From the IMG/VR virus record IMGVR_UViG_3300035698_005399, positions 1 to 64,000 of that record: a DNA stretch of 64,000 nt. One strand, written 5' to 3'. Source of the DNA: a virus. The notes below the pieces were generated by a model, which searched no databases, had not been told where the DNA came from, and was given only the letters and a program-made list of their open reading frames with translations. Below are positions 1 to 64,000 of this stretch, one piece after another; position 1 is the first letter of the stretch, and each line of letters opens with the position of its first letter. A program made the translations under genes and the position numbers.

Positions 1-143
1 CGGCGCTTGGTGTGGTCTTGGAAGCTGACAAAAGTTGTCTCTCCCAAGATGTCAACCGCTAGGCCCTTCATGGTGCCCGCGATGCGTTCGGTGGTTTTCT
101 TGTCCAGCGAAAGTGTTCGCCGTTGTTCTAATGTAAATGCCAT
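1..143 (-). CDS. Partial hypothetical protein running off the window start (MAFTLEQRRTLSLDKKTTERIAGTMKGLAVDILGE...), likely paralogue of 1729..2235
   Basis: Hand translation from ATG at 143 is open to position 1. Not in the ORF track. The N-terminus aligns with the 168-aa protein (TLEQRRTLSLDKKTTERIA vs TYREKDILSKDQYFIDRVG). Confidence 0.7.
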   Translation of the reverse strand, partial: MAFTLEQRRTLSLDKKTTERIAGTMKGLAVDILGETTFVSFQDHTKR

Positions 144-146
144 GAT
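96..146. repeat. 51-bp direct repeat, copy 1
   Basis: Matches 912..962 at 50/51 positions (a106 vs t922). Confidence 0.95.
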
Positions 147-172
147 GCTGGTTGATTTTGGTTTTTAGCCCG

Positions 173-901
173 CTATGTAGGTATATCAGTTGAGTAAGTT
201 GCGGTCCCTGCGCTGTCTGTGCCGGATGCCAAGCTGACGCTATCAATTAGGTTATCTTCAAACATGGCCCAAAATTGCGGGCTATAAGCCGATAGCGACA
301 AAGGCGACCCTCCGTTGTAGATTGCCGAAACCTGGGCCGCGCTGAGTTCAGTTGAAAATACAGCCGGTTCGTCTATAAGCCCAAAAATACTAGTAGGGCC
401 GCTTCGTGAGCTACCTACATTTACCTCGGACCCTGCGCCAACTTGGACGAATTCACCAGCGTTTGATGTCGTCAAAGCCTGGAGGGTGCCATTCACATAT
501 AGCTTGATCCCTGCGCTCGTTCCGCCGCCATCATATGTGCCTATAATCTGATTCCATTGTGATATTGGCGCAGCAATGGCCGATGTTCTTTGCCCGATAA
601 ATATGCCCGCGCTGCCGTTGCTGTAAATCCTAAAAAATGGCATAATCCCAGCACCAGATGCAGTAAAGTACATATCGAAATTATTGACCCCGTAAATCAG
701 CCCGCCACCAAGGAAAGGTCTACTATATTTAAACCGAACCGAAACAGAGAAAGGTACGGAGCCGCTAACGTCAATACTTGATGAAGCGTAATTTATTGAA
801 CCATTCTTTAAATCAATGCTCTTGGTGTTCGCAAAAGGCGGTGTTGCCCCGTATCCAGAATTCTTTTTTTCTAAATTAATTCCTAATCCAAATTTTGGCA
901 T
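173..901 (-). CDS. LamG/concanavalin A-like jellyroll protein (putative head fibre or lectin)
   Basis: LamG-like motifs WNQIIGTYDG, IKLYVNG, GLIDEPAVFSTELSAAQVSAIYNGG. N-terminus MPKFGLGINLEK. Confidence 0.85.
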   Translation of the reverse strand: MPKFGLGINLEKKNSGYGATPPFANTKSIDLKNGSINYASSSIDVSGSVPFSVSVRFKYSRPFLGGGLIYGVNNFDMYFTASGAGIMPFFRIYSNGSAGIFIGQRTSAIAAPISQWNQIIGTYDGGGTSAGIKLYVNGTLQALTTSNAGEFVQVGAGSEVNVGSSRSGPTSIFGLIDEPAVFSTELSAAQVSAIYNGGSPLSLSAYSPQFWAMFEDNLIDSVSLASGTDSAGTATYSTDIPT

Positions 902-908
902 AGTTAAT

Positions 909-959
909 TTATTTCTTGTCCTGCGAAAGTGTTCGCCGTTGTTCTAATGTAAATGCCAT
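909..959 (-). pseudogene. 16-codon truncated copy of the gene starting at 143 (MAFTLEQRRTLSQDKK*)
   Basis: ATG at 959 and TAA at 909-911. 15/16 residues are identical to the N-terminus of the 143..<1 ORF. Confidence 0.75.
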
Positions 960-962
960 GAT
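912..962. repeat. 51-bp direct repeat, copy 2
   Basis: Matches 96..146 at 50/51 positions, offset 816 bp. Confidence 0.95.
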
Positions 963-971
963 TATTTGGGG

Positions 972-1718
972 TTATGAAAGCCCGTAGGCCGCTTTATTTG
1001 CGTCGTAGTTTTGGAGAACCTCGGCTGTTGTTAATTCTACATTGTAGACTCTAACAATACCCAATTCACCCTTGTACTCACGCCCTGTTGAGTGATTCCA
1101 AGTTGCTATCCTTGCGTTGGTGGTCGTAGACGGGAAGGGGGTAGCGGCGGCGGGCAGTGTGGTTGTGGCGCCCAACACACCGTCCCTGTAAAACCTGACA
1201 ACGTTGCTTGAGTTTCGCGTCAACACAAACTGCGTCCACCCAACGAAGCCAGTTGCGAAGGATATGACGGACACCGTATTAATGTAAAAGTCCAACGCGG
1301 AGCCATTTCTGAAAACACTATAACCCCCCGATGCCGCGCCTCCATTGCTCTTGGCTATTATCCGCTGGAGCGGGTCCCCAGACAAGTCCGCTTGTATCCA
1401 AAACTCAATAGCGAAGCCCGTTACCCCAAAAAGGGATAGCGGGTTCGCGCTGTTTATGCTGCCTAATTCTACGTAATCGTTGTCCCCATCAAACGCAAAA
1501 TTCGGATTTGGCGAAGCCGTATAAACGGGGCCATTAGTTAACACCCCGTCATTGTTCCCGGTTAAGTCTGTCCACGTTGTACCGCTGCCGGGATAGCTTG
1601 CGGCATCCCCAGCATCCCAGTTGCCGACAAGGCCATCTGTGACATACCCCGGCGTTACGGTTGCCTCATGCCCAGAATTATTCTTCTCTAAATTTACTCC
1701 AAGTCCAAATTTTGGCAT
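972..1718 (-). CDS. LamG/concanavalin A-like jellyroll protein (putative head fibre or lectin)
   Basis: VTDGLVGNWDAGDAASYPGSGTTWTDLTG, FAFDGDNDY and VRVYNVELTTAEVLQNY are typical of phage LamG-like domains. N-terminus MPKFGLGVNLEK. Confidence 0.88.
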   Translation of the reverse strand: MPKFGLGVNLEKNNSGHEATVTPGYVTDGLVGNWDAGDAASYPGSGTTWTDLTGNNDGVLTNGPVYTASPNPNFAFDGDNDYVELGSINSANPLSLFGVTGFAIEFWIQADLSGDPLQRIIAKSNGGAASGGYSVFRNGSALDFYINTVSVISFATGFVGWTQFVLTRNSSNVVRFYRDGVLGATTTLPAAATPFPSTTTNARIATWNHSTGREYKGELGIVRVYNVELTTAEVLQNYDANKAAYGLS

Positions 1719-1728
1719 GAGCTAGTTA

Positions 1729-2235
1729 TTAGTCTGCTTGAGAAATACCAGCTACTATTGGAAATAGCTTTCTTACTACTGCTTCAATTTGTAAACCAGC
1801 GATTCCTTTAACTCCATCATTAGTACTTAAATCATAATTAGCACTATCGTCTGCAAATACTGACGAAGATGTATGGTTAGAATTAACTTTATACACTTGA
1901 TTGCTTTGTAAAAAGAAATCACCACTGACATACGCTTTACCAGATACCCAATTAAGTGTAACAATAAGGTTATCACCCCAATCTGAAGGAGTTTCATCAT
2001 CATCCTCAGTACCTGTAGCTGCTGCTAATCTAGTTAAAGCTAGAATATTTGCGCCACTATTGGTTTCTTTGATAATTGCTCTAGCTGTAGCCAAAAGCTT
2101 ATTTTTTGCGTCAACAGATACTCCTGAGAGATCTGTTTGTAATTGTTCTACTGCAACAACTCTTGCTGCAATTCCGACTCTATCAATAAAGTATTGATCT
2201 TTAGATAGAATATCTTTTTCTCTGTATGTTGGCAT
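1729..2235 (-). CDS. Hypothetical protein with an inserted CBM5/12-like module
   Basis: WVSGKAYVSGDFFLQSNQVYKVNSNHTS resembles the CBM5/12 signature (W..G..Y..GD......Y.....HTS). Confidence 0.65.
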   Translation of the reverse strand: MPTYREKDILSKDQYFIDRVGIAARVVAVEQLQTDLSGVSVDAKNKLLATARAIIKETNSGANILALTRLAAATGTEDDDETPSDWGDNLIVTLNWVSGKAYVSGDFFLQSNQVYKVNSNHTSSSVFADDSANYDLSTNDGVKGIAGLQIEAVVRKLFPIVAGISQAD

Positions 2236-2244
2236 AATTAATTT

Positions 2245-2562
2245 TTATAGACGGTATAGGATTATACTTTCAGTAGCTCCTGGTGTGATCGCTGTAATGT
2301 TCCCATATAAGGTTAATCCCGCAGGATATACAATACTATCTAGTGTTCCAGTAGTATCGTTCATTGTAAAAAGGGTAGGTGTAGTTTCTGTAACAAAGGT
2401 AATAGCAAAAGCATTACCTGTCCAAGCATTAGCTCCAGTTACAATTTCTCTACTAGCACCACCAAAAGACATCACAATTTCACGTAGATGTGTTCTGTTC
2501 TGAACATCTAGTATCTTTGCTAGTTCTGTTGAGGATGCCCCTAAGTTGTTCGGTATACTCAT
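2245..2562 (-). CDS. Small beta-rich putative virion protein (possible head-spike base)
   Basis: 105-aa ORF in the operon with a beta-strand pattern (YPAGLTLYGNITAIT...IILY). The function is inferred. Confidence 0.6.
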   Translation of the reverse strand: MSIPNNLGASSTELAKILDVQNRTHLREIVMSFGGASREIVTGANAWTGNAFAITFVTETTPTLFTMNDTTGTLDSIVYPAGLTLYGNITAITPGATESIILYRL

Positions 2563-2665
2563 TATTTTTAAATTTCTTTTCTAGGTATGCTTCGGTTAGC
2601 TCAATTCTTTTAACTAACTCAATTTGATAAGCATACATTTCGTATAAAATGTTATCATTTTTCAT
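2480..2665 (-). CDS. Small hypothetical protein (MKNDNILYEMY...)
   Basis: ATG lies just after the tRNA 3' end. It overlaps the next gene by 83 nt, so it is uncertain. Confidence 0.35.
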   Translation of the reverse strand: MKNDNILYEMYAYQIELVKRIELTEAYLEKKFKNNEYTEQLRGILNRTSKDTRCSEQNTST

Positions 2666-2667
2666 TG

Positions 2668-2740
2668 CGAAGGTGGAAGGACTCGAACCCTCATCGTCAG
2701 GTTTGGAATCTGAAATGCTATCCAGTTGCACCACACCGAC
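2668..2740 (-). tRNA. tRNA-Trp(CCA) with imperfect stems and no encoded CCA end
   Basis: GTCGGTG TG GTGC AACTGGATA GCAT T TCAGA TTCCAAA CCTGA CGAT GAGGG TTCGAGT CCTTC CACCTTC G forms a 73-nt cloverleaf with a canonical T-loop and D-loop GG. Confidence 0.85.
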
Positions 2741-2746
2741 AAAAAA

Positions 2747-2797
2747 CTTCCTATATATGAAACGTTTTTTATGTAAAAATTGTTCCTTATATAGAAG
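2747..2797. promoter_or_regulatory. Imperfect inverted repeat, putative back-to-back divergent promoters
   Basis: The reverse complement of 2747-2771 (taaaaaacgtttcatatataggaag) matches 2774-2797 (taaaaattgttccttatatagaag). It sits at the strand switch. Confidence 0.6.
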
Positions 2798-2818
2798 AAT
2801 ATTTTAAAATATTTTTTT

Positions 2819-3181
2819 ATGGAATTAATTGACAGCATCCATGACCTAAAAGCACTACAGATTTCTGCAGAATTTAGGCATTGGATTACACCAGCAGAAC
2901 CGGAACATAGAACCTTAGAAAAACTATATACGTCGCTACAAGACGATATAGATAATTTAGTAGAATGTAGTTTGGGATCTGGACTAATACATCCTGGAGC
3001 ATTTAGCTCTAGGCGAATAGATATTAACCTAGATCAAGATATAGCAACCCAAATCGCCAACTGCCTATCTCTACTAAGAAGAACAGCAAGTGTATTAAGT
3101 AAAGACGAAGAGATACAAGATCTAGTCTATGACTTAATGAACTTGTTAAACAAGATAAATTATTTATTATCACTATCATGA
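2819..3181 (+). CDS. Ferritin/Dps-like four-helix protein (DUF5856-like)
   Basis: HW...EHRTLEKLY...DIDNLVE and C-terminal NKINYLL match the Dps-like ferroxidase pattern. Confidence 0.7.
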   Translation: MELIDSIHDLKALQISAEFRHWITPAEPEHRTLEKLYTSLQDDIDNLVECSLGSGLIHPGAFSSRRIDINLDQDIATQIANCLSLLRRTASVLSKDEEIQDLVYDLMNLLNKINYLLSLS

Positions 3182-3357
3182 ACACAACATACACAGTCAC
3201 CATTCTTGGTGAAAAAAACGGAATTACAAAGAGCGTAATTATAACAGATAAGAAGCTAAGAGATGCTGTAGAACAAGCTGTTCTATCATTTGTTAATGCT
3301 GAATCTGGGTTTGAATTAACACAAGCAGACAAAGATTTGATAAAAGAATTCGAATAA
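3178..3357 (+). CDS. Hypothetical protein, 59 aa (MNTTYTVTILGEKNG...)
   Basis: Hand-called below the ORF track cutoff. ATGA overlap with the upstream stop, and it fills the gap. Confidence 0.65.
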   Translation: MNTTYTVTILGEKNGITKSVIITDKKLRDAVEQAVLSFVNAESGFELTQADKDLIKEFE

Positions 3358-3392
3358 GGAACTTTTTGATTAACATTGGTGTTAATTAATAT

Positions 3393-3794
3393 ATGAAAAC
3401 GCCAAAAATAGTACATCCTATTGAAACAAATGAATTTGGATTCTATAGACTGTATTTTACATTATCAAACTTCATTGCCGAAGAACCCTTGACACCTAAA
3501 GCATTAGATGTTATTTCGTCTATATGTTCTAGAGAGAAAGAGTTCTTGGGTAAGAAGAGGTTTAAGCATGACTTGGCTCAAACACTCAAGGTTAAAACCC
3601 CAAGGATTTACAAACTATTAGATGAATTAGAAAGAAGCAAGATGTTAATTCATACGGAGAATTCATATGAATTACCTAAAACTTTACAATCTCTTCAGTC
3701 TAACGTTAAATATTTATTAGATACAGAACAAACCCAGTTTGGCTATGAAATGTTATTCAACATTAAAGATGAATCTGACAATCTCAATAGTTGA
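3393..3794 (+). CDS. Winged helix-turn-helix DNA-binding protein
   Basis: KHDLAQTLKVKTPRIYKLLDELERSKMLI...YEL is a wHTH pattern. Confidence 0.65.
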   Translation: MKTPKIVHPIETNEFGFYRLYFTLSNFIAEEPLTPKALDVISSICSREKEFLGKKRFKHDLAQTLKVKTPRIYKLLDELERSKMLIHTENSYELPKTLQSLQSNVKYLLDTEQTQFGYEMLFNIKDESDNLNS

Positions 3795-3987
3795 TCAAAT
3801 TGAACAACTAGAAAGACAATTGTATGTAAGAGGAGGTAGGAGACCAGAGTATTTGGTGCTTAGTAAATCTGCATATAGGGATCTTAAAGAAGAAAGAGGT
3901 ATACCTGCAACAGAAGAAATTCCAATGTACAGGGGATACTTTATCTACTTAACACCTACAGAGGACACAATTATTCATTTTAGATGA
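3769..3987 (+). CDS. Hypothetical protein
   Basis: ORF coupled to its neighbours. ATG at 3769 preferred. Confidence 0.6.
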   Translation: MNLTISIVDQIEQLERQLYVRGGRRPEYLVLSKSAYRDLKEERGIPATEEIPMYRGYFIYLTPTEDTIIHFR

Positions 3988-4247
3988 GAGCCGAAAGCTT
4001 AGACAAAATAATTACAAAAACAGCAAAAGAACTTAATATTCCTAAGTCAGTAGTAAAGGAAGTAATCTACCATAAGTATCAGGAATTTAGAGATGCCATA
4101 AAAAATATGACACATCCTGAGATACTAGATGAATATTTCGGTAGATATAAGGTTATCCCAAAAAGACTATTAGAGTCAGATAACTACAAAGAACTGCAAT
4201 CAACTGCAGAAGTATATATAAATAGAAGAAAACAAAAACATGGGTAA
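3984..4247 (+). CDS. HU/IHF-like DNA-binding protein
   Basis: IITKTAKELNIPKSVVKEVI...EYFGRYKV fits HU-like helices and the FG.F motif. Confidence 0.6.
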   Translation: MRAESLDKIITKTAKELNIPKSVVKEVIYHKYQEFRDAIKNMTHPEILDEYFGRYKVIPKRLLESDNYKELQSTAEVYINRRKQKHG

Positions 4248-4866
4248 AACAGATAATATCGGGTCAGATAGTGGACTTATCTTAACAGAAGGCACTAAAG
4301 CACGTAGAGAACTTGAACTACAAGAAACACAGAACAAAGAAAAGCAGGCACAAATTGATGCATACAATGGTGAAATCTTAAAGGGTTCCCCCACAGATGT
4401 AGCACGATTTGCTAATAGAAAGTACCTTAATAACACAATGATTGTTAAATTACTTAAACATGATTGGATTGATAAGAATGCTGAAAATACAATCTTTGGA
4501 TCTGCAGCAGTAAAGAAAATACATAAGATCTACATTGAAACCCCACAGATGGGTAAAGAAAGTATGATGATTGATAATCCACTACCATATAGATTTGAGG
4601 GAGTTATTGTGGCAATGGATACTGAGATCCCAACTAATGATCCACATTTTGCAGGATTAACAGTTGGTTCTTTTATACGAGTAAAAGGATTTGATTTAAA
4701 AGAGAACAGATACTACTTTGATGAAGGCAAAAGAGAATGGATTGATTTCCAAGACATGACTTCATTGGGTTCTAATATGTTCCCTAACTATGAAGGATTT
4801 GCTACAATTCATCCTTCATTAATTGAAAATACATTTCTAGAGTCTAGTGAGCTAGATTATGTCTAA
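4240..4866 (+). CDS. Hypothetical protein, possible GroES-like fold
   Basis: NTMIVK...EGVIVAM...LTVGSFIRV resembles GroES strand motifs. Confidence 0.45.
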   Translation: MGKTDNIGSDSGLILTEGTKARRELELQETQNKEKQAQIDAYNGEILKGSPTDVARFANRKYLNNTMIVKLLKHDWIDKNAENTIFGSAAVKKIHKIYIETPQMGKESMMIDNPLPYRFEGVIVAMDTEIPTNDPHFAGLTVGSFIRVKGFDLKENRYYFDEGKREWIDFQDMTSLGSNMFPNYEGFATIHPSLIENTFLESSELDYV

Positions 4867-5146
4867 GCTTAAAGAAATATTTGATGGATGGGCTAATGTT
4901 GCAAAAGAACGCTTTAATACATTAGACCCAGCCATTAAACTTGAAGCTGAGCAAAGATTAGAACATTGCGATAGATGCTATATGCGAACAAACAATAAGT
5001 GTGATACATCTAAAGTAGGAGTACATCTAGAAACAGGTATTAAAACTAAGGGTTGTGGTTGTAACTTATCAGCTAAGTCACTATCACCATGCTCAAAATG
5101 TCCATTGGGTATATGGAATAAAATGAAAGCTTGTGATGACATTTGA
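4859..5146 (+). CDS. Cys-rich putative zinc-binding protein
   Basis: R..C..C...C...GCGC.L.AK......CP.G.W motif. Confidence 0.7.
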   Translation: MSKLKEIFDGWANVAKERFNTLDPAIKLEAEQRLEHCDRCYMRTNNKCDTSKVGVHLETGIKTKGCGCNLSAKSLSPCSKCPLGIWNKMKACDDI

Positions 5147-5627
5147 AAAAGCATACGAATTTATTGCACAATGGGAAGGTGGATATGTTAATGATCCAGA
5201 TGATTTGGGTGGAGAAACTAAATATGGTATAACCAAACGTAGATATCCACATCTTAATATTAAAACCTTGACTAAAGCAAAAGCTACAGAAATCTATCAT
5301 AAAGATTTCTGGTTACTTAGTAAAGCTGATAAACTACCATCAGAACTTAGATTATTACATTTTGATTGTGCTGTTAATCAAGGACCATATACTGCAGCTA
5401 GGATGCTACAAATGGCCATTAATGAAGAAGAAGTTATTATTGATGGTAATATTGGGCCGATAACATTAAATCATGCTCATTTAGCTACTCCAGACGCATA
5501 TGCTTTTTATAGAGCGTTAAGATATATGGAGATAACAGGATATAGACCAGTCAATGTAAAGTTCATTACTGGTTGGAAAAATAGATTAGAAGATTGCTTA
5601 GATGCGACATATGAAAATTTAAATTAA
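5136..5627 (+). CDS. Endolysin, glycoside hydrolase family 108 with peptidoglycan-binding region
   Basis: EGGYVNDPDDLGGETKYGIT signature, FDCAVNQG, DGNIGPIT, GWKNR. Confidence 0.92.
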   Translation: MTFEKAYEFIAQWEGGYVNDPDDLGGETKYGITKRRYPHLNIKTLTKAKATEIYHKDFWLLSKADKLPSELRLLHFDCAVNQGPYTAARMLQMAINEEEVIIDGNIGPITLNHAHLATPDAYAFYRALRYMEITGYRPVNVKFITGWKNRLEDCLDATYENLN

Positions 5628-5812
5628 TGAAATATGAAATAGATGACGTATTCAGAATGATTCGTTCAGTACTATTACAAATGGAAGAACAAATTATTGA
5701 TGAACACAGAGAAATGGATAGTGCTAAATCAGACCATATACCAATCAAAGGATTTATTATAGAACCATCATCAGAATCTAAACCTATTTACAAAAGACGT
5801 AGAAAAAAATAA
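5627..5812 (+). CDS. Hypothetical protein
   Basis: TAATG-coupled 61-aa ORF. Confidence 0.6.
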   Translation: MKYEIDDVFRMIRSVLLQMEEQIIDEHREMDSAKSDHIPIKGFIIEPSSESKPIYKRRRKK

Positions 5813-5813
5813 T

Positions 5814-6359
5814 ATGGCTAAAATATTTATAATCCAAGAAGGAACACCATACTTTACGGCAGCAGCAATGCAAGTGCCAAAGTTAAAGTCTTTAATTGAT
5901 AAGTTCCCAGATGACTATGATAAGTATGCAGCATACCTATATCATATGACTTCTCCCACTTCCACCTACTTTGATTATGGTCCTGAAAAGGAAGAAAAGA
6001 TCTTAGATGATTTTGCTCCAGAACTTAAAGGTAAAAAGTTACATAAACTAATACCTGAATGTATGGCAGAACTACATAGTTTCAAAGCTGCAGAAATGCG
6101 ATTATTAGAATCAACTTTGATTGCTTGTGATAAAATTGGACAATATTTAGAATCAGTTGATTTTAGTGAAGCTGATGAACATGGTAGATTGATACATAGT
6201 CCTACCCAAGTTATGAACTCACTAGGTAGAATTGGTACATTAGTAGAAGGTTTGGCTAAAGTTAGAGAACAAGTTAAAAAAGGACTCCAATCACAAGAAG
6301 AATACTATGGAGATAGAGAACTTAATATGTTTGACCAAGTAAAGGAAACTAATGAATAA
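5814..6359 (+). CDS. Protein upstream of TerL, possible terminase small subunit
   Basis: Helical 181-aa ORF, TAATG-coupled to TerL. Function inferred from position. Confidence 0.55.
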   Translation: MAKIFIIQEGTPYFTAAAMQVPKLKSLIDKFPDDYDKYAAYLYHMTSPTSTYFDYGPEKEEKILDDFAPELKGKKLHKLIPECMAELHSFKAAEMRLLESTLIACDKIGQYLESVDFSEADEHGRLIHSPTQVMNSLGRIGTLVEGLAKVREQVKKGLQSQEEYYGDRELNMFDQVKETNE

Positions 6360-8692
6360 TGATTAGAGGCAAAAACATAGAGATTGCACCAGAAGTTGCT
6401 TTTAAAATCACACCTAAATACTTAAGCAAATCAATTCCATTAGACTATCTAATTGAAAATAGAGAAGTTTATGGAGAAATTATTGAGCCCACAACAAATG
6501 ACCCAGTGCGTAATACGCAGTGGGAATATTTATTTTTTGTAGACTCATCAGTGTTTTGTCCAGCGGCCATAGCGTTTACTAAATCTGAAAAAGAGGTAGC
6601 AGGAACAGGCATTAAGCCTAGATATATGCCTTATTTAAAAGGTACTAAGAAGTATATTGATTATTGGAAAGAAGAAAGAAAACGTTGTTTAGAAGGATAT
6701 GAGCCGATTGTAAATGATAAGCCGTGTGGTATTAAAATCTCAGGAGAATATTACTTCTATCTGAACTATTTTCGCATCAAATTGACAGATGCAGATAATC
6801 CAGATGGAGGAGAAATAGAAGACTTCCCCAGATTCGCTGAAATGGATTATTACTATTTCATGGAATTAGATGCTAGAGAGAACCCTAGCAAATATGGCTT
6901 ACCTAAAACATATAAGAAACATATCTTACTGTCTAAAGCTAGACGTAAGGGGTTCTCCTTTAAGAATGCCGCAGGAGCACTATGGAAATATAGTTTCTTC
7001 CGCAAGGCCAAAGTAGCTATTGTATCACAAAGAGGAGAAAAAGCTGTAGAAACATTCGAGAAAGTGATGGAAGCAATGGACTTCTTGAGCGAACATACAG
7101 AATTTGGTGGACCTACTATTACTAGAACGCTTAATAAGACACAAGGCAAAGGTGTTGTTAAAGCTGGTGTTAAGACTAAAGATGGTAAAGAGAAAGGTAG
7201 ACTATCAGAAATCTATACTGTATCATTACATAATGCTGATGATAAAGCATCTGGGGCAGGTTGTGTTAGGGTAATTTTTGAAGAAGCAGGTATGATTAAT
7301 AACCTGAAGAACTCTTGGGCTTTTACAGAACCTACACTAAGATCTGGTGATATTATGAAAGGTATTGCTATTATCTTTGGTACTGGTGGTGATATGGATG
7401 GTGCTACACAAGATTTTGCTGATATGTTCAGTAATCCTGAAGCATATGGTTGTGCTGCATTTGATAATATCTATGAGTCTACACCAGGAGCTTCTAAGAA
7501 ATGTGGTCTATTTGTTCCTGATATGTGGTTTAGAGAAGGTTCTGAATTTAGACATCCTGAGACAGGACTTACAATACCTGGTGTTGATGACCAAGGTAAT
7601 GCTAATAGATGGGTGGCTGAGCTATCCCTTAATGCTGCTAGACACGCGGCTAGAAAAAAGGATAAACAGTCCTTTAATACAACAATCACGCAGTGGTGTA
7701 AGACACCAACAGAAGCTTTCTTAAGAGTATCAGGTAATGTATTCCCTGTAGCCGAGCTACAATATAGACTACAAAGCTTGAGAACTAATAGAAAAGTAGA
7801 CATGTTATCTACACCGGGAGAATTAGTAGATACTGCAGATGGAGTTATTTTCAAGGTAGATCTTGAAGGTAAACTAGAACCAATTAACAAATATCCAATA
7901 CCAACAAATACTAAGAATAGAGAAGGTGCAGTAGTACAATTTGAAGCTCCACAAACAATAGGTGGTAAAATACCTAGAGGAGCTTATATAGTTACTATTG
8001 ACCCTATTGCCATTGATACAGAAGGGAATGAATCATTAGTATCAATTTTGTGCATTAAGACAAAAAAATATGCATTTGATATAGGCCATGATGAGATTGT
8101 AATGAACTATGTGGGTAGACCTCATTATGATCCAATAGATTCAACCAATTATATTCTATTGAAAATGGCCAAATATTATAATGCTGATGTGACACATGAG
8201 AATGATAGATCTGGTAAAGTAGTACGTGACTTCTTTGTTAAGAATGGAGAGTTCACAAGACTATTGCAACCACCTGTTAATATCATGGAGAAGCATCTTC
8301 AAGGTCCGTCAAAAACAGCTATGCGTAAAACAGGGCATAGTTTCGGTAATGATAAATTAAAAGAACTAGGTGAACTTCTGACTAAGAGATGGCTCCTTGA
8401 AAAGAGAGGTCTTAATCCTATCACAGGGGAAGATGAAAGAAATCTAGATTTAATTGCAGACATAGGACTACTTGAAGAACTAATATCTTATAATAGAGAT
8501 AGAAACTGTGACCGCGTAATGGCTCTTATGGGAGCTGTTGTGCAAATGAAGGAAACATTTAATGAATACGTAAGTGGAGACGACGAAGATGACGATGAAA
8601 CAATTGCTTGGTTCGCAGGCAAAATGGTTAAAAAAATAGATAAAGATAATGATAAATCACTTTCCAACGCAACGCAGGGCTTTTTCAGCTAA
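6359..8692 (+). CDS. terL: Terminase large subunit
   Basis: YYFYLNY, Walker A-like KARRKGFS, Walker B FEEAG, FGTGG coupling motif, nuclease IDP...D and NCDRVMA. Confidence 0.95.
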   Translation: MIRGKNIEIAPEVAFKITPKYLSKSIPLDYLIENREVYGEIIEPTTNDPVRNTQWEYLFFVDSSVFCPAAIAFTKSEKEVAGTGIKPRYMPYLKGTKKYIDYWKEERKRCLEGYEPIVNDKPCGIKISGEYYFYLNYFRIKLTDADNPDGGEIEDFPRFAEMDYYYFMELDARENPSKYGLPKTYKKHILLSKARRKGFSFKNAAGALWKYSFFRKAKVAIVSQRGEKAVETFEKVMEAMDFLSEHTEFGGPTITRTLNKTQGKGVVKAGVKTKDGKEKGRLSEIYTVSLHNADDKASGAGCVRVIFEEAGMINNLKNSWAFTEPTLRSGDIMKGIAIIFGTGGDMDGATQDFADMFSNPEAYGCAAFDNIYESTPGASKKCGLFVPDMWFREGSEFRHPETGLTIPGVDDQGNANRWVAELSLNAARHAARKKDKQSFNTTITQWCKTPTEAFLRVSGNVFPVAELQYRLQSLRTNRKVDMLSTPGELVDTADGVIFKVDLEGKLEPINKYPIPTNTKNREGAVVQFEAPQTIGGKIPRGAYIVTIDPIAIDTEGNESLVSILCIKTKKYAFDIGHDEIVMNYVGRPHYDPIDSTNYILLKMAKYYNADVTHENDRSGKVVRDFFVKNGEFTRLLQPPVNIMEKHLQGPSKTAMRKTGHSFGNDKLKELGELLTKRWLLEKRGLNPITGEDERNLDLIADIGLLEELISYNRDRNCDRVMALMGAVVQMKETFNEYVSGDDEDDDETIAWFAGKMVKKIDKDNDKSLSNATQGFFS

Positions 8693-11168
8693 AAATCGCA
8701 AATGGCGTAAAGAATGTGTGGATTATATTTGCTCTCAAGCAGATCAGTATCATAATGCTAACTATAAGCGCATGGCAGAAAATTATGGCATGTACCTTGA
8801 TCAAATTGATCAAGATGAATATAGAGCATGGGCTGATCCGCTGGACTTAAGTAAAGGTGAAACTAAAAATTTTATTCATGCCTTCAATATGGCACACAAT
8901 AAGATCAAGGTTCATCTAGGAGAAGAGTTACAAAGACCCTTCTACTATACTGCAATCAGCACAAGTCCTGAAGATAGTAATGAAGTTATAAGACAAAGGA
9001 ATAAAGAACTTCGTAACTATATTGAATTTCAGATTCAAAAAGAGATAGAACAGGCACAACTACAGATGCAGGTTAAAGAACTATCTCAAGAAAGAGGCGG
9101 TCTAACTAATTCACAAGTAAAAGGAATGGAGGAGGAACATAATGCTAAAATGCAGGAACTGCGTGATAGTGTTCTTACTCCAGCACAAATTAAAGCTAAA
9201 TTCTCTAACTACAAACTGGTTAAAGAAAAGTTAGCACACAAGATATTAAAGCAATACGAACAGTATAGTAAAGTTAAATATAAGAAGAATCAAGCATGGG
9301 AACATTATTTGCTATCTGGTGTAGAAGCAGTAATGGTAGAAGAACTTAATGGTGAAGCTGTTGTTACTCCATTAAATTCACTTGGTGTATCTTATCATAA
9401 AGGACCAGAACAACCATTCATTCAAAACGGATATTATGCGTCATATAAAAGAGAAATGACCATATCAGAAGTATTGGATAGATGGGGAGATCTTATGGCT
9501 GAAAAAGACAAGAACAAATATGAACGTTTAAACAACGTAGCAGGATTGAATACACCAATGATGTCTAAGACTGGTTATTCTGAAAGTCATTGGGAACACA
9601 GAAGTAATACTCGTGATTATTGGGAAGGGGAATCAGACATTCCACACGATGGCTCCTATGGACAATCTACTTCCTTTGATGATTACTTGACTGTATATAC
9701 AGCATTTTGGGTATCTCAACGTAGAGCCTATATACTTACTGCTACAGATGAGTATGGCGAAGAAACCGAAGAGATGTTAGATGAAAACTTCCAGATTCCA
9801 GAGGATGCAATGGTAGTTAAATATACTGATATTAGAGGTGGTAAGAAGAAAAGATATGAATGGGGCGAAGGTGCGTTCAGCGCAGAAGAGATATGGATTC
9901 GTCAGAATTGGCAAGGTACTCGTATTGAAGACAATGACTATGTAAATATCGAGCCATTATACTACAATCAACCAACCTTACATAATCCAACTGGTGGAGA
10001 ACTACCTATCTATGGTATGTTGGCTGATGCTAAGAATGGACCTATTGTATGTGTGTGGGATAGAATGAAGCCTTGGCAAAAGCTGTATTACTTCATTGTG
10101 AGCAAATTTATTAAGCTTATCTCACAAGACCGTTCAGTAGTAACCCTACTAAATGTATTAATGGTTGACAAGAAGATTGGTATTGAAAAGACTATGCAAC
10201 ACTTAGTTGACAATGCAATCATCCCATACAATCCATTAGCTTCTGAACAAGGTGCTAGACTAGCACATAACCACAAAGCAGCAGAACAGATTAATTTGTC
10301 TAATACACAACAGATTAATTACTATGCTGATATCCTAAGATTTGTGGAAGAAAAGATTGGTGATGCTGCAGGTGTACCTAAGCCTAGAGAAGGTAAGACT
10401 GCTAGTAGTACTAATGTTAGTGATAATAGACAAGACTTGGTGCAATCAGCTACTATTTCTGAAGCAATGTTCTATCAGCATGAACTATTGTGGGAAGATA
10501 TATTAAATGCTGTATTAAGAATCTCTGTACAGAATGTAGATAAGAAAGGTATTATCAATAGAGCCATTCTATCTGACGAAGAGATTGCTATTATTGAAAA
10601 TAAGGAATTAAGCAATTATGATGAGTTTGATGTAAAGATCGCAAACTCTCAGAAAGCACATCAGATTGTTGAAATGGCTAAGGGTCATGCTCAAGCTCTG
10701 ATTCAAAATGATAAAGTTAGTCTTTCTCAGTTTATGGAATTGGTTGGTATGGAGAATGTAGCAGAATTTAAACTCTACATTAAAGAAATCGAAGCTGATT
10801 TACAAGAAAGAGAGAAAGAAATGGGTCAATCACAACAGCAATCACAAGAGAAAATTGCTAAGATGCAGATTGATGATAGAGAAGATCAACAAAGCCACGA
10901 ATGGGATATGCAAGAACAGAAGTATACTCACGAAAAAGAAATCAAAGCTATGGATGTATACAAACTCCAGCAAGATCAAGATGCAGATAAAGATGGTATG
11001 CCAGATGCAATCGAAGCATATGTCAAAATGCAAAAGGTTATGCAAGATAGTAGCAAACTAGAGTTAGATGGAAGCAAGTTAGACTTAGAACAGAATAAGT
11101 TAAAATACCAGAAAGAAAAAGACGACAAGGATAGAGCATTAAAAAGAAGTCAGGGGAAAAGTTCTTAG
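8649..11168 (+). CDS. Portal protein
   Basis: Follows TerL. DRMKPWQKLY, AGVPKPREG and C-terminal DADKDGMPD are typical of crAss-like portals. Confidence 0.9.
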   Translation: MINHFPTQRRAFSAKNRKWRKECVDYICSQADQYHNANYKRMAENYGMYLDQIDQDEYRAWADPLDLSKGETKNFIHAFNMAHNKIKVHLGEELQRPFYYTAISTSPEDSNEVIRQRNKELRNYIEFQIQKEIEQAQLQMQVKELSQERGGLTNSQVKGMEEEHNAKMQELRDSVLTPAQIKAKFSNYKLVKEKLAHKILKQYEQYSKVKYKKNQAWEHYLLSGVEAVMVEELNGEAVVTPLNSLGVSYHKGPEQPFIQNGYYASYKREMTISEVLDRWGDLMAEKDKNKYERLNNVAGLNTPMMSKTGYSESHWEHRSNTRDYWEGESDIPHDGSYGQSTSFDDYLTVYTAFWVSQRRAYILTATDEYGEETEEMLDENFQIPEDAMVVKYTDIRGGKKKRYEWGEGAFSAEEIWIRQNWQGTRIEDNDYVNIEPLYYNQPTLHNPTGGELPIYGMLADAKNGPIVCVWDRMKPWQKLYYFIVSKFIKLISQDRSVVTLLNVLMVDKKIGIEKTMQHLVDNAIIPYNPLASEQGARLAHNHKAAEQINLSNTQQINYYADILRFVEEKIGDAAGVPKPREGKTASSTNVSDNRQDLVQSATISEAMFYQHELLWEDILNAVLRISVQNVDKKGIINRAILSDEEIAIIENKELSNYDEFDVKIANSQKAHQIVEMAKGHAQALIQNDKVSLSQFMELVGMENVAEFKLYIKEIEADLQEREKEMGQSQQQSQEKIAKMQIDDREDQQSHEWDMQEQKYTHEKEIKAMDVYKLQQDQDADKDGMPDAIEAYVKMQKVMQDSSKLELDGSKLDLEQNKLKYQKEKDDKDRALKRSQGKSS

Positions 11169-11237
11169 GCTATATAATAGCATATGAGCAATATCTCGGA
11201 AACTTTTAATAAAATTAAACGTTAAAATAGTTAGAAC

Positions 11238-12476
11238 ATGGACAATCAAGGATTAAATTTTCCAGATTTTGATGGCTTAGACTTACAAGCACTAGCAGAA
11301 GGCAGGGAGCCCAATGGTATTGTAAAATCAGTAGAAGCTAAAAAAGAAGAAGAAAAAGAAGAGGAACACAAAGAAGATAATAGAAATGCTATTGACCCTG
11401 TATATAAAGATTTAGATCTTACAGGTAATGATGCTGCTAAAAAAGAAGAAAAAGAGAAATCAAATTACGAAATAGAAGGTGAAGAAGCAGATGCAGCTAA
11501 GGCCGCAGAAGCTTTAGAAGCTGCTAAAGCAGATATGGAGAGTAACACTGATGCTGATGTTGATACTGACGTTGATAGTGATGATCCCATAGTTGTTAAG
11601 TTTCAAGAAGCCTTAGACTTTGGTACATTTATTGTACCTGAAGATTTCAAATTTGATGGATCTGAAGAAAAATTCAATGAGGCAGTAGAATTAACACAAG
11701 CGCATTACGCACAAGAAGCAGAAACCAGTTTAACATCTAGTATTCAAGATCCTAAATTAAAGGAGATTGTAGACTACGGTATTAAAGGTGGTAAATTTGC
11801 AGACATTGAATCATTTGGACAGTATCAGCAAATACAAAATAACTTTGAAACTGCTGACTTAACCGATGAAGATGTGCAGAAAGAAGTAATGCGAAGCTAT
11901 TATCAAACAACTGCTGGTAGTCTTGGCGCAGATAAAATTAATAAACTAGTCGATGAAGAAGTTGACTCAGGGAAATTAAAAGAAGCTGCAGAACAAGCAC
12001 AACAGTGGTTTATTAACGAAACAACAAAAGAAAAGACTAGGCTTGCTACAGAAGCCAAAGGCAAATTGGATGCTGAGAAAGAAGCATCTAAAGTATATAA
12101 CCAGAATTTTCAAAAAGCTCTCAATGAAACTAAGTTTCAGGACAATAAGAAAAGAGAAATTGTAGGAAGTTTTGATCAAGTGAAATTAGAAGATGGGCAA
12201 GAACTGTTAAAGTGGCATTATAATTTAATGCAAGTTCAGTCAAATCCTTCTCACTTCATCGAATTACTAGATATTTTAAATACTTATAATGAAGAAAAAG
12301 GTTTCAACTTTACTAAGATTAAGAATAAAGTAAAGACAGAAGAAACAAAAAGCTTATTTGACAAATTTAAAGGTAATAATGAAAGCGCAGCTTCAGGCTC
12401 TAGAGTTAAAAAAGAACAAGCTCAGACTGGCCTATTGCGTAATCCTGTAGATAGATATGTTAAAAAACTTAGATAA
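11238..12476 (+). CDS. Acidic putative scaffolding/head assembly protein
   Basis: Highly acidic and helical, located between portal and capsid genes as in crAss-like synteny. Confidence 0.7.
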   Translation: MDNQGLNFPDFDGLDLQALAEGREPNGIVKSVEAKKEEEKEEEHKEDNRNAIDPVYKDLDLTGNDAAKKEEKEKSNYEIEGEEADAAKAAEALEAAKADMESNTDADVDTDVDSDDPIVVKFQEALDFGTFIVPEDFKFDGSEEKFNEAVELTQAHYAQEAETSLTSSIQDPKLKEIVDYGIKGGKFADIESFGQYQQIQNNFETADLTDEDVQKEVMRSYYQTTAGSLGADKINKLVDEEVDSGKLKEAAEQAQQWFINETTKEKTRLATEAKGKLDAEKEASKVYNQNFQKALNETKFQDNKKREIVGSFDQVKLEDGQELLKWHYNLMQVQSNPSHFIELLDILNTYNEEKGFNFTKIKNKVKTEETKSLFDKFKGNNESAASGSRVKKEQAQTGLLRNPVDRYVKKLR

Positions 12477-12479
12477 ATT

Positions 12480-13994
12480 ATGAATTTTACAATGCCAGGT
12501 CTGAAGCCAACTGTTATTACAGATGGTTTAGGAGGAAACAGTTTTAATGCTGCTCACCTTGTTCGTACTTACGGTGCTGATGTCCCTCACGAGATGTCAT
12601 ACAACGCAACCAACATGGCGCAGTTGTTTTCTGCAACAGACAGATACAATGACAAACCAATGCTTTCTATGACGGAAGCAAAAGGTAAGAAAGTATATTT
12701 GACCAACAACACTTATACTTGGAAGCTTAAAGGTCATCAAAAACAAAAGCTTCGTGTAGTAGAGAATATTGAAACCGGAGTTAGACCAGGTGAGCAATTC
12801 GGTGAATTCCGCGTTGTACTGGATAGAGCTTGGTTTAAATACCCTGATGTTTTGATTGGAGAGAATAATAACTATCCAATTGAAGTAGTAGGCAAGCCTA
12901 AAATGAGAGGTACTGGATATGAGTATACAATGAAGCTACAAACTTCTGATCCTACTCGCTATCTTCCAGCTACTCTTTTAGAAGTAGGTTGTGAATTTAC
13001 AAAAGTTTCTACTGCAATTCCAGAAGAAATGAACTCTGATTACGGTACAATGCAGTTTAACTCTGTATTCGAACTTCGTAACCAATTAGGTTATGTTGCT
13101 GAGAAAGTTGAGTTTACTGATCGTATGCTAAGAGTTGACAAGAATTCTACCAATGGATCACAGTGGAGACACTGGAGAGTACCTTATTTAGATAGTAATA
13201 ATAAAGTTCACATGAACTTCATGCCTATGGCTGAAGCAGAAATGTGGAACCAATTATATTCAGATATCGAATGGGGTCTTAACTATGGTAGAGCAAGTAC
13301 GGAAAGAGCACCTAATGGTTATCTTAAGCGTACAGGTCCAGGTTGGAGAGAACAGTTTGAATTTGCAAACACTCTATTCCATAATGGTAACTTAACCCTA
13401 TCTCGTCTAGACGAATGGTTGAGCAGCATTTACAGAGGTCGTAAAGACGCAAGCCCGCAATCGCGTAAACTTGTTCTAATGACTGGTGAAATGGGTGCTC
13501 TTATGTTCGATAGAATGGTAGCATCTGATGCATCTAGCTTCTTTACATTGGATACACATTTCCTTAGTGGTAATGATCCAAGACACCTTAGTTTTGGTGC
13601 ACAATTCACGCATTATCGTGGTAAGAATGGTCTTGACGTAACAGTCATGTTGAATCCTCAGTATGATGATCCAGACCTTTGCCCACAAATGCACCCAATT
13701 TATACTGATACTACAATTGACTCTTGGAGAATGGACATCTTTGACTTCGGTGCAAGTGTTCAAGATACAAGCGCATTAGGTAGTAACATCAAAATGGTAT
13801 GTGAGCAATACGCTGACCATTACTTTGTTTCGACAGGTAAGTGGAATCCTAAGACTGGTATGCCTATCAATGATGGCGCAGAAGGCCTTGCTGGTGGTGT
13901 AGGCGGTTACTCCGTACAAGCAGAAAAGAGTTATGGTCTAATGATTGAAGACATCTCAAGATGTGGAACAATCCAACTTAGATTCGATAGCTAA
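12480..13994 (+). CDS. Major capsid protein
   Basis: 504 aa, YTWKL, RTGPGWREQ, LMTGEMG, LSFGAQFTHY. Followed by a strong hairpin; synteny supports the call. Confidence 0.9.
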   Translation: MNFTMPGLKPTVITDGLGGNSFNAAHLVRTYGADVPHEMSYNATNMAQLFSATDRYNDKPMLSMTEAKGKKVYLTNNTYTWKLKGHQKQKLRVVENIETGVRPGEQFGEFRVVLDRAWFKYPDVLIGENNNYPIEVVGKPKMRGTGYEYTMKLQTSDPTRYLPATLLEVGCEFTKVSTAIPEEMNSDYGTMQFNSVFELRNQLGYVAEKVEFTDRMLRVDKNSTNGSQWRHWRVPYLDSNNKVHMNFMPMAEAEMWNQLYSDIEWGLNYGRASTERAPNGYLKRTGPGWREQFEFANTLFHNGNLTLSRLDEWLSSIYRGRKDASPQSRKLVLMTGEMGALMFDRMVASDASSFFTLDTHFLSGNDPRHLSFGAQFTHYRGKNGLDVTVMLNPQYDDPDLCPQMHPIYTDTTIDSWRMDIFDFGASVQDTSALGSNIKMVCEQYADHYFVSTGKWNPKTGMPINDGAEGLAGGVGGYSVQAEKSYGLMIEDISRCGTIQLRFDS

Positions 13995-14001
13995 ACCCGA
14001 T

Positions 14002-14045
14002 AATAATAGAGGCTTTGGAGAGAAATCTCCTTAGCCCTTATTATT
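14002..14045 (+). terminator. Stem-loop after the capsid gene (GAAA tetraloop), terminator or mRNA stabiliser
   Basis: aataatagaggct-tt-ggaga-GAAA-tctcc-tt-agccc-ttattatt. Confidence 0.7.
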
Positions 14046-14092
14046 TACTAAGATAGTAAACACAAAAAAGTCAAAATTAAAAGAGTTGAATT

Positions 14093-15142
14093 ATGCCAAA
14101 GTATTTAATTTATCCTAGCCCGGACAGAAAACCCGTGGTTAAATATGAAAGACGCACAGAGAATTTAGTTAATGGTAAACTGGAAGAAGATTTCCAAGAA
14201 GACAGAACTATGACTCGTGCTCCATTTACAAAATTTAGTTGGTCTGTAGCACCATCCAAGAAATTGGGAGGTCATTTAAATACAGGACTACTAGAATATA
14301 CGAAGAATCCGTATATTGACGCGAAGAATTTTAGAACTCCTGAATGGAAAACCATTCTAGAAGGTGTAGAAGAAATTACACTACAGACAATGTTAGAGTA
14401 TAAGCATGGACATGTCCCTACTTATTACAGTAATACCATTGATGTAAGAGTTTTAGAAAGACGGCCTGAGAATGTCATTGATAACTTCTTCCAAACTAGA
14501 GCAGCACTATTGAATTTTAATGATGGAGTAACTGTTTTAGATACAGATAACAATCCTATTCATGAAGTTCTGTATTATGGAATCACAAGCAGCGATGTAA
14601 TAGCTAATTCTTATCAAGAGCTTAATCCTGACACGTTATTCTATATTGCTAAAGAACAAGAAGAAGAAGAAAGAAAAGCAGAAAAGTCTAGATTAAAGAA
14701 TGGTGCCATTTCTCAATTAGAAGAAGTCTCCAAAAAGAATGACCGCGCAATTGTGGAATTCTGTAAAGTACTTAATCAACCAAAGAGTAGGAAAATCTCC
14801 TTAACTTCAGACTCTGCTTATAGTGCACTTGACAAATTTGTCAAAAGTGCTAACCAACAAGAAATTAACGAGTTTGTTCACGTATATAACATGTGGAAGT
14901 CTCCAGAGACAAAACGTAAGTTTAAAGCACATGTATTACTTTCTGATGCATTGGATACAAACGTATTGTGGATTAAAGGTAATGAATATACATGGCAACC
15001 CCCTCGTGAAGAGAATGGTGCTATACCTCCACCAGTGAATTTTTCAAGACAATCAGAAGTAATTGAGTTCTTAACCGAACAAAAATTTCAAGAAGAACAA
15101 GCCCTTATCAAAAGACAAATTGACGCAAAACTTAACGTCTAA
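14093..15142 (+). CDS. Conserved capsid-module protein of unknown function
   Basis: 349-aa ORF immediately downstream of the capsid gene, as in crAss-like synteny. Confidence 0.7.
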   Translation: MPKYLIYPSPDRKPVVKYERRTENLVNGKLEEDFQEDRTMTRAPFTKFSWSVAPSKKLGGHLNTGLLEYTKNPYIDAKNFRTPEWKTILEGVEEITLQTMLEYKHGHVPTYYSNTIDVRVLERRPENVIDNFFQTRAALLNFNDGVTVLDTDNNPIHEVLYYGITSSDVIANSYQELNPDTLFYIAKEQEEEERKAEKSRLKNGAISQLEEVSKKNDRAIVEFCKVLNQPKSRKISLTSDSAYSALDKFVKSANQQEINEFVHVYNMWKSPETKRKFKAHVLLSDALDTNVLWIKGNEYTWQPPREENGAIPPPVNFSRQSEVIEFLTEQKFQEEQALIKRQIDAKLNV

Positions 15143-15897
15143 TGATTATACTAGGAATGCATGCTCAATTTGATTTAGAAGTGGACAGAATTGCCAGTGG
15201 TAATTCACCAGATTTTAATCGAAGAGAAAAAGATGACTATATCAATAAAGCCATTTGGATCTTTGTTAATCTAGGGTATGACCCCAAGAAGACAAAGCCA
15301 AGTGGTGGATTTGAAACAAGACAGTTCAACATTGATGCATTACGAACACTATTAATTAAATTTCCAACAGAGCAACCAGCACTGGTCCCAACTGAATTTG
15401 AGAGAGGCATTTGGGAGCTTCCCCTATCTACTTTAGAATATGAGTATTTACATTTTATTAGGGGTCAAGCAAGCATTGTTAAAAACAATTGCAAAAAGCT
15501 GGTATCGTTTGATTTATTAGAACATGACGATGATTATACCAATTATAATAAGCCCTCATATAAGTGGGGTAGAATTATTACCAGATTTGGAAAATCCTCT
15601 TTCTCCCCAACAACACCCCTTAACAAAGAAAAAGGATCAATATATTTCGAGACAGCAAACGAATTTGATATTGAAAACGTCAGAATTGAATACCTTAAGT
15701 ATCCCGACAAAGTTTTTGTTGGGGGCTATAATGAAATCAACGGCGTTTACTCATCAACAGATGCTACAGTAGATTGTGATATTGATTCTGCATACCATCC
15801 CGAAATTGTTTCTATAGCTGCACGAGAAGCAATGCGAGATATCCAAGACATTCAAGGATATCAACTGAAAGATGTGCAGACAAAAGAAAATTTATAA
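15142..15897 (+). CDS. Tail ring / head-tail connector protein
   Basis: FD...D...S...P.F...E.D..INKA, GFE......D.LR.L, Y.KYP, H.EIV..A. Confidence 0.75.
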   Translation: MIILGMHAQFDLEVDRIASGNSPDFNRREKDDYINKAIWIFVNLGYDPKKTKPSGGFETRQFNIDALRTLLIKFPTEQPALVPTEFERGIWELPLSTLEYEYLHFIRGQASIVKNNCKKLVSFDLLEHDDDYTNYNKPSYKWGRIITRFGKSSFSPTTPLNKEKGSIYFETANEFDIENVRIEYLKYPDKVFVGGYNEINGVYSSTDATVDCDIDSAYHPEIVSIAAREAMRDIQDIQGYQLKDVQTKENL

Positions 15898-15905
15898 AAT
15901 AAATT

Positions 15906-17612
15906 ATGAGTGATAAAGTAAGAGTAGAGAAAGTGATTGTAGCCGTAACAGGCTCAGCCCTTCCTGCCAATGGAACTAAATTTGTAAATGATACCGCAGC
16001 CGCAATTGGTGCTTTTGCTCCAGGTGCAGTCATGTTGACTGCTGGGCAAGTAGGTATTTATGCTGCAGATGGTTCTAATAGAAATACTGCTGTTGACGGA
16101 TTTACTGTTGCAGGTGAAAGGAAACTATTCATCGCACAAGGTAGAAGTACAGCAAATGATGTAAACCCCCTCCAAGTAAGAGGATTTGAAAAGTCTTCTG
16201 TCATTGACAGTAAGAACCCAATCCGATTTATTGGATCAACCTGTTCAGCACCACGCAACTCCGCCGTTATGATCGGATTAACTGCTGGTGATATTGTAGC
16301 AGCAGATGAGACGTTATATGGATTAACCATTGCCTATCATGGTAGACGCACAGACATCCTTAGTGGTAAAACTGGTCCTGCATTCTTTCCTGAATACACT
16401 ACACCAGACTATACTGCTTTAGGTACAGCCGCTGAAGATGCTAGAGATGGACTGGTTCAAAATTTAGTATATCAGATTAACTCCCATAGTTATGTATGGA
16501 ATAGTCCTTCTGCTATTGAAAATGTAGTTGCTTTCGCTATTGCCACACCAGACTCTGGTGCTGAAGATGCGCTTATTACTGCTGCTGCAGGTGCTGTAGC
16601 CCCAACTGCTACTAGTATTTCCGATGGTACTATTACTAGTATTTACATTGGTTATGACTCAGCAGGTAATGCTGTAACCATTCCTAATACGGAAAGTATT
16701 CAAAATACCTTCCTTGATTTGATTGCGAACACTGACTTGGCTGGTGCAGATCTTATTGTTCCTGTAGCTGTTAATGCAGTATCAGGCGCTGTAGCCGGAT
16801 ACCAAGGTGGTACAGGAGGCGTTGATGCAGAAGCATTTATTGTAATGGCATATGACAGTGCTGAAACACTTGCTTACATTGATACCATTCCTGAGACTAA
16901 AGAAAGAACTGAAATTAACCTAAGACAAGGTTTTGATACTGCTGCAGTTACTGTGAAAGTAGGTTCAAGACCTGATGAAGGACAAGGACAAGGTAGAAAG
17001 CTTAGACTATTCTACGAAGCTACTGATGCATTGCGTAAGTATGAGAAAACTCATCCTCAACTATATGCACCAAGTATCAACTATGGTAATGACATCGTTG
17101 AAACAAGTGATTACAATGTATATGCTATTGAGCATGACACAGAAGCACTTGTCTCTGATGGTACATCAGGAACACATCCTCATATTACTGTAGTAATGGT
17201 GCCATGTGGTGACACAGCACTTATTCAATCAATAGAAGATATCTTAGTTGCATTTGGTAATGCTAACAGATCTGAATTAGATGGAATCCTAGACGCTGAA
17301 GCTTATGCTGAAAGACTAGTATATCGTCCAGAGGAACTTGTTAACGCCGATTCTCCTTTTGCTGTTGTACTTGGTGAAATTGCCACGTATAATACTGCAA
17401 CAGGTGTTATTACTACAGTTGTACCAGCCGGTGCAAGTGCAGGTGATAGATTTGGTGTACAATTACTATACACAACAAACAACCTAACCGTTGATATTAA
17501 CACAACCAATGGTTATGATCTATATGGTACTGCGGGTGATGCCACCCTTAGTGCTGACGGCCTATATGTATATAAATACATAAACGCAGCAATAGGTTGG
17601 GTATTAGACTAA
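15906..17612 (+). CDS. Putative auxiliary capsid protein with C-terminal extension
   Basis: Ala/Gly/Thr-rich structural composition, EGQG.G motif, and position after the ring gene. Confidence 0.6.
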   Translation: MSDKVRVEKVIVAVTGSALPANGTKFVNDTAAAIGAFAPGAVMLTAGQVGIYAADGSNRNTAVDGFTVAGERKLFIAQGRSTANDVNPLQVRGFEKSSVIDSKNPIRFIGSTCSAPRNSAVMIGLTAGDIVAADETLYGLTIAYHGRRTDILSGKTGPAFFPEYTTPDYTALGTAAEDARDGLVQNLVYQINSHSYVWNSPSAIENVVAFAIATPDSGAEDALITAAAGAVAPTATSISDGTITSIYIGYDSAGNAVTIPNTESIQNTFLDLIANTDLAGADLIVPVAVNAVSGAVAGYQGGTGGVDAEAFIVMAYDSAETLAYIDTIPETKERTEINLRQGFDTAAVTVKVGSRPDEGQGQGRKLRLFYEATDALRKYEKTHPQLYAPSINYGNDIVETSDYNVYAIEHDTEALVSDGTSGTHPHITVVMVPCGDTALIQSIEDILVAFGNANRSELDGILDAEAYAERLVYRPEELVNADSPFAVVLGEIATYNTATGVITTVVPAGASAGDRFGVQLLYTTNNLTVDINTTNGYDLYGTAGDATLSADGLYVYKYINAAIGWVLD

Positions 17613-17686
17613 ACTGATATTCCAACTTATGATTATGCTTCGGCATAATGGTTCAACTCCCTTGACTACCCGTGTTTTCTTAAGTT

Positions 17687-17727
17687 GGCTCCTTTCCCTC
17701 CATTTTGGGAGGGGGGCCTTCTTTTTT
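17687..17727 (+). terminator. Rho-independent terminator
   Basis: 12-bp stem ggctcctttccc/gggaggggggcc (3 G-U pairs) followed by ttctttttt. Confidence 0.75.
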
Positions 17728-17740
17728 AAAAACCCCCACT

Positions 17741-18379
17741 ATGATTAGCAACAGAAAAACAAAATTGACAAATGATGGAAGAGGTGCCGAATCAATTAAT
17801 GTAAAATTAAAAAGATTCTTACCATATTCTATCTTTATTGATAAGCAAAGTTATAAAAATAAATATAGACAGCTTCCTACTAATGGAATCTCTCTATATG
17901 ACTTTGTTGTATCAACTCTAGTAAGAGGAGGATATACATGTGCATCACTTGGAGCAAGTGATACTGTACTATACAATGACCTACTTTTACCAGAAAACCT
18001 ATTCGTTACCAGAGCAGGACAAACATCCAAGACTCTTGAAGGTAAGAAAAAAGATATTGATCTTTATGGTGTAATAGATACCATTCTTGAATATACATGT
18101 TCATGTGGTACTCCTAATACGAGACTCTATTACTCGGAAAAAAGATCCAAAGAATTATATATACCTAATAATGTAGGTATTGAATATAAAAACTCTGCGA
18201 ATTATCCTTGGAGTGAAGCTCCAGTAATTCCTAGAACTGATTATAATAGTCAACTTGCAAGAGTTGCTTATGATAAAAGTAACAACCAGGGCAGTAGACT
18301 TAGCCCAGAAAGACCCAATAGAGCGTATAGCTTAAAGCAAATCATTACTGATTATGCTGATTCAATTTCTTGTTCATAA
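17741..18379 (+). CDS. Hypothetical protein with three degenerate Cys-ending repeats
   Basis: ATG at 17741; the track's TTG start lies inside the terminator. TAATG-coupled to the next gene. Confidence 0.65.
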   Translation: MISNRKTKLTNDGRGAESINVKLKRFLPYSIFIDKQSYKNKYRQLPTNGISLYDFVVSTLVRGGYTCASLGASDTVLYNDLLLPENLFVTRAGQTSKTLEGKKKDIDLYGVIDTILEYTCSCGTPNTRLYYSEKRSKELYIPNNVGIEYKNSANYPWSEAPVIPRTDYNSQLARVAYDKSNNQGSRLSPERPNRAYSLKQIITDYADSISCS

Positions 18380-18915
18380 TGGCTAAAAAAATAATTTCCA
18401 CTGGAAAAATATATATTGATGAGTCATTGCTTAAACAAAGTAAGCCTACATCAGTAAAAGATACTAGAGGATTAGATAGAAAGTATTATGAATTAGATTT
18501 ATCAGCAAGTACTACAAATACTACAAATATTAATACAAATACTACAAATATTAATACAAATGGTATTGCTATTGATTTGATTAATACAAATGCAGATGGA
18601 CTAAAACGTAAGGTTTTAAACATTGGTACTTGGAATATGCATGCTGCGGGTGGTGGTAGTCAAACTAAAACTATTGCTCATGGTATTACACAATCAAATA
18701 TACGTAACGCAGAAGGAGTTCTTGTAAATAATGCTTTAGATACATACTACGCCTCTGGATATATTGGTGCTGCAGGTGATGTTCAATGGACTATTACTAC
18801 TATTGGTCCCACATTAATAACTGTAACTAGAAGACCTTCTGGAGATTTTGACGCGGCTACTTTTGATGGTACAGGTAGTATTAATAGAGGATACTTAATT
18901 ATAGATTACGTTTAA
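18379..18915 (+). CDS. Putative fibre or needle protein (coiled coil plus beta knob)
   Basis: NTTNINT heptads, then TKTIAHGI...ITVTR...NRGYLIIDY. Confidence 0.6.
   Translation: MAKKIISTGKIYIDESLLKQSKPTSVKDTRGLDRKYYELDLSASTTNTTNINTNTTNINTNGIAIDLINTNADGLKRKVLNIGTWNMHAAGGGSQTKTIAHGITQSNIRNAEGVLVNNALDTYYASGYIGAAGDVQWTITTIGPTLITVTRRPSGDFDAATFDGTGSINRGYLIIDYV
18513..18561 (+). repeat. 21-bp tandem repeat, about 2.3 copies
   Basis: tacaaatactacaaatattaa twice plus tacaaat; each unit encodes one heptad. Confidence 0.9.
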
Positions 18916-18926
18916 ATAATAAAATA

Positions 18927-20774
18927 ATGAGTTTATTCGGAAACAACATAAGTGGAGATTGCACAGACTGCCCAGATATAACTTCATCATGGATACTTAC
19001 TGATGGTATTACATCACAAGTAGTTGAACAAGATGAATCAGTTATCGTTACTAATGGAACTGGGATATTAGCTACAGTTTCTGCAATTAACACATTGACA
19101 ATAACACTAAATGCAAACATTGGTGATTTATTAAATGTATCTTCTACAACTCCTGCTATAGGAAATGCATTATTATGGAATGGTTCATCTTGGGTGCCAC
19201 AAAGTATGAGCTTAGATTTTGATTGCTCAGATTTAAATGCGTGTAGTATTGGTAATCTTGGCGATGTACTTATTGAAACAGAGTTATTTGATGGTATTGT
19301 ACTATCATATGATTCCGCTACAGAAAGCTTTGTGCCATCACAACCTGGATTTACAGTAGAAGTAGGAGTAGAATCAGCCTTTATGGTTGTTACTGATGCA
19401 GTATATACACCATCAGTATTGAAATTTGAAGCTACTACTGCTGGTGGGTTAGCTGTATCCAATGATTTCACAGATGCCACAACTGAAATTGTACGTTACG
19501 GTATAGATATTTCAACAGCTAGTCCTGGTGATTACTTGATTTACAGTGGAGATTCAGTAACATGGACAAGTGTTACACCAGGCGCTTATACATTCCAGTG
19601 TTCTGAACTAGCTTCTTGTTCATTAACCGCGTTAGGTGACGTTACAGGCTCTCCTTCAGCAGGTCAGGCACTAGTTTATGATGCTGATTTTGGAGTATGG
19701 TCTCCTGCTACTATTAGTGGAACCTTTGCGGGCATCACATTAGCTGCAGATTCAGGTACAAGCGAACTAGTAGAATCTGGTGATACCCTTACTCTTGCTG
19801 GTGGTCTTGGTATTGATTCAGTTGTTAGTGCGTCAGACACAGTAACATTTAGTTTAAACGCATCTATAGATGATTTAACTGATGTAGATATCACAGGTGC
19901 TGCTAGTGGTGACATATTACAATTGAATGGTTCTGGTGATTGGGTACCACTTACTCCATCTACCATTACTGATACTAATATTGGACTAAATAACCTAACA
20001 GTACCTACTTTAACCAATAGGATATTATCAGGTACAACTACAACAAGTCTATTAACATTTAATAATTTTGGAACAATTAGTCTTCTTTCTATTAATGACT
20101 TAACTCTTGATTCTTCTTCTGGTGTAATTTCTATGGGTGATACAATTGTAACAGATGTATCAGCTATTAGATTTACAGATCGGTCAAATCCATCAGATGC
20201 TTTTATGTGGAATATTGGTGAAGGTGGTAACAATACAGTCCAGACTCCTTATTCAGATGATCTATCTGTTCAATCAAGACTAGACTTTAATTATAATTCT
20301 GGAACATTACCACACCAATTTCAAATCTTTGAAGATGGTCATATTGGAATTAATCAAGCATACTACCTGCCAAATAATATTGTAGGAGCTTCTGTTAATT
20401 ATGTATTAACATTACTTGATGCTACTTCTGGCGAAACCGGATGGCAAGCAAGTTCGGGCTCAGGTGCAGTAGAACTATCAGATCTTACCGATGCTGATAC
20501 TACTGGTTTAGCAGATGGAGACTTATTAGGATATGATGGTGCAAACTGGGTTCCAGTAACCCCATCACAATATGCAGTGGATTCAAGTACTGGATTAACT
20601 TCTGGTACAATAGTTACTCTTTCTGCAGCTACAGTGAATTTAATCTTAGTGGCTAGAAATGGTCAAATTCTATATCCTGGAACAGACTATACCCACACAA
20701 CAGGATCAACAACTGTAACTTTTATACCAGCATTTTCTGGTGGAGAAGATGTAATAGTACATTACTTTAAATAA
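18927..20774 (+). CDS. Tail fibre protein
   Basis: Multiple L.DL.DV......G..L.(W/Y)(N/D)G..WVP repeats. Confidence 0.8.
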   Translation: MSLFGNNISGDCTDCPDITSSWILTDGITSQVVEQDESVIVTNGTGILATVSAINTLTITLNANIGDLLNVSSTTPAIGNALLWNGSSWVPQSMSLDFDCSDLNACSIGNLGDVLIETELFDGIVLSYDSATESFVPSQPGFTVEVGVESAFMVVTDAVYTPSVLKFEATTAGGLAVSNDFTDATTEIVRYGIDISTASPGDYLIYSGDSVTWTSVTPGAYTFQCSELASCSLTALGDVTGSPSAGQALVYDADFGVWSPATISGTFAGITLAADSGTSELVESGDTLTLAGGLGIDSVVSASDTVTFSLNASIDDLTDVDITGAASGDILQLNGSGDWVPLTPSTITDTNIGLNNLTVPTLTNRILSGTTTTSLLTFNNFGTISLLSINDLTLDSSSGVISMGDTIVTDVSAIRFTDRSNPSDAFMWNIGEGGNNTVQTPYSDDLSVQSRLDFNYNSGTLPHQFQIFEDGHIGINQAYYLPNNIVGASVNYVLTLLDATSGETGWQASSGSGAVELSDLTDADTTGLADGDLLGYDGANWVPVTPSQYAVDSSTGLTSGTIVTLSAATVNLILVARNGQILYPGTDYTHTTGSTTVTFIPAFSGGEDVIVHYFK

Positions 20775-20780
20775 ATAAAT

Positions 20781-22238
20781 ATGTCAAGAATTAGATTAGA
20801 CATTCAATCAACATTATCTCCTGCAGCCAATCAGATAATGGCTACGGATTCTGGTGGTGCATTAATATTTGTTTCTGCGCCTACTGCTGATGGGCAATCT
20901 CTTATTAGAACAGGTGGTGTATTAGCATGGTCTACTATTGCTGGTTCATCTTATATTGGCGATGCTACAAGTCATACTGCAAACGGCAATCTAAATATGA
21001 ATACATTAAATATCAGTAATGCTGGTATTATTACTGCAGATAGAATTGCTCTAGCTGACCAAGGCGGAGATACACTTCCTTGGCTTATATACGAAGGACC
21101 AAGTAATGAATTTATTATTGAAAATAATTCTGCTCAAATGCTTAGTCTAACTACCAATTATGAATTAATTCTTGGCGGGTATGGTATTGGTGCTAGAACA
21201 GGAGCGGGTATAGCATATAATTTAGCAATAGATGGTAATGGTATGGTTATTGAAACTCCGGCTAGTGGGGTTGTGGGCGGAAGTACAGTATATGGTTCTG
21301 ATGATGTACTTACTACAAACAGAATTGTATATACAAGAGATCTGGCGATATCTCCAACTGCTAATTTAACATTAACTTTTAGCGGATTAAACAATGATAT
21401 TGTTTTAGATGATGGTGTTATTTTTACTAATGCCATTACATTTAATGTAGCTGCTGCAGATAACTTAACCATTACTGAAGAAGAGGCGGCCAGCGTTAGT
21501 TATATAAGATTTAAAAAATCATCAACCGATTTACTATCTGTTGATGAAGATGGTAATATTCAATTTCATACATACACCTCTATAGGTAGTGTAGCAGGTA
21601 CAGTAGTAAGCATATTAACCGCAGACAGTTCAGGTAATATTTTAAATACTGCTCCTGAAATTGATGTACTTGACAATGTTACTGCAGGATCACCTAGTAG
21701 TGGAGATGCTTTAATATATGATGGTGTTGATACATGGGTGTCACAACAAATTACTCCTATTGATATTAATGCATTAAGTGGTGGATCATTAATATTACAA
21801 GCACAACTATCACCCGGAGACACAATAGGATTTCCTACAACTACTCAATCAAGTGGCAACTTATGGGGAATATATTTCATGCAAGGTACAGCTGTACCTT
21901 GGGCCAGCAATGTTACTACTGGTACAAAACTCACAGGAGTAATAGTTATACCTAGCACTCTTGCTGCTTATAAGATTTATGGGTATGGTATTTCAACTAT
22001 TGCGTCAGGTGCAGCAGAAGATATAACTACTACTCTATTAGTAAATGGCGGAACCACTACAGGTTCTTCTTCATTAAGTACAGCTACTTCTGCTGGAGCA
22101 GGCAAATTAGCAGCAAGTATAGTATTAGGTACTCCTGAGACAATGATAGCAGGGGACATAATTCAAATAGATGTAACAACAGTCAATGGGACAACACCTA
22201 CTGGCTTAGCATTTTACATTGAACTAAGAAGAGTATAA
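20781..22238 (+). CDS. Tail fibre protein
   Basis: Gly/Thr/Ser-rich, with one LDNV....PSSGDALIYDG..WV repeat and a C-terminal AGDIIQIDVT beta domain. Confidence 0.75.
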   Translation: MSRIRLDIQSTLSPAANQIMATDSGGALIFVSAPTADGQSLIRTGGVLAWSTIAGSSYIGDATSHTANGNLNMNTLNISNAGIITADRIALADQGGDTLPWLIYEGPSNEFIIENNSAQMLSLTTNYELILGGYGIGARTGAGIAYNLAIDGNGMVIETPASGVVGGSTVYGSDDVLTTNRIVYTRDLAISPTANLTLTFSGLNNDIVLDDGVIFTNAITFNVAAADNLTITEEEAASVSYIRFKKSSTDLLSVDEDGNIQFHTYTSIGSVAGTVVSILTADSSGNILNTAPEIDVLDNVTAGSPSSGDALIYDGVDTWVSQQITPIDINALSGGSLILQAQLSPGDTIGFPTTTQSSGNLWGIYFMQGTAVPWASNVTTGTKLTGVIVIPSTLAAYKIYGYGISTIASGAAEDITTTLLVNGGTTTGSSSLSTATSAGAGKLAASIVLGTPETMIAGDIIQIDVTTVNGTTPTGLAFYIELRRV

Positions 22239-24874
22239 TGGCACTACACATAGTATCGGGAGTAGAAACAATTAACTCAACTACATCTTATCCAGATGGA
22301 ATTTCAATTCCGACTGGTACAACATTAATCCTTGAAGATGGCACTGATCTAGATACACCATTTATTAATATAACAGGAACATTATCCGCCACAGGAATTG
22401 GCGTAAATGATTCAGTTAAAATTAAATTGGCTGGAGATAGAGCTGTACCAACATCTGGCAATGATCCTACAGAAGGTAGAATTATGGTTATGACTGGTGG
22501 TAATCTTTTATTAAAAGGACCAGATGCTAATCTCAAAACACCATTTACTAGATTACTTAGTACAGTTAATATAACAGATGATACAATTGTAGTCGGCGGC
22601 GTAATTGGATGGAAGGTAGGAGATACTCTTGGTATCTCGCAATCTACAATGTATGCATGGGAAACTGAAGAAAGAACTATTATCGGAATTAGTATTACTG
22701 CTGGTGTATATACTCTTACATTAAACTCAGCTTTATATTATTCCCATTATGGCTCAAACAGTTCTACGTATGATATTACCACAAATGGTAAGACAAAAAC
22801 TATGGATGTCCGTACAGTTGTATCTAACTTAAGCAGACCCATTGAAGTATATACAGATGCTGCTGATGCATATGGTGCTCATATTATGAAAATGACTGAT
22901 GCTAATTCATTAGTATTAATAGGAACACAACTAAGCAGACTAGGTATGAGTGAGCCATCTACATTTCCTTATCAGCCATTTGGAGATACTGGTGGGCCAT
23001 ATGATAGATTTGATTCGCCTTCTGGATCAGGTTTACCTGGAAAATATAGTGTTCATTGGCATCACAATGGAGATAATTCTATTGGAGACTATTGTAAAAA
23101 TGTTGTTACATATCGAAGTAGACATAAGTCATTTGTAATTCATGATTCAAATGGTGTTCTATTAGAAGACAATGTTGCTTATAGAGGATGGAATCATCAA
23201 TTCAGTCTTGGTGAAGATGGTAGAGCACAAGATTGTGTAGTCAATAGAAACTTAGTACAATACTTTAGAAGGATGTACAATGGTAGTGATCCCGGCACAA
23301 ATGATACAGACTTCGCATTTAAATCTAATGGTGGCTCTCTAAGAGAAAATAGAGTTGCCGGTGGGTCATGGCAAAATGAAATGCACCCCGGTGCTTTTTG
23401 GATTACTACACCCAGTATTACTATGAGAGATAATATTGTCTCTGGTGGTATTGCTGGTATTGGTTTCTATTTTGATTTTGTAGGTTCCAGAGATGATGGT
23501 ACATTCTTAGAATTAGATCCTTCTGTTGAATATGATACTATGATTTTTGAAAGAAATCAAGCATCTAGTATTATTGCTGAAGGCGGTCATAAATTTGGAA
23601 CCACAAATGATCTTATACAAGGTATAAATTATACCAGTGTTGCAATTGGATTTTCATATAGAACTTCTGGTTTTGCATTGTGGATGGATCAATTTGATCC
23701 TGATAGACCTACTACTGGAAGAGGCAGCTTTGAATATCTAGTGAATGATTTTAAAGCTTATTCTTGTACTGGGTTTGTTTGGAGTGAATCACCAGCATTT
23801 AGATTAAGTGATTTTGCAGGATTCCATATTGGAACTGCAGGAATGGCAATGGGTGGTTTTTGGGAAGACGGTGTAATACTTAAAAGAGATCTTCTTAAAG
23901 AAGATGAATCTATTATTGCGGATACTAGAAATCCTGCACTACATCCAAACTTTGGAAATTTGAGTGATGATACTGCTCATTATGAAGGATACTTTTTAAA
24001 TAGAGGTCTAGTATCTGGTGCTACAGTTTTAACTGATATGACTAATGTTCGTACTGCAGCATTTAATGTATGGAGTACAGATAAAACTGGTGGTATGAAA
24101 TTATTCAAACGCATGCATAGCATTAAGAATGTATATGTTGATGGATATATAAATTATATTAGAATTACTCATGCTCACGAAGGACCATTTTATTTAACCG
24201 ATTGGAACATTGATAATAAAGATCCGAACTTAAATGCTACATTTGATAGAAGTGATATTGTTGTAGATTTGGGCCAAGATGGTTTAGGTAATACTGATGG
24301 TTTAACTTCTGGTAAAGGTCCAGCACCACATTCACAAACAAGTGATGACGGTCAAATTAAATACCAAAGCACTAATCAATTTAATGCTGGCCTATTTGAC
24401 TTAGATAATAATTTATTATATACTGGTGATGGTACTACTCTCGCTGCAGATAAATACTATGTTGTTCGAGTAACTTCTAGATCATCTGATGTATTAGGTA
24501 TAATTGCTAATAAAGCAGATGGTGCTGCTACATGGTATGATACTAATCATGCTCTTACTTATAGACAAGTACATGAGATGTATGATATTTCTTCTACAGC
24601 AATTAAAGCAATTGGTTCTAATTTAACATATACTTCTTCCGCAGTAGATATACAAATAGACGCATATGGTTCGTTCGATGGAGCAGAAGCTACTATTAAT
24701 AGTAATGCTGTTACATATAATGCAAACAACTATAGAGACGGATTTAATGTTAATTATCTCTTGGGAGATGTGCAACCCCCAGTAGGTACTAATAACGCAA
24801 CGAATGTTTTTGCTGCAGACTTATATGTTGATAGCATAATCATAAATACAGTTTCAACACCATTATTCACATGA
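22238..24874 (+). CDS. G8-domain plus parallel beta-helix protein (CEMIP/TMEM2/fibrocystin-like), putative tailspike depolymerase
   Basis: GWKVGDTLGI, ETEERTI, LYYSHYG, VSNLSRPI, YGAHIM, GKYSVHWHH, VIHDSNGVLLEDNVAY, AFWITTP. Confidence 0.8.
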   Translation: MALHIVSGVETINSTTSYPDGISIPTGTTLILEDGTDLDTPFINITGTLSATGIGVNDSVKIKLAGDRAVPTSGNDPTEGRIMVMTGGNLLLKGPDANLKTPFTRLLSTVNITDDTIVVGGVIGWKVGDTLGISQSTMYAWETEERTIIGISITAGVYTLTLNSALYYSHYGSNSSTYDITTNGKTKTMDVRTVVSNLSRPIEVYTDAADAYGAHIMKMTDANSLVLIGTQLSRLGMSEPSTFPYQPFGDTGGPYDRFDSPSGSGLPGKYSVHWHHNGDNSIGDYCKNVVTYRSRHKSFVIHDSNGVLLEDNVAYRGWNHQFSLGEDGRAQDCVVNRNLVQYFRRMYNGSDPGTNDTDFAFKSNGGSLRENRVAGGSWQNEMHPGAFWITTPSITMRDNIVSGGIAGIGFYFDFVGSRDDGTFLELDPSVEYDTMIFERNQASSIIAEGGHKFGTTNDLIQGINYTSVAIGFSYRTSGFALWMDQFDPDRPTTGRGSFEYLVNDFKAYSCTGFVWSESPAFRLSDFAGFHIGTAGMAMGGFWEDGVILKRDLLKEDESIIADTRNPALHPNFGNLSDDTAHYEGYFLNRGLVSGATVLTDMTNVRTAAFNVWSTDKTGGMKLFKRMHSIKNVYVDGYINYIRITHAHEGPFYLTDWNIDNKDPNLNATFDRSDIVVDLGQDGLGNTDGLTSGKGPAPHSQTSDDGQIKYQSTNQFNAGLFDLDNNLLYTGDGTTLAADKYYVVRVTSRSSDVLGIIANKADGAATWYDTNHALTYRQVHEMYDISSTAIKAIGSNLTYTSSAVDIQIDAYGSFDGAEATINSNAVTYNANNYRDGFNVNYLLGDVQPPVGTNNATNVFAADLYVDSIIINTVSTPLFT

Positions 24875-26673
24875 GCGTAGTATTCACATTCAACAATGTA
24901 GTAGTTGATAAAACCAAGAACATTTCCTTAATTGAAAATGGTTACTCTGAAGATATCCAGAATATATTTGGATTCTCTTTACAAGCATCTTTAGAAAGTA
25001 CTTCAATAGGAACATTGGGCAACTATTTTCCTGATTCATCTGATGCACAAGCTATATTAACTGATTTACCAAGTCCTACATTTAGAACTCCTGGTGGAAC
25101 AGATAGCTGGGCTACTTCTAGAAATGCTTCATATAATGGCGGAGGTAGTAGATATTTTGTTGATAATAATATTATGCCATTTGAAAGTAATGTTGTAGGC
25201 AATGTTATATATGACAATTCTATTGAAAAGGATAAAGTAGATAAATCTATTGATGATGAATTACAACCACACAATTTCTTTTTAAAATTTGAAGCTGGTA
25301 TTGCTAGTATTAATGATTCTGGAAGCCACTCTTATGTAATTAATTATCATACTGATTGGAATGGTAGTAGCTATGACACAACTGAAATAGATGCTGCTTT
25401 AGCAATTGGCATATATGATTATGTAGAAATAGGAAACGAATTGAATGCTACAGGGTATGAGCTTACTTTTCCTACTGCAGATGAAACTTCTGAAGGCGGG
25501 CATGGATGGGATGTTGCAACACAAGATTATATCCAACAAAATAGAGATTTCTATAGAGATAGAACTACTTATTTGGAAACCCAAAAAGGAACTTACGCTA
25601 ATTTAAAGATACTAATGACGGCACCACCGCCACAATTTCTTTTATATCAGAAATTTAATGTCCCTCAAACATCATGGTCTAAAACTATTATTAGACAAAA
25701 AGATTTTGTAGAAAAACTAGTAGCGGACCTTACCACTGGAGCTACTGTAATTGATGGATGGATTCATCATATCTATAATCAAGTAGGAGACTTTCTCTCT
25801 ACTAGTACTCAGGGCACTCCTCCGGGAGTAAGAGATCCAAGTCAAACAATGGTTGAAAACGCATTAGCTTTTGTTAGTAAAGTAGATGTGTCAGGCCAAC
25901 TAATTGGAGATTATCCTTATCATGGACTTAAAGGAAATTATGTAGAATACATTTTAAGGAATTACATTACTCCATATGAAGAAGCTTATCCAGGATTAGA
26001 CCATACAGTTACTGAATGGGCTTTTTCAAATGGTGGCACAGGTACAGTAGACACCATGCTTGCTGCAGCCAATGTAATGAAGTACTTATTGGCCTTCAAT
26101 AGAATTAATGAAGTTATTGATGGTAAGATAACACTAGCAACATATCAAAAGTTTCTTTCTAAACCACCAGAACAACGTGTAGCAAACGATAGAGCCTATG
26201 CTTTATCAGTTATGTTTCCAGCACAAGCAACTAATTTCTGGAAGACTGCTGCTATTTATACAGCTACTGACTTTCAACCAAGTGTAGAACTTCAAGTATT
26301 CAAATTATTCAAGTCTGTAGAAGGCGGTACATTTATTGGAACCACAAAACATCTAGGCGATAACACAAGTTTAGTCATGGATGAAGATGTTGCTATTGAA
26401 CTATTTGAAGATAGTAGTAATAATCAATGGTTATACTACGTTAATGTAACAGATGAAGACATTACAATTAACATGTCTGGAACAAATACTTATGTTCAAG
26501 GTGACGGTGCAGCAGGCTTCTCTGCGAATTCAATCGCAGACGAATGGGTATCAGGCACTTATGCATATGATGGTATCAGCGCAGAGGTAACAAACTACCC
26601 AATGATTTCAATTAATTCTGTTGGTTCAGATAACACTTTAAGGGCAAGAACTGTAGGAAGAATTGAACTTTAA
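24871..26673 (+). CDS. Clan GH-A glycoside hydrolase (GH79/GH51/GH44-like)
   Basis: FRTPGGTDS, YVEIGNEL (acid/base), HHIY, VTEW (nucleophile). Confidence 0.75.
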   Translation: MSVVFTFNNVVVDKTKNISLIENGYSEDIQNIFGFSLQASLESTSIGTLGNYFPDSSDAQAILTDLPSPTFRTPGGTDSWATSRNASYNGGGSRYFVDNNIMPFESNVVGNVIYDNSIEKDKVDKSIDDELQPHNFFLKFEAGIASINDSGSHSYVINYHTDWNGSSYDTTEIDAALAIGIYDYVEIGNELNATGYELTFPTADETSEGGHGWDVATQDYIQQNRDFYRDRTTYLETQKGTYANLKILMTAPPPQFLLYQKFNVPQTSWSKTIIRQKDFVEKLVADLTTGATVIDGWIHHIYNQVGDFLSTSTQGTPPGVRDPSQTMVENALAFVSKVDVSGQLIGDYPYHGLKGNYVEYILRNYITPYEEAYPGLDHTVTEWAFSNGGTGTVDTMLAAANVMKYLLAFNRINEVIDGKITLATYQKFLSKPPEQRVANDRAYALSVMFPAQATNFWKTAAIYTATDFQPSVELQVFKLFKSVEGGTFIGTTKHLGDNTSLVMDEDVAIELFEDSSNNQWLYYVNVTDEDITINMSGTNTYVQGDGAAGFSANSIADEWVSGTYAYDGISAEVTNYPMISINSVGSDNTLRARTVGRIEL

Positions 26674-26698
26674 TGTTAAAAATATTGTTATAATAGTT

Positions 26699-26995
26699 AT
26701 GGAAAACATTACACTTTCAAAAAGAAGCCAAGAAAAAATTCAATCTTTAATTGATAATAAAGATGGATTGGTAAAAGAATTACAAGACAAGGTTCAAAAG
26801 AACTATCAAGAAAATTTAAATGACCTTGAAAAAAGATTCTCTAGTCAGCTAGAAGCATTTATCAATGGCATTGTTAGTCAGTTGGCTGATGATGATGGAG
26901 AATATGTTCTAACTAAAGAAGAGGATGAATTTGTCTTAAAACCTAAAACTCCAGAAGATGGCGATATTCAGCACGACGATAAGCAAAGCGAGTAA
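26699..26995 (+). CDS. Small coiled-coil hypothetical protein
   Basis: ATG at 26699, downstream of a TGnTATAAT-like element. Confidence 0.6.
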   Translation: MENITLSKRSQEKIQSLIDNKDGLVKELQDKVQKNYQENLNDLEKRFSSQLEAFINGIVSQLADDDGEYVLTKEEDEFVLKPKTPEDGDIQHDDKQSE

Positions 26996-27518
26996 TTGTG
27001 ATACAGTTACATTAACAGATACATTTACCAGTGGGGCATTTAAGCTTACTGGTTTTTCTGCTGTATCAGCAGAACTAAATGTATATAGTCATCTTGCATT
27101 AACAACAATTACAACATACGATGTTATTGATGATACTATAGCAGGTGCTTATGGCACATTAACAATTAGTGGCGATGACTTAATAGTAACTACATCAGCT
27201 TTCGCAGATGGTATTTGGTTCTTTGAATTCGAATATACGTATACTGATGTTACATTAAAAACTGAAACCGTATGTATATGTATTAATATTGATTGCGACA
27301 TGCAACAAGATATTGTACAAAACATTAATACAAGATCTTTAACTACAGCAACCAATTGTGATACTTGTGATGATGATTCTTCATTACCTATTAAGTATCC
27401 AATGATGCACCATGCATTAGAGATTGCAGTAGAATGCCAACTGTGTGAAAAAGCAATTGATATTTTTGATTACTTGACATACAAAGTTGATTCAAATCAA
27501 GATTGCTTAGGATGTTAA
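26958..27518 (+). CDS. Putative tail hub / fibre attachment protein
   Basis: Ig-like N-terminal half (DGIW.FEF.Y) and Cys-rich helical C-terminus. Synteny with the crAss-like tail module. Confidence 0.55.
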   Translation: MAIFSTTISKASNCDTVTLTDTFTSGAFKLTGFSAVSAELNVYSHLALTTITTYDVIDDTIAGAYGTLTISGDDLIVTTSAFADGIWFFEFEYTYTDVTLKTETVCICINIDCDMQQDIVQNINTRSLTTATNCDTCDDDSSLPIKYPMMHHALEIAVECQLCEKAIDIFDYLTYKVDSNQDCLGC

Positions 27519-27712
27519 CACTTGAAAACTATACACTAAAACAACTACGGTTACAATACCCAACCGAATATAAAAAACAAATAGTTGATTTTGCCACACA
27601 ATATATTTATTACGAAATGTATGGTTTGGAATCAAAATCAGAATTAATTTATGACTGTCTTGTTGAAAATACAGGATTGAATTATTTTATAGAAAACTAT
27701 GCATTACTATAA
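27512..27712 (+). CDS. Hypothetical protein
   Basis: Short coupled ORF. Confidence 0.55.
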   Translation: MLTLENYTLKQLRLQYPTEYKKQIVDFATQYIYYEMYGLESKSELIYDCLVENTGLNYFIENYALL

Positions 27713-27714
27713 CA

Positions 27715-28071
27715 ATGACATCAATTTTATTAACAGCGACAGAAATATTAACCTATCTACCAGAAGGCATATTTGGATTAATAATTATTCTCTTAGTAAT
27801 TGCTATTAGAGAATTATGGCAAAAAATTAATAAAAAAGAAGATTCGATTGCTATTTTAAATAGAGAACATACAAAACAAATGGCAGCAAAAGATCAACTA
27901 TATAAAGAAGCATTAGAGCATGTATTATTAGGATTAAAAGAATCCAACGAAATTGTTCATAAAATTACAATGAATATTAGTACAATGAACAAACCATTAA
28001 GAGAAGATATAGCAGATCATGATAAACGAATATATACTCTAGTAACAGAAATTAAAAGCCTTATAAAATAA
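27715..28071 (+). CDS. Single-pass membrane protein with coiled coil (holin- or antiholin-like)
   Basis: Hydrophobic GIFGLIIILLVIAI followed by RELWQKINKK and a heptad region. Confidence 0.65.
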   Translation: MTSILLTATEILTYLPEGIFGLIIILLVIAIRELWQKINKKEDSIAILNREHTKQMAAKDQLYKEALEHVLLGLKESNEIVHKITMNISTMNKPLREDIADHDKRIYTLVTEIKSLIK

Positions 28072-28532
28072 TGACCTATCAAAAAGAAATAGCAGAACAA
28101 ATAAGTGATCTTATAGAAAAAAAAGGACTATTAGAATTATCTTATAAGGCATCTCAGGCATTCATTCAAGCTACCAAAGTATACTTGGTTATTTCAGATG
28201 CAAATGGCGGAAGGTTTATATGGATTAATCCAACATTAAAAGAAAAACTTGGTTTTGGATTCAAAGAACTAACTGAAAATAAAGCTATAGATTTTATTCA
28301 TCCTGATGACGTACAAGCTACTATTAATGCACAAAATAAATTATATGGGAAAACAATTTCTCCTGTAGACGGATTTACAAATAGATACATTACCAAAAGA
28401 AAAAAAATTATTTATATTGAATGGGTTGAAAATATTCGTTTAAATGGTACATGGTTTTCTATTGCAATTGATTCAACTGAAGATAAGTATGTTGAACAGA
28501 AAAAACTATACCCTGAGTTATGGCAAGATTAA
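28071..28532 (+). CDS. Stand-alone PAS domain protein
   Basis: VISDANGGRFIWINPTLKEKLGF...EL......DFIHPDD......FTNRYITK..KIIYIEW is a canonical PAS/PAC pattern. Confidence 0.85.
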   Translation: MTYQKEIAEQISDLIEKKGLLELSYKASQAFIQATKVYLVISDANGGRFIWINPTLKEKLGFGFKELTENKAIDFIHPDDVQATINAQNKLYGKTISPVDGFTNRYITKRKKIIYIEWVENIRLNGTWFSIAIDSTEDKYVEQKKLYPELWQD

Positions 28533-29122
28533 AAAGAAAAAACAGAATAGATACTGTCGTAGTAGAACCTGTTATAACAGAGCCTACTGAAGATGCTCCA
28601 TATGGCTATAAGAAGTCTGGTAAAGCTAAGAAACCACCATTAAAGGATAGAGAAGGCTGGCAGAAGTTTAAGGATGTCTTTCCTGATATAGGGGCAGGCA
28701 TTTTTGATATTGCAGGAAACTTCATTCCGGGTGCAGATTCTATTGCTGATATGATTAGAGGATTAGATGGACCCTCTGAAGAAGATAAAGCAGCGGCATT
28801 AGCTTATGCTAAGCAACTAGAACTAGACATGTTTGAAGCAGAAGTTAAAGATAGGGATTCTGCTAGAACAATGAACACAGAGTCTTTAAAATCCATAGAC
28901 TCATTTGTTAGAAGATTTCCATATTACTTAGCAGCAGGTGTACTTTTGATAGCTATGGTATTCATGGGACTAATTCTATTTGGAGGATTTATTATTGTGG
29001 GTGATGTAAGCTGGATGATTGTAGGCACACTGATGTCTGGATTCACAACCATTCTTGCATTCTTCTTTGGTAGCTCAATTGGTTCTAAGATGAAAGATGA
29101 GAAAGATAATATATTTAGATAA
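28520..29122 (+). CDS. Holin-like membrane protein (3TM/GTA holin-like)
   Basis: EVKDRDSAR, two C-terminal transmembrane helices, FFFGSS.GSK.KD tail. Confidence 0.75.
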   Translation: MARLKRKNRIDTVVVEPVITEPTEDAPYGYKKSGKAKKPPLKDREGWQKFKDVFPDIGAGIFDIAGNFIPGADSIADMIRGLDGPSEEDKAAALAYAKQLELDMFEAEVKDRDSARTMNTESLKSIDSFVRRFPYYLAAGVLLIAMVFMGLILFGGFIIVGDVSWMIVGTLMSGFTTILAFFFGSSIGSKMKDEKDNIFR

Positions 29123-29898
29123 TGAAACACACGGTAGAAACAACAAGGGAAATATTGGAAGAAACATTTAGCCAGTTAGTATTTGAAGAGGAGTTTCATA
29201 CATACACTATAGGTGACAGAACATTACCCAGTGTATCAAAAAAACTTACAAGATTTTATGATGCTTTTGATTCAGATAAAGTAGCATTCTATTATACAAA
29301 GAAATGGAATAAAAATAATCCAAATGAACAAAAGACAAAAGAACAAGTACTCCAAGAATGGAAAGATAAAAGCACTATTGCATTGGATAAAGGAAATGAA
29401 GTTCACGATTATGCTGAGTACTATCCTAAATTTCCAGAACCCGCCTACCTCGAACAAAGGGGTATCCTTGAATTCTTTAATAACTTACCCGATCATTATG
29501 AAGTAGTTTATGTTGAGCTTAGAATGCACAATGATAGATTTGCAGGAACAGCCGACTTAATTCTATTGAATACAAAAACTAATAAACTAGTTATTGTAGA
29601 TTGGAAAACCAATAAGGATTTGTTTAAAAACTTTAAACGTAAGAAATTATTATATCCTTTTGAAGGATTATTAGATGCTCCTATTAATCGTTATAAGATT
29701 CAACTGAATCATTATAAAATGTTAATAGAAGACATGACTGTCTTTGAAGTAGAAGACATGTGGGTTGCTTGGTTAACACAAAAAGAAGATCCTACCAGAA
29801 AAGCTAAATATATTGGAGAGAATTACATCCTATATAAGGTTTACAACTGGAGTAAAAAACTAAAAAGGTATTATGAGCAGCTTGAAATCCATATCTAG
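29122..29898 (+). CDS. PD-(D/E)XK nuclease (RecB/Cas4-like exonuclease)
   Basis: KGNEVHDYAE, VELRM, AGTADLI, IVDWKTNK, YKIQLNHY. Confidence 0.85.
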   Translation: MKHTVETTREILEETFSQLVFEEEFHTYTIGDRTLPSVSKKLTRFYDAFDSDKVAFYYTKKWNKNNPNEQKTKEQVLQEWKDKSTIALDKGNEVHDYAEYYPKFPEPAYLEQRGILEFFNNLPDHYEVVYVELRMHNDRFAGTADLILLNTKTNKLVIVDWKTNKDLFKNFKRKKLLYPFEGLLDAPINRYKIQLNHYKMLIEDMTVFEVEDMWVAWLTQKEDPTRKAKYIGENYILYKVYNWSKKLKRYYEQLEIHI

Positions 29899-30586
29899 TC
29901 ACACCGATGCAATTAGAGCATTAGTTAAAGAAACATCAGATGATTCAATTTATTCTGATGAATTTTTATATAAGCTATTAGTTGATAGTAGAGCAACTAT
30001 CCTTAGTCAAGAAATTACAAAGTATAAGTATATTTCTCAAGATAACTATCAGAGATTTTGCATGCCGCTTGATTCTACTAAGAATTCAGATTGTATAGAT
30101 TGCTTACCTATAGAAATTGCATGCGCAGGATTAGAAAATGTTTGGAAGAGTAGATATAAAATGCCTCTAGTAATTACTGGTAGAGATAAAGCTATGCTAT
30201 CAACATATAATGTAGATTTTACAATAAGTCTATCACCAAGTAACATGGAGCAAAGAAGTCTGCAGGAATATTCTAAAGTAAATCCTAATAGGGTTTCTTA
30301 TGAAATGAATAATAACAGCTTCTTCTTATTTAATAGAGACTGGCTTGTTGTACAGTTTAAAGGAATTTTTCATGATCCATCTGAATTAAGTGATATTAGA
30401 GTATGTAATACAGAAGGTGTTGAAGGTGGAGGAAATTGTTTTGACCCAGACACAGACCATTTTCCATTAGATCCTACCTTGAACGATAGAGTTTATAAAT
30501 TCGTATTAGAAAAATTAGGATACTCCAAACAAATTCCAGATGACATTACTAATGACGGTAAATCTTCAATAAGCAATGAAGTCTGA
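29873..30586 (+). CDS. Tail ring protein
   Basis: SDDS........L...RA.......Q.FC.PL, GIFHDP, FPL, PDDITND. Synteny before IHF, ring and muzzle genes. Confidence 0.7.
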   Translation: MSSLKSISSHTDAIRALVKETSDDSIYSDEFLYKLLVDSRATILSQEITKYKYISQDNYQRFCMPLDSTKNSDCIDCLPIEIACAGLENVWKSRYKMPLVITGRDKAMLSTYNVDFTISLSPSNMEQRSLQEYSKVNPNRVSYEMNNNSFFLFNRDWLVVQFKGIFHDPSELSDIRVCNTEGVEGGGNCFDPDTDHFPLDPTLNDRVYKFVLEKLGYSKQIPDDITNDGKSSISNEV

Positions 30587-30998
30587 AACACTAACTACAG
30601 CCAAAACATATAAGACCTATCAAGGTAAGCTTTCTAAAGAAGAGTACCTTACTATTAACGATAAGTTTAATAATATTCTTTTTGAAGAATTATTACACAC
30701 AGGAGATGCTATTACTTTACCCAAAGGAATGGGCCAACTGCAAGTTGTAAAGTTCAAGCCTACTAAGAAGCGAGCTGTAGACTTCAATGCAACCAAAAAA
30801 TATGGTAAAACTATTTACCATGATAATGTAGAAACTGATGGATATGCTGCTAGATTACACTGGCATAAAAAGTCTTATCGTTTTAAAAATAAGTATTTTT
30901 TTAGTTTTAGATTTACAAGACATCGTGTTAGATATGATGATTTCTCACTAACAAAATACATTAGAGAAAATGGTTTATACCACCTAACTGAGTTATGA
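30576..30998 (+). CDS. IHF/HU-like protein of the tail module
   Basis: LPKGMGQLQVVK...VDFNATKK..K.IYH.N.ETDGY.....W, as in the crAss-like tail-module IHF. Confidence 0.75.
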   Translation: MKSETLTTAKTYKTYQGKLSKEEYLTINDKFNNILFEELLHTGDAITLPKGMGQLQVVKFKPTKKRAVDFNATKKYGKTIYHDNVETDGYAARLHWHKKSYRFKNKYFFSFRFTRHRVRYDDFSLTKYIRENGLYHLTEL

Positions 30999-31831
30999 CA
31001 AAAACCGTACAATACGTTCCATTAGAGGCTACACTACGACCAGTATATACTACGCTACCCAGCAGTAACATTGAATTTGATACCATCTTAGAATGGGCCT
31101 ATGATGCAATGGAAGCTATTGAAGTTAGATATACCTTCCAAGAAAATGTCGAATTCCTACAAGTTGTCAACCATAGAGCTATGGTGCCAGTTGGTTTAAA
31201 GTATATTGAACAATTACTATACAAGCTTAGTCTTGATAATGATGAAGAAGAAGTAATCTTGGACATCCTTAGACAAGACCAAGATGGTAATAATGAAACA
31301 CCAACCACAACTGCAGATCAATACTTCTTATCTCCTATAGTAAGAAGTAGCTGGAGTCCGCTTAGAGCTAGTACCAGCATCTGGACTAGACAAGTGCATT
31401 GTGCAGTTAGCCCAAATTTATATGCTACATCTGAACATGAATATACAATAGATCCAGGCGGTTGCATTACTACATCCTTTGAAGATGGGTTTATAGCAAT
31501 CGCTTGTTTGTCTCATCCTAAAAATTCCCAAGGTCAATTCCTTGTTCCTGATGAGAGAGATTATAGAAGGGCTGTTGAAAATTATATTCTATTCAAATAT
31601 TGGGAGCTTAGATATAATATGAAAGAAGAAGGCGCAGATAAAAGAATGATGTATTACCAACAACAATGGGATATATTTGCTGCTAAAGTATCTGGAGATC
31701 TTATGTTATTCTCTTTAGATGGTTTACAGAACTTCCAAGATCAAATGTTACGTATTGGGCCAAACACAGATAGCTACCACTCAGGATATGGAAATTTAGG
31801 TAGAAGAGAAGTGACAAAATTTCATAACTAA
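30995..31831 (+). CDS. Tail ring / tubular adaptor protein
   Basis: ILEWAYDAM, V.NHRA.VP, ITTSFEDG.I.I.....P....G..LVPD. Confidence 0.75.
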   Translation: MTKTVQYVPLEATLRPVYTTLPSSNIEFDTILEWAYDAMEAIEVRYTFQENVEFLQVVNHRAMVPVGLKYIEQLLYKLSLDNDEEEVILDILRQDQDGNNETPTTTADQYFLSPIVRSSWSPLRASTSIWTRQVHCAVSPNLYATSEHEYTIDPGGCITTSFEDGFIAIACLSHPKNSQGQFLVPDERDYRRAVENYILFKYWELRYNMKEEGADKRMMYYQQQWDIFAAKVSGDLMLFSLDGLQNFQDQMLRIGPNTDSYHSGYGNLGRREVTKFHN

Positions 31832-34800
31832 TGAATAATTTCAGTCAAGGAATGAATAGAGATGCAGGAGACAAGTTTAGGCCAAATTCATCTTGGCCTT
31901 TCGCATTGAATGCTGTTAATGTATCTCGTGATGGAAATAAATCTTCTATTATAAATGAAGAAGGTAATAAAACTTGTGGTGATTTACCAGAAGGATTTGA
32001 TATCATTGGCCATGCTGAATCTAATTCAGACCTGACCTATTTATTTTTAACTGATAATACAGTAAGTATAATTGCCACTATTGATAATAATTGCAATTAT
32101 AATGAAATTGTTAGAAGTTCTTGTTTAAATTTTAAAGATTATCATGCTATCGATGCTCAATATAAAGAAGTAGATGGTTGTGAACCAGCTTTATATTGGG
32201 TAGATAATTTCAATTTAGATAAACAAGTTAATATTGCTGAACTTAGAACATACATTGATAATGATGCATTAGCAACTGCTTGGTTTGCTGCTAATGGTAC
32301 ACCATTACCCAAAAGTTTTAAAGATGGATTTTATATTCAACAAGCAAATATATATGATGCTTGGAATTGTAATGCATTTAAACAAGTTAAAGATATTAAA
32401 GTTCCTGTAATTACATTCAATAAAATGCTAGATTCAGGTGGACAATTAGAAGCAGGTGCTTATCAAGTTGTTGTTAGATACATTGATTTAGATGATAATA
32501 GAACAGATTGGTTTGCTCCTACATTACCTGTACCAATTATTGATGAGGATTATAATGGTCCTTATACATGTATTGATGGATGCCTAGCAGGTACAACTAC
32601 TAGTAAAGCACTTGAATATAATATTACTAATATAGATACATCATATCCTTATTTTGAAGTAGCTTATATTCATACTAGTGAAAATGTTGAAACTGCTTAT
32701 ATTGAAAGTAAGAATTCTACATTTAGTCTGACATTTTTACTTACTGGTACTGCAGAAGAACAACTTGATGTAGTTGATATCAATGTATCTACTGCAAAGT
32801 GGGCAGTGAGTAAAGGATTAATACAACATCACAATAAATTAATTAAATATGGTGTAAAGGAAAGAGATATTGATCACACGGCTTTTACTCGTAGTGCATT
32901 AAATATTAAAAGTAGATATTGGATATCTGATGTAGATCATGATCATAAAGAATTTGGTATTAAAACACCATATTATTACTCTAGAACTAGAGGTTATATG
33001 CGAGATGAAGTATATGCTTTTGCTGTAGTTTGGGTATTTAATGATGGTTCTAAAACAACACCTTATCATATTCCTGGTAGAGCTAAAGATACAACTTCAC
33101 AAGGAGTCGTAATGGGATATACAGGATTATTAAATACAAATGCTGGTGCCCATATAACAGGTGAATGGGATAGTACAACATATAGTGATGCATCATCTTT
33201 CACAGGATGGTCTGCAGAAGACATTAAATATCTTCAAGACCAAGGTTATTCCGATACTGAAATTGAAAGATGGATGGTTTATAATACCGCATTACCAGAT
33301 GATACCCCCGCATCTGGTACTAATGGCTCAGGAGAGCTGGCCTTTTACGAATCCAAGGATTACACATATCCTGAAATCACTTCGTGTGATGGAACCCGCG
33401 TATACGAGCAATTGTCTGGTACACCAATTCGCTACCATAAAATGCCTGATGCTACTCTTGAGCCGTTACACTATCAAGATACTAATGATAATAATAATTT
33501 ACTAACTAGAAGTTTAGGTATGGAATTTGATAATGTAGTACCCCCAGTAGAATATGCAGATCAAATCCAAGGTTATTATATTGTACGAGCTAAAGTTACA
33601 CCAGAAAATCAAAGCATTATCTCCAAAGGAGTAATGTGGAATACTACTTATGTTGATCCATCATCAAATTTAAGATTTCCAAGACCTACTTACTGGTGGA
33701 CTAGAAAAATAGCAACTACATTTGGTATTTCTGATTCTGAAAGAACCCATACTGAATTCTGGAGTAATGAATCAACATTTAATTCAGATGATTTGTCTAA
33801 AGCATCTCATTTTAAAATGGAAAATGAAATTTCGGGAGACAGAGGCGTTGTTTATTTAGGTAGTTGTGATGTTGGTGCTAGAGTAGCATTTCAGGATACT
33901 ACATTTAATAAAAATCCATTAACTCCATCATACGGACATACCAATAGATCATTTAATACTAGTGGTTATCTTCCATTAAATTCCATTATTTCAGATTTCT
34001 TTGGAGAAAATTTTTATAATGTAGGAAGAGAAACCAAATATCTTGTTCAATTTGAAGATGCCTATAGGCCACAAAGTCCTATAATATCTTCATCAGATAA
34101 TTATGGAACCAATGAGACATTTGGTTATTATACTGCGGCTAAACAATTTCTACCAAATCAATATGGGAACATTGATGGTTTAATATACTACTCTTGTAGT
34201 ACTATGCATTTAGCTACTGATCCTTTATATCATTTTAGAAGAATATTTGGTGGAGATACATTTATTAGTGAATTAAATTTTAGAAGATTTCAAGGTGAAA
34301 ACCCTGCAGATTTTGATTTTAGTGGTTTGAGTGGATCTTGTGCTAGTCGTTCAGATATTATGGTAAGAGTAAATGCCGGATCTCATACTAAGTGCTATAC
34401 TGAATCTAGAATTAATGCTGATCTACGGCATACATTAGGAGCAATAACAGTTGTAAATGATTCTAGTGGTGATCCAACTAATGTAGATGATGGGTATTTA
34501 CCAAAAGCCATTTGTAAAAAATTACCATTTGACACAGATGATTACTATACAGAACAAATTGCTAAAGCTTGGGAAGTAGATAATACGTTTGAATATAATT
34601 CAGATTTTTCAAAAGAAAACGAATTGCTTCCAATATTTCCATTAAGTTTTACATTTGATTATTGTTCAGATTGTCAGGCCGAATATCCATATAGATTTGT
34701 ATGGAGTCAATCTGCATTTGGTCAAGAGCAAGTAGATAACTATAGTGTGTTCTTAGCTAATGATTTTAAAGATATTCCTCAACATAAAGGAAGACTTGAA

Positions 34801-36192
34801 ACAGCATTTATTAAATCACATCAGTTATATTTCTTAACTGAGCAAGCATTATTTATGCAACCTACTGATGATCAAGCCTTACAGACAAATGAAAATGTTT
34901 TATACGTGGGCTCAGGAGCCTTTGGTAGACTTGATCCTAAAGAAGTAGTAAGTACTGATTATGGTTTTGCTGGTAGTGTTAGCCAATGGGCTGTAAAGAC
35001 TACTGATGCCGGAACCTTCTGGCCTGATATTAATCAAGGTAAAGTATTTGTGTTATCCAATCAATTGAACGCCATATCAGAAGTTGGTATGGAATCATGG
35101 TTTACAGAAAAAATGAATAATTCATTTGCTAATGCTTGGGAAAATAATGCTGGTAAACCATATCCTCTAGCTGATACACCACAAGCTTATAATGGTGTTG
35201 GTGCACAAATTAGTTATGACTTAAGATACAGACGACTCATATTAACATATAAAGACTGGGAAATTACACCTAGAGCACAAGCTCTAATTGGTAATGGTAA
35301 TCTAATTTATAATTTAGAAACAAGTAAATTTGAATTACTTGTACCTGATGCACTAATTGGTTTAGTGGGGAATAATAATCCTACTGAAATATCAACCAGT
35401 AAATTTGCAGAAAGTACGGACGAAACATCAGAAACTCCACAAGCATTTGGTACTAGAGTATATGCCAGCTTTAATGTTGATGATATTAAAGAATACTTCC
35501 AGAACAAAAGCTTTACTGTAAGCTACAGTATGCATACCAATACATGGATTAGCTTTCATAGTTATATTCCATCTTATATCTTTAATACCAATCAATTTTT
35601 CTTTACATCTGCTAATAATGGATTATGGAAGCATGATGAAAGAAATTTCCAAACTTTCTATGGCATCAAGAAAGACCATATCATTGAATATACACATACA
35701 AGTAGTTTCCAAACACAGAAGTATGATAGTATTCATTATGTATCTGATGTACAAGACTATGATACAGCATTGAAGTCTTGGAAAGATGTTCCTGCTATTA
35801 CGTTTGATAAAGTGATTGTATATACAGATACACAATCTACTGGTAAAACAGATATTATCAATGGTAGTGATAGTTACATTGAAGAACTCACATACAACCC
35901 AGATAACATTACTGTACACAGGCATGATAGAACATGGAAGATGAATAAGATTAGAGATATGGTTGTGGACTATACTGTACCACTCTTTAGACTTAACGCT
36001 GCAGCATTAGAAGCTGATTACTTTATTGATAAAGTTCCTAATACAGCAGCTACATCAAGCACTAAAGATATCTATGAACAAGGTAGAATCAGGAATAAAT
36101 TTTGCAATACCAGATTGTTCTTTAATCCATTGAATGACTATCGTATTGTAACAGATATTGTAACAACAATGACTAGAAACTCTATTCGTTAA
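31831..36192 (+). CDS. Muzzle / tail stabilisation protein
   Basis: FSQGMNRD, NEEGN, LYWVD, GYMRDEVY.FAVV, IFGGDTFI, WISFHSY.P; 1453 aa. Confidence 0.85.
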   Translation: MNNFSQGMNRDAGDKFRPNSSWPFALNAVNVSRDGNKSSIINEEGNKTCGDLPEGFDIIGHAESNSDLTYLFLTDNTVSIIATIDNNCNYNEIVRSSCLNFKDYHAIDAQYKEVDGCEPALYWVDNFNLDKQVNIAELRTYIDNDALATAWFAANGTPLPKSFKDGFYIQQANIYDAWNCNAFKQVKDIKVPVITFNKMLDSGGQLEAGAYQVVVRYIDLDDNRTDWFAPTLPVPIIDEDYNGPYTCIDGCLAGTTTSKALEYNITNIDTSYPYFEVAYIHTSENVETAYIESKNSTFSLTFLLTGTAEEQLDVVDINVSTAKWAVSKGLIQHHNKLIKYGVKERDIDHTAFTRSALNIKSRYWISDVDHDHKEFGIKTPYYYSRTRGYMRDEVYAFAVVWVFNDGSKTTPYHIPGRAKDTTSQGVVMGYTGLLNTNAGAHITGEWDSTTYSDASSFTGWSAEDIKYLQDQGYSDTEIERWMVYNTALPDDTPASGTNGSGELAFYESKDYTYPEITSCDGTRVYEQLSGTPIRYHKMPDATLEPLHYQDTNDNNNLLTRSLGMEFDNVVPPVEYADQIQGYYIVRAKVTPENQSIISKGVMWNTTYVDPSSNLRFPRPTYWWTRKIATTFGISDSERTHTEFWSNESTFNSDDLSKASHFKMENEISGDRGVVYLGSCDVGARVAFQDTTFNKNPLTPSYGHTNRSFNTSGYLPLNSIISDFFGENFYNVGRETKYLVQFEDAYRPQSPIISSSDNYGTNETFGYYTAAKQFLPNQYGNIDGLIYYSCSTMHLATDPLYHFRRIFGGDTFISELNFRRFQGENPADFDFSGLSGSCASRSDIMVRVNAGSHTKCYTESRINADLRHTLGAITVVNDSSGDPTNVDDGYLPKAICKKLPFDTDDYYTEQIAKAWEVDNTFEYNSDFSKENELLPIFPLSFTFDYCSDCQAEYPYRFVWSQSAFGQEQVDNYSVFLANDFKDIPQHKGRLETAFIKSHQLYFLTEQALFMQPTDDQALQTNENVLYVGSGAFGRLDPKEVVSTDYGFAGSVSQWAVKTTDAGTFWPDINQGKVFVLSNQLNAISEVGMESWFTEKMNNSFANAWENNAGKPYPLADTPQAYNGVGAQISYDLRYRRLILTYKDWEITPRAQALIGNGNLIYNLETSKFELLVPDALIGLVGNNNPTEISTSKFAESTDETSETPQAFGTRVYASFNVDDIKEYFQNKSFTVSYSMHTNTWISFHSYIPSYIFNTNQFFFTSANNGLWKHDERNFQTFYGIKKDHIIEYTHTSSFQTQKYDSIHYVSDVQDYDTALKSWKDVPAITFDKVIVYTDTQSTGKTDIINGSDSYIEELTYNPDNITVHRHDRTWKMNKIRDMVVDYTVPLFRLNAAALEADYFIDKVPNTAATSSTKDIYEQGRIRNKFCNTRLFFNPLNDYRIVTDIVTTMTRNSIR

Positions 36193-36198
36193 CATGCG

Positions 36199-36217
36199 TG
36201 TTAAAATAATTTTAACA
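36199..36217. promoter_or_regulatory. Palindrome upstream of the cargo genes
   Basis: tgttaaaat-a-attttaaca, 9-bp arms. Confidence 0.4.
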
Positions 36218-36253
36218 AAGGAAACTAAAACTTAAAAAAAATGGTTATATATT

Positions 36254-37552
36254 ATGATGCCTACTAACTATAATCGAATTAAGAAATTAGCCAATGGTGG
36301 TGATACAGATGACCCACCTGCAAAAAGGTCTATGGCTACTGAACCAGGAGGCATACCTGCTAGATCAAGCCTATTACATCAAGGGATTCGTAGTATGGCA
36401 GATGTAGCTCTCCCGCATAACGCTGCTCAACTCGTAGCACATTTGATTACTGGAGATCAAAACTATGGATTAAAAGATAGTACTCCGGGCGCACGACATG
36501 CTTTAACTAGAGCCGCTTTAGCCTCAATGGCTAGAACTGGAAAGAATCAAGGCCAAATTACATATGAAGACTATGGCGAACAAATGCCATCTACTATAGA
36601 ACATTTTAATGCTTCAAAAGGAGAAGCAATGGGGGCTAGTGCTATGTCTATTGATTTTAGAGCAGCTACAGAATTTGGAAAAGCTGGTTACAGTTATGAT
36701 CCAGAAACAGGCGATATTAAGTTTACAGATCGTTATGATTGGAATAAAGTAAAAGATCCCGGAGAAGGATATGGTGAAATACGAGCCATAGTAGGAGATA
36801 TTGCTCCCAACATGGAGCAAGAAAAACAACCACCACAATACATTGGGCAAACTAATGTTAATGCATATAATCGTACTAAATTTTTATACCCTAACACATA
36901 TGATACATATAGCAGGTTTCATAAAGCTAATATGGGGCCAGTAGATAATGTTGTAGATGGTACAATAGATGGTGTAATAGACATATTTAAAGGTCGTTCA
37001 AATATAGTAAACAATGTACAAGAACAAATACAACAAGGTGCTGGGCAAGCACAAGAAGCAATTCAACAAGGAGCCAACCAATTGCAACAAGGTATTGGTC
37101 AAGTCCGTAAACGATTAGGCTTTGAAGATGGTGGTAAAATAAATACTCCAATGAATCATAGATACAAGCGCGTTAAAAAAATGGCTGCTGGAGGTGGTAT
37201 TGAACAAGGCATAAGTAGTATTGCTCCTTTGCTTAACTTTCTTCCTGGTGTTGGACAATTAGCAGCACCTATGATGGGTGCTCTTGCCCCTTTATTTGGT
37301 GCAATGACTGAAACCAAACCCCTTATCCCATCCGCAGCACATTCAGCATCAAATCTGAACATAGCACCTAAGTCTTTAGCTAATGGTGGACCAACACAAT
37401 CACATAATGTTCATGGTGGTTTACTAAACTTTAATGGCCCATCACATGCTAAAGGAGGTATTCCTTTTCAAGGAGTAGAGGTTGAAGGTGGTGAAACTAA
37501 TTGGAAAGATTATGTGTTTTCTGATAGACTAAAATACAAACATGCTAAATAA
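36254..37552 (+). CDS. Putative ejected cargo protein with xxxGG motifs
   Basis: LANGG, FEDGG, MAAGG, LANGG; an amphipathic helix; GPSHAKGGI...EVEGGET...YVFSD. Follows the muzzle gene. Confidence 0.75.
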   Translation: MMPTNYNRIKKLANGGDTDDPPAKRSMATEPGGIPARSSLLHQGIRSMADVALPHNAAQLVAHLITGDQNYGLKDSTPGARHALTRAALASMARTGKNQGQITYEDYGEQMPSTIEHFNASKGEAMGASAMSIDFRAATEFGKAGYSYDPETGDIKFTDRYDWNKVKDPGEGYGEIRAIVGDIAPNMEQEKQPPQYIGQTNVNAYNRTKFLYPNTYDTYSRFHKANMGPVDNVVDGTIDGVIDIFKGRSNIVNNVQEQIQQGAGQAQEAIQQGANQLQQGIGQVRKRLGFEDGGKINTPMNHRYKRVKKMAAGGGIEQGISSIAPLLNFLPGVGQLAAPMMGALAPLFGAMTETKPLIPSAAHSASNLNIAPKSLANGGPTQSHNVHGGLLNFNGPSHAKGGIPFQGVEVEGGETNWKDYVFSDRLKYKHAK

Positions 37553-39806
37553 GAAATATAACAAAATGACCTTTGCTGATGTTAGCAAGGTAATGGCTCG
37601 TAAGTATAAGGGTCAAGACTTTGATCCTATTGCACAAAGGACATTAGACATGCAGATGCAAGAACTAATGGCTTTAAATGAAGCTGCTAAGCCACCAGAA
37701 CCACAAGGTATGCAATTTGCTAACGGTGGTTCTGTAGATGATACACAAGATAATAAGAAAAGTAAAGCTGAGCTTAAAAGAGAAGAAAGAAGCAGATTTT
37801 CTGCAAATAACCAAGCAATATTTAGTGAAGAATTAGATAATGCTGGAATATTTGGTCTTAAACGAGCACAGATACTAGCACAAACAGCATTAGAATCTGG
37901 AAATTTTGGGGAAACATATGGTAATCTATCAGAATATGGGGGAAATACTGAAGCTGCTGCCAGAAAATATTTTAAAAGATATGATGGCAAAAATGGAAAT
38001 ACAGAACCAGGTGATGGTTATCGCTATAGAGGTAGAGGTAATATAATGACTACTGGAAGAAAGGGGTACAGGGAAGCTGGTGAAAGATTAGGATTAGATT
38101 TAGAAAACAATCCTGATCTATTATTAGACCCCCGTAATGCTGCTTTAGCCGCCATAGATTATTGGGAGACCAATGTTGATGCTAGAATGAAAGGAAACTA
38201 TTCAGATACAGCAACAGCCACTAGGGCTATTAGAGGAGATACAGGAGATACATTTCCCGAAGAAGCTCATTTTGAAAAAAGAGAAGCTTATTTTGCTAAA
38301 CTTTCAAAATCAAATTCTGATAAAGCGGTTATAGTAAAACCAGAACCAGGGGGATATAAATGGAATCCTCAACGTAAATATACAACACCTCAAGCAGAAC
38401 AAGCAAAACCACCAATGATAATGAAATATGGAGGATATCACAGAAATGTAAATAGAAGAAGTCTATCAACTGGTGGAAATTTATCAAAGATGAGCCCGTT
38501 GTTTAATAAGCCTTGGTTAGATGGTATGGGACGTGGTGCTGTTAACAGTGTATTAGGGGAAGCAGATAATCAAATGCAAGCGACAATTAATAGTAGTCCT
38601 TATAGTAGAAATATTAGAGCTGCAAATCTAACAAATTCATTAGCTCCAGATGTTAGTAATATGAATTTTCAAGAATCACTTGAAACTGTAGCAATGGCAA
38701 ATATGAATTTTCCAAGATTGCAAAATTTTATTGGAACAGGAGGAATAAGTAACACAGTAGCACAACCTAGTCCAGGTAATATTAATAATCAAGGACAAAC
38801 GAGTCAAGCACAACAAGTTGCTATGAGGAATACACAAATACCTGGAGGGACTAATGGTCTTGGGAGCAATACATGGTATCCTCAACCAAATCAAAGAAGT
38901 GCACAAGCAGCACAACGTGTTCAAACAGGACCATTTCAAGATAATGCTCCAGCACCAATGCCAGCACCATCACAAGGTCCAGTTGTACAATTTCCACAAC
39001 AATCTAATCTTTTAAACACACCTAATTATAATGCCTCATTGACTCCAGATTATAGCAATCCTCCTCCACAAGAAGCAGATCTAGCTGATCCCACAACTCC
39101 ACAACAACGTCAAGGATTGTTTGGTGATATTACTACCGGAGATAAAATGCAATTGGCAAGTAGTATTCCTAGTGCAGCATATAATTTAATGCAGTCCTTT
39201 AAACCAGCAGAACAATATTCTCCTACTGTAAATGAACAAGCTGGTAAAGCCATGTCTCAATTAGACAACCTTAGTATTGATATGCAACCATTAATTAATC
39301 AAAATAATCTAGCATTTAATACTGCTAGAAGACAACTTGGTAATCAAATGGGCGGTGGAGCATTAGCAGCTAATTTAGCTAATTTGACTTCCAATACTAA
39401 TCAGAATATGAATCAGGCTCAATTGTCTGGTCAACAACTAAATAATCAGTATAAGACTCAAGCCGCATCTACACGCATGAACTTGGGTGAAGCTGATAGA
39501 GCAGCAGCAGAACAGTCTAGAGGACTTAACATTGCAGCTAAGGCTACTAAGCAGAACTTTGCAGCAACAGCAGCAGGTCAACTTGGAGAAGGATTGAATC
39601 AATCTGGACAAGCTCTTAACTCAGGCAAGTTTAATAAACTAGTAACAGGCTTGGCTAAATCTGCCAACTTCTACTTTAATTCAAATACTAATACAATTGA
39701 TATAGCATCATATAAAACAGATCACCCAGATGAATACGCTGCTGTTCTAGCACAATTTGGTGGTGATGAAAAGAAAGTAATAGCATACTTCCAAAAGAAA
39801 GGATAA
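37542..39806 (+). CDS. Putative ejected cargo protein with GH19 (chitinase/lysozyme-like) domain
   Basis: LAQTALESGNF, GN...GDGYRYRGRG...TG...Y, NPDLL.....AA..A..YW. Gln/Asn-rich C-terminus. Confidence 0.8.
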   Translation: MLNKKYNKMTFADVSKVMARKYKGQDFDPIAQRTLDMQMQELMALNEAAKPPEPQGMQFANGGSVDDTQDNKKSKAELKREERSRFSANNQAIFSEELDNAGIFGLKRAQILAQTALESGNFGETYGNLSEYGGNTEAAARKYFKRYDGKNGNTEPGDGYRYRGRGNIMTTGRKGYREAGERLGLDLENNPDLLLDPRNAALAAIDYWETNVDARMKGNYSDTATATRAIRGDTGDTFPEEAHFEKREAYFAKLSKSNSDKAVIVKPEPGGYKWNPQRKYTTPQAEQAKPPMIMKYGGYHRNVNRRSLSTGGNLSKMSPLFNKPWLDGMGRGAVNSVLGEADNQMQATINSSPYSRNIRAANLTNSLAPDVSNMNFQESLETVAMANMNFPRLQNFIGTGGISNTVAQPSPGNINNQGQTSQAQQVAMRNTQIPGGTNGLGSNTWYPQPNQRSAQAAQRVQTGPFQDNAPAPMPAPSQGPVVQFPQQSNLLNTPNYNASLTPDYSNPPPQEADLADPTTPQQRQGLFGDITTGDKMQLASSIPSAAYNLMQSFKPAEQYSPTVNEQAGKAMSQLDNLSIDMQPLINQNNLAFNTARRQLGNQMGGGALAANLANLTSNTNQNMNQAQLSGQQLNNQYKTQAASTRMNLGEADRAAAEQSRGLNIAAKATKQNFAATAAGQLGEGLNQSGQALNSGKFNKLVTGLAKSANFYFNSNTNTIDIASYKTDHPDEYAAVLAQFGGDEKKVIAYFQKKG

Positions 39807-39807
39807 T

Positions 39808-41802
39808 ATGATCTCACCAGGAATGCAACCCGCACAAGGGCCAAGTCAACATAAATTCTATGAATTACCAGCTAATGAAATATTTAAGCTGGTTAATCAA
39901 AGACAATCAACTTATGACGTACAAGCAGAAAAACTTGGTGCCATGAGTGATATGATGAGTGCGTTAGACATTCATGAAAATTATCATCCAGAATATGGTA
40001 AGCAGGTAGAGGCTATTACTAGTGAAATTGATAGATTAACTAATGGTCAACATGACCTAACACAACCAGATGGGATTCGTTCACTAAACATGCTTAAGCG
40101 CCGTGTAGGTAGACAGTTTGGTCCAGATGGTGACTTTGGCATTATGGCGCAAGCAACTAGTCAATATAGAAAACAAGCTGCTCAATATGATGAAACTTAT
40201 AAAGATAATCAGAGATGGGCCGCTGCTTATAAAGAAGGATTATCACCCGCAGGATTAGAAAAAGATCCCATTACAGGACTTAGAAATCTTACACCCTCAC
40301 AGTCTTTATTTGCTGCCGAACCCGTAACACAAGAAGCCATAAATAAAGCTAGTATACAAGCCATCAGCGCGGTTGCTTCTAGTACTATTGGTCAAGAACT
40401 TGGAATTGTGGATGTTGAAGGTTTAGTTAAAGTCCTTAAATCAAGTTCAACCGAAGCCGTTCAAAAAAAGGAATTAATGAGGATATTGGATACATATCTA
40501 GATGGTAATGGTGAATTGACTAAAAGTAGAATGATTGAAAATTTGATTGATATGAAGGGAAATCCTATATTTGATCAAATGTCTGAACAAGAAAGATTAG
40601 AAGATGCTGAAGAAATGGCTAGAGAAGATGTGCTATCTATAATTACAGGCATAGCAGATCCCGCAGCATGGGAGAAAATTAATAATTCAATCAGTGTGCT
40701 TAGTGGAGATGACAAAGACGACGGGAATAATATAAATGATCCTAGTGCAAAATATGAACCGGCTAAACCTGGAAATAAGGATGATGAACTAACTGGAAAA
40801 AAAGGACAAGAAGCACTAGGTCTTGTTAATTGGGACGGAAAAAATAATTCTATTCCTCCTGATTTTATGGAATATCACGATAAGGTTGAAGAACGTATTC
40901 TAAATGGTGGTGGCCATAATACAGTAGAAATAAGAATGCAACAAACATATGATAGATATGAGCGTGAAGGTAATGAAAAAGGTGCCGCTAAAATGTTAGA
41001 GAATATAAAATCACATGCTCAAGAAAGATATGATAAAGAATATGGTGGTAATAGAAAAAAATATGAAGAAATCACAACTAGATTAAATGACAACGGGATT
41101 ACATTTGCTACACCTGAAGAAGAAATTGCATTTGTACAAGAAGCTTATACAAATGTGTCTAGACAACTAAGTGCTCCTGTATTCATACCTAGAAATCAAT
41201 TAAAAGATAGTTGGTCAGGATTAAAAACTTCACTTGAAGAGGTTATGACTGTTAATCTTGATATGATGGTTACTCCTCACGATAGTTATTCTAATGAACC
41301 ACAAAAAATACATAAGTTTATTGCTGGGCCAGAAGGATTAGGACATGGGGTAGAACCATACGAAGCAAAAAGATTTACAAATCCACAAATTACTGGTATT
41401 CGAGATGATGGAAAGATAATAATGAAAGTTACTGTAAAGCACGGTAAAGTTCAAGAAGACGTATCATTTGCAACGAAAAGTAATATGGAAGCATTTACCG
41501 AATCCACACGATTAAATAGTCAAGTATATGACATTCTTAATGATGAAGATAACAAATTAGCATTGAGCATGGGGGAGGCAATTGATCTGTATACTCCCGC
41601 AACATATATGGTTACTGATACTGAATCAGGTGAACAAATTATGTTAGAAGAACCAAAAGTACAATTGGTATTAATTAATCCAGAAACACATGAGTTGTTT
41701 AGTGAGCCCCATGTCATAATGGATGGTGAATATGATATGCCATTATCAAGCTATAGAAGGCAAAACGAACAATACTTGATGGAAGTATTATCACAATATT
41801 AA
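39808..41802 (+). CDS. Putative ejected cargo protein
   Basis: 664-aa helical ORF between the cargo and vRNAP genes. Confidence 0.65.
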   Translation: MISPGMQPAQGPSQHKFYELPANEIFKLVNQRQSTYDVQAEKLGAMSDMMSALDIHENYHPEYGKQVEAITSEIDRLTNGQHDLTQPDGIRSLNMLKRRVGRQFGPDGDFGIMAQATSQYRKQAAQYDETYKDNQRWAAAYKEGLSPAGLEKDPITGLRNLTPSQSLFAAEPVTQEAINKASIQAISAVASSTIGQELGIVDVEGLVKVLKSSSTEAVQKKELMRILDTYLDGNGELTKSRMIENLIDMKGNPIFDQMSEQERLEDAEEMAREDVLSIITGIADPAAWEKINNSISVLSGDDKDDGNNINDPSAKYEPAKPGNKDDELTGKKGQEALGLVNWDGKNNSIPPDFMEYHDKVEERILNGGGHNTVEIRMQQTYDRYEREGNEKGAAKMLENIKSHAQERYDKEYGGNRKKYEEITTRLNDNGITFATPEEEIAFVQEAYTNVSRQLSAPVFIPRNQLKDSWSGLKTSLEEVMTVNLDMMVTPHDSYSNEPQKIHKFIAGPEGLGHGVEPYEAKRFTNPQITGIRDDGKIIMKVTVKHGKVQEDVSFATKSNMEAFTESTRLNSQVYDILNDEDNKLALSMGEAIDLYTPATYMVTDTESGEQIMLEEPKVQLVLINPETHELFSEPHVIMDGEYDMPLSSYRRQNEQYLMEVLSQY

Positions 41803-41806
41803 AATT

Positions 41807-44800
41807 ATGAGATCAGTTAATGCTGGTGGTTCTAAAGAGCCAATTAAAACAGGAGAAGTAGTTAATTCAGGTAATACTGATAATTCAATTGAATTTAAAA
41901 AATTAAGATCTGTAAACCCCTCATCGGGTACAAGTTTTTATGCTCCTGATCCAAAAGGGCAACATCAAGGATTAAATCTAGAAGATACTTATAATCAAGA
42001 ATTAGTAAATAAGGTTATTGCAAATAATCAATCAGGTTATGATAAAGCATTTAATGCTATTGTTGGTGGTATTGCATCTGGTGGTTTAACTGCTGTTGAA
42101 GACTTGAGTTATATGGCTCAATCTGCCGCAGACCTTCTCAGTAAAGGTAAATTGATTGATGAGTGGGAAAGAAATGCTGTTGCTGAAGCAATGCAAAAAG
42201 CTAAAGAAAACTTATCAGAAGCGTTACCTATTTATGGTAATCCTATGGGATTTTGGAATTCTACTAAATCAGTACTTGATTCAGCTATTGGATTTGCATT
42301 ACCCGGCGCTTTGGCTATTAAAGGTGTGTCTGCTATTCAGAAACTACCAAGAGCCTTACAGCTCGCAACACGTTCTAAGAGAGCACATGCTTATTTAGAA
42401 ATGATGCGAGCTAGTGGTGGAGTAGAAAGAATTACTAATGCTCTTGCCGCAGGTACTTTACAGAACCATGCTGAAGGTGTTATGATGGGAATGGAGGTAT
42501 ATGAAAATACTTTAAATAATCAATTAGAAGCAAATCCTAATGCTACAAAAGAACAAACAGATAGATATGAATTAGCAGCTAATGATGCTGCTGATAGATT
42601 TTTAGTGGCTAACAGAGCAATGATTTTAAGTGACGCGTTTAGTTTACATGGTATTTATCAAGGTAAACAAATGGTGCGTAATTTAATGAATGCTCCAGGT
42701 TGGCAAAATAGATTTCGTCAATTTGGTACAAGCTTAGTTAAACCTAATGCTGACAACCTAATTTTACAAAATGCTAAAGAAGGCGTTGAAGAAATCTATC
42801 AAGGTGTACAACAAAAGGAACAAGAATATCAAGCTTTAAAGAGTGCTAATTTAGATATTAGTACATATGAAGCAGAAACGTTTGATAGAATTTGGGGCTT
42901 TATTACAGAACCCACTACATTATATGAAGGACTATTAGGATTTGTTGGCGGTGGCGCACAGAGAATTATAACAGAGGCCGCAGCAGGCAAATTCTCTTCA
43001 TCATCTAGAGCACAAAAGGCTCAAGCATATGAACAACAACAAGCAGTAATTCAAGCATCACAAGAATATCTAGATGGTTCATTGCGTGATGTTAGAAAAG
43101 TTGTAAATTTTGTAGAGCAAGCATCAGGAACAGAGTCTAGTGTACTAGGCGAAACAGTAATGGATAAAAAATTCATTGAAATTGCTGTAATGAACTTTGA
43201 AGCAGGTACCACGGAATCATTAGAAAGACAATTAGATGCTATTATTGAGAATGAAGAAGGTACTTATGAAAAAGAAGCTATTAGTGATGCTAGACGACAT
43301 AAAGAATTATTAGGCAAATTAGAAACTCAATATATTAAATTTGCTAAGTATGAAAATCAATTAACTTTATTTGATAATAGACAAGCATACGATCTAACTA
43401 ATAGATATGCTGATGATGTTAACAAGAGAAAGCAAATAGCATTTACAACATTACAAAAAGAAGCTGCCTTATTAGTTGAAGGACAAACTATTGCTCAAGA
43501 TGAAAATGGTGTTATTAAAAATGCTCCATTCATACTTGATCCTACTTCAGATACTTTAATAGGTGTTGATGATGCAGCTAAAGAAAAATATGAAAAGGCT
43601 CTAAATCAATTAAAAGATACAGAAGCTTACAAAGAGTGGAAGGCTTTAAGTAATCAACATGATAAATTACTTGGTAAAAGAAAACTATTAAATGATGCAT
43701 ATAAAAGAGATATTGATCCAACCAGACAAGTAGATTTATACAGAGTTAGAAAAGAAAAGGAAGAAAAAATTGTTAAAAGGGCTGCAGAAATTGTTCAAGA
43801 AGAAATTGATGCTGCACAAGAAGCAGCAGTAAATGAAAGTATAGAGAAGAAAAAAGCAGATGCTCCAACAAAAGCAAAAGCTAAGCCTACAGAAACCACT
43901 GAAGAAAAAACTACTCCTCTTAGTGAACAAGAAGAAGCTGAACAATCATTTCTACCAGTACCTCTTGCTACTAATGAAGATGGTACTACACAAGAAGGAC
44001 AAGATGAATCTACTACTGAATCATCATTAGAGGCCATGTCTAAAGAATTGACATCTACTGGTCTTATGACTGCTCCTGAACTTGATAGAGTTGATGAGGC
44101 TAGAAAGATATTAGCTAAAATTAAAGCTGATATTGCAGAAGGTATTAAGAATGGTTTAACTGTAGAACAAATTGTAGCTCAGGTATTGTCTAAAGGATAT
44201 AATTTTAGTTCAGATCAAATTGATAGTTTATATGATTATATTGAATCGCGTATTGAAAGATATAATAGATTAGGCGCACGAGATTCTTTAGATCCAATTG
44301 GTGATCTTAGAGAATTACATGAGGCTGAAGCATTAGCTGAAACAGAAGAAGAAAAAGGCGAAGTTGAAATTGCAATTGCAGAAATAAACAAGCCTTCGGT
44401 ATTTGCACCAGTTGATGCTCAACAATTATTTGATCATTACATAGAAACTATTAAAGGAGCAATTACTCCTTGGAGTACAATAGAAGATATTATTGAAGCT
44501 CTTAAAGCTTCTGATGCTGATTTTGCTGATAGATATGAAAGAACTGATAAAGAAACTTTTCATGCTAAAATTGATAACTTAGTTACTGAATTTCTTAATG
44601 ATGCGTTTGAAGAAGAAGTTGACCAAAATCAAAGACGTTTAGAAGACGATAGACAGAAAGATGAAGTTACTCAAGAAAAAGAAGATGCTGTTGAAAAAAT
44701 TGATGAAAAAACCAAAGAAAGTACTGTTCTTAATTTGGAAGGTGCTGTTATTGGATTAACATATAGAGCTAGTATTTCGAGTAGTGGTGATGTTAATGCT

Positions 44801-47800
44801 GAAACAATTGAAGACTTAGAGGCATTTATTTTTGATAACCCTTGGTATAATAGTCTTATTCTTGACAGAGAGCATATTAAGGTTGGTTCAAAGCTTACAT
44901 TAAGAGTAATAGACCATCGTAGAGATGGTAAAAAATGGACACATAAAGTAAAAGGCGTTGATGTAAACCAAGATGTATTTAAGGAAGAAGTTCCTATTGA
45001 AGAATATATGGACAAAGTATACATTGGTGCTTTTGATAGCAATGATGAAATGATTGGTTTAGTATATGCTCCATTCCAAGTATCAAATTTTAAAGGCAAG
45101 CAAGCTAATAGAAAAATTAGACAGGCTGTTGTTGAAAATGGTGATGTTGAAATGGAAGTAGATACTATTACGGCTGGTGCGATAGCTCGTATGGGCAAAA
45201 GGGCTGCTTTCGCAACTAATATGCCAGATAGTCCTATTTTATTAAATGATGGTACTATATTTACAGGCGATCACCCTCCTAAAGGATTTCCATTATTATT
45301 TAAAGGAGAAGATATTAAGTCATATAGAGGTACTACATTTACTTATATTCAAACAGTGGATGGGCCAATTCCAATTCCTTTAAACGTAAATAAAGCTAGA
45401 AATATAGATGGCGTTATAGACATCTTGATTAAAGCTACAGAAAGCTTTTTCACACAAGATACTAAATCAGCAACAGAATTTAGAGACACCATTAAAGAAA
45501 AAACCAATATTGATATATTTAGTGAAGCAGGATTAAGAGCTTTCTTTAACAGATATGTATATGCTGCTGATGGCGGTATTATGAGCGATATGGCAAAAAG
45601 AAAATCTACATATGGTGGAGTTTCTATTTGGAATAGAGAAGGAGTATCTATTGTTGAATATGGTTTAGGTGGTGAAAAGAAAACAAATAGTTTCAGTGCT
45701 GCAAGAATGGAATCTAATCCAGAAAACTTGGGTGTGGCTATGAAATCTTTAAGAAATGCATTAGCTCATACTTTCCTTAAAGTAAATAAAGCTAATCTGG
45801 ATGGGTTAGATAGCAAATATACTGTATTAACTCTTGACAAAAATGGTAGCATTCATGATATAAATGAAGGAAAAACATATAGAGAATTTCTTGCAGAAAA
45901 AGTATTTGCAACAAATGTTGCTACACCTAAGCTAAGCAATGGTAAGAGAGCACACACCATTAGTGATGTGATTACATTGAAACCTGTAGGAGAGCAGCTT
46001 AAAAGAGCTGTAGAGAATCCTACTGTAGAAGTAAATGAAAAAGAAGAAGAAGCTATAGAAAATACTGCTGAAACTAGAGCAAAAGCAATCTTGGCCAAAA
46101 GGAAAGCTAAAAAAGCTAATACTGACTTAGATGATTATCTACCAGATTTTGATTCTGATAAATCTGATACTAAATCATCACCAGACATTATAACTATAGA
46201 TAATGACGATTTATTAATTGAACATCTTACTTCTACGGAACAGATTCAAATTATAGATTATCTTGCTTCTGAAATTGCTAATCTGGCATTACAAAGTGAT
46301 AATCTTAAAGCACAAGATGCTGATATAAGTGAAGTATTTAGAGGTTTTGAAAAAAAGCTTAGAGATTCTGTTGAGACACAAGAATGGTTGGCTGGAATAG
46401 ATGACACATTTAATTTAGAAGCAGCTAAAGCCAAAGTTAAATCTCTTATTGCTAGAATTGATTTTCTTGAAAAATTAGTTAAAAATAGATTATCTGTTAT
46501 TGGTGTTGTTAATGAAAATAACACAGAAGTTGCCGATACTTTAATAGAACGTAATACTTATAGTGAAGGATTTAGTCTTACATTAAATCCTAAAGATACT
46601 GCGGGTGCTAAGCTTAAGTATTGGTTGATGCGAATCAAGATGGAAGCCAATGGAGAGACTGTTCAATCAGATTTTACAGAAACCACAGGTGTAGAATTTG
46701 ATAGATATATCCCATATGATCATGCTTTTGAAGTATTGAGTGAAATTACTGCAGGACATCCTGCTGATTGGGATACTATGTTAGAAGTCATTAGAATAAA
46801 TCAAGGTAATCTTGTTTGGTTACCAGGTTTATATAATGAGATAAAAGATGTAAAAGACGAACAATTACAGAATCAGTTTATTACTGCTATGACCAAGCGT
46901 AATACAAACATGAAGAAAGCAGCATTTCGTCGTAATGCAGAAAATGAATTCTTCTTTTCTGTTATAGATGAAAACTCTAACTCTGTCACACAAGCTACTT
47001 TGGAAAAATGGCAAATTAACTTCTTGAATAATGAAAAAATGTTCATTCATAAAGAAGGCAAAAAGACATTAGATAAAGATCGTTTAAAAGAATTAGAAAG
47101 AATTCATGATGCATTAACTCTTCGTTTGATTAAAAGTGAAAATGTGCCACTAGCAGAAATCAATGAGTTGTTAGGAGAATTTGGTATCTCTATATCTAAA
47201 AAGATTTATGATAAGCTTGCTTCTAAAAATAAAGATGGTCATTTAACTCTTTTTAGAAATGGTGAAAAATACACTTATAATATAGCTCAAGTTTTTCAAG
47301 GATTTGGTCCATTTAGTAAAAAAATATTAATTGCCCCATTAGCAAAAGATGATAGTATTACTGACGAGTTTAACTTGTTTAGTGATAACAGTTTATTTTC
47401 AATGGCTAGATATGTTGGTCAACATGATCCAACACTTTCTTCTAACAGTTTTAGAGTAGGTGATAAAAGTATTTATGCATATCGCCTAAACAACTTGATT
47501 ACTGAAAGAATAGAAGAATTAAAAGACCCGCGTAAAGCTTTGCCATTAATGAAAATGGCTTACAACAAACACGCCGGTATTTTAGAACACATGTATAAAA
47601 AAGAAAAAGGTGAATTTGTCTTTGATGAAAACGGATTACCCATTATCAAAGATGAATCATTTGTTGACTTGTTTCAAATATCAGACTTATCACTAGAAGC
47701 ATTAAAAGACCTAACCTCTTCATTAGAAGGTGCTGGTCTTATAGATCTAGATGAAGGTAGTCATGAATTTGCTAAAGTTATTTTATACCAAGCTAAACAA

Positions 47801-50800
47801 AGAAGACTCAAGCACTCTCAAAAAAGAGTTGGTACTATGTTATTTCCAACTTTTTCTGATAAGACTGGAGCAGACATGGTGCAAACTTATCTTGAAGATG
47901 TAGTTTTAAATGATGATGGTACTTTATCAGATCAAACTGCAGAACTAATCTATCAAAGAGTAGTTAGACCTGAAGTAAATAGAATTAAAGCAAATGCGAA
48001 TCGTAAAGAAAAATATAACATCAAGTCATATAATGCTGGTGCCGCGTTATTCTATGCGTTTCCAGAACTAAATGATAGAGAAGCATTCCCAGAACTATAT
48101 GATAAGGGTATACTTAAGCCTATGGATATAGTTTCAAAGGCCGCTATTAGAAGTGCTATTAAAGCGCACTATCAAAAACTAATTGATAATAAAGTAGCGG
48201 ACTGGAAGAAGCATGGGTTAGATGATAAAATGGATAAAAACTATAAGAAATTATTAAGAGAATCTATTGCCCAAAAAAATATCACTCCAGAACATATGCT
48301 TAGGGCTGCTGCCGCTGATTTTGAAGTAAACTATACATTGAACACAGCAGATATGTTCAAATTGTTTCATGGTGATCCAGCATTATATTTTAAAATTAGC
48401 GATAAGGATGTCAAAAACAAACAAAAAAACAAAAAGAATTTAAATGCTGCTGACTATATACAAATTGTAAAAGATACATTTACTAACGTTGGTAAACGTC
48501 TAGCTGCAGATATTGCACCGGGTCAAAACATTGCATATGATTTCAAATCAAGTTTCAGAATGGTATTGTTACCAGATCAGAAAAGGGAATCAACGTCTTT
48601 ACCTTATTACGCAAGACTTAAGATCAAAGGACTCAATGACTACAAAGAAATTGAAGGCGCAGATGCTCAAGAATTTACTACATTCGCTGAGCACTTGGAG
48701 ATACTTTTCAAAATGGGTAAGCTACCTACTGGAGTTTATAAAAATGCGTTAGAGAAATATACCACCTGGGTCAAAAAAGAAAAGGCTGGAATACCTCTTA
48801 CAAAAGATGATTATATTAGTAAGAAAGATTTAGGATTGGTGATGCAACCACTTAAACCAGTATATACTAATAACATCGCAACCGATGGTGTTTATCGTAG
48901 AATTTATATCAAGTCTTCATCCATTCCATTACTTCCACAGTTAACCAACGGTTTAGAAATAGACAAGTTGCGTAAAGCTATGGAAAGAGATGGTATTGAT
49001 AGAGCTGCATTTGGTACTGCGTTTAAAGTAGGTGCTCCACTTAATCCTATTGAGGGCATGTGGAATCCCGATAGTACAATTAATGAAGATACACTTAGCT
49101 TCAAAGATTCTCCTGCAGTATTAGTTCTTCCTAGAAAAGGATTTAGAATTCAACAAGAGATTCCTGATAAGGATGAACAGGTTAACCCTGGTTCACAGGA
49201 AAGAAAGCTTCTATTCACTGACCTATTGCATATAGATGGAATGAAAGAGTTGAAAAATGAATTTAATTCCGCTTGGGATTCATTATTTGAATTGCGTAAA
49301 AAGGTATTGTATAACGAACTAAATGATGAAAATAATAAACTAGATTTCAATAAGCTTCAGACAATGTTAAAGGAAGAAGCTGTATCTCGCAACTGGCCTA
49401 TCAATGATAGACTAGCATTAGAAGTAATGAATGATCAGTTCACACTGCCTCTATGGGCAATGCAGTCTAGAGGACGTATTGAAGCATTACTTAATAGTAT
49501 TATTGACAATAAAATTCGTAAGATTAAGTTTCCAGGCAAATCATTTGTACTTGCCACAGAAGAAGGTTTTAGACAACTACAGGGAACTGATTTAAAAAAC
49601 AGTGGTATTAAGTTTAATAAATATTGGAAGGGCGAATTAACACATACTTCTGCTGACAAACAAACAACTGATGTAATTGTTCCTTGGAAATATACTAATG
49701 ATAAAGGTGAAAAAATACCCATCCCTTTAACTTCAGAAGGACTGGTTGATACTGATAAATTAGGTGATGAAGATTTAGGTAGAATGTTTGGATTCCGTAT
49801 CCCAACACAAGGCTTGAATTCAATGGCTAACATTCGTGTAGTAGGGTATTTACCTGCTGAAATGGGTGATGTTATTATTGCATCTAGAGATTTTACAAAG
49901 CAAATGGGTTCTGACTTTGATGTTGATAAATTATATTCATACAGAAAGCATTACTATACTGATAATCAAGGTAAGATAAGAACCATTACAGAAAAGACTA
50001 TTGCTGCAGATCTCCCCAAACATATGCAAAACAAGCTTGTAGAAATGAAGTTGATTAATAAAATAATTGACATTCACTATCAAGTAATGGATAATTCAGA
50101 TGTGGAAATCCAAAAAAGAATTGCAGAACCACTATCTTTTCAAGAACTTAAAAAACAAGACGCTGAAGGTAATGAAATTGGTCTTGCTAAAAAACATGAT
50201 GATTTAAGAAATCAAAATACTGATAAGAGTTTCTTCTCACCAATGTCAAGTAATTATCAAAGAGGTAAATTGATTAATGGTACTGCTGGTAAAGCTGGTG
50301 TTGGCGCATTCTCGTTAGACTCTGTGTTTAATGCTATGATTCAAGGTAGAAATGTAACTGTTACTAATTTCCAAAAGACTATGTTTGGAATTACAACTAA
50401 TGGTGATTTAAGTAGTCCGTTTGTTCTATCAGATAATGGTAGAACTAAAGGAGAAGTTGTATCAGGATATCAGTCTGCTGCAGTTGATAATGAAAACGAA
50501 CAGATTCTTGACAAGTTAAATATTAATAAACATACATTTGCTTTCATTCGTGCAATGAATCAATTAGGGTATGAAGAATCTCATGCGGCAGCTATTTTAA
50601 ATCAGCCAATTATTAGAAAACTGGTTGCGAGATTAGGTGCAGCAGAATCTCCTTTGTCTGATGATCAAGTAAATGATGATAGTGTATTACTAGACGAACT
50701 TACAAAAGAATTTGAAGAAATCAAAATAAACCCAGATATAAACTTATCTGTTGAAGAATATGAAAAGGCTATCCCAGGTGATAAGAGTGTTCCATACTAT

Positions 50801-53800
50801 GCACAAATTCAAATAGAGGCTATTGAAAACTTTCTTACTATACGTAAATTAGGTAGAAGATTAGGTACCTTTCAAGGCTTAATGAATACAGACTCTGCAG
50901 GTATTGGTAAGAACATGATGTTTACTTTTACCAAGTATAATGATGCTCAACAAGCGGCCAAGCAATCTATTACTTTAGATGGAGAAAAAGGTAATATTAC
51001 GAATATGGATTCGTTAATTAATCCCAATGCAGAAACTCCTACTAATGAATTTTCTAGTATGTCTAACAGACATATATTAAAGACTGCCTATGAACTGTTT
51101 GGAGTATTTTTTCCATATAATACACCAGGCTTTAGAGAAATGGTTCACCAAACTAGTACTGTGTCCAATGAAGACTTTGATAGTAGTTTGAACCAGAAGA
51201 CTAATAATAGAAATAAATTATTTAGTCACTTTATGAGCTATACATATAGTGCAATGTTTGAAGATAATGAAAAATTATATTTTGATTCAAAAGATAAAAA
51301 TGCACTAGGACAGAATATTTTAAAGTTACAACAATCTGAAATCAAAGGAAATAAATTCTTACGAAAACTTAAGGTTAGGTTACAGAGAGGAATAATTCCA
51401 ACAACCATTACTATTAATGCTACTAAAGAAGATTCAAGTCAAGATCTTGACACTCACATTGCATTTACTGAGCTATTAAATTCTACACAAGAAATTGATG
51501 GGGTTAGGGTCAGTGATATGGCTAGAGATCTTATTAGTTACGCATACTTAACTGGTGGACATCAACAAGCCACACAGTTTACAAAATATATTCCTGTATC
51601 ATATTTAGTGAATACAGATTTTGCTGACAAATTGAACAAATTAGATTTCAATAACAAGGCCGCTTTATTAAATATGAATCCCAATATTCCAATAGAAGAA
51701 CCCTTCTATAAAAGATTGGCCGGATTTACTATTCAATATGCTCAACATAATCCTTGGGTGCTTACACAAGATTCTACATTAGATCATAACAAAGAAGTTA
51801 TCTACGATAAAACTATTGTAGATGAAGCTCCTAGTATTGTATCAAAAAGAGTAGAAGAACCCAGTGGTAAAGCCAAATGGGTAATCTTCATAAAGACTGA
51901 TATTAATGGTGAACCCGCGCTTATGCGTACTGATAAACTTGGTGGTTCTCAAACAAGAGAATATAACAAGAATGAACCCACATCTAACAATACTAAATTT
52001 GATAAGACTAAGAATAAGAAAGTCCTTCAACCTAGTCCTAAAAAAGTTGATTCTACACAACCTAAATTGGTTGAACCAGCAAATAAAACTAATCCATTAA
52101 ATATTACTGCAGGCAAGAATACTGATAATATATTAATTAGTATCTTATCACATCCTGATATTTCACCAGAACTAAAAGCATACGCACAAGAGCTTGCCGA
52201 ACTGGGTATTCTTAATGACAATATTACATGGAAGATACTTGATAAAAGTAATCCGGCTAAAGGAAAGCATCACGGAAATGCTAAAGGTTCTACTATATTT
52301 ATTAATCCTGATAGACATGCTACTGCAGAAGACTTAGCAGAAACCATATTACATGAATTGACACATGCTATTACAGCATATCAGATTCACTCATATGAAA
52401 AGAATAAAAACTCTGTATCACCTAAGATGCAAGAGTCAATGGCTAAGCTGGAACAATTCATGGATAAAGCTCAAGAAATATTTAAAGAGCAAAAAGAAGA
52501 ATTAAAGAAGAAACTAAGTACTGAGGAATTTAATAAATTAGAATATGCGTTAGGATTAAATGCGGCTAATAAAACACCTTTATCTGGGGTAAGAGAATTA
52601 CTTGCTACAGCACGTACTAATAAGACTGTAAAAGACTTTCTTAATAATAATATATGGCAAGGTAAGAAATCTTTAATGGAAAGATTCTTAGAACTAATTA
52701 GTAGAATCTGGAAAGACCTTGGTATTAAAAATGGTGGTGATGTGAGCAAAGGAGTATTGGCAGAGATGTATAATATTGTTCAAGAAAGTAATAATGTAGC
52801 AAAAAAGCCAGATATTAATGATTCAGCATTAGGAATTAAAGATGATGCTTATTCTGATAAATTACCAGCTTTTACTGGAGATCAATGGAATGCTAAGAAT
52901 GCTGCTGAGATTGAATTAGGCATGCGTCACAAAGATGGTGCACCTAAGAGATATTCTAATTACGAAAGAGCGTTAGCTAGGCTACAGGCATTACGCAAGA
53001 AGCACCCACATAAGAAGATGAAGATGGCCAAGGTCATGGGTGAACCAGGAGATAATAGAGTCTATTATTCACCAGCTTTAGAAAATGAAATGTATGATGA
53101 TTATCTTCCAATGTTTGATTTGGATGAAGAATCAAGAGTATATGCAGACTTAGAATCTGTTATCAAGTCACAATTACAAGAGGTTAATAGAAGAATTGGT
53201 GAATATAAGAACATTCTTAGGAATGAGCATATGTCTATAGCAGATAAGAGAGATGCTGTTGCTGCAATGGATAGGTTAAACACTAGAAGAAAAGATTTAG
53301 CTGAGTCAGTTAAAGCTTCTAAAAAACTAATCTCACCAAGAGAATTAGGTCCATTTGGAGAAAAGCATTTACAAGAGATTGAAGAAATTGTTGATAAGGA
53401 TGATATGAATGCTTCTGAGATAGAATATGCAAATAGACTAATTCACTTATGGCAAGCTGCTGGCAAGAGAGATTTAAGACCAGATGAAGAACATGTCTTC
53501 TTAACAAGAGAAGAATTAGAAAACGATATGTGGTTTGATGGTGATGAAACTTTTGCTGGATTCAATTATTATGCTAATAAAGCTGCTAAGTTTAAAAGTA
53601 AGCTGGCTAATAGAGAACGCGCTATTGTTGGAAATTTTGTAAGAAAGTATACTAGAACTGAATTATCAGATGATGATATTTTTGGTGCTATTACTGATGC
53701 ATACTTATTATCCTCAATGACATTAGATGTATCTAGACATAATGATCCAATGCTTAATGCAATCTTTATTGGAATTAAATCTAAGATAAAAGCTGCTAAC

Positions 53801-56608
53801 TTAGAATATGACCGCAAAGTAAAAGAATTTACAAAACTTATCAAAGTTGCTTTACCTGAGTTAAAGAAATTATCAGAAGGAAATAACCCTTATGAAATTT
53901 TCCTACAAAAGGATAAAGATGGTGAACTTACTGGGGGATTAATTTTTCCATTTAGTCAAGACTTCTTTGATAAAAGATCTGAACTAAGACATAAAAGTCT
54001 TAAATCTGATAAAGGATATGAGCAATTTGTAGATTGGAAGAGATCTAATCTAATGATAATGGACCCAAGGATTCTATTTCCAGATGTTGAATTATTCAAG
54101 CGTCAACAATATAGTGATGCTATGCGCGAAAAACATATTGCTGAACTAAAAGAACAAATGGGAGAAGAAGTATATGAAAAGTATTACAAAGAATTAGAAA
54201 ATAAAATTGGTCAATTCAAAGCTACCTACGAATATAAGAAGATGACTTCTACTGATGAAGAATTTGAAAATTGGAATAAAGAAAATTCACCATACTGGTA
54301 TGCTAGACTAATCAATGATAAGAATAAAATTACAGGTTCTGATGGTAAGAATATCTATTCATATGGATGGGAATATACTGTAGAGATTCCTAGAAAAACT
54401 AATAAAGTTGGTAAAGAAACAGGCTGGTATGATAAGAACTATGATAAAGTTCATCAGAATAAAGCTGTTAGTGAGTTGTATGAATTTATATCAAGTCAAT
54501 TGACTGAAATGACCTCATATTTACCACCACACATTACCAAAGATATGCGTATTAATACCCTACCAGACTTAGAAGCAGCATGGTTAGAAGAAGTAAATGG
54601 TAGTGGAATGTCTGCAGCAGTAGGCATGGGTCGTATGATGGATGATTTAAAAAGAGTACTACGTTCTGAAGATAACTTAGAACAAATCAATCAACCATTA
54701 GATCCATTAACAAAGCAACAAGAACGTTTTGTTCATGCTAGAAATCCAAGTATGTTGGAAAGTAAAGCTACTCAAAAATTAAATATTGCCAAAGCTAAAT
54801 ATCTAGCGGATACAGGAAAGAACATGCCATTCAAAGTGCAAGTTGCTACCAAGAAAAAGATTGTTGATGAATTAGTAAGAAGCTCAAGAAGATCCTTAGA
54901 TTTGGAAAAAATCCTAAGAGGATATATTGCATCATCTACATTGTTTAAGCATAAATCATCTTTACAAGATGAAGTCAAGCTTGTTGAGAATGTATTTATG
55001 AAACGAGTGGAATATGAAACAAATTCTGTTGGTGATAAAGTAACAGATGGCTATGGTAGAGATATCTTATCTCGTGCTAATCTAGCAAACTATAAGTCAA
55101 TGCTACAATATCACTTGGATCATTTCTACAATCTTCCTGCTGAAAAAATTATGGGTAAGACCAATAAAAAACTATTGCTCACTGAAGAAAAAGCGGTTAA
55201 GCAAAGTATTGATGAAGCACAAACTGCATTAAATGAATCTTTAGCAGCAGGCTCTATTGAGCAAGAAGAATATGATGTACAATCTAAATACTTAGAAGAA
55301 CAACTTAAAGGACTTGGTGGTGTAGTAACTGGTTCTGGTATGGTAAATCTAGTATTGCGTTATATCCACTTTAAAGGTATGGGTTGGAACGTATTCTCTG
55401 CATTTTCTAACATGGGATTTGGTGTAATGGCCAACCTAGTAGAAGCAGCAGATGGTAGAACATTTACTACAAAAGAATTCTGGCAGGCAATGAAAATTGT
55501 TAAAGGTAGTATATTTAAAAATGCTACATTTAATCAAATGCAAACTGCAGATGCCATTAAGATTAGAAGCATCATGGATAAATATGACTTCTTAAAGACA
55601 AGCAAGAACGAAGTATATCGTTCACAACTGCATAATCAATTTGAAAAAGGTAGATTTTTATCTCCATATAACTTAACTGATAGATCAGAATACTTTAACC
55701 AAGCACCTGTTGTTGTAGCTATTATGTTACATCAAAAGATTAAGAATCTTAAAGGAGAAGAAGTTAGTCTATGGGAAGCTTTTGATAAGAATGGTGAATT
55801 CAATACTGCAGAATATGGAACAAATTGGCTGGTAGAAAAAAAGGGGGGAAGTCCCAGCCCTGAGATATCTTTCAGTATTCAGGTTGACCAAGCAATTAAG
55901 AGAATTCATGGTAACTATGATCCAGAGAGTCCTTTGCAACTTAAAGAAACAGCTTTAGGTAGAGCATCTGCACAATTTAGAACATGGTTGTTTGAAGGTA
56001 TGGCTGGTAGATTTGATACAAGAGGTGATAAAAATGGCATCTATGATGATGCTGCTGGAATTTATCTTAAAGGTCGTTATGTTTCATTATTTCAAGTAAT
56101 GAGAGGTAATGAGGAACATAGCGGAATTAGTAATCTACTATTTACTACAAAACAATTATTTAGAAAACTTGCATCTGCTGCTCCATTTGTAGATATGCCT
56201 ACAGAATTTGATAAAAGATTCAGTGAGGTAGATGCTGCTAACATGAGAGGCAACTTACAAGAGCTTGTTACATATGGTGTCTTATTAGGTCTTGCTGCGC
56301 TTCTAAAAGGTGCTGCTGGAGATGATGATGATATGGCAATTGCCAATTTATTACTCAATCAACTTAATAGATTACAAACGGATGTTGAAATGTATATTAA
56401 TCCTGCCACTTGGACTAAAACTGTATTAGATGATCCAATTCCTGGTACAAAAGTAATATCAGATTTTAGCAGATGGATGATTTCAGCAACTGAATTTGTT
56501 CAAGGTAAAGATGGTTCTGGAGAAAAAATGTTTGATAATACACTCAAAATGACTCCGGGTCCTGGTCAAATTAAAAGATTATTTGACGCATCAGAACAAG
56601 TATATTAA
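41807..56608 (+). CDS. Giant virion polyprotein: crAss-type double-psi beta-barrel RNA polymerase, zincin metallopeptidase and flanking domains
   Basis: FRIPTQG followed by GSDFDVDK (DFDVD, aa 2703-2707, nt 49913-49927); SAAVDN; HELTH (aa 3516-3520); C-terminal QFRTW and paired hydrophobic helices. Confidence 0.9.
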   Translation: MRSVNAGGSKEPIKTGEVVNSGNTDNSIEFKKLRSVNPSSGTSFYAPDPKGQHQGLNLEDTYNQELVNKVIANNQSGYDKAFNAIVGGIASGGLTAVEDLSYMAQSAADLLSKGKLIDEWERNAVAEAMQKAKENLSEALPIYGNPMGFWNSTKSVLDSAIGFALPGALAIKGVSAIQKLPRALQLATRSKRAHAYLEMMRASGGVERITNALAAGTLQNHAEGVMMGMEVYENTLNNQLEANPNATKEQTDRYELAANDAADRFLVANRAMILSDAFSLHGIYQGKQMVRNLMNAPGWQNRFRQFGTSLVKPNADNLILQNAKEGVEEIYQGVQQKEQEYQALKSANLDISTYEAETFDRIWGFITEPTTLYEGLLGFVGGGAQRIITEAAAGKFSSSSRAQKAQAYEQQQAVIQASQEYLDGSLRDVRKVVNFVEQASGTESSVLGETVMDKKFIEIAVMNFEAGTTESLERQLDAIIENEEGTYEKEAISDARRHKELLGKLETQYIKFAKYENQLTLFDNRQAYDLTNRYADDVNKRKQIAFTTLQKEAALLVEGQTIAQDENGVIKNAPFILDPTSDTLIGVDDAAKEKYEKALNQLKDTEAYKEWKALSNQHDKLLGKRKLLNDAYKRDIDPTRQVDLYRVRKEKEEKIVKRAAEIVQEEIDAAQEAAVNESIEKKKADAPTKAKAKPTETTEEKTTPLSEQEEAEQSFLPVPLATNEDGTTQEGQDESTTESSLEAMSKELTSTGLMTAPELDRVDEARKILAKIKADIAEGIKNGLTVEQIVAQVLSKGYNFSSDQIDSLYDYIESRIERYNRLGARDSLDPIGDLRELHEAEALAETEEEKGEVEIAIAEINKPSVFAPVDAQQLFDHYIETIKGAITPWSTIEDIIEALKASDADFADRYERTDKETFHAKIDNLVTEFLNDAFEEEVDQNQRRLEDDRQKDEVTQEKEDAVEKIDEKTKESTVLNLEGAVIGLTYRASISSSGDVNAETIEDLEAFIFDNPWYNSLILDREHIKVGSKLTLRVIDHRRDGKKWTHKVKGVDVNQDVFKEEVPIEEYMDKVYIGAFDSNDEMIGLVYAPFQVSNFKGKQANRKIRQAVVENGDVEMEVDTITAGAIARMGKRAAFATNMPDSPILLNDGTIFTGDHPPKGFPLLFKGEDIKSYRGTTFTYIQTVDGPIPIPLNVNKARNIDGVIDILIKATESFFTQDTKSATEFRDTIKEKTNIDIFSEAGLRAFFNRYVYAADGGIMSDMAKRKSTYGGVSIWNREGVSIVEYGLGGEKKTNSFSAARMESNPENLGVAMKSLRNALAHTFLKVNKANLDGLDSKYTVLTLDKNGSIHDINEGKTYREFLAEKVFATNVATPKLSNGKRAHTISDVITLKPVGEQLKRAVENPTVEVNEKEEEAIENTAETRAKAILAKRKAKKANTDLDDYLPDFDSDKSDTKSSPDIITIDNDDLLIEHLTSTEQIQIIDYLASEIANLALQSDNLKAQDADISEVFRGFEKKLRDSVETQEWLAGIDDTFNLEAAKAKVKSLIARIDFLEKLVKNRLSVIGVVNENNTEVADTLIERNTYSEGFSLTLNPKDTAGAKLKYWLMRIKMEANGETVQSDFTETTGVEFDRYIPYDHAFEVLSEITAGHPADWDTMLEVIRINQGNLVWLPGLYNEIKDVKDEQLQNQFITAMTKRNTNMKKAAFRRNAENEFFFSVIDENSNSVTQATLEKWQINFLNNEKMFIHKEGKKTLDKDRLKELERIHDALTLRLIKSENVPLAEINELLGEFGISISKKIYDKLASKNKDGHLTLFRNGEKYTYNIAQVFQGFGPFSKKILIAPLAKDDSITDEFNLFSDNSLFSMARYVGQHDPTLSSNSFRVGDKSIYAYRLNNLITERIEELKDPRKALPLMKMAYNKHAGILEHMYKKEKGEFVFDENGLPIIKDESFVDLFQISDLSLEALKDLTSSLEGAGLIDLDEGSHEFAKVILYQAKQRRLKHSQKRVGTMLFPTFSDKTGADMVQTYLEDVVLNDDGTLSDQTAELIYQRVVRPEVNRIKANANRKEKYNIKSYNAGAALFYAFPELNDREAFPELYDKGILKPMDIVSKAAIRSAIKAHYQKLIDNKVADWKKHGLDDKMDKNYKKLLRESIAQKNITPEHMLRAAAADFEVNYTLNTADMFKLFHGDPALYFKISDKDVKNKQKNKKNLNAADYIQIVKDTFTNVGKRLAADIAPGQNIAYDFKSSFRMVLLPDQKRESTSLPYYARLKIKGLNDYKEIEGADAQEFTTFAEHLEILFKMGKLPTGVYKNALEKYTTWVKKEKAGIPLTKDDYISKKDLGLVMQPLKPVYTNNIATDGVYRRIYIKSSSIPLLPQLTNGLEIDKLRKAMERDGIDRAAFGTAFKVGAPLNPIEGMWNPDSTINEDTLSFKDSPAVLVLPRKGFRIQQEIPDKDEQVNPGSQERKLLFTDLLHIDGMKELKNEFNSAWDSLFELRKKVLYNELNDENNKLDFNKLQTMLKEEAVSRNWPINDRLALEVMNDQFTLPLWAMQSRGRIEALLNSIIDNKIRKIKFPGKSFVLATEEGFRQLQGTDLKNSGIKFNKYWKGELTHTSADKQTTDVIVPWKYTNDKGEKIPIPLTSEGLVDTDKLGDEDLGRMFGFRIPTQGLNSMANIRVVGYLPAEMGDVIIASRDFTKQMGSDFDVDKLYSYRKHYYTDNQGKIRTITEKTIAADLPKHMQNKLVEMKLINKIIDIHYQVMDNSDVEIQKRIAEPLSFQELKKQDAEGNEIGLAKKHDDLRNQNTDKSFFSPMSSNYQRGKLINGTAGKAGVGAFSLDSVFNAMIQGRNVTVTNFQKTMFGITTNGDLSSPFVLSDNGRTKGEVVSGYQSAAVDNENEQILDKLNINKHTFAFIRAMNQLGYEESHAAAILNQPIIRKLVARLGAAESPLSDDQVNDDSVLLDELTKEFEEIKINPDINLSVEEYEKAIPGDKSVPYYAQIQIEAIENFLTIRKLGRRLGTFQGLMNTDSAGIGKNMMFTFTKYNDAQQAAKQSITLDGEKGNITNMDSLINPNAETPTNEFSSMSNRHILKTAYELFGVFFPYNTPGFREMVHQTSTVSNEDFDSSLNQKTNNRNKLFSHFMSYTYSAMFEDNEKLYFDSKDKNALGQNILKLQQSEIKGNKFLRKLKVRLQRGIIPTTITINATKEDSSQDLDTHIAFTELLNSTQEIDGVRVSDMARDLISYAYLTGGHQQATQFTKYIPVSYLVNTDFADKLNKLDFNNKAALLNMNPNIPIEEPFYKRLAGFTIQYAQHNPWVLTQDSTLDHNKEVIYDKTIVDEAPSIVSKRVEEPSGKAKWVIFIKTDINGEPALMRTDKLGGSQTREYNKNEPTSNNTKFDKTKNKKVLQPSPKKVDSTQPKLVEPANKTNPLNITAGKNTDNILISILSHPDISPELKAYAQELAELGILNDNITWKILDKSNPAKGKHHGNAKGSTIFINPDRHATAEDLAETILHELTHAITAYQIHSYEKNKNSVSPKMQESMAKLEQFMDKAQEIFKEQKEELKKKLSTEEFNKLEYALGLNAANKTPLSGVRELLATARTNKTVKDFLNNNIWQGKKSLMERFLELISRIWKDLGIKNGGDVSKGVLAEMYNIVQESNNVAKKPDINDSALGIKDDAYSDKLPAFTGDQWNAKNAAEIELGMRHKDGAPKRYSNYERALARLQALRKKHPHKKMKMAKVMGEPGDNRVYYSPALENEMYDDYLPMFDLDEESRVYADLESVIKSQLQEVNRRIGEYKNILRNEHMSIADKRDAVAAMDRLNTRRKDLAESVKASKKLISPRELGPFGEKHLQEIEEIVDKDDMNASEIEYANRLIHLWQAAGKRDLRPDEEHVFLTREELENDMWFDGDETFAGFNYYANKAAKFKSKLANRERAIVGNFVRKYTRTELSDDDIFGAITDAYLLSSMTLDVSRHNDPMLNAIFIGIKSKIKAANLEYDRKVKEFTKLIKVALPELKKLSEGNNPYEIFLQKDKDGELTGGLIFPFSQDFFDKRSELRHKSLKSDKGYEQFVDWKRSNLMIMDPRILFPDVELFKRQQYSDAMREKHIAELKEQMGEEVYEKYYKELENKIGQFKATYEYKKMTSTDEEFENWNKENSPYWYARLINDKNKITGSDGKNIYSYGWEYTVEIPRKTNKVGKETGWYDKNYDKVHQNKAVSELYEFISSQLTEMTSYLPPHITKDMRINTLPDLEAAWLEEVNGSGMSAAVGMGRMMDDLKRVLRSEDNLEQINQPLDPLTKQQERFVHARNPSMLESKATQKLNIAKAKYLADTGKNMPFKVQVATKKKIVDELVRSSRRSLDLEKILRGYIASSTLFKHKSSLQDEVKLVENVFMKRVEYETNSVGDKVTDGYGRDILSRANLANYKSMLQYHLDHFYNLPAEKIMGKTNKKLLLTEEKAVKQSIDEAQTALNESLAAGSIEQEEYDVQSKYLEEQLKGLGGVVTGSGMVNLVLRYIHFKGMGWNVFSAFSNMGFGVMANLVEAADGRTFTTKEFWQAMKIVKGSIFKNATFNQMQTADAIKIRSIMDKYDFLKTSKNEVYRSQLHNQFEKGRFLSPYNLTDRSEYFNQAPVVVAIMLHQKIKNLKGEEVSLWEAFDKNGEFNTAEYGTNWLVEKKGGSPSPEISFSIQVDQAIKRIHGNYDPESPLQLKETALGRASAQFRTWLFEGMAGRFDTRGDKNGIYDDAAGIYLKGRYVSLFQVMRGNEEHSGISNLLFTTKQLFRKLASAAPFVDMPTEFDKRFSEVDAANMRGNLQELVTYGVLLGLAALLKGAAGDDDDMAIANLLLNQLNRLQTDVEMYINPATWTKTVLDDPIPGTKVISDFSRWMISATEFVQGKDGSGEKMFDNTLKMTPGPGQIKRLFDASEQVY

Positions 56609-56611
56609 TAA

Positions 56612-56653
56612 AAACAAAGGGACTACAGAAATGTAAATCCCTTTGTTTCTTTT
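56612..56653. terminator. Bidirectional terminator at the convergence of late and middle blocks
   Basis: aaacaaaggga/tccctttgttt 11-bp stem with inner taca-GAAA-tgta, flanked by A- and T-rich tracts. Confidence 0.75.
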
Positions 56654-56874
56654 TCAAATTTATGGCCAAGATATTTAACAATATCTGTCTGACCATAATA
56701 TATACCATCACGAATTGATTGTTGATTATTGAGAAGTAGGCTAAGTAATTGGTCTACTTCTTGTTCATTTAGGTCTGACTCTAATTGACTTTCAAATTCA
56801 CATTTATATGTTTCATCAAAAATACTACAATTTATTAAACGTTGGAGATTTGAAATATCATAAAGATCTAACAT
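56623..56874 (-). CDS. Hypothetical protein
   Basis: TAATG-coupled ORF. Confidence 0.55.
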   Translation of the reverse strand: MLDLYDISNLQRLINCSIFDETYKCEFESQLESDLNEQEVDQLLSLLLNNQQSIRDGIYYGQTDIVKYLGHKFEKETKGFTFL

Positions 56875-57311
56875 TACTTAATCTTATTAAATTCGTCTGC
56901 TAAAAGTTCAGCTTCACTTTTTTGATGCGCTGCATCCCATCTTTGTATACCACTATGATTGGTTGCTCGAGTAGGCTGATATGGTTCATTACTTAGATCA
57001 TCCATATTCCAACCATATAATTTCTCATTCTGCTTTATATCTATGTCCCGTGGTGCTGTATTCATTTTTCGAAATTCTGCATCTATAGCATGTATATCAA
57101 GAATTGAAACATCATTTCCTGGTGTAGTACTTTCAACTTCTTCTGCAAAACTCCACAACTTGTTAGAACTAGTTTCTACAAGATTATAAAGAACATCTAA
57201 TTCTGTTTCTGATATTTTACCAGACATCTCGCGTAAAGGATCATACAACGAATATGTAAGTTTGTCAATCATCACAATGACATCTTTTATCTTTTTTAAA
57301 TTTTCATTCAT
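56874..57311 (-). CDS. Hypothetical protein
   Basis: ATG at 57311 preferred over the track start at 57344. Confidence 0.6.
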   Translation of the reverse strand: MNENLKKIKDVIVMIDKLTYSLYDPLREMSGKISETELDVLYNLVETSSNKLWSFAEEVESTTPGNDVSILDIHAIDAEFRKMNTAPRDIDIKQNEKLYGWNMDDLSNEPYQPTRATNHSGIQRWDAAHQKSEAELLADEFNKIK

Positions 57312-57489
57312 CTTTTTCTCTTTTACTATATAATTCTCGGACAAATTCTCCTAGTTCAATATCAGAACCTTCTTTTTTAACATTCAATATTTTATTCATT
57401 GTTGCTAAAATTTGAGCTTGTCTAAGTGTCATTCTATCAAATACCACATGTCCAAAATCTGGGTGGTCTACTATTACTTCATAACTCAT
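57304..57489 (-). CDS. Hypothetical protein
   Basis: Short coupled ORF (MSYEVIVDHP...). Confidence 0.55.
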   Translation of the reverse strand: MSYEVIVDHPDFGHVVFDRMTLRQAQILATMNKILNVKKEGSDIELGEFVRELYSKREKDE

Positions 57490-57772
57490 GATCAATTCTA
57501 TTTAAATACGATTCTACTATTCTTGCACAACCAAATATATACATACCAAGTTCAACTATAGTATTCCAAAATACTTGTAATTCTTCTAGTGTATAATATG
57601 CGTCTTCTTCCCCTAGTTGTTCTAAGTGTAATAAGTATATAAAATATTGATATTCTAATACATTTTTAATATCTAGTTGTTCAGCTTCGCATAATTCGTT
57701 TAAGCTAGTGCAATACATGTCTATATTTGGGATTGCATATACATCATCTTCAGCGAAGCAACGATATTCCAT
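57479..57772 (-). CDS. Hypothetical protein
   Basis: TAATG-coupled acidic ORF. Confidence 0.6.
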   Translation of the reverse strand: MEYRCFAEDDVYAIPNIDMYCTSLNELCEAEQLDIKNVLEYQYFIYLLHLEQLGEEDAYYTLEELQVFWNTIVELGMYIFGCARIVESYLNRIDHEL

Positions 57773-58152
57773 TAAAGTATATTATTTTGTTTTAGGAGTT
57801 TTTCCACACCATTCCAATTAACATATGGTCTTCTATTATTATCTACTGGATGAAACAAAGGTACTCCAATTGCAGCATCATCAATATAATAATTGGCATA
57901 TGCTTTTGGAGAATCTGTCCATTCATGTTGTGAAGGATTTGCGTTTACACCAAACAAAGGAACCCCAATAGTTTCTTTCATAAATGCAACTGCTTCCTTC
58001 AATTCTTTTCCGCTACGCATCGTGTATAGGATAAGGTGATGTCCTTTTACTACTAATGCTTTTAATACACGTCTACAATGGGGAATTTCTGTACCTATTT
58101 CTGGGTACACATGTTCCACTACTGTTCCGTCAAAATCTACTGCTATAATCAT
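57772..58152 (-). CDS. HAD-superfamily hydrolase (BT0820-like)
   Basis: MIIAVDFDGT, LILYTMR, SPKAYANYYIDD. Confidence 0.88.
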   Translation of the reverse strand: MIIAVDFDGTVVEHVYPEIGTEIPHCRRVLKALVVKGHHLILYTMRSGKELKEAVAFMKETIGVPLFGVNANPSQHEWTDSPKAYANYYIDDAAIGVPLFHPVDNNRRPYVNWNGVEKLLKQNNIL

Positions 58153-60677
58153 TAACATTTGCTTTCTCCACAAGCCTTACATATTTGACAACCTTCTTCA
58201 AACACTACTTGATCACTACCACAGTTATCACAAACTACAGTAGACTTACTTCCATCAGGAATATATTTCTTTAGACATCGTGCAATTGCTTTACTGAATG
58301 AAGTAATTCCACCTTTTGTTTTGTTTAATTGTTCGACAACAAATTTAATATCTGCACCATGTCTAAGAGCAGTTGATACCAATCTTGCAATAGCTTCTTG
58401 TTCGTCTGACATTGCGCTTGCAAAATCAAATGAATGTACACTACCAGATTGATATGTGTATCTACCTCTAGTTTCCTTTAAAAGTTCACCTTTGCCTGCT
58501 TTAAAATGTTCACCATGCATTACGAATACTTCGTATGGTTTACCATCAAATAAGCCAACCACAACATTATATGTATCTCCTTTAACACTTGTTATATGAG
58601 ATTCTGCAACTAATGCTTTAGGTCGTTTGGGCGCATCATTATAATCAAACGCAATCTGTTTAGATTCATCACTGATTAATACACCATCTCTACAACCATC
58701 CCTATATATTGTTACACCTTTAAGGTTTTTCTTCCATGCTTCAATATAAATTTTAGCAACTTCATCTTTTGTTACATCTTTGGGAAGATTGATAGTAGAA
58801 CTAATACTATGTGATGTATATTTTTGAATTACAGCTTGCATGTCTAACCTAGCCATCCAATTAATATCATTTGCTGTAGAACCAAACCAAGGAGATTTTT
58901 CAAATAATTTTTGAACATTTTCTTTGCTTAGAGCAGCTACATTAATTCCTGGGTCTTTTTCAATCCAAAATTTAAATTGTGGATGTAATATTGGAAATTC
59001 TTGCCATTGATCACCATTCTTATCAGTAAAATCTACTCTTGTATTTTTATCTATAGGATTGATTTTCTTACGTCTTAAATAATAAGGCAAAAATAATGGT
59101 TCGATTCCACTACTGGTCTGTGTTAAAATACTCATAGAACCGGCTGGTGCTACAGTAGACCAACTTACATTCCGTCTACCATATTTGATCATCCTTTCAA
59201 CTTGTTCTGGAAATTCTTCCACAAGCATTTGATAGAAATCATTACGACCTTTAGTAAATCCGCCTCTATCTGTAAAGAATTCTAAATTAGAATCATATCC
59301 TTCAAAACTACCTTTAAGAATAGCAAGATCAGTCATACAATCTAATTCAGCTTTCATCTTAAGCTTCATTATACTTTCTACTTTGGCCAATGCTTCTTTA
59401 CTATCGTATTGAAGTCCCATTAAAGCAAGCATATCAGCTAGTGCGGTAAGACCACTACCAGTTCTACGCGAAGCTTTAGCAGTAGTATAAATATTCTCCC
59501 ATAGTTCTAATTCTGTAAGTTTAGAATCTTCAGGATCAGTTTTAATCTTTTCAATAATTCTAAGAACATAATCCAATTCCAAGTCTACAATTAAGTCAGA
59601 CATGTATTGTAATTCATAGAATAAGCGATAGATCATAGCATCATCATGTCCAACAAGTGAAAGTAAATTCCGTAGAATGAGTCTGCACGCATCATAAATC
59701 TGCATAAATATTTCCCCGCATGGATTTGTAGTAACTCCACGAAATTGGGGATAAACTCCATCAGGAGAATAATTCCAGTGTTTATCAATAAATATTTGGC
59801 CCGGTTCAGCATTGTCCCAAGCATTTTCAACGATTTGTTCATATAATTCTTTTGCTTTAATTTTTTTGTAATATCCTAATGCTCCTTCTGTTAATGTATT
59901 GTATTCAATAGAATCCAATTTAACACCAGAATCAAGATTTGGTGCTATATCACAAGGAAATCTTAAGATATAATCCTTATCTGCTAATACTGCCTCCATG
60001 AAATCATCACGAAGCATTACAGAAATGTTTGCGCCAGTAACTTTAGTTCGATCCTTCTTAATGTTTACAAATTCAAAGACATCTGGATGCCTACAATCCA
60101 TTGTAATCATTAATGCTCCCCTGCGTCCATTCTGAGCTACCTCTCGCGTGGTATTAGAAAATCTATGTGTGAAACTAACAGCTCCAGTAGAAGTCCTCGC
60201 AGCATTGGTCGTAGGAGTTTGTGATGGCCTTAGTGTAGATATATCAATGCCTACTCCACCACGCCTTTTCATAAGTTGAGCTAATTGCTCATCCTTTTTC
60301 ATAATACCTCCATAACTATCTTCTGGTTGACCTACCACAAAACAATTACTCAAAGAACCAATCATATCAGTTCCTAATATTGCCATAATGCTTCCTTGTG
60401 GAACAATATGGTCAAAGTTTGTTAGATTGCTAAAGAAATAATCTTGGCCGTAATGATTAATTCTTGGGTATAACATTTTACCAAAACCTGATAAATCATT
60501 AAAGTTTTTTTTAAACTTTTTTTGGTTAAACGTTTCAGTATGTTTTCTTAAAAACTCATGTGCCATCCTTTCATGGGTAGCATCAGGAGTTAGTTCGTTT
60601 TGATCAGCATACTTCGATATAAATACCGAGGCTGCTAATTCATCTTCTTTAAAATAATGTAATAATTCTTTGTTCAT
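58152..60677 (-). CDS. nrdJ: Class II (adenosylcobalamin-dependent) ribonucleotide reductase
   Basis: SLSNCFV, GGVGIDIS.LRP, QNGRRGALM, TNPCGE, APAGS, SISSTINLP, KGVTIYRDG; C-terminal TSCPD-like and Zn-ribbon regions. Confidence 0.92.
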   Translation of the reverse strand: MNKELLHYFKEDELAASVFISKYADQNELTPDATHERMAHEFLRKHTETFNQKKFKKNFNDLSGFGKMLYPRINHYGQDYFFSNLTNFDHIVPQGSIMAILGTDMIGSLSNCFVVGQPEDSYGGIMKKDEQLAQLMKRRGGVGIDISTLRPSQTPTTNAARTSTGAVSFTHRFSNTTREVAQNGRRGALMITMDCRHPDVFEFVNIKKDRTKVTGANISVMLRDDFMEAVLADKDYILRFPCDIAPNLDSGVKLDSIEYNTLTEGALGYYKKIKAKELYEQIVENAWDNAEPGQIFIDKHWNYSPDGVYPQFRGVTTNPCGEIFMQIYDACRLILRNLLSLVGHDDAMIYRLFYELQYMSDLIVDLELDYVLRIIEKIKTDPEDSKLTELELWENIYTTAKASRRTGSGLTALADMLALMGLQYDSKEALAKVESIMKLKMKAELDCMTDLAILKGSFEGYDSNLEFFTDRGGFTKGRNDFYQMLVEEFPEQVERMIKYGRRNVSWSTVAPAGSMSILTQTSSGIEPLFLPYYLRRKKINPIDKNTRVDFTDKNGDQWQEFPILHPQFKFWIEKDPGINVAALSKENVQKLFEKSPWFGSTANDINWMARLDMQAVIQKYTSHSISSTINLPKDVTKDEVAKIYIEAWKKNLKGVTIYRDGCRDGVLISDESKQIAFDYNDAPKRPKALVAESHITSVKGDTYNVVVGLFDGKPYEVFVMHGEHFKAGKGELLKETRGRYTYQSGSVHSFDFASAMSDEQEAIARLVSTALRHGADIKFVVEQLNKTKGGITSFSKAIARCLKKYIPDGSKSTVVCDNCGSDQVVFEEGCQICKACGESKC

Positions 60678-60727
60678 AAACTATCTAAGCTTTGAGTAAT
60701 ATATAACGCTCAGATTTGTAAAAAGTT

Positions 60728-61036
60728 TCACGTAGGAAGAGTAATTTCAATTTGTTTTTTTAGCACGACTTCTTGATAATAATACGCCATTGCATTGAAC
60801 ATAATGCCTCCAACATGATGTATGTTGTTTTCTGGATCTAGTTCTTCTCCATTACTTAGGGCATGTGCGTGTCGTAATAAGCTATCTATAAGCTTTTCCT
60901 TTGGGAATCCATCTTTCCAGTTGTCACGTTCATATTTTTGACAACCAAACATCATTACTTCAACCAAAGGAGTTAATGCTTCATAGTCTAATAATGACCA
61001 TTCTAATTTTCCTTCATTAAATCTTTGTGCACCCAT
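60728..61036 (-). CDS. dATP/dGTP diphosphohydrolase domain protein (DUF5664-like)
   Basis: RFNEGK..WSLL, FG..KY.RDNWK.G, SLLRH......GE..DPE....H. Confidence 0.85.
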   Translation of the reverse strand: MGAQRFNEGKLEWSLLDYEALTPLVEVMMFGCQKYERDNWKDGFPKEKLIDSLLRHAHALSNGEELDPENNIHHVGGIMFNAMAYYYQEVVLKKQIEITLPT

Positions 61037-61563
61037 AATAATGATTTATTAAATGTTTCTTCTTTCACGTTAATAAGAGAATCATATTCTTCTGCTTCAA
61101 AGTCATCTTTTAAGCCTAGATCTTTTATAATCTCTTCTCTTTTTTCCTCTGTTTTAGCTAAAATATGATATGCTTGTACAGGTCTACTACGAACTTTAAA
61201 ATTATCTTTTAAAAATTTAATAGTATACATCTCACTATACTTACTTTCTATAAAGGCTTCATATGCTTTTATATCAACTACTTTTATAACAATGATAAAA
61301 TGATCATTGCCAACCTCATAGTGGGTATCATAAATATCACATTCTACAATAGTTGGTAAAAGGAGATCCAAAATATTATTGCTATTCGTTTTCACTAAAA
61401 TAAATAACTTTTCTTTTGGGTCTCCTTGGTAATCAACATCGTTAATATAAGCATTAAACAAACAATCTTTTTGAGCAAGTTTATCCATTGCGTGAGATAT
61501 ACAACCATTCTCACTAAAATATACAGAAGGAAACAAGTATTTAAATGTTCTTGTTTTTTGCAT
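61003..61563 (-). CDS. Hypothetical conserved phage protein
   Basis: 186-aa ORF with F..SKYS.M motif. Confidence 0.65.
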   Translation of the reverse strand: MQKTRTFKYLFPSVYFSENGCISHAMDKLAQKDCLFNAYINDVDYQGDPKEKLFILVKTNSNNILDLLLPTIVECDIYDTHYEVGNDHFIIVIKVVDIKAYEAFIESKYSEMYTIKFLKDNFKVRSRPVQAYHILAKTEEKREEIIKDLGLKDDFEAEEYDSLINVKEETFNKSLLWVHKDLMKEN

Positions 61564-61918
61564 TTTGTAACAATTCTACAAAGTCTTTTGCTTTCATAAC
61601 AATTAACTCTTCTTCTTCTTTTTTCCCTTTCCTGTGTGCGATTATTACAGGATACTCCGATTCGGGACTATTTGGAGGTAGCATTGTACTAATTCTTGTT
61701 TCAATTTCATGTATTAGCTTAGGATAATTAATCCCGCTTGCTACATGTTTACATTGAAACAAGTAAGGTATAAATGCTAGGTCAACGCCGCAGTCGTCTA
61801 ATAATCTGCTGGCATGTCTGGTTGTTTTGCAATGTTCGTGTCCTAATTGTCTGAATATTTTTGCCCATTTACGTTCATATCTATGACCTACTTCTCTATT
61901 TCTTTTTCCATTTATCAT
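61541..61918 (-). CDS. Holliday junction resolvase-like PD-(D/E)XK nuclease
   Basis: G..YER......LG......TTR..S..LDD.GVDL...PY.FQCK. Confidence 0.8.
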   Translation of the reverse strand: MINGKRNREVGHRYERKWAKIFRQLGHEHCKTTRHASRLLDDCGVDLAFIPYLFQCKHVASGINYPKLIHEIETRISTMLPPNSPESEYPVIIAHRKGKKEEEELIVMKAKDFVELLQNAKNKNI

Positions 61919-62646
61919 AAATATGGAGTAGTTTTAACTAACTCCTTTATTGTTTTTACTTTATTTACGATTTCGTTCAATCCTAAATTTGCAATTACAT
62001 TTTCATCATTGTGCCAAAAATTATTAAGTTCTGTTAATGGTAAGCATCTAGTACGAATGCCTAAATTTTCAACATTGTTCAACAATTCTCTAAATTTATT
62101 CTTATAGGTACTACTTTTTGTAGTATTATAAAACTCATCATTATACCAATATTCAAATGCTTCTACATCTATAGGCATATAATTATCAATAACAATCCTA
62201 TTTATAATATACTTTCGAAATTCCGGCTTAACCATTAAATTAGAATGAATAATCTTTTTATCTAAAATAGAACTACTATTCAAAATTTGAATTCCTGCAT
62301 TTATCAATAAACTATAATTTATCCCATTAGATGAAAACTCATTACTCAAACTAAATCGCTGTTTTATTGGAACTATACCGTGCATCTCCTTTATTTCAAA
62401 TGTATTTGCATTTACATATTGATGTGTTATATAATTTTCAAGATTTGTTAAATGATCATATAGATCCACATCAATATTATTAGTAAAAGCAAGCAACTTA
62501 ATACCCCGCTCAACACTACCACTTTCATAGAATTCATGATGCAAACCATCGTTAAGAATAATAGTTTTAAACATACTTCCTATTTGATTACTAATAGTGT
62601 TAATATCAATATTTTCTTCAAATATATCATACATATTATTATGCAC
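61915..62646 (-). CDS. Hypothetical protein; reading frame stays open upstream to 62850
   Basis: 243-aa ORF from GTG, with 68 further sense codons upstream. Confidence 0.6.
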   Translation of the reverse strand: MHNNMYDIFEENIDINTISNQIGSMFKTIILNDGLHHEFYESGSVERGIKLLAFTNNIDVDLYDHLTNLENYITHQYVNANTFEIKEMHGIVPIKQRFSLSNEFSSNGINYSLLINAGIQILNSSSILDKKIIHSNLMVKPEFRKYIINRIVIDNYMPIDVEAFEYWYNDEFYNTTKSSTYKNKFRELLNNVENLGIRTRCLPLTELNNFWHNDENVIANLGLNEIVNKVKTIKELVKTTPYL

Positions 62647-62833
62647 TGCTTTTTGAATTTTATTATTATAAGATTCTAATAAATGAGAAAATACATTATA
62701 TGGAAAAGGAATTAATTTATCAAAATTAATACAGTTTAGAATATCTTTTTTGAAAAGATAACCTCGAAAATTTTCAAATTTATTATCGGCTTGTGTTTTT
62801 GTAATATCAATAATGATATCAATTCTAGAATTT

Positions 62834-63583
62834 TTAATTTTTCGTCTCCGTTAATACACACGGTTCGCAACTATTGTTCCCATCTATAATTATATTTTCT
62901 TGTGTTGTAAAAGTAAACATTGGTAATTCATAGCAAGTTTTAACTGGAAAACTAAACATTTCAACTTGAAGATTCTGATTTGCGATAATATTCAAATATA
63001 ACTGTAACATATAAGCGCCAATAATGGCTCCATTATGAGATGTTGCCTTATAAGAACATGGTGCATCTTGTACCTCAGAATCATCAAAGAATTCAGCTTC
63101 ATATTGTTCGATCTTATCTGGTGTAACACAATAAACAATACCTGTTTCTGCACTCATTCTACCATCTATAAACAAACAATTTTCACCACCATTACTTTTA
63201 GTATGTTTTTTCCATGCATCAAACATTAAACGTCTTGCTTTCATGTTATCAAATGCTGAAAATACTACATCTGTTACAGTTGATTCTTCTACAAATTCAC
63301 CAACAGGAGTAATTTTCATTTCATCACACATTTTATCACAAACATCCATGACAGAATCTGATTTTAATGAACCAATATGATCTGTAAAATAAGCTTGTCC
63401 TCCAATATTATGCGTCTCAATGGTATCCATTTCATATAAATAAATGTTATACCCTACTCTACTTAAAAATATGGCAAGCCAGCTACCAATACCCCCGGCA
63501 CCACCCAGAGTGACATGATTGTCACCTGAGTTGTACCAGTTAGCATCGGTAAATCTAGCATGCATTTCGTTTTTTTCACTCAT
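62834..63583 (-). CDS. ThiF/MoeB/E1-like adenylyltransferase
   Basis: GGAGGIGSW, D.IE.HN..GQ, FDNMKARR, IDGRM.AE, APCS.K.TSH. Confidence 0.88.
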   Translation of the reverse strand: MSEKNEMHARFTDANWYNSGDNHVTLGGAGGIGSWLAIFLSRVGYNIYLYEMDTIETHNIGGQAYFTDHIGSLKSDSVMDVCDKMCDEMKITPVGEFVEESTVTDVVFSAFDNMKARRLMFDAWKKHTKSNGGENCLFIDGRMSAETGIVYCVTPDKIEQYEAEFFDDSEVQDAPCSYKATSHNGAIIGAYMLQLYLNIIANQNLQVEMFSFPVKTCYELPMFTFTTQENIIIDGNNSCEPCVLTETKN

Positions 63584-64000
63584 ATTGTCGATGTTGATAG
63601 TTTATATTTTGCGATTAAATCATCAAAAAATAATACTAAATCTTCTAATTTTTCTTTAGTAGCATTATCATAAATATTAATAGTAAGAAGCTGACTTCTA
63701 CAATTTGTAGCAAGAGCCAAATAATCAGCATCTTGATCAGCATCTACTGGGGAAATATTAAAATAATCTTGCGCTTCGTTTTCGAAACTATCTGCTAAAG
63801 CTTGAAAATAAGTATCAGTATTTTTAAGTGTAATTTTTCCAACTTTTAATACAGCATCATAAAGCAATAAAGCATGATATCCTGTTGCTGATAATGTAAT
63901 AAATTTACCTAAAAACTTTTTAACATCATAAGAAATATTTATTTGCGCCGCCAACGCCGGTGATTTTTCTTTTTGTGTTTTCCCTTCTTCTGATGTGATT
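63580..64000 (-). CDS. C-terminal part of a protein running off the window end
   Basis: The frame is open upstream of the track start to the window edge (ITSEEGKTQKEKSPAL...). ATGA overlap with ThiF. Confidence 0.65.
   Translation of the reverse strand, partial: ITSEEGKTQKEKSPALAAQINISYDVKKFLGKFITLSATGYHALLLYDAVLKVGKITLKNTDTYFQALADSFENEAQDYFNISPVDADQDADYLALATNCRSQLLTINIYDNATKEKLEDLVLFFDDLIAKYKLSTSTI

Follow-up and report, generated by a model that had tools for sequence, protein, structure and literature searches.

A stand-alone PAS protein encoded beside a TeaA-like holin, a candidate regulator of lysis in a crAss-like phage of Flavobacteriia

Three overlapping genes occupy positions 27715 to 29122 of the window, as we call the whole 64,000-nucleotide stretch of DNA that was analysed (positions 1 to 64,000 of the 83.5-kb IMG/VR record IMGVR_UViG_3300035698_005399). 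The sequence derives from salt-lake metagenomes and belongs to a crAss-like phage of Flavobacteriia. All three genes are on the + strand. ORF1 (27715..28071) encodes 118 amino acids with a single N-terminal transmembrane (TM) helix followed by a charged coiled coil, ORF2 (28071..28532) encodes 153 amino acids that are predicted to form a stand-alone PAS domain, and ORF3 (28520..29122) encodes 200 amino acids and is a putative holin of the TeaA family. ORF1 and ORF2 meet at the sequence aaaTAATGacc, where the stop and start codons share 1 nt. ORF2 and ORF3 overlap by 13 nt, with the ATG of ORF3 at 28520 and the TAA of ORF2 at 28530-28532. Direct reading of the sequence reproduced the coordinates and both junctions claimed in a preliminary description of this DNA, namely three overlapping genes joined by TAATG and then by a 13-nt overlap. 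Both junctions are also spanned by independent Logan contigs from salt-lake metagenomes, with at least 99% identity and no indels.

The triad is retained in a diverged related phage, represented by contig L083, where the gene order is unchanged and the overlaps are 8 nt and 13 nt. Amino acid identity between the two phages is 56% for ORF1, 46% for ORF2 and 72% for ORF3, and the dN/dS values are 0.28, 0.37 and 0.13, respectively. All three genes are under purifying selection. Synonymous change between the two phages is near saturation, yet the overlaps within the triad persist. The view that ORF1, ORF2 and ORF3 form a conserved, translationally coupled unit is supported. Scanning positions 24.5 to 32 kb for promoters and terminators with a sigma-70 model, which is a poor fit to Bacteroidota promoters, revealed nothing above chance.

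ORF2 consists of an N-terminal helix, a five-stranded PAS core and a conserved C-terminal helix, with no other domain. Its AF2 model (pLDDT 78.5) has strands at residues 37-43, 48-52, 102-107, 113-124 and 127-134. Foldseek comparison of this model with the PDB returned 371 matches at E ≤ 1e-3. The top match was the PAS structure 8px4 (TM-score 0.85-0.87, rmsd 1.8-2.1 Å), followed by the PAS-B domains of HIF-2a/ARNT/AhR and by EcDOS. As a single sequence ORF2 scored 23.8-24.3 bits against Pfam PAS_3, just under the 25.6-bit cut-off. With phmmer, 9746 proteins were matched at E ≤ 1e-3 (best 1e-29), and the majority were sensors with several PAS domains. A five-sequence profile matched the PAS chains of ARNT, PER and BMAL1 in the PDB, the best E value being 1.4e-7 (ARNT). 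The structural model and these comparisons together mark ORF2 as a true single PAS domain of Pfam clan PAS_Fold. Neither a signal peptide nor an output domain was found in ORF2, and the protein is predicted to be cytoplasmic. AF2, Foldseek and phmmer thus agree with the original description of a PAS-only protein that has no kinase or DNA-binding output.

The sequence of ORF2 was also inspected for signs of what it might bind. It contains no Cys, so the adduct of a LOV or PYP domain is impossible, and no cofactor or ligand signature was evident in the alignment of stand-alone homologues. The only well-conserved His sits in the PAS_3 'hPdD' motif, and we take it to be an ordinary residue of that motif, not a haem ligand. 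In the five stand-alone homologues the invariant residues fall mainly in strands G-beta, H-beta and I-beta and in the C-terminal helix, the usual contact surfaces of PAS domains. Many PAS domains act through contacts only. Together with the missing cofactor signature, these features are consistent with ORF2 acting on the ORF3 holin as a fixed adaptor, chaperone or stoichiometric inhibitor, its PAS fold serving as a dimerisation or binding scaffold that senses nothing. However, outside phages the closest relatives of ORF2 are the PAS units of sensor proteins that carry several of them, and we consider a purely structural role of this kind unlikely.

ORF3 has approximately 125 soluble residues followed by two TM helices, as judged by hydropathy and AF2. 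Residues 1-85 are disordered and basic, residues 87-123 form a long amphipathic helix with the motif D-x-x-S-A-R, and the AF2 model shows a TM hairpin made of helices 128-154 and 161-183. The C-terminus contains an invariant FFFGSSxGSKxK motif, and the charged tail GSKMKDEKD follows the second TM helix. The predicted topology is N-in/C-in. BLASTP aligned ORF3 with TeaA of Vibrio phage ICP1 at 34% identity over 141 amino acids (E 3e-14). Experiments have shown holin activity for TeaA, and remote homology led to its assignment to PF11351 (PMC7182436). When 50,697 phage records were searched by tblastn, ORF3 matched Vibrio phages only, 82/83 of them ICP1-type, at the gene annotated 'teaA: holin' (32.6% identity to teaA over residues 61-193, E 7e-4). 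Among IMG/VR records 210 relatives of ORF3 were found, including the record of ICP1 (L026), and genome contigs contained no close relatives. In 41/60 distinct viral loci an endolysin gene lies at position -1 or +1 relative to the ORF3-family gene, while none lies at ±3 to ±6. Sequence homology places ORF3 in a holin family, as a homologue of the demonstrated holin TeaA. The homology with TeaA, the two TM helices and the linkage of the family to endolysins all bear out the earlier claim that the third gene encodes a holin-like protein with a long soluble N-terminus.

The relationship of ORF3 to the Pfam family GTA_holin_3TM (PF11351), whose holins come from gene-transfer agents and phages and which is described as 'Holin of 3TMs, for gene-transfer release', is more distant. 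Members of that family have three TM helices, whereas hydropathy and AF2 place two in ORF3. Weak PF11351 matches were obtained for 6/69 ORF3-family members (best E 1.7e-4), and the neighbours of ORF3 in the ESM Atlas and BFVD are labelled GTA_holin_3TM. ORF3 itself gave no PF11351 match at E ≤ 1, nor when this genome alone was searched, and TeaA gave none at E ≤ 0.01. ORF3 was therefore filed as TeaA-like and PF11351-related, and not as a member of the Pfam family.

FpV21 and L035 are related flavobacterial crAss-like phages. The downstream edge of the holin slot in the window is a gene for a PD-(D/E)XK nuclease (29122..29898, + strand; Pfam PDDEXK_1, phrog_298), which is 36-37% identical to its orthologues in L035 and FpV21. 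In both of these phages Phage_holin_4_1 genes lie upstream of the orthologous nuclease-ring2-ring1-muzzle block. The L035 slot also holds a TeaA-like gene and a gene encoding a TM segment plus coiled coil. Comparison of these gene maps supports the view that the slot taken by the triad is one that holds predicted holins in related phages. The triad is located between tail-fibre/depolymerase genes and the genes for tail-ring, muzzle and cargo proteins, a position that would also suit a complex in the membrane that serves DNA entry or superinfection exclusion, is encoded in the tail/ejection block and has no part in lysis. We regard such a complex as very improbable given the homology of ORF3 to a holin of shown activity, the endolysin genes that adjoin other members of its family, and the Pfam holins that occupy the same slot in relatives.

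A gene for an endolysin with GH108 and PG_binding_3 domains (5133..5627, + strand; Pfam Glyco_hydro_108 4.3e-25, PG_binding_3 8.9e-8) lies 23 kb upstream of the triad. This enzyme was named alongside the holin in the preliminary description, but its gene does not adjoin the three ORFs. The teaA gene of ICP1, like the ORF3 gene, has no annotated endolysin beside it. The GH108 endolysin is soluble and lacks both TM and SAR segments, and no TM protein is encoded on either flank of its gene. Since the endolysin is soluble, a holin is needed. The only real membrane-protein candidates in the 83.5-kb record are ORF1, ORF3 and one 65-amino-acid ORF, and the GH108 endolysin is presumed to be the cargo of the ORF3 holin. 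CheckV estimated the completeness of the record at 45%, so the record is perhaps incomplete and other lysis genes may be out of view.

The lysis-inhibition cassette of ICP1 is composed of gp139, the antiholin ArrA and the holin TeaA (PMC7182436). The order gp139 (114 amino acids, TM plus coiled coil), arrA (151 amino acids) and teaA mirrors that of ORF1 (118 amino acids), the PAS gene (153 amino acids) and ORF3, and this parallel puts the PAS gene in the antiholin slot. gp139 resembles ORF1 in size, build, position and charge pattern. The resemblance does not extend to sequence, as hhalign detected no homology between ORF1 and gp139 (probability 0.15). Sequence comparison of ORF2 with antiholins covered ArrA, to which the ORF2 PAS profile showed no similarity (hhalign probability 0.28). 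ArrA crosses the membrane several times, whereas ORF2 is a predicted soluble PAS domain. The phages themselves also differ, ICP1 being a Vibrio myovirus and the phage that carries the triad a flavobacterial crAss-like podovirus, with unrelated hosts and phage types. Lysis inhibition in ICP1 responds to superinfection.

In ORF1 a combined TM and heptad heuristic places the TM helix at approximately residues 15-33 and a heptad-rich, charged helix after it. Homologues P0014 and P0015 are 60% and 56% identical to ORF1, and no relatives were found in IMG/VR. The TM helix is preceded by no K or R and followed by four basic residues (R32, K37, K40 and K41), a charge distribution that predicts an N-out/C-in topology with the coiled coil in the cytoplasm. 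An N-terminal TM helix followed by a coiled coil is also the build of i-spanins, and we wondered whether the triad could be a holin and spanin pair with an inserted PAS gene. Similar TM plus coiled-coil genes do recur upstream of TeaA-family genes, within three genes in 10/60 loci, and never within five genes downstream. On the other hand, the charges of ORF1 predict an orientation that is the reverse of i-spanins, and gp139 has a like pattern. Furthermore, a lipobox scan of all ORFs of at least 25 amino acids in the 83.5-kb record found no credible o-spanin lipoprotein, whether embedded, overlapping, nearby or elsewhere. It is improbable that ORF1 is an i-spanin. Nor did ORF1 prove to be the first of two holin-like genes flanking the PAS gene, as had been proposed. 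It has no homology to holins and appears instead to be a gp139-like protein with a TM helix and coiled coil.

Four lineages of stand-alone ORF2 homologues were found. Adjacency of the PAS gene and ORF3 is direct in L083. In three more stand-alone PAS lineages the contig sizes match those of contigs with ORF1 or ORF3 homologues, which suggests linkage; by this criterion the contigs that carry P0007 (103 kb), P0017, P0027 and P0168 are candidate triads. No PAS gene was located within 6 kb of the TeaA-family gene in the other loci examined (0/80), and FpV21 and two IMG/VR relatives likewise yielded no PAS gene. The pairing of PAS gene and holin is therefore known from one small lineage. The idea that PAS homologues are linked to lysis genes thus held for the close stand-alone homologues, which adjoin this holin in L083 and appear, from contig size, to accompany it in the three further lineages, and failed for the 80 other TeaA-family loci within 6 kb. 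No further stand-alone PAS relatives were recovered from the IMG/VR scan or from GTDB genome contigs, and tblastn against the 50,697 phage records gave none even at E ≤ 10. A PAS domain fused to a TeaA-type hairpin was seen neither among the best 150 PAS relatives nor in the 80 TeaA-family loci. No report of a PAS domain tied to a phage holin or antiholin was found in the literature searched.

The region between the tail-fibre and tail-ring genes could simply gather accessory genes. ORF2 might then be unrelated to lysis, for example a decoy that pairs with the PAS domains of host sensor kinases and disturbs host signalling from a gene in a permissive slot. The absence of the PAS pairing from the 80 other TeaA-family loci and from FpV21 is consistent with this idea, as is the faster evolution of ORF2 than of its neighbours (46% identity compared with 72%). 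So are the nearest non-phage relatives, which are PAS units of bacterial multi-PAS sensors, and the other small stand-alone phage PAS proteins contained in BFVD, which include proteins of the Cellulophaga phages phi19:1 and phi18:3. Conversely, the overlaps on both sides of ORF2 are conserved in L083 despite the near-saturated synonymous change, ORF2 lies within late structural-module transcription and not in an early host-takeover module, and it sits exactly in the ICP1 antiholin slot. A function outside lysis is not what we would expect for ORF2.

We tentatively favor, with confidence a little short of even, a reading in which the triad is a holin module that includes a PAS regulator located in the cytoplasm. 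ORF3 would be the holin, its two-helix hairpin set in the membrane and its long N-terminal arm in the cytoplasm, and through it the soluble GH108 endolysin would be released. ORF1 would be an accessory protein tethered to the membrane, with its coiled-coil helical domain facing the cytoplasm, like gp139 of ICP1. The preliminary description pictured ORF1 and ORF2 as a split membrane-anchored sensor, which they may be, the present results counting neither for nor against it. ORF2 would be translated immediately ahead of the holin, from a late transcript that both share. It would most likely bind the cytoplasmic arm of the holin, the coiled coil of ORF1, or both, and so shift the moment of hole formation as a cytoplasmic regulator of the antiholin type. 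The PAS core may sense a small molecule or a redox signal. In this model we infer the topology, the physical contacts, the direction of regulation and any sensing. A more specific version, in which ORF2 acts as an antiholin in the cytoplasm, responds to a ligand, redox state or light, reads the metabolic state of the flavobacterium, contacts both the holin arm and the ORF1 coiled coil, and thereby advances or delays hole formation, is possible but doubtful.

T4 RIII is an antiholin that acts from the cytoplasm, the location predicted for ORF2. In T4 triggering is delayed when a small phage-encoded protein attaches to a soluble domain of the holin, which is the concept proposed here for ORF2. 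The T4 holin T has the antiholins RI, which is periplasmic, and RIII (PMC11413866, PMC8385771). The T4 antiholins are not known to have a PAS fold, nor is the triad known to be homologous to T, RI or RIII. The holins are also built differently, that of T4 having one TM helix and a large periplasmic domain whereas ORF3 has a predicted TM hairpin and cytoplasmic arm. VqmA-Phi of vibriophage VP882, a phage protein with a PAS domain, couples the sensing of a small molecule to the lysis decision. It also has a DNA-binding domain, and its action is on transcription in a temperate phage, whereas ORF2, from the late holin module of a crAss-like phage, is without an output domain. To our knowledge the post-translational controls described so far (T4 RI/RIII, ICP1 ArrA and lambda S107) are either superinfection-responsive or built-in timers, and none has a general sensor fold.

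The moment of lysis determines burst size and phage fitness. If the PAS protein is coupled to the holin, lysis timed by an intracellular signal would have its first candidate in ORF2. Were it a responsive antiholin, a strictly lytic crAss-like phage would gain a signal-gated lysis clock that is independent of superinfection. The holins of crAss-like phages of Bacteroidota are, as far as we know, essentially unannotated, and the model, if true, would offer a first handle on lysis in this group. ORF3 belongs to phrog_1544, which PHROGs lists as unknown function. Placing phrog_1544 in the endolysin-linked TeaA holin family, as its homology suggests, is directly useful for annotation.

Three genes on the + strand, ORF1 (27715-28071), ORF2 (28071-28532) and ORF3 (28520-29122), lie in a densely packed, single-strand stretch (24871-36192) with no promoter or terminator signals above chance. 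ORF1 begins 2 nt after the preceding gene. The overlaps claimed in the preliminary description were borne out. Direct reading gave TAATG at the ORF1/ORF2 junction and a 13-nt overlap at the ORF2/ORF3 junction, and in four salt-lake runs independent Logan contigs span both at ≥99% identity without indels. The same gene order is found in L083, a 3801-bp JGI contig from a diverged relative, which carries a 69-aa gene, homologues of ORF1, the PAS gene and ORF3, and a nuclease. There the PAS homologue has a GTG start and an 8-nt overlap, and the ORF3 homologue again overlaps by 13 nt. Amino acid identities between the two are 56% (ORF1), 46% (ORF2) and 72% (ORF3), with dN/dS values of 0.28, 0.37 and 0.13, respectively, and synonymous change near saturation. 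These values show that ORF1, ORF2 and ORF3 are real genes under selection. Just upstream, a 186-aa Cys-rich protein (26958-27518) is kept in L083 (1198-1757) as two ORFs of 76 and 78 aa, a split that genuine decay, a frameshift or faulty assembly could each explain. The protein's start, MAIFSTTISKASNC, bears a weak resemblance to a lipobox, but a proper signal peptide is missing.

A tblastn search of 50,697 phage records with ORF3 matched Vibrio phages only, 82/83 of them ICP1-type, at the feature 'teaA: holin'. Pairwise BLASTP of ORF3 and TeaA, the ICP1 holin, gave 34% identity over 141 residues (E 3e-14). Hays and Seed (PMC7182436) showed that this holin dissipates the proton motive force and brings about cell lysis when triggered with dinitrophenol, and they placed it in PF11351 through remote homology. 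ORF3 and TeaA both fall below the Pfam PF11351 threshold; 6/69 ORF3-family members match it weakly, and structural neighbours of ORF3 in ESM Atlas and BFVD are labelled PF11351. By homology, then, ORF3 is assigned to the TeaA family of holins, in agreement with the earlier proposal of a holin-like protein with a long N-terminus, here an arm of 127 residues. In the AF2 model the basic N-terminus is disordered and is followed by a long helix (87-123) and a TM hairpin (128-183). The pair of TM helices and the lysine-rich C-terminus suggest that both ends lie in the cytoplasm.

ORF3 belongs to phrog_1544, listed in PHROGs as 'unknown function', and has relatives on 210 viral contigs in an IMG/VR scan. 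Genes were called in 80 fetched loci, 60 of them distinct, and endolysins were detected with HMMs for GH108, Peptidase_M15_3, M15_4 and GH19 built from Pfam-identified seeds. An endolysin adjoins the ORF3-family gene in 41/60 loci (-1 in 15, +1 in 26), lies at -2 in 1/60 and at ±3 to ±6 in 0/60. Since phrog_1544 includes the demonstrated holin TeaA and an endolysin is so often directly adjacent, its annotation could be upgraded. ESM Atlas neighbours of ORF3 residues 85-200 include a cluster of 336-aa bacterial proteins, 99% of whose members carry GH108 and 74% PG_binding_3. The predicted structure of the cluster can be aligned to the helix-hairpin of ORF3 (TM 0.68 by query), and the proteins may combine an endolysin with a fused TeaA-like membrane hairpin.

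ICP1 has the gene order gp139, arrA, teaA. In gp139 (114 aa) an acidic N-terminus leads into a single TM, after which come a basic stretch and a coiled coil. ORF1 (118 aa) has the same build, as expected from its description as a single TM plus coiled coil, and precedes ORF2 (153 aa) and ORF3 just as gp139 precedes arrA (151 aa) and teaA. The middle genes differ: ArrA is a multi-TM antiholin, whereas ORF2 is a PAS protein. Since neither ORF1 and gp139 nor ORF2 and ArrA have detectable sequence similarity, the parallel is limited to architecture and position. By a heuristic that misses even gp139, a TM plus coiled-coil gene recurs no more than three genes upstream of the TeaA-family gene in 10/60 loci, and within five genes downstream in none. 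The ORF1 homologue P0014 (123 aa) bears the JGI name 'predicted Holliday junction resolvase-like endonuclease'. As the protein consists of a TM helix and coiled coil and nothing more, the name was probably carried over wrongly from proteins whose N-terminus is similar.

ORF2 matches Pfam PAS_3 at 23.8 bits, just below the 25.6 cut-off. Exhaustive phmmer returned 9746 proteins at E≤1e-3, the great majority of them long sensors with multiple PAS domains, and a five-sequence profile matched PDB PAS chains of ARNT, PER and BMAL1. In the AlphaFold2 model (pLDDT 78.5) the PAS core has five strands and is flanked by one helix at the N-terminus and another at the C-terminus; Foldseek superposes the model on PAS domains (TM up to 0.87, rmsd about 2 Å). 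These results agree with the suggestion of one PAS domain without an output domain; a second domain, signal peptide and cysteine are all absent from ORF2. Four other stand-alone PAS lineages were found (P0016, P0017, P0027 and P0043/P0168; 151-161 aa, 35-43% identity), and the residues invariant across the lineages lie mostly in the last three strands and the C-terminal helix. No ligand could be inferred for the ORF2 PAS domain, which weakens a role in lysis control; that ORF2 is a non-sensing adaptor is unlikely. BFVD matches of the model include other small stand-alone PAS-fold proteins in Cellulophaga phages phi19:1 (240 aa) and phi18:3 (172 aa) and in several uncultured marine phages.

Sequence comparison identifies the window phage, whose stretch occurs in salt-lake metagenomes, as crAss-like. 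It encodes a Crassvirus major capsid protein (12480-13994), tail ring proteins 2 (29873-30586) and 1 (30995-31831), a 1453-aa protein in the muzzle position, cargo proteins and a giant protein of 4933 aa. Among cultured phages, its DNA-level relatives are limited to Flavobacterium psychrophilum phages of the genus Fipvunavirus. The nuclease downstream of ORF3 (29122-29898) has orthologues at 36-37% identity in the flavobacterial relative FpV21 and in locus L035. In FpV21 it is preceded by a Phage_holin_4_1 gene and a DUF7103 multi-TM gene. In L035 it is preceded by a Phage_holin_4_1 gene, a 201-aa gene, a TeaA-like gene and an 84-aa TM plus coiled-coil gene, and followed by genes of ring2-, ring1- and muzzle-like sizes. 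Because holin genes precede both orthologues, the three genes occupy the holin slot of this phage lineage. That they encode a non-lysis membrane complex is very improbable. The L035 cassette (4624-6566 of IMGVR_UViG_3300022841_000016), from a crAss-like relative, holds two distinct holin-family genes flanking the 201-aa protein, which has no Pfam match.

Several observations weigh against lysis control. The GH108/PG_binding_3 endolysin gene (5133-5627) lies beside packaging genes with no membrane protein next to it. Its start is overlapped by the gene for a 95-aa Cys-rich protein (4859-5146) with several CxxC-like pairs and neither a TM segment nor a Pfam match. The 83,494-bp IMG/VR record, of which the window is the first 64 kb, may be incomplete (CheckV estimate 45%), a further weakness, and no spanin pair was found in it. 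A 65-aa ORF outside the window (76851-77048, - strand), in the replication-side module, has two strong hydrophobic helices; besides ORF1 and ORF3 the record has no further candidate for a small membrane protein, which makes this ORF an alternative candidate for a class II-type holin or pinholin. The proposed linkage of PAS and holin genes stood only in part. L083 keeps PAS beside its ORF3 homologue, but every other sampled TeaA-family gene lacks a PAS within 6 kb, and searches of FpV21 and two IMG/VR relatives found none, which confines the pairing to one small lineage. That ORF2 is an unrelated accessory protein or a decoy for host signalling is unlikely.

A holin module with a PAS regulator is our tentative reading, somewhat short of an even chance; a literature search found no paper in which a PAS domain is tied to a holin or antiholin of a phage. 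The positive-inside rule would place the coiled coil of ORF1, ORF2 and the ORF3 arm all on the cytoplasmic side, so contacts among them are physically possible. An N-terminal extension of ORF3 with AP[YH]GYKKSGK is common to the window, L083, where PAS linkage is direct, and the close relative P0008, where contig size points to linkage. The extension is also present in P0005, and is absent from the close relative P0007 and from more distant TeaA-family members. The motif is a candidate docking site.

Follow-up and report, generated by a model that had tools for sequence, protein, structure and literature searches.

Paired seam peptides in a fused, zincin-bearing cargo protein of a crAss-like phage as candidate sites of cleavage

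Architecture of the fused cargo protein

The locus, within a 64,000-nt window of viral DNA, is a single open reading frame (ORF) whose placement and length were confirmed as an earlier note had given them (Table 1). The encoded 4933-aa protein is matched by PHROG 16227, a "virion structural protein" (E 2e-72), and represents the Crassvirales cargo block in fully fused form, without any cysteine. Along the chain the units are ordered as an N unit, a two-barrel RNA polymerase (RNAP), an HExxH zincin, a small module, and a helical C unit. The protein is probably packed and injected by an uncultured crAss-like phage, since homologues are found in virions, namely by mass spectrometry of crAss001 (PMC10172136) and also by annotation in phi14:2, and since the ORF is positioned after tail genes. 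The three short motifs reported in the earlier note, as well as DFDVD (aa 2703) and HELTH (aa 3516), were found where they had been placed, and the segments delimited by the three motifs (1441, 2233, 73, and 1162 aa) are about as large as claimed.

Table 1. Features of the 4933-aa cargo protein and its gene (nucleotide positions refer to the window).
Feature	Residues (aa)	Position (nt)	Strand	Basis or remark
Whole ORF, fused virion cargo protein	1-4933	41807..56608	+	Single open frame, 4933 aa, 0 Cys
N unit	1 to ~1418	41807..46060	+	aa 67-620 resemble start of cr108_1 giant protein
SFLPVP, in low-complexity K/E/T linker inside N unit	714-719	43946..43963	+	Possible degenerate copy
Seam 1 linker, charged, predicted unstructured	1395-1469	45989..46213	+	Low pLDDT; hypervariable in alignment
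Seam peptide copy 1 (motif 1), DDYLPDFD	1442-1449	46130..46153	+	Seam before RNAP body
Two-barrel RNA polymerase unit	1470-3383	46214..51955	+	6VR4 match by sequence and fold
Catalytic DFDVD	2703-2707	49913..49927	+	Aligned to DFDID 1361-1365 of phi14:2 gp66 (6vr4_A)
K/N/P-rich linker between RNAP and zincin	3384-3440	51956..52126	+	phi14:2-type genomes split here
Zincin-like domain	3441-3670	52127..52816	+	Weak PDB and sub-threshold Pfam matches
HELTH, metal-binding/catalytic motif	3516-3520	52352..52366	+	Motif match
VRELLA with Glu3597		52589..52606	+	Aligned to VKELVA of 9sfn_G
Weak copy (motif 2), SDKLPAFT	3683-3690	52853..52876	+	pLDDT 32-37
Small conserved module between copies 2 and 3	3701-3760	52907..53086	+	Local profile
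Seam peptide copy 3 (motif 3), DDYLPMFD	3764-3771	53096..53119	+	Seam before C-unit body
Helical C-unit body	3777-4933	53135..56605	+	AF2 mean pLDDT 82

The resemblance of the N unit to the cr108_1 giant protein was detected by tblastn (30% identity, E 7e-46). Relatives of 3172-4408 aa are without this unit, and their starts map to ~aa 1300-1425. The RNAP unit was recognized by its similarity to phi14:2 gp66 (6VR4) in sequence (phmmer E 7e-17) and in fold. The AF2 model that was compared spans aa 1330-2529, so that DFDVD falls in the other half of the unit; Foldseek aligned this model to 6vr4_A over 1220 columns (E 1.1e-30, prob 1.00, TMq 0.53) and returned no other match below 1e-3. For the C unit, 572 homologues were found, either fused or stand-alone. 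Its fold had no Foldseek match in the PDB below E 0.1, a wide VIA search gave generic helical hairpins only (Z ~10 over 60-75 residues), and sequence and profile searches against the PDB found no solved relative, returning nothing or coiled-coil noise.

Short peptides at the seams between units

Seam 1 precedes the RNAP body and seam 2 the C-unit body, with confident structure beginning at ~aa 1470 and ~aa 3777, respectively. The motifs had been claimed to lie in charged linkers. This was borne out, as their flanks are charged and hydrophilic and are predicted to be unstructured. The pLDDT is 25-36 across aa 1330-1468 (model md172228fe997). Copy 1 (pLDDT ~27) lies ~26 residues ahead of the first confident helix (aa 1476-1496) and copy 3 (pLDDT ~28) 4 residues ahead of its own (from aa 3776), the low linker values being partly due to thin alignments there. 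The module between copies 2 and 3, itself of low pLDDT and with few homologues in the alignment, was detected in eight relatives (E 1e-9 to 1e-28), in most of which D-Y follows. The local profile of this 60-aa module found no second copy upstream of motif 1; between the two seams the motif alone matches (score 45, 1.6% of shuffles). A six-frame search of the window found D[YK]LPxF in the 4933-aa ORF alone; the remaining cysteine-free cargo ORFs there do not contain it.

The repeat might be a functionless chance match between two linkers of similar composition. Octamer pairs agreeing in 7 of 8 residues arise in 21% of shuffles of the 4933-aa protein, so the repeat by itself is weak, and the generalised patterns were picked post hoc. 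Against chance, D.LP.F occurs three times, every time at a seam, where 0.039 occurrences are expected, and none of 20,000 shuffles reached three, for a pattern set once the data were seen. Moreover, the seam-1 versus seam-2 comparison scored 33, and the highest other window of the protein 26. The DNA of the two DDYLPxFD octamers is identical at 21 of 24 positions, with unrelated flanks; this restriction of the likeness to the octamers argues against recent duplication of a larger segment. Independent relatives show the same pairing with other peptides (see below). A chance match is therefore disfavoured and considered very improbable. As far as sequence can tell, the seam peptide is real and constrained, because the recurrence of D.LP.F is non-random and because relatives pair private peptides at the same seams.

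Private peptide pairs in relatives

A DDYLPxF motif conserved across the family was considered and rejected, since the regular expression [DE][YFW][LIVM]P.[FYW] hardly occurs in relatives, which carry private peptides instead. In relatives less than 50% identical, the same two seams were found to share ADLPL, SEDLP, DLAP, DEDxSP, or NLPLF (permutation p<5e-5). Several of these cores occur across ~5000 aa at the seams only: ADLPL at 1326 and 3706, SEDLP at 1332 and 3648, DEDxSP at 1278 and 4012, QASPA at 1401 and 3511, and [ND]LPLF at 1408 and 3684. When 7-mers of seam 1 were matched to those of seam 2, the best score averaged 22.5 within a protein versus 20.0 between proteins, which 0 of 20,000 permutations reached, and seam 2 was within the top 5% of same-protein windows in 7 of 30 proteins (binomial 6e-4). 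A clear seam pair was seen in about 7-12 of the 30 representatives, or about a quarter to a third. The pattern [DE][FLYMIW][SALMTV]P, chosen post hoc, was present in the seam window of 11 of 38 proteins (1.2 expected) and of 24 of 114 (4.2 expected). DDYLPxF is best explained as a lineage-private member of a family-wide class of peptides, often acidic-hydrophobic-x-Pro. At aa 826-918, the private peptide recurs as a third copy in three relatives (P0053, P0093, and P0132), and SFLPVP in the N unit may, tentatively, be a degenerate extra copy.

The seam peptides of one protein vary together from lineage to lineage. Joint change of this kind is the signature of cleavage sites in viral polyproteins, which evolve along with their protease. 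No convincing pair was found in FpV4, phi14:2, or crAss001. A pattern scan of viral contigs with aa 3432-3898 found no close relatives, and a homologue search with region 3380-3880 returned one distant polyvalent-like protein only. Iterated seam profiles drifted to coiled-coil matches and skipped the motif.

Gene borders in split relatives

The proposal that units separate elsewhere are fused here is supported, with two known phages among the split forms. In phi14:2 the same units are encoded in the same order by g067-g066-g065 (GenBank gp078/gp077/gp076; gp66 is the virion RNAP), and RNAP homology, DFDxD, and a zincin inside the block are shared. It differs in having three genes (1797, 2180, and 1421 aa) with the second break before the zincin and not after it, in the cysteines of its facing termini (..NTIC*/MACK.. 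and ..QECK*/MSCK..), of which the 4933-aa protein has none, and in having no DDYLPxF. The nearest annotated relative is the cultured Flavobacterium phage FpV4, with gp32 (4287 aa) and gp33 (1596 aa). In gp32 the N unit, RNAP, and zincin are likewise fused (25-27% identity over RNAP and zincin). The gene break follows 222 aa past HExxH, which places it between motifs 2 and 3 of the 4933-aa protein, and gp33 consists of a leader, then EDDFEYMP, then the body. FpV4 differs in that the C unit is a separate gene and the junction bears cysteines (..KNCN*/MACT..).

The suggestion that the motifs mark gene boundaries was upheld in part, as relatives start near motifs 1 and 2, and motif 3 is at no gene boundary. 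The split relatives comprise ~65 stand-alone C-unit and 9 RNAP-starting representatives. RNAP-starting proteins begin at least 19 aa upstream of motif 1, P0003 at ~19 aa; its DYLL matches copy 1 by offset, and P0077 has DYLP 28 residues from the N-terminus. P0005 starts ~13 aa upstream of motif 2, and the position of SDKLPAFT is where stand-alone C-unit genes of relatives begin. Residue 1 of the stand-alone C units maps to ~aa 3575-3746 and their conserved body starts from ~aa 3740-3830, with counterparts of motif 3 (DIDFLP, IDYLP, IDYMIP, and GDFLP) 40-220 aa inside the proteins. The comparison with phi14:2 went against the earlier note: the break between the RNAP and the zincin-bearing protein precedes the zincin (HEIMH, residue 245 of the downstream protein), at the seam that is motif-less here. 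Insertions in the family concentrate in the stretch from zincin to C body, where they reach ~1480 aa. At seam 2, the motif class is present in roughly 18% of split relatives versus 24% of fused ones. Since split relatives keep it 25-220 aa inside the downstream protein, it is dispensable for separating the units.

The zincin domain

In two alignments of relatives, conservation reaches at least 90% for the glutamate and second histidine of HExxH, and a nearly invariant glutamate follows downstream; Glu3597 is thus a candidate third zinc ligand. The best solved match of the domain is 9sfn_G, an "internal virion protein" (E 2.5e-4), and C1 of the N4 vRNAP C-terminal domain (CTD; residues 2202-2269) matches at E 0.025. 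No curated zincin family scored above threshold, with SprT-like at 18.5 bits (Pfam cut-off 25.6) and Peptidase_M78 at 13.6 bits. Judged by its motifs, a protease domain is present on the same chain as the seam peptides. The linker between RNAP and zincin has no copy of the seam peptide. A further sequence within the zincin, IKNGG (aa 3640-3644, [LFM]xxGG type), was rejected as a seam site because it belongs to a conserved helix-turn in which GG is not conserved.

The zincin could be employed elsewhere, on the cell wall or on host proteins during entry, with the seams cut by another host or phage protease. Peptidoglycan digestion was indeed listed as an alternative role by the phi14:2 authors (Drobysheva et al. 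2020 preprint), ejection proteins of other podophages bear hydrolytic metallopeptidase domains (A4 gp28, PMC12002296), and the "internal virion protein" match is in line with this. However, private, fast-changing peptides imply a reader that co-evolves with the lineage, which is hard to reconcile with a host protease. Moreover, no protease domain other than the zincin accompanies the seams in every case, and the zincin matched no cell-wall-binding or known peptidoglycan-peptidase family. Cutting by a separate protease is therefore regarded as improbable.

Cleavage or docking at the seams

The best single reading, held tentatively and at somewhat less than even probability, is that the built-in zincin cuts the chain at the seam peptides. 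It builds on the unit architecture, on motifs in low-confidence linkers that match gene borders of split relatives, and on the non-random recurrence and private pairing of the peptides as read from sequence; what is inferred on top of this is any recognition of the peptides, a cut as its outcome, and the zincin as the enzyme responsible. One factor most likely reads both seams, and its best candidate would be the zincin of the same chain. The cut would fall at the seam peptide or beside it, either once the chain is packaged or once it is injected, yielding the N unit, RNAP plus zincin, and the C unit. If SDKLPAFT were also cut, a module of ~80 aa would come free. Cleavage has already been proposed for the "huge polyprotein" of some crAss-like phages (Drobysheva et al. 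2020 preprint), and the zincin-like peptidases of polyvalent proteins have been proposed to process them (Iyer et al. 2017, PMC5512222). Both resemble the present protein in combining fused cargo with an embedded HExxH zincin. A cleavage product of any fused form was not found in the literature. Counting against cleavage are the RNAP/zincin seam without a copy and the restriction of a clear pair to a minority of representatives. N4 vRNAP, with RNAP, HExxH domain, and large helical domain in the same order and with a weakly related zincin, is packaged unprocessed (PMC5512222), and the recombinant protein showed no degradation (PMC13434306).

A serious rival, which we consider possible though short of likely, is that the chain stays whole and that the seam peptide, a short linear motif left uncut, serves for docking or as a joint at the start of each large unit. 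Its single reader could then be an adaptor for packaging, the portal or inner capsid, one of the neighbouring units, or, after injection, a host factor. Disordered acidic linkers and a linear-motif make-up (acidic residues, an aromatic, and proline) would suit such an element, as would its retention in split relatives, which need no cut, and the packaging of N4 vRNAP uncut despite its zincin. The paired private peptides fit recognition by the zincin and equally an uncut docking motif, as co-variation of the seams would be expected of a co-evolving binding partner as well as of a protease. On the other hand, there is no known partner, and a shared packaging partner might have been expected to read the window's remaining cysteine-free cargo ORFs as well, which are without the motif. 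Strict placement at the seams, beside a conserved protease domain that the chain itself carries, also has the look of a processing site.

Terminal cysteines

In split relatives, consecutive cargo proteins were found to bear cysteines at the termini that face each other, in 14 of 15 junctions drawn from 13 loci, and almost nowhere else. A locus search with P0013 gave 4 related loci. Cysteine is present within the first 8 residues of 62 of the 65 stand-alone C units. The 4933-aa protein, without cysteine, shows no such pattern, which is the state that the terminal-cysteine rule predicts for fused forms. In phage A4, a head-to-tail disulfide has been solved between the ejection proteins gp27 (Cys1715) and gp26 (Cys5) (PMC12002296); it resembles the rule of the split relatives, whereas the 4933-aa protein is linked by the peptide chain itself. 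The cysteines at facing termini suggest selection for keeping units linked, not apart. The rule and the A4 disulfide also favour the docking motif over cleavage, as they argue that chain continuity is what is selected.

The seam peptides and terminal cysteines could also be two halves of one system, in which the units are threaded covalently and then released, a scheme that we consider rather unlikely. The units would enter the head and leave via the tail as one covalent thread, joined by a peptide bond where they are fused and by a head-to-tail disulfide where they are split. In the host, the thread-borne zincin would release each unit at its private seam peptide; in split forms the cut would take off the cysteine-bearing leader.

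Known systems and significance

N4 gp50 vRNAP (3500 aa) is likewise giant and injected, with disordered linkers joining its N domain, RNAP, an HExxH domain (C1), and a large helical domain (C2) (PMC13434306), and is also free of cysteine. It differs in its polymerase, which is T7-like and not two-barrel, and in being packaged and active uncut. Its linkers gave a borderline match only (KEPVNQS/KEPVNPD, top 6% of windows). Internal head proteins cut at short consensus sites are found in T4, with gp21 and capsid-targeting leaders, and among phiKZ-type inner-body proteins. There a prohead protease acts on sites shared by many head proteins, whereas here candidate enzyme and candidate site are both on the cargo chain. 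Although self-processing of such fused proteins has been proposed before, earlier papers name no site; new here are a specific candidate cleavage site and the family pattern of private paired peptides.

Crassvirales are the most abundant human-gut phages, and an RNA polymerase that they inject starts their infection. Whether proteolysis is required to activate this polymerase was left undecided by those who solved the phi14:2 structure (Drobysheva et al. 2020 preprint). With a concrete, mutable candidate site, the processing of giant cargo proteins becomes testable, and the seam pattern offers a rule for splitting unannotated proteins of 4000-7000 aa into units.

Layout of the giant protein

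The giant protein is encoded by a single open frame of 4933 aa at 41807-56608 (+) in the window. The window covers the initial 64 kb of a virus record in IMG/VR that is 83.5 kb long; the G+C content of the window is 34.5%. Re-reading of the sequence confirmed this ORF and the three motifs reported in the earlier note (see table). The middle of the protein is a crAss-type virion RNA polymerase (RNAP). phi14:2 gp66 (6vr4_A) was matched by phmmer against PDB (E 7e-17), with DFDVD aligned on DFDID. When aa 1330-2529 were modelled with AlphaFold2, Foldseek returned the same structure as the sole significant fold match (E 1e-30, TMq 0.53). PHROGs labels the protein a virion structural protein. The HExxH (zincin) region had no Pfam match above threshold (SprT-like reached 18.5 bits); it is similar to the 'internal virion protein' 9sfn_G (E 2.5e-4) and weakly similar to the HExxH domain C1 of phage N4 vRNAP (E 0.025). 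The C-terminal 1160 aa are predicted to form a confident, largely helical body (mean pLDDT 82), for which structure and sequence/profile searches found no solved relative. The N-terminus reads MRSVNAGG/SKEP (VNAGG is aa 4-8, window 41816-41830). IKNGG at aa 3640 was rejected as a seam site; it lies within a conserved zincin helix-turn and is itself not conserved.

Motifs, private seam peptides and separately encoded units
Protein or phage	Feature	Position or size
Giant protein	motif 1, DDYLPDFD	aa 1442-1449
Giant protein	motif 2, SDKLPAFT	aa 3683-3690
Giant protein	motif 3, DDYLPMFD	aa 3764-3771
Giant protein	RNAP catalytic motif DFDVD	aa 2703
Giant protein	zincin motif HELTH	aa 3516
P0047	ADLPL	aa 1326, 3706
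P0095	SEDLP	aa 1332, 3648
P0019	DEDxSP	aa 1278, 4012
P0015	QASPA	aa 1401, 3511
P0027	[ND]LPLF	aa 1408, 3684
P0053	DLAP	aa 826, 1440, 3863
phi14:2	same units as separate genes	1797 + 2180 + 1421 aa
FpV4	same units as separate genes	4287 + 1596 aa
crAss001	same units as separate genes	gp50 and gp49
p-crAssphage, crAss002, IAS virus, cr118_1	same units as separate genes	

Placement of the motifs

The motifs had been proposed to lie in linkers outside folded domains, and the predicted structures agree, with low pLDDT at all three, partly a depth effect because few aligned sequences cover the linkers. At seam 1 (the linker before the RNAP body), the model that covers aa 1330-2529 gave pLDDT 25-36 over aa 1330-1468 and a first confident RNAP helix at aa 1476-1496; motif 1 therefore lies ~26 residues upstream of the body. 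At seam 2 (the linker before the C-unit body), pLDDT stayed below 50 over aa 3660-3776 in the model that covers aa 3660-4859, with motif 2 at ~32-37 and motif 3 at ~28. Since the first confident C-unit helix starts from aa 3776, motif 3 ends 4 residues upstream of that body.

The expectation that motifs coincide with homologue boundaries held in part. In the alignment of relatives, the RNAP-first protein P0003 starts at ~aa 1423 of the giant protein, and DYLL at its residues 24-27 is aligned with DYLP of motif 1; DYLP is found at residues 28-31 of P0077, another RNAP-first protein. For the stand-alone C units, residue 1 corresponds to aa 3575-3746 and the start of the conserved body to aa 3740-3830. 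P0005 starts ~13 aa upstream of motif 2, and FpV4 gp32 ends 222 aa past its HExxH, between motifs 2 and 3 of the giant protein. The expectation failed for phi14:2, where the gene break lies upstream of the zincin (HEIMH is residue 245 of the downstream protein); the RNAP/zincin seam of this type in the giant protein, a K/N/P-rich linker at aa 3384-3440, has no motif. Overall, placement of the motifs at unit seams is supported.

Recurrence of the seam peptides

That the repeat arose by chance is a reading to which the octamers lend some weight: a 7-of-8 octamer pair appeared in 21% of shuffles of the giant protein, so that the octamer repeat alone is barely more than chance. Against it, the core D.LP.F has 3 copies versus 0.039 expected, a number reached in 0/20,000 shuffles, and among the ORFs of the window it is found in the giant ORF alone. 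DNA similarity between the copies ends at the motif edges. Separately, SFLPVP (aa 714-719, window 43946-43963), in a low-complexity K/E/T-rich linker within the N unit, is possibly a fourth seam peptide in degenerate form.

A stronger argument against chance comes from relatives, every pair of which is less than 50% identical. The exact motif is not conserved in them. The looser pattern [DE][FLYMIW][SALMTV]P, picked after viewing the data, was enriched in windows that directly precede the RNAP and C-unit bodies (11/38 versus 1.2 expected; 24/114 versus 4.2 expected). Best ungapped 7-mer scores between seams averaged 22.5 within the same protein versus 20.0 between proteins, with 0/20,000 permutations as high, and seam 2 ranked within the top 5% of its own protein's windows in 7/30 proteins (binomial 6e-4). 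The giant protein has the clearest pair (score 33 versus a control maximum of 26); a clear pair was found in only a minority of relatives. The private cores shared by the two seams (see table) are almost absent elsewhere in the ~5000 aa of their own protein. A third copy of the private peptide occurs at aa 826-918 in P0053, P0093 and P0132. Together, the paired private peptides and recurrence statistics argue from sequence that the seam peptide is a genuine, constrained feature, presumably read by a factor that varies by lineage, and chance is very improbable.

Fused and split relatives

An exhaustive HMMER search (query aa 3400-4599) returned 572 homologues, including giants of 4400-7400 aa, RNAP-unit-first proteins of 3172-4408 aa and ~65 stand-alone C-unit proteins (1100-1460 aa). 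The earlier note was right that the giant protein fuses units found elsewhere as separate genes, since annotated phages (phi14:2, FpV4, crAss001 and others) encode them so.

The position of the zincin varies. It lies downstream of RNAP in the giant protein, FpV4 and phi14:2; in p-crAssphage gp45, crAss002 gp32 and cr118_1 it precedes RNAP, as the last part of the N-unit protein. Insertions in this family concentrate between zincin and C body, where they reach ~1480 aa. Some of P0048, P0090, P0029, P0033, P0016 and P0002 carry 500-1500 aa at this seam; some inserts have helicase-like motifs (..HKSQG..), and P0002 has Pfam helicase and PF18760 domains. In cr108_1 (24600-24930) the RNAP catalytic motif is split: one ORF breaks off with ..AKAGSD at 24625, and (L)YDIDKMY is found in the following ORF, from 24916. 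This ~290-nt insert within DFDxD may be an intron. In tblastn of the C unit against a phage database, the sole non-crAss-like match was a Leptolyngbya phage Lbo-JY46 hypothetical protein (window 55295-56065, C-unit query aa 816-1072; 24.5% identity, E 6e-7), a hint of a connection with the ejection proteins of cyanopodophages.

Possible readers of the seam

Where a multi-unit chain carries a conserved protease domain, private sites at its seams are the signature of polyprotein processing, as in viral polyproteins. The label 'protease recognition site' is plausible, and cleavage by the zincin on the same chain is, tentatively, the best single reading of the seam peptide. Fused crAss cargo proteins have been proposed to be cleaved, with the zincin as a possible RNAP activator (Drobysheva et al. 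2020 preprint), and zincin-like peptidases to process polyvalent injected proteins (PMC5512222). As a kind of protein, the zincin-bearing fused cargo polyprotein is known; the specific site and the paired private seam peptides were not found in the literature searched. Cutting of the seams by a different protease is unlikely.

Cleavage by the zincin is held below an even chance for several reasons. The motif class is roughly as frequent in split relatives as in fused ones. In split relatives it lies 25-220 aa into the downstream protein, behind a small N-terminal leader, so it is not required to separate units. N4 vRNAP, comparable in layout and with a related zincin, is packaged unprocessed (PMC5512222). 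One seam lacks a copy, clear pairs are few, and split relatives are seemingly selected for linkage. The peptide could instead be an uncut docking or joint motif, a serious rival that is somewhat less likely than cleavage by the zincin. KEPVNQS/KEPVNPD recurs in the two disordered linkers of N4 vRNAP (gp50; aa 900-1010 and 2085-2140) with a score of 26, within the top 6% of windows, a borderline pair in a protein packaged uncut.

Terminal cysteines and chain continuity

The giant protein has 0 Cys in 4933 aa, like the cysteine-free N4 vRNAP (3500 aa), and fused giants mostly lack Cys. Three upstream cargo-like ORFs (36254-37552, 37542-39806, 39808-41802) also have 0; the 1453-aa ORF before them (31831-36192) has 16. 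Across reference loci L001-L004 and L006-L013 and relatives P0003-P0152, stand-alone C units start M-x(1-5)-C in 62/65, usually with their single Cys, as do most RNAP-starting and zincin-starting proteins. The Cys at such a start is often the sole one among thousands of residues. The upstream cargo protein has a Cys within its last 1-10 residues at 14/15 junctions examined; the exception is IAS gp55/gp56, whose record has ambiguous bases. In crAss002, gp32 ends ..SFVCS and residues 33-35 of gp33 (10794-10900) are M-S-C, the usual downstream-cargo start; the annotated gp33 start is probably 32 codons too early.

No description of this rule for crAss cargo was found in the literature. In the solved pre-ejectosome of cyanopodophage A4, gp27 Cys1715 is disulfide-bonded to gp26 Cys5 (PMC12002296), and crAss001 virions contain disulfides. 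By analogy, the terminal cysteines of split cargo proteins point to a head-to-tail disulfide. In a rather unlikely release model, cargo units would be kept as one covalent chain and then released late. For the giant protein, the terminal-cysteine rule suggests that it matters to keep the cargo chain covalently continuous, and any separation of its units would therefore be late; this fits the release model and an uncut chain alike.
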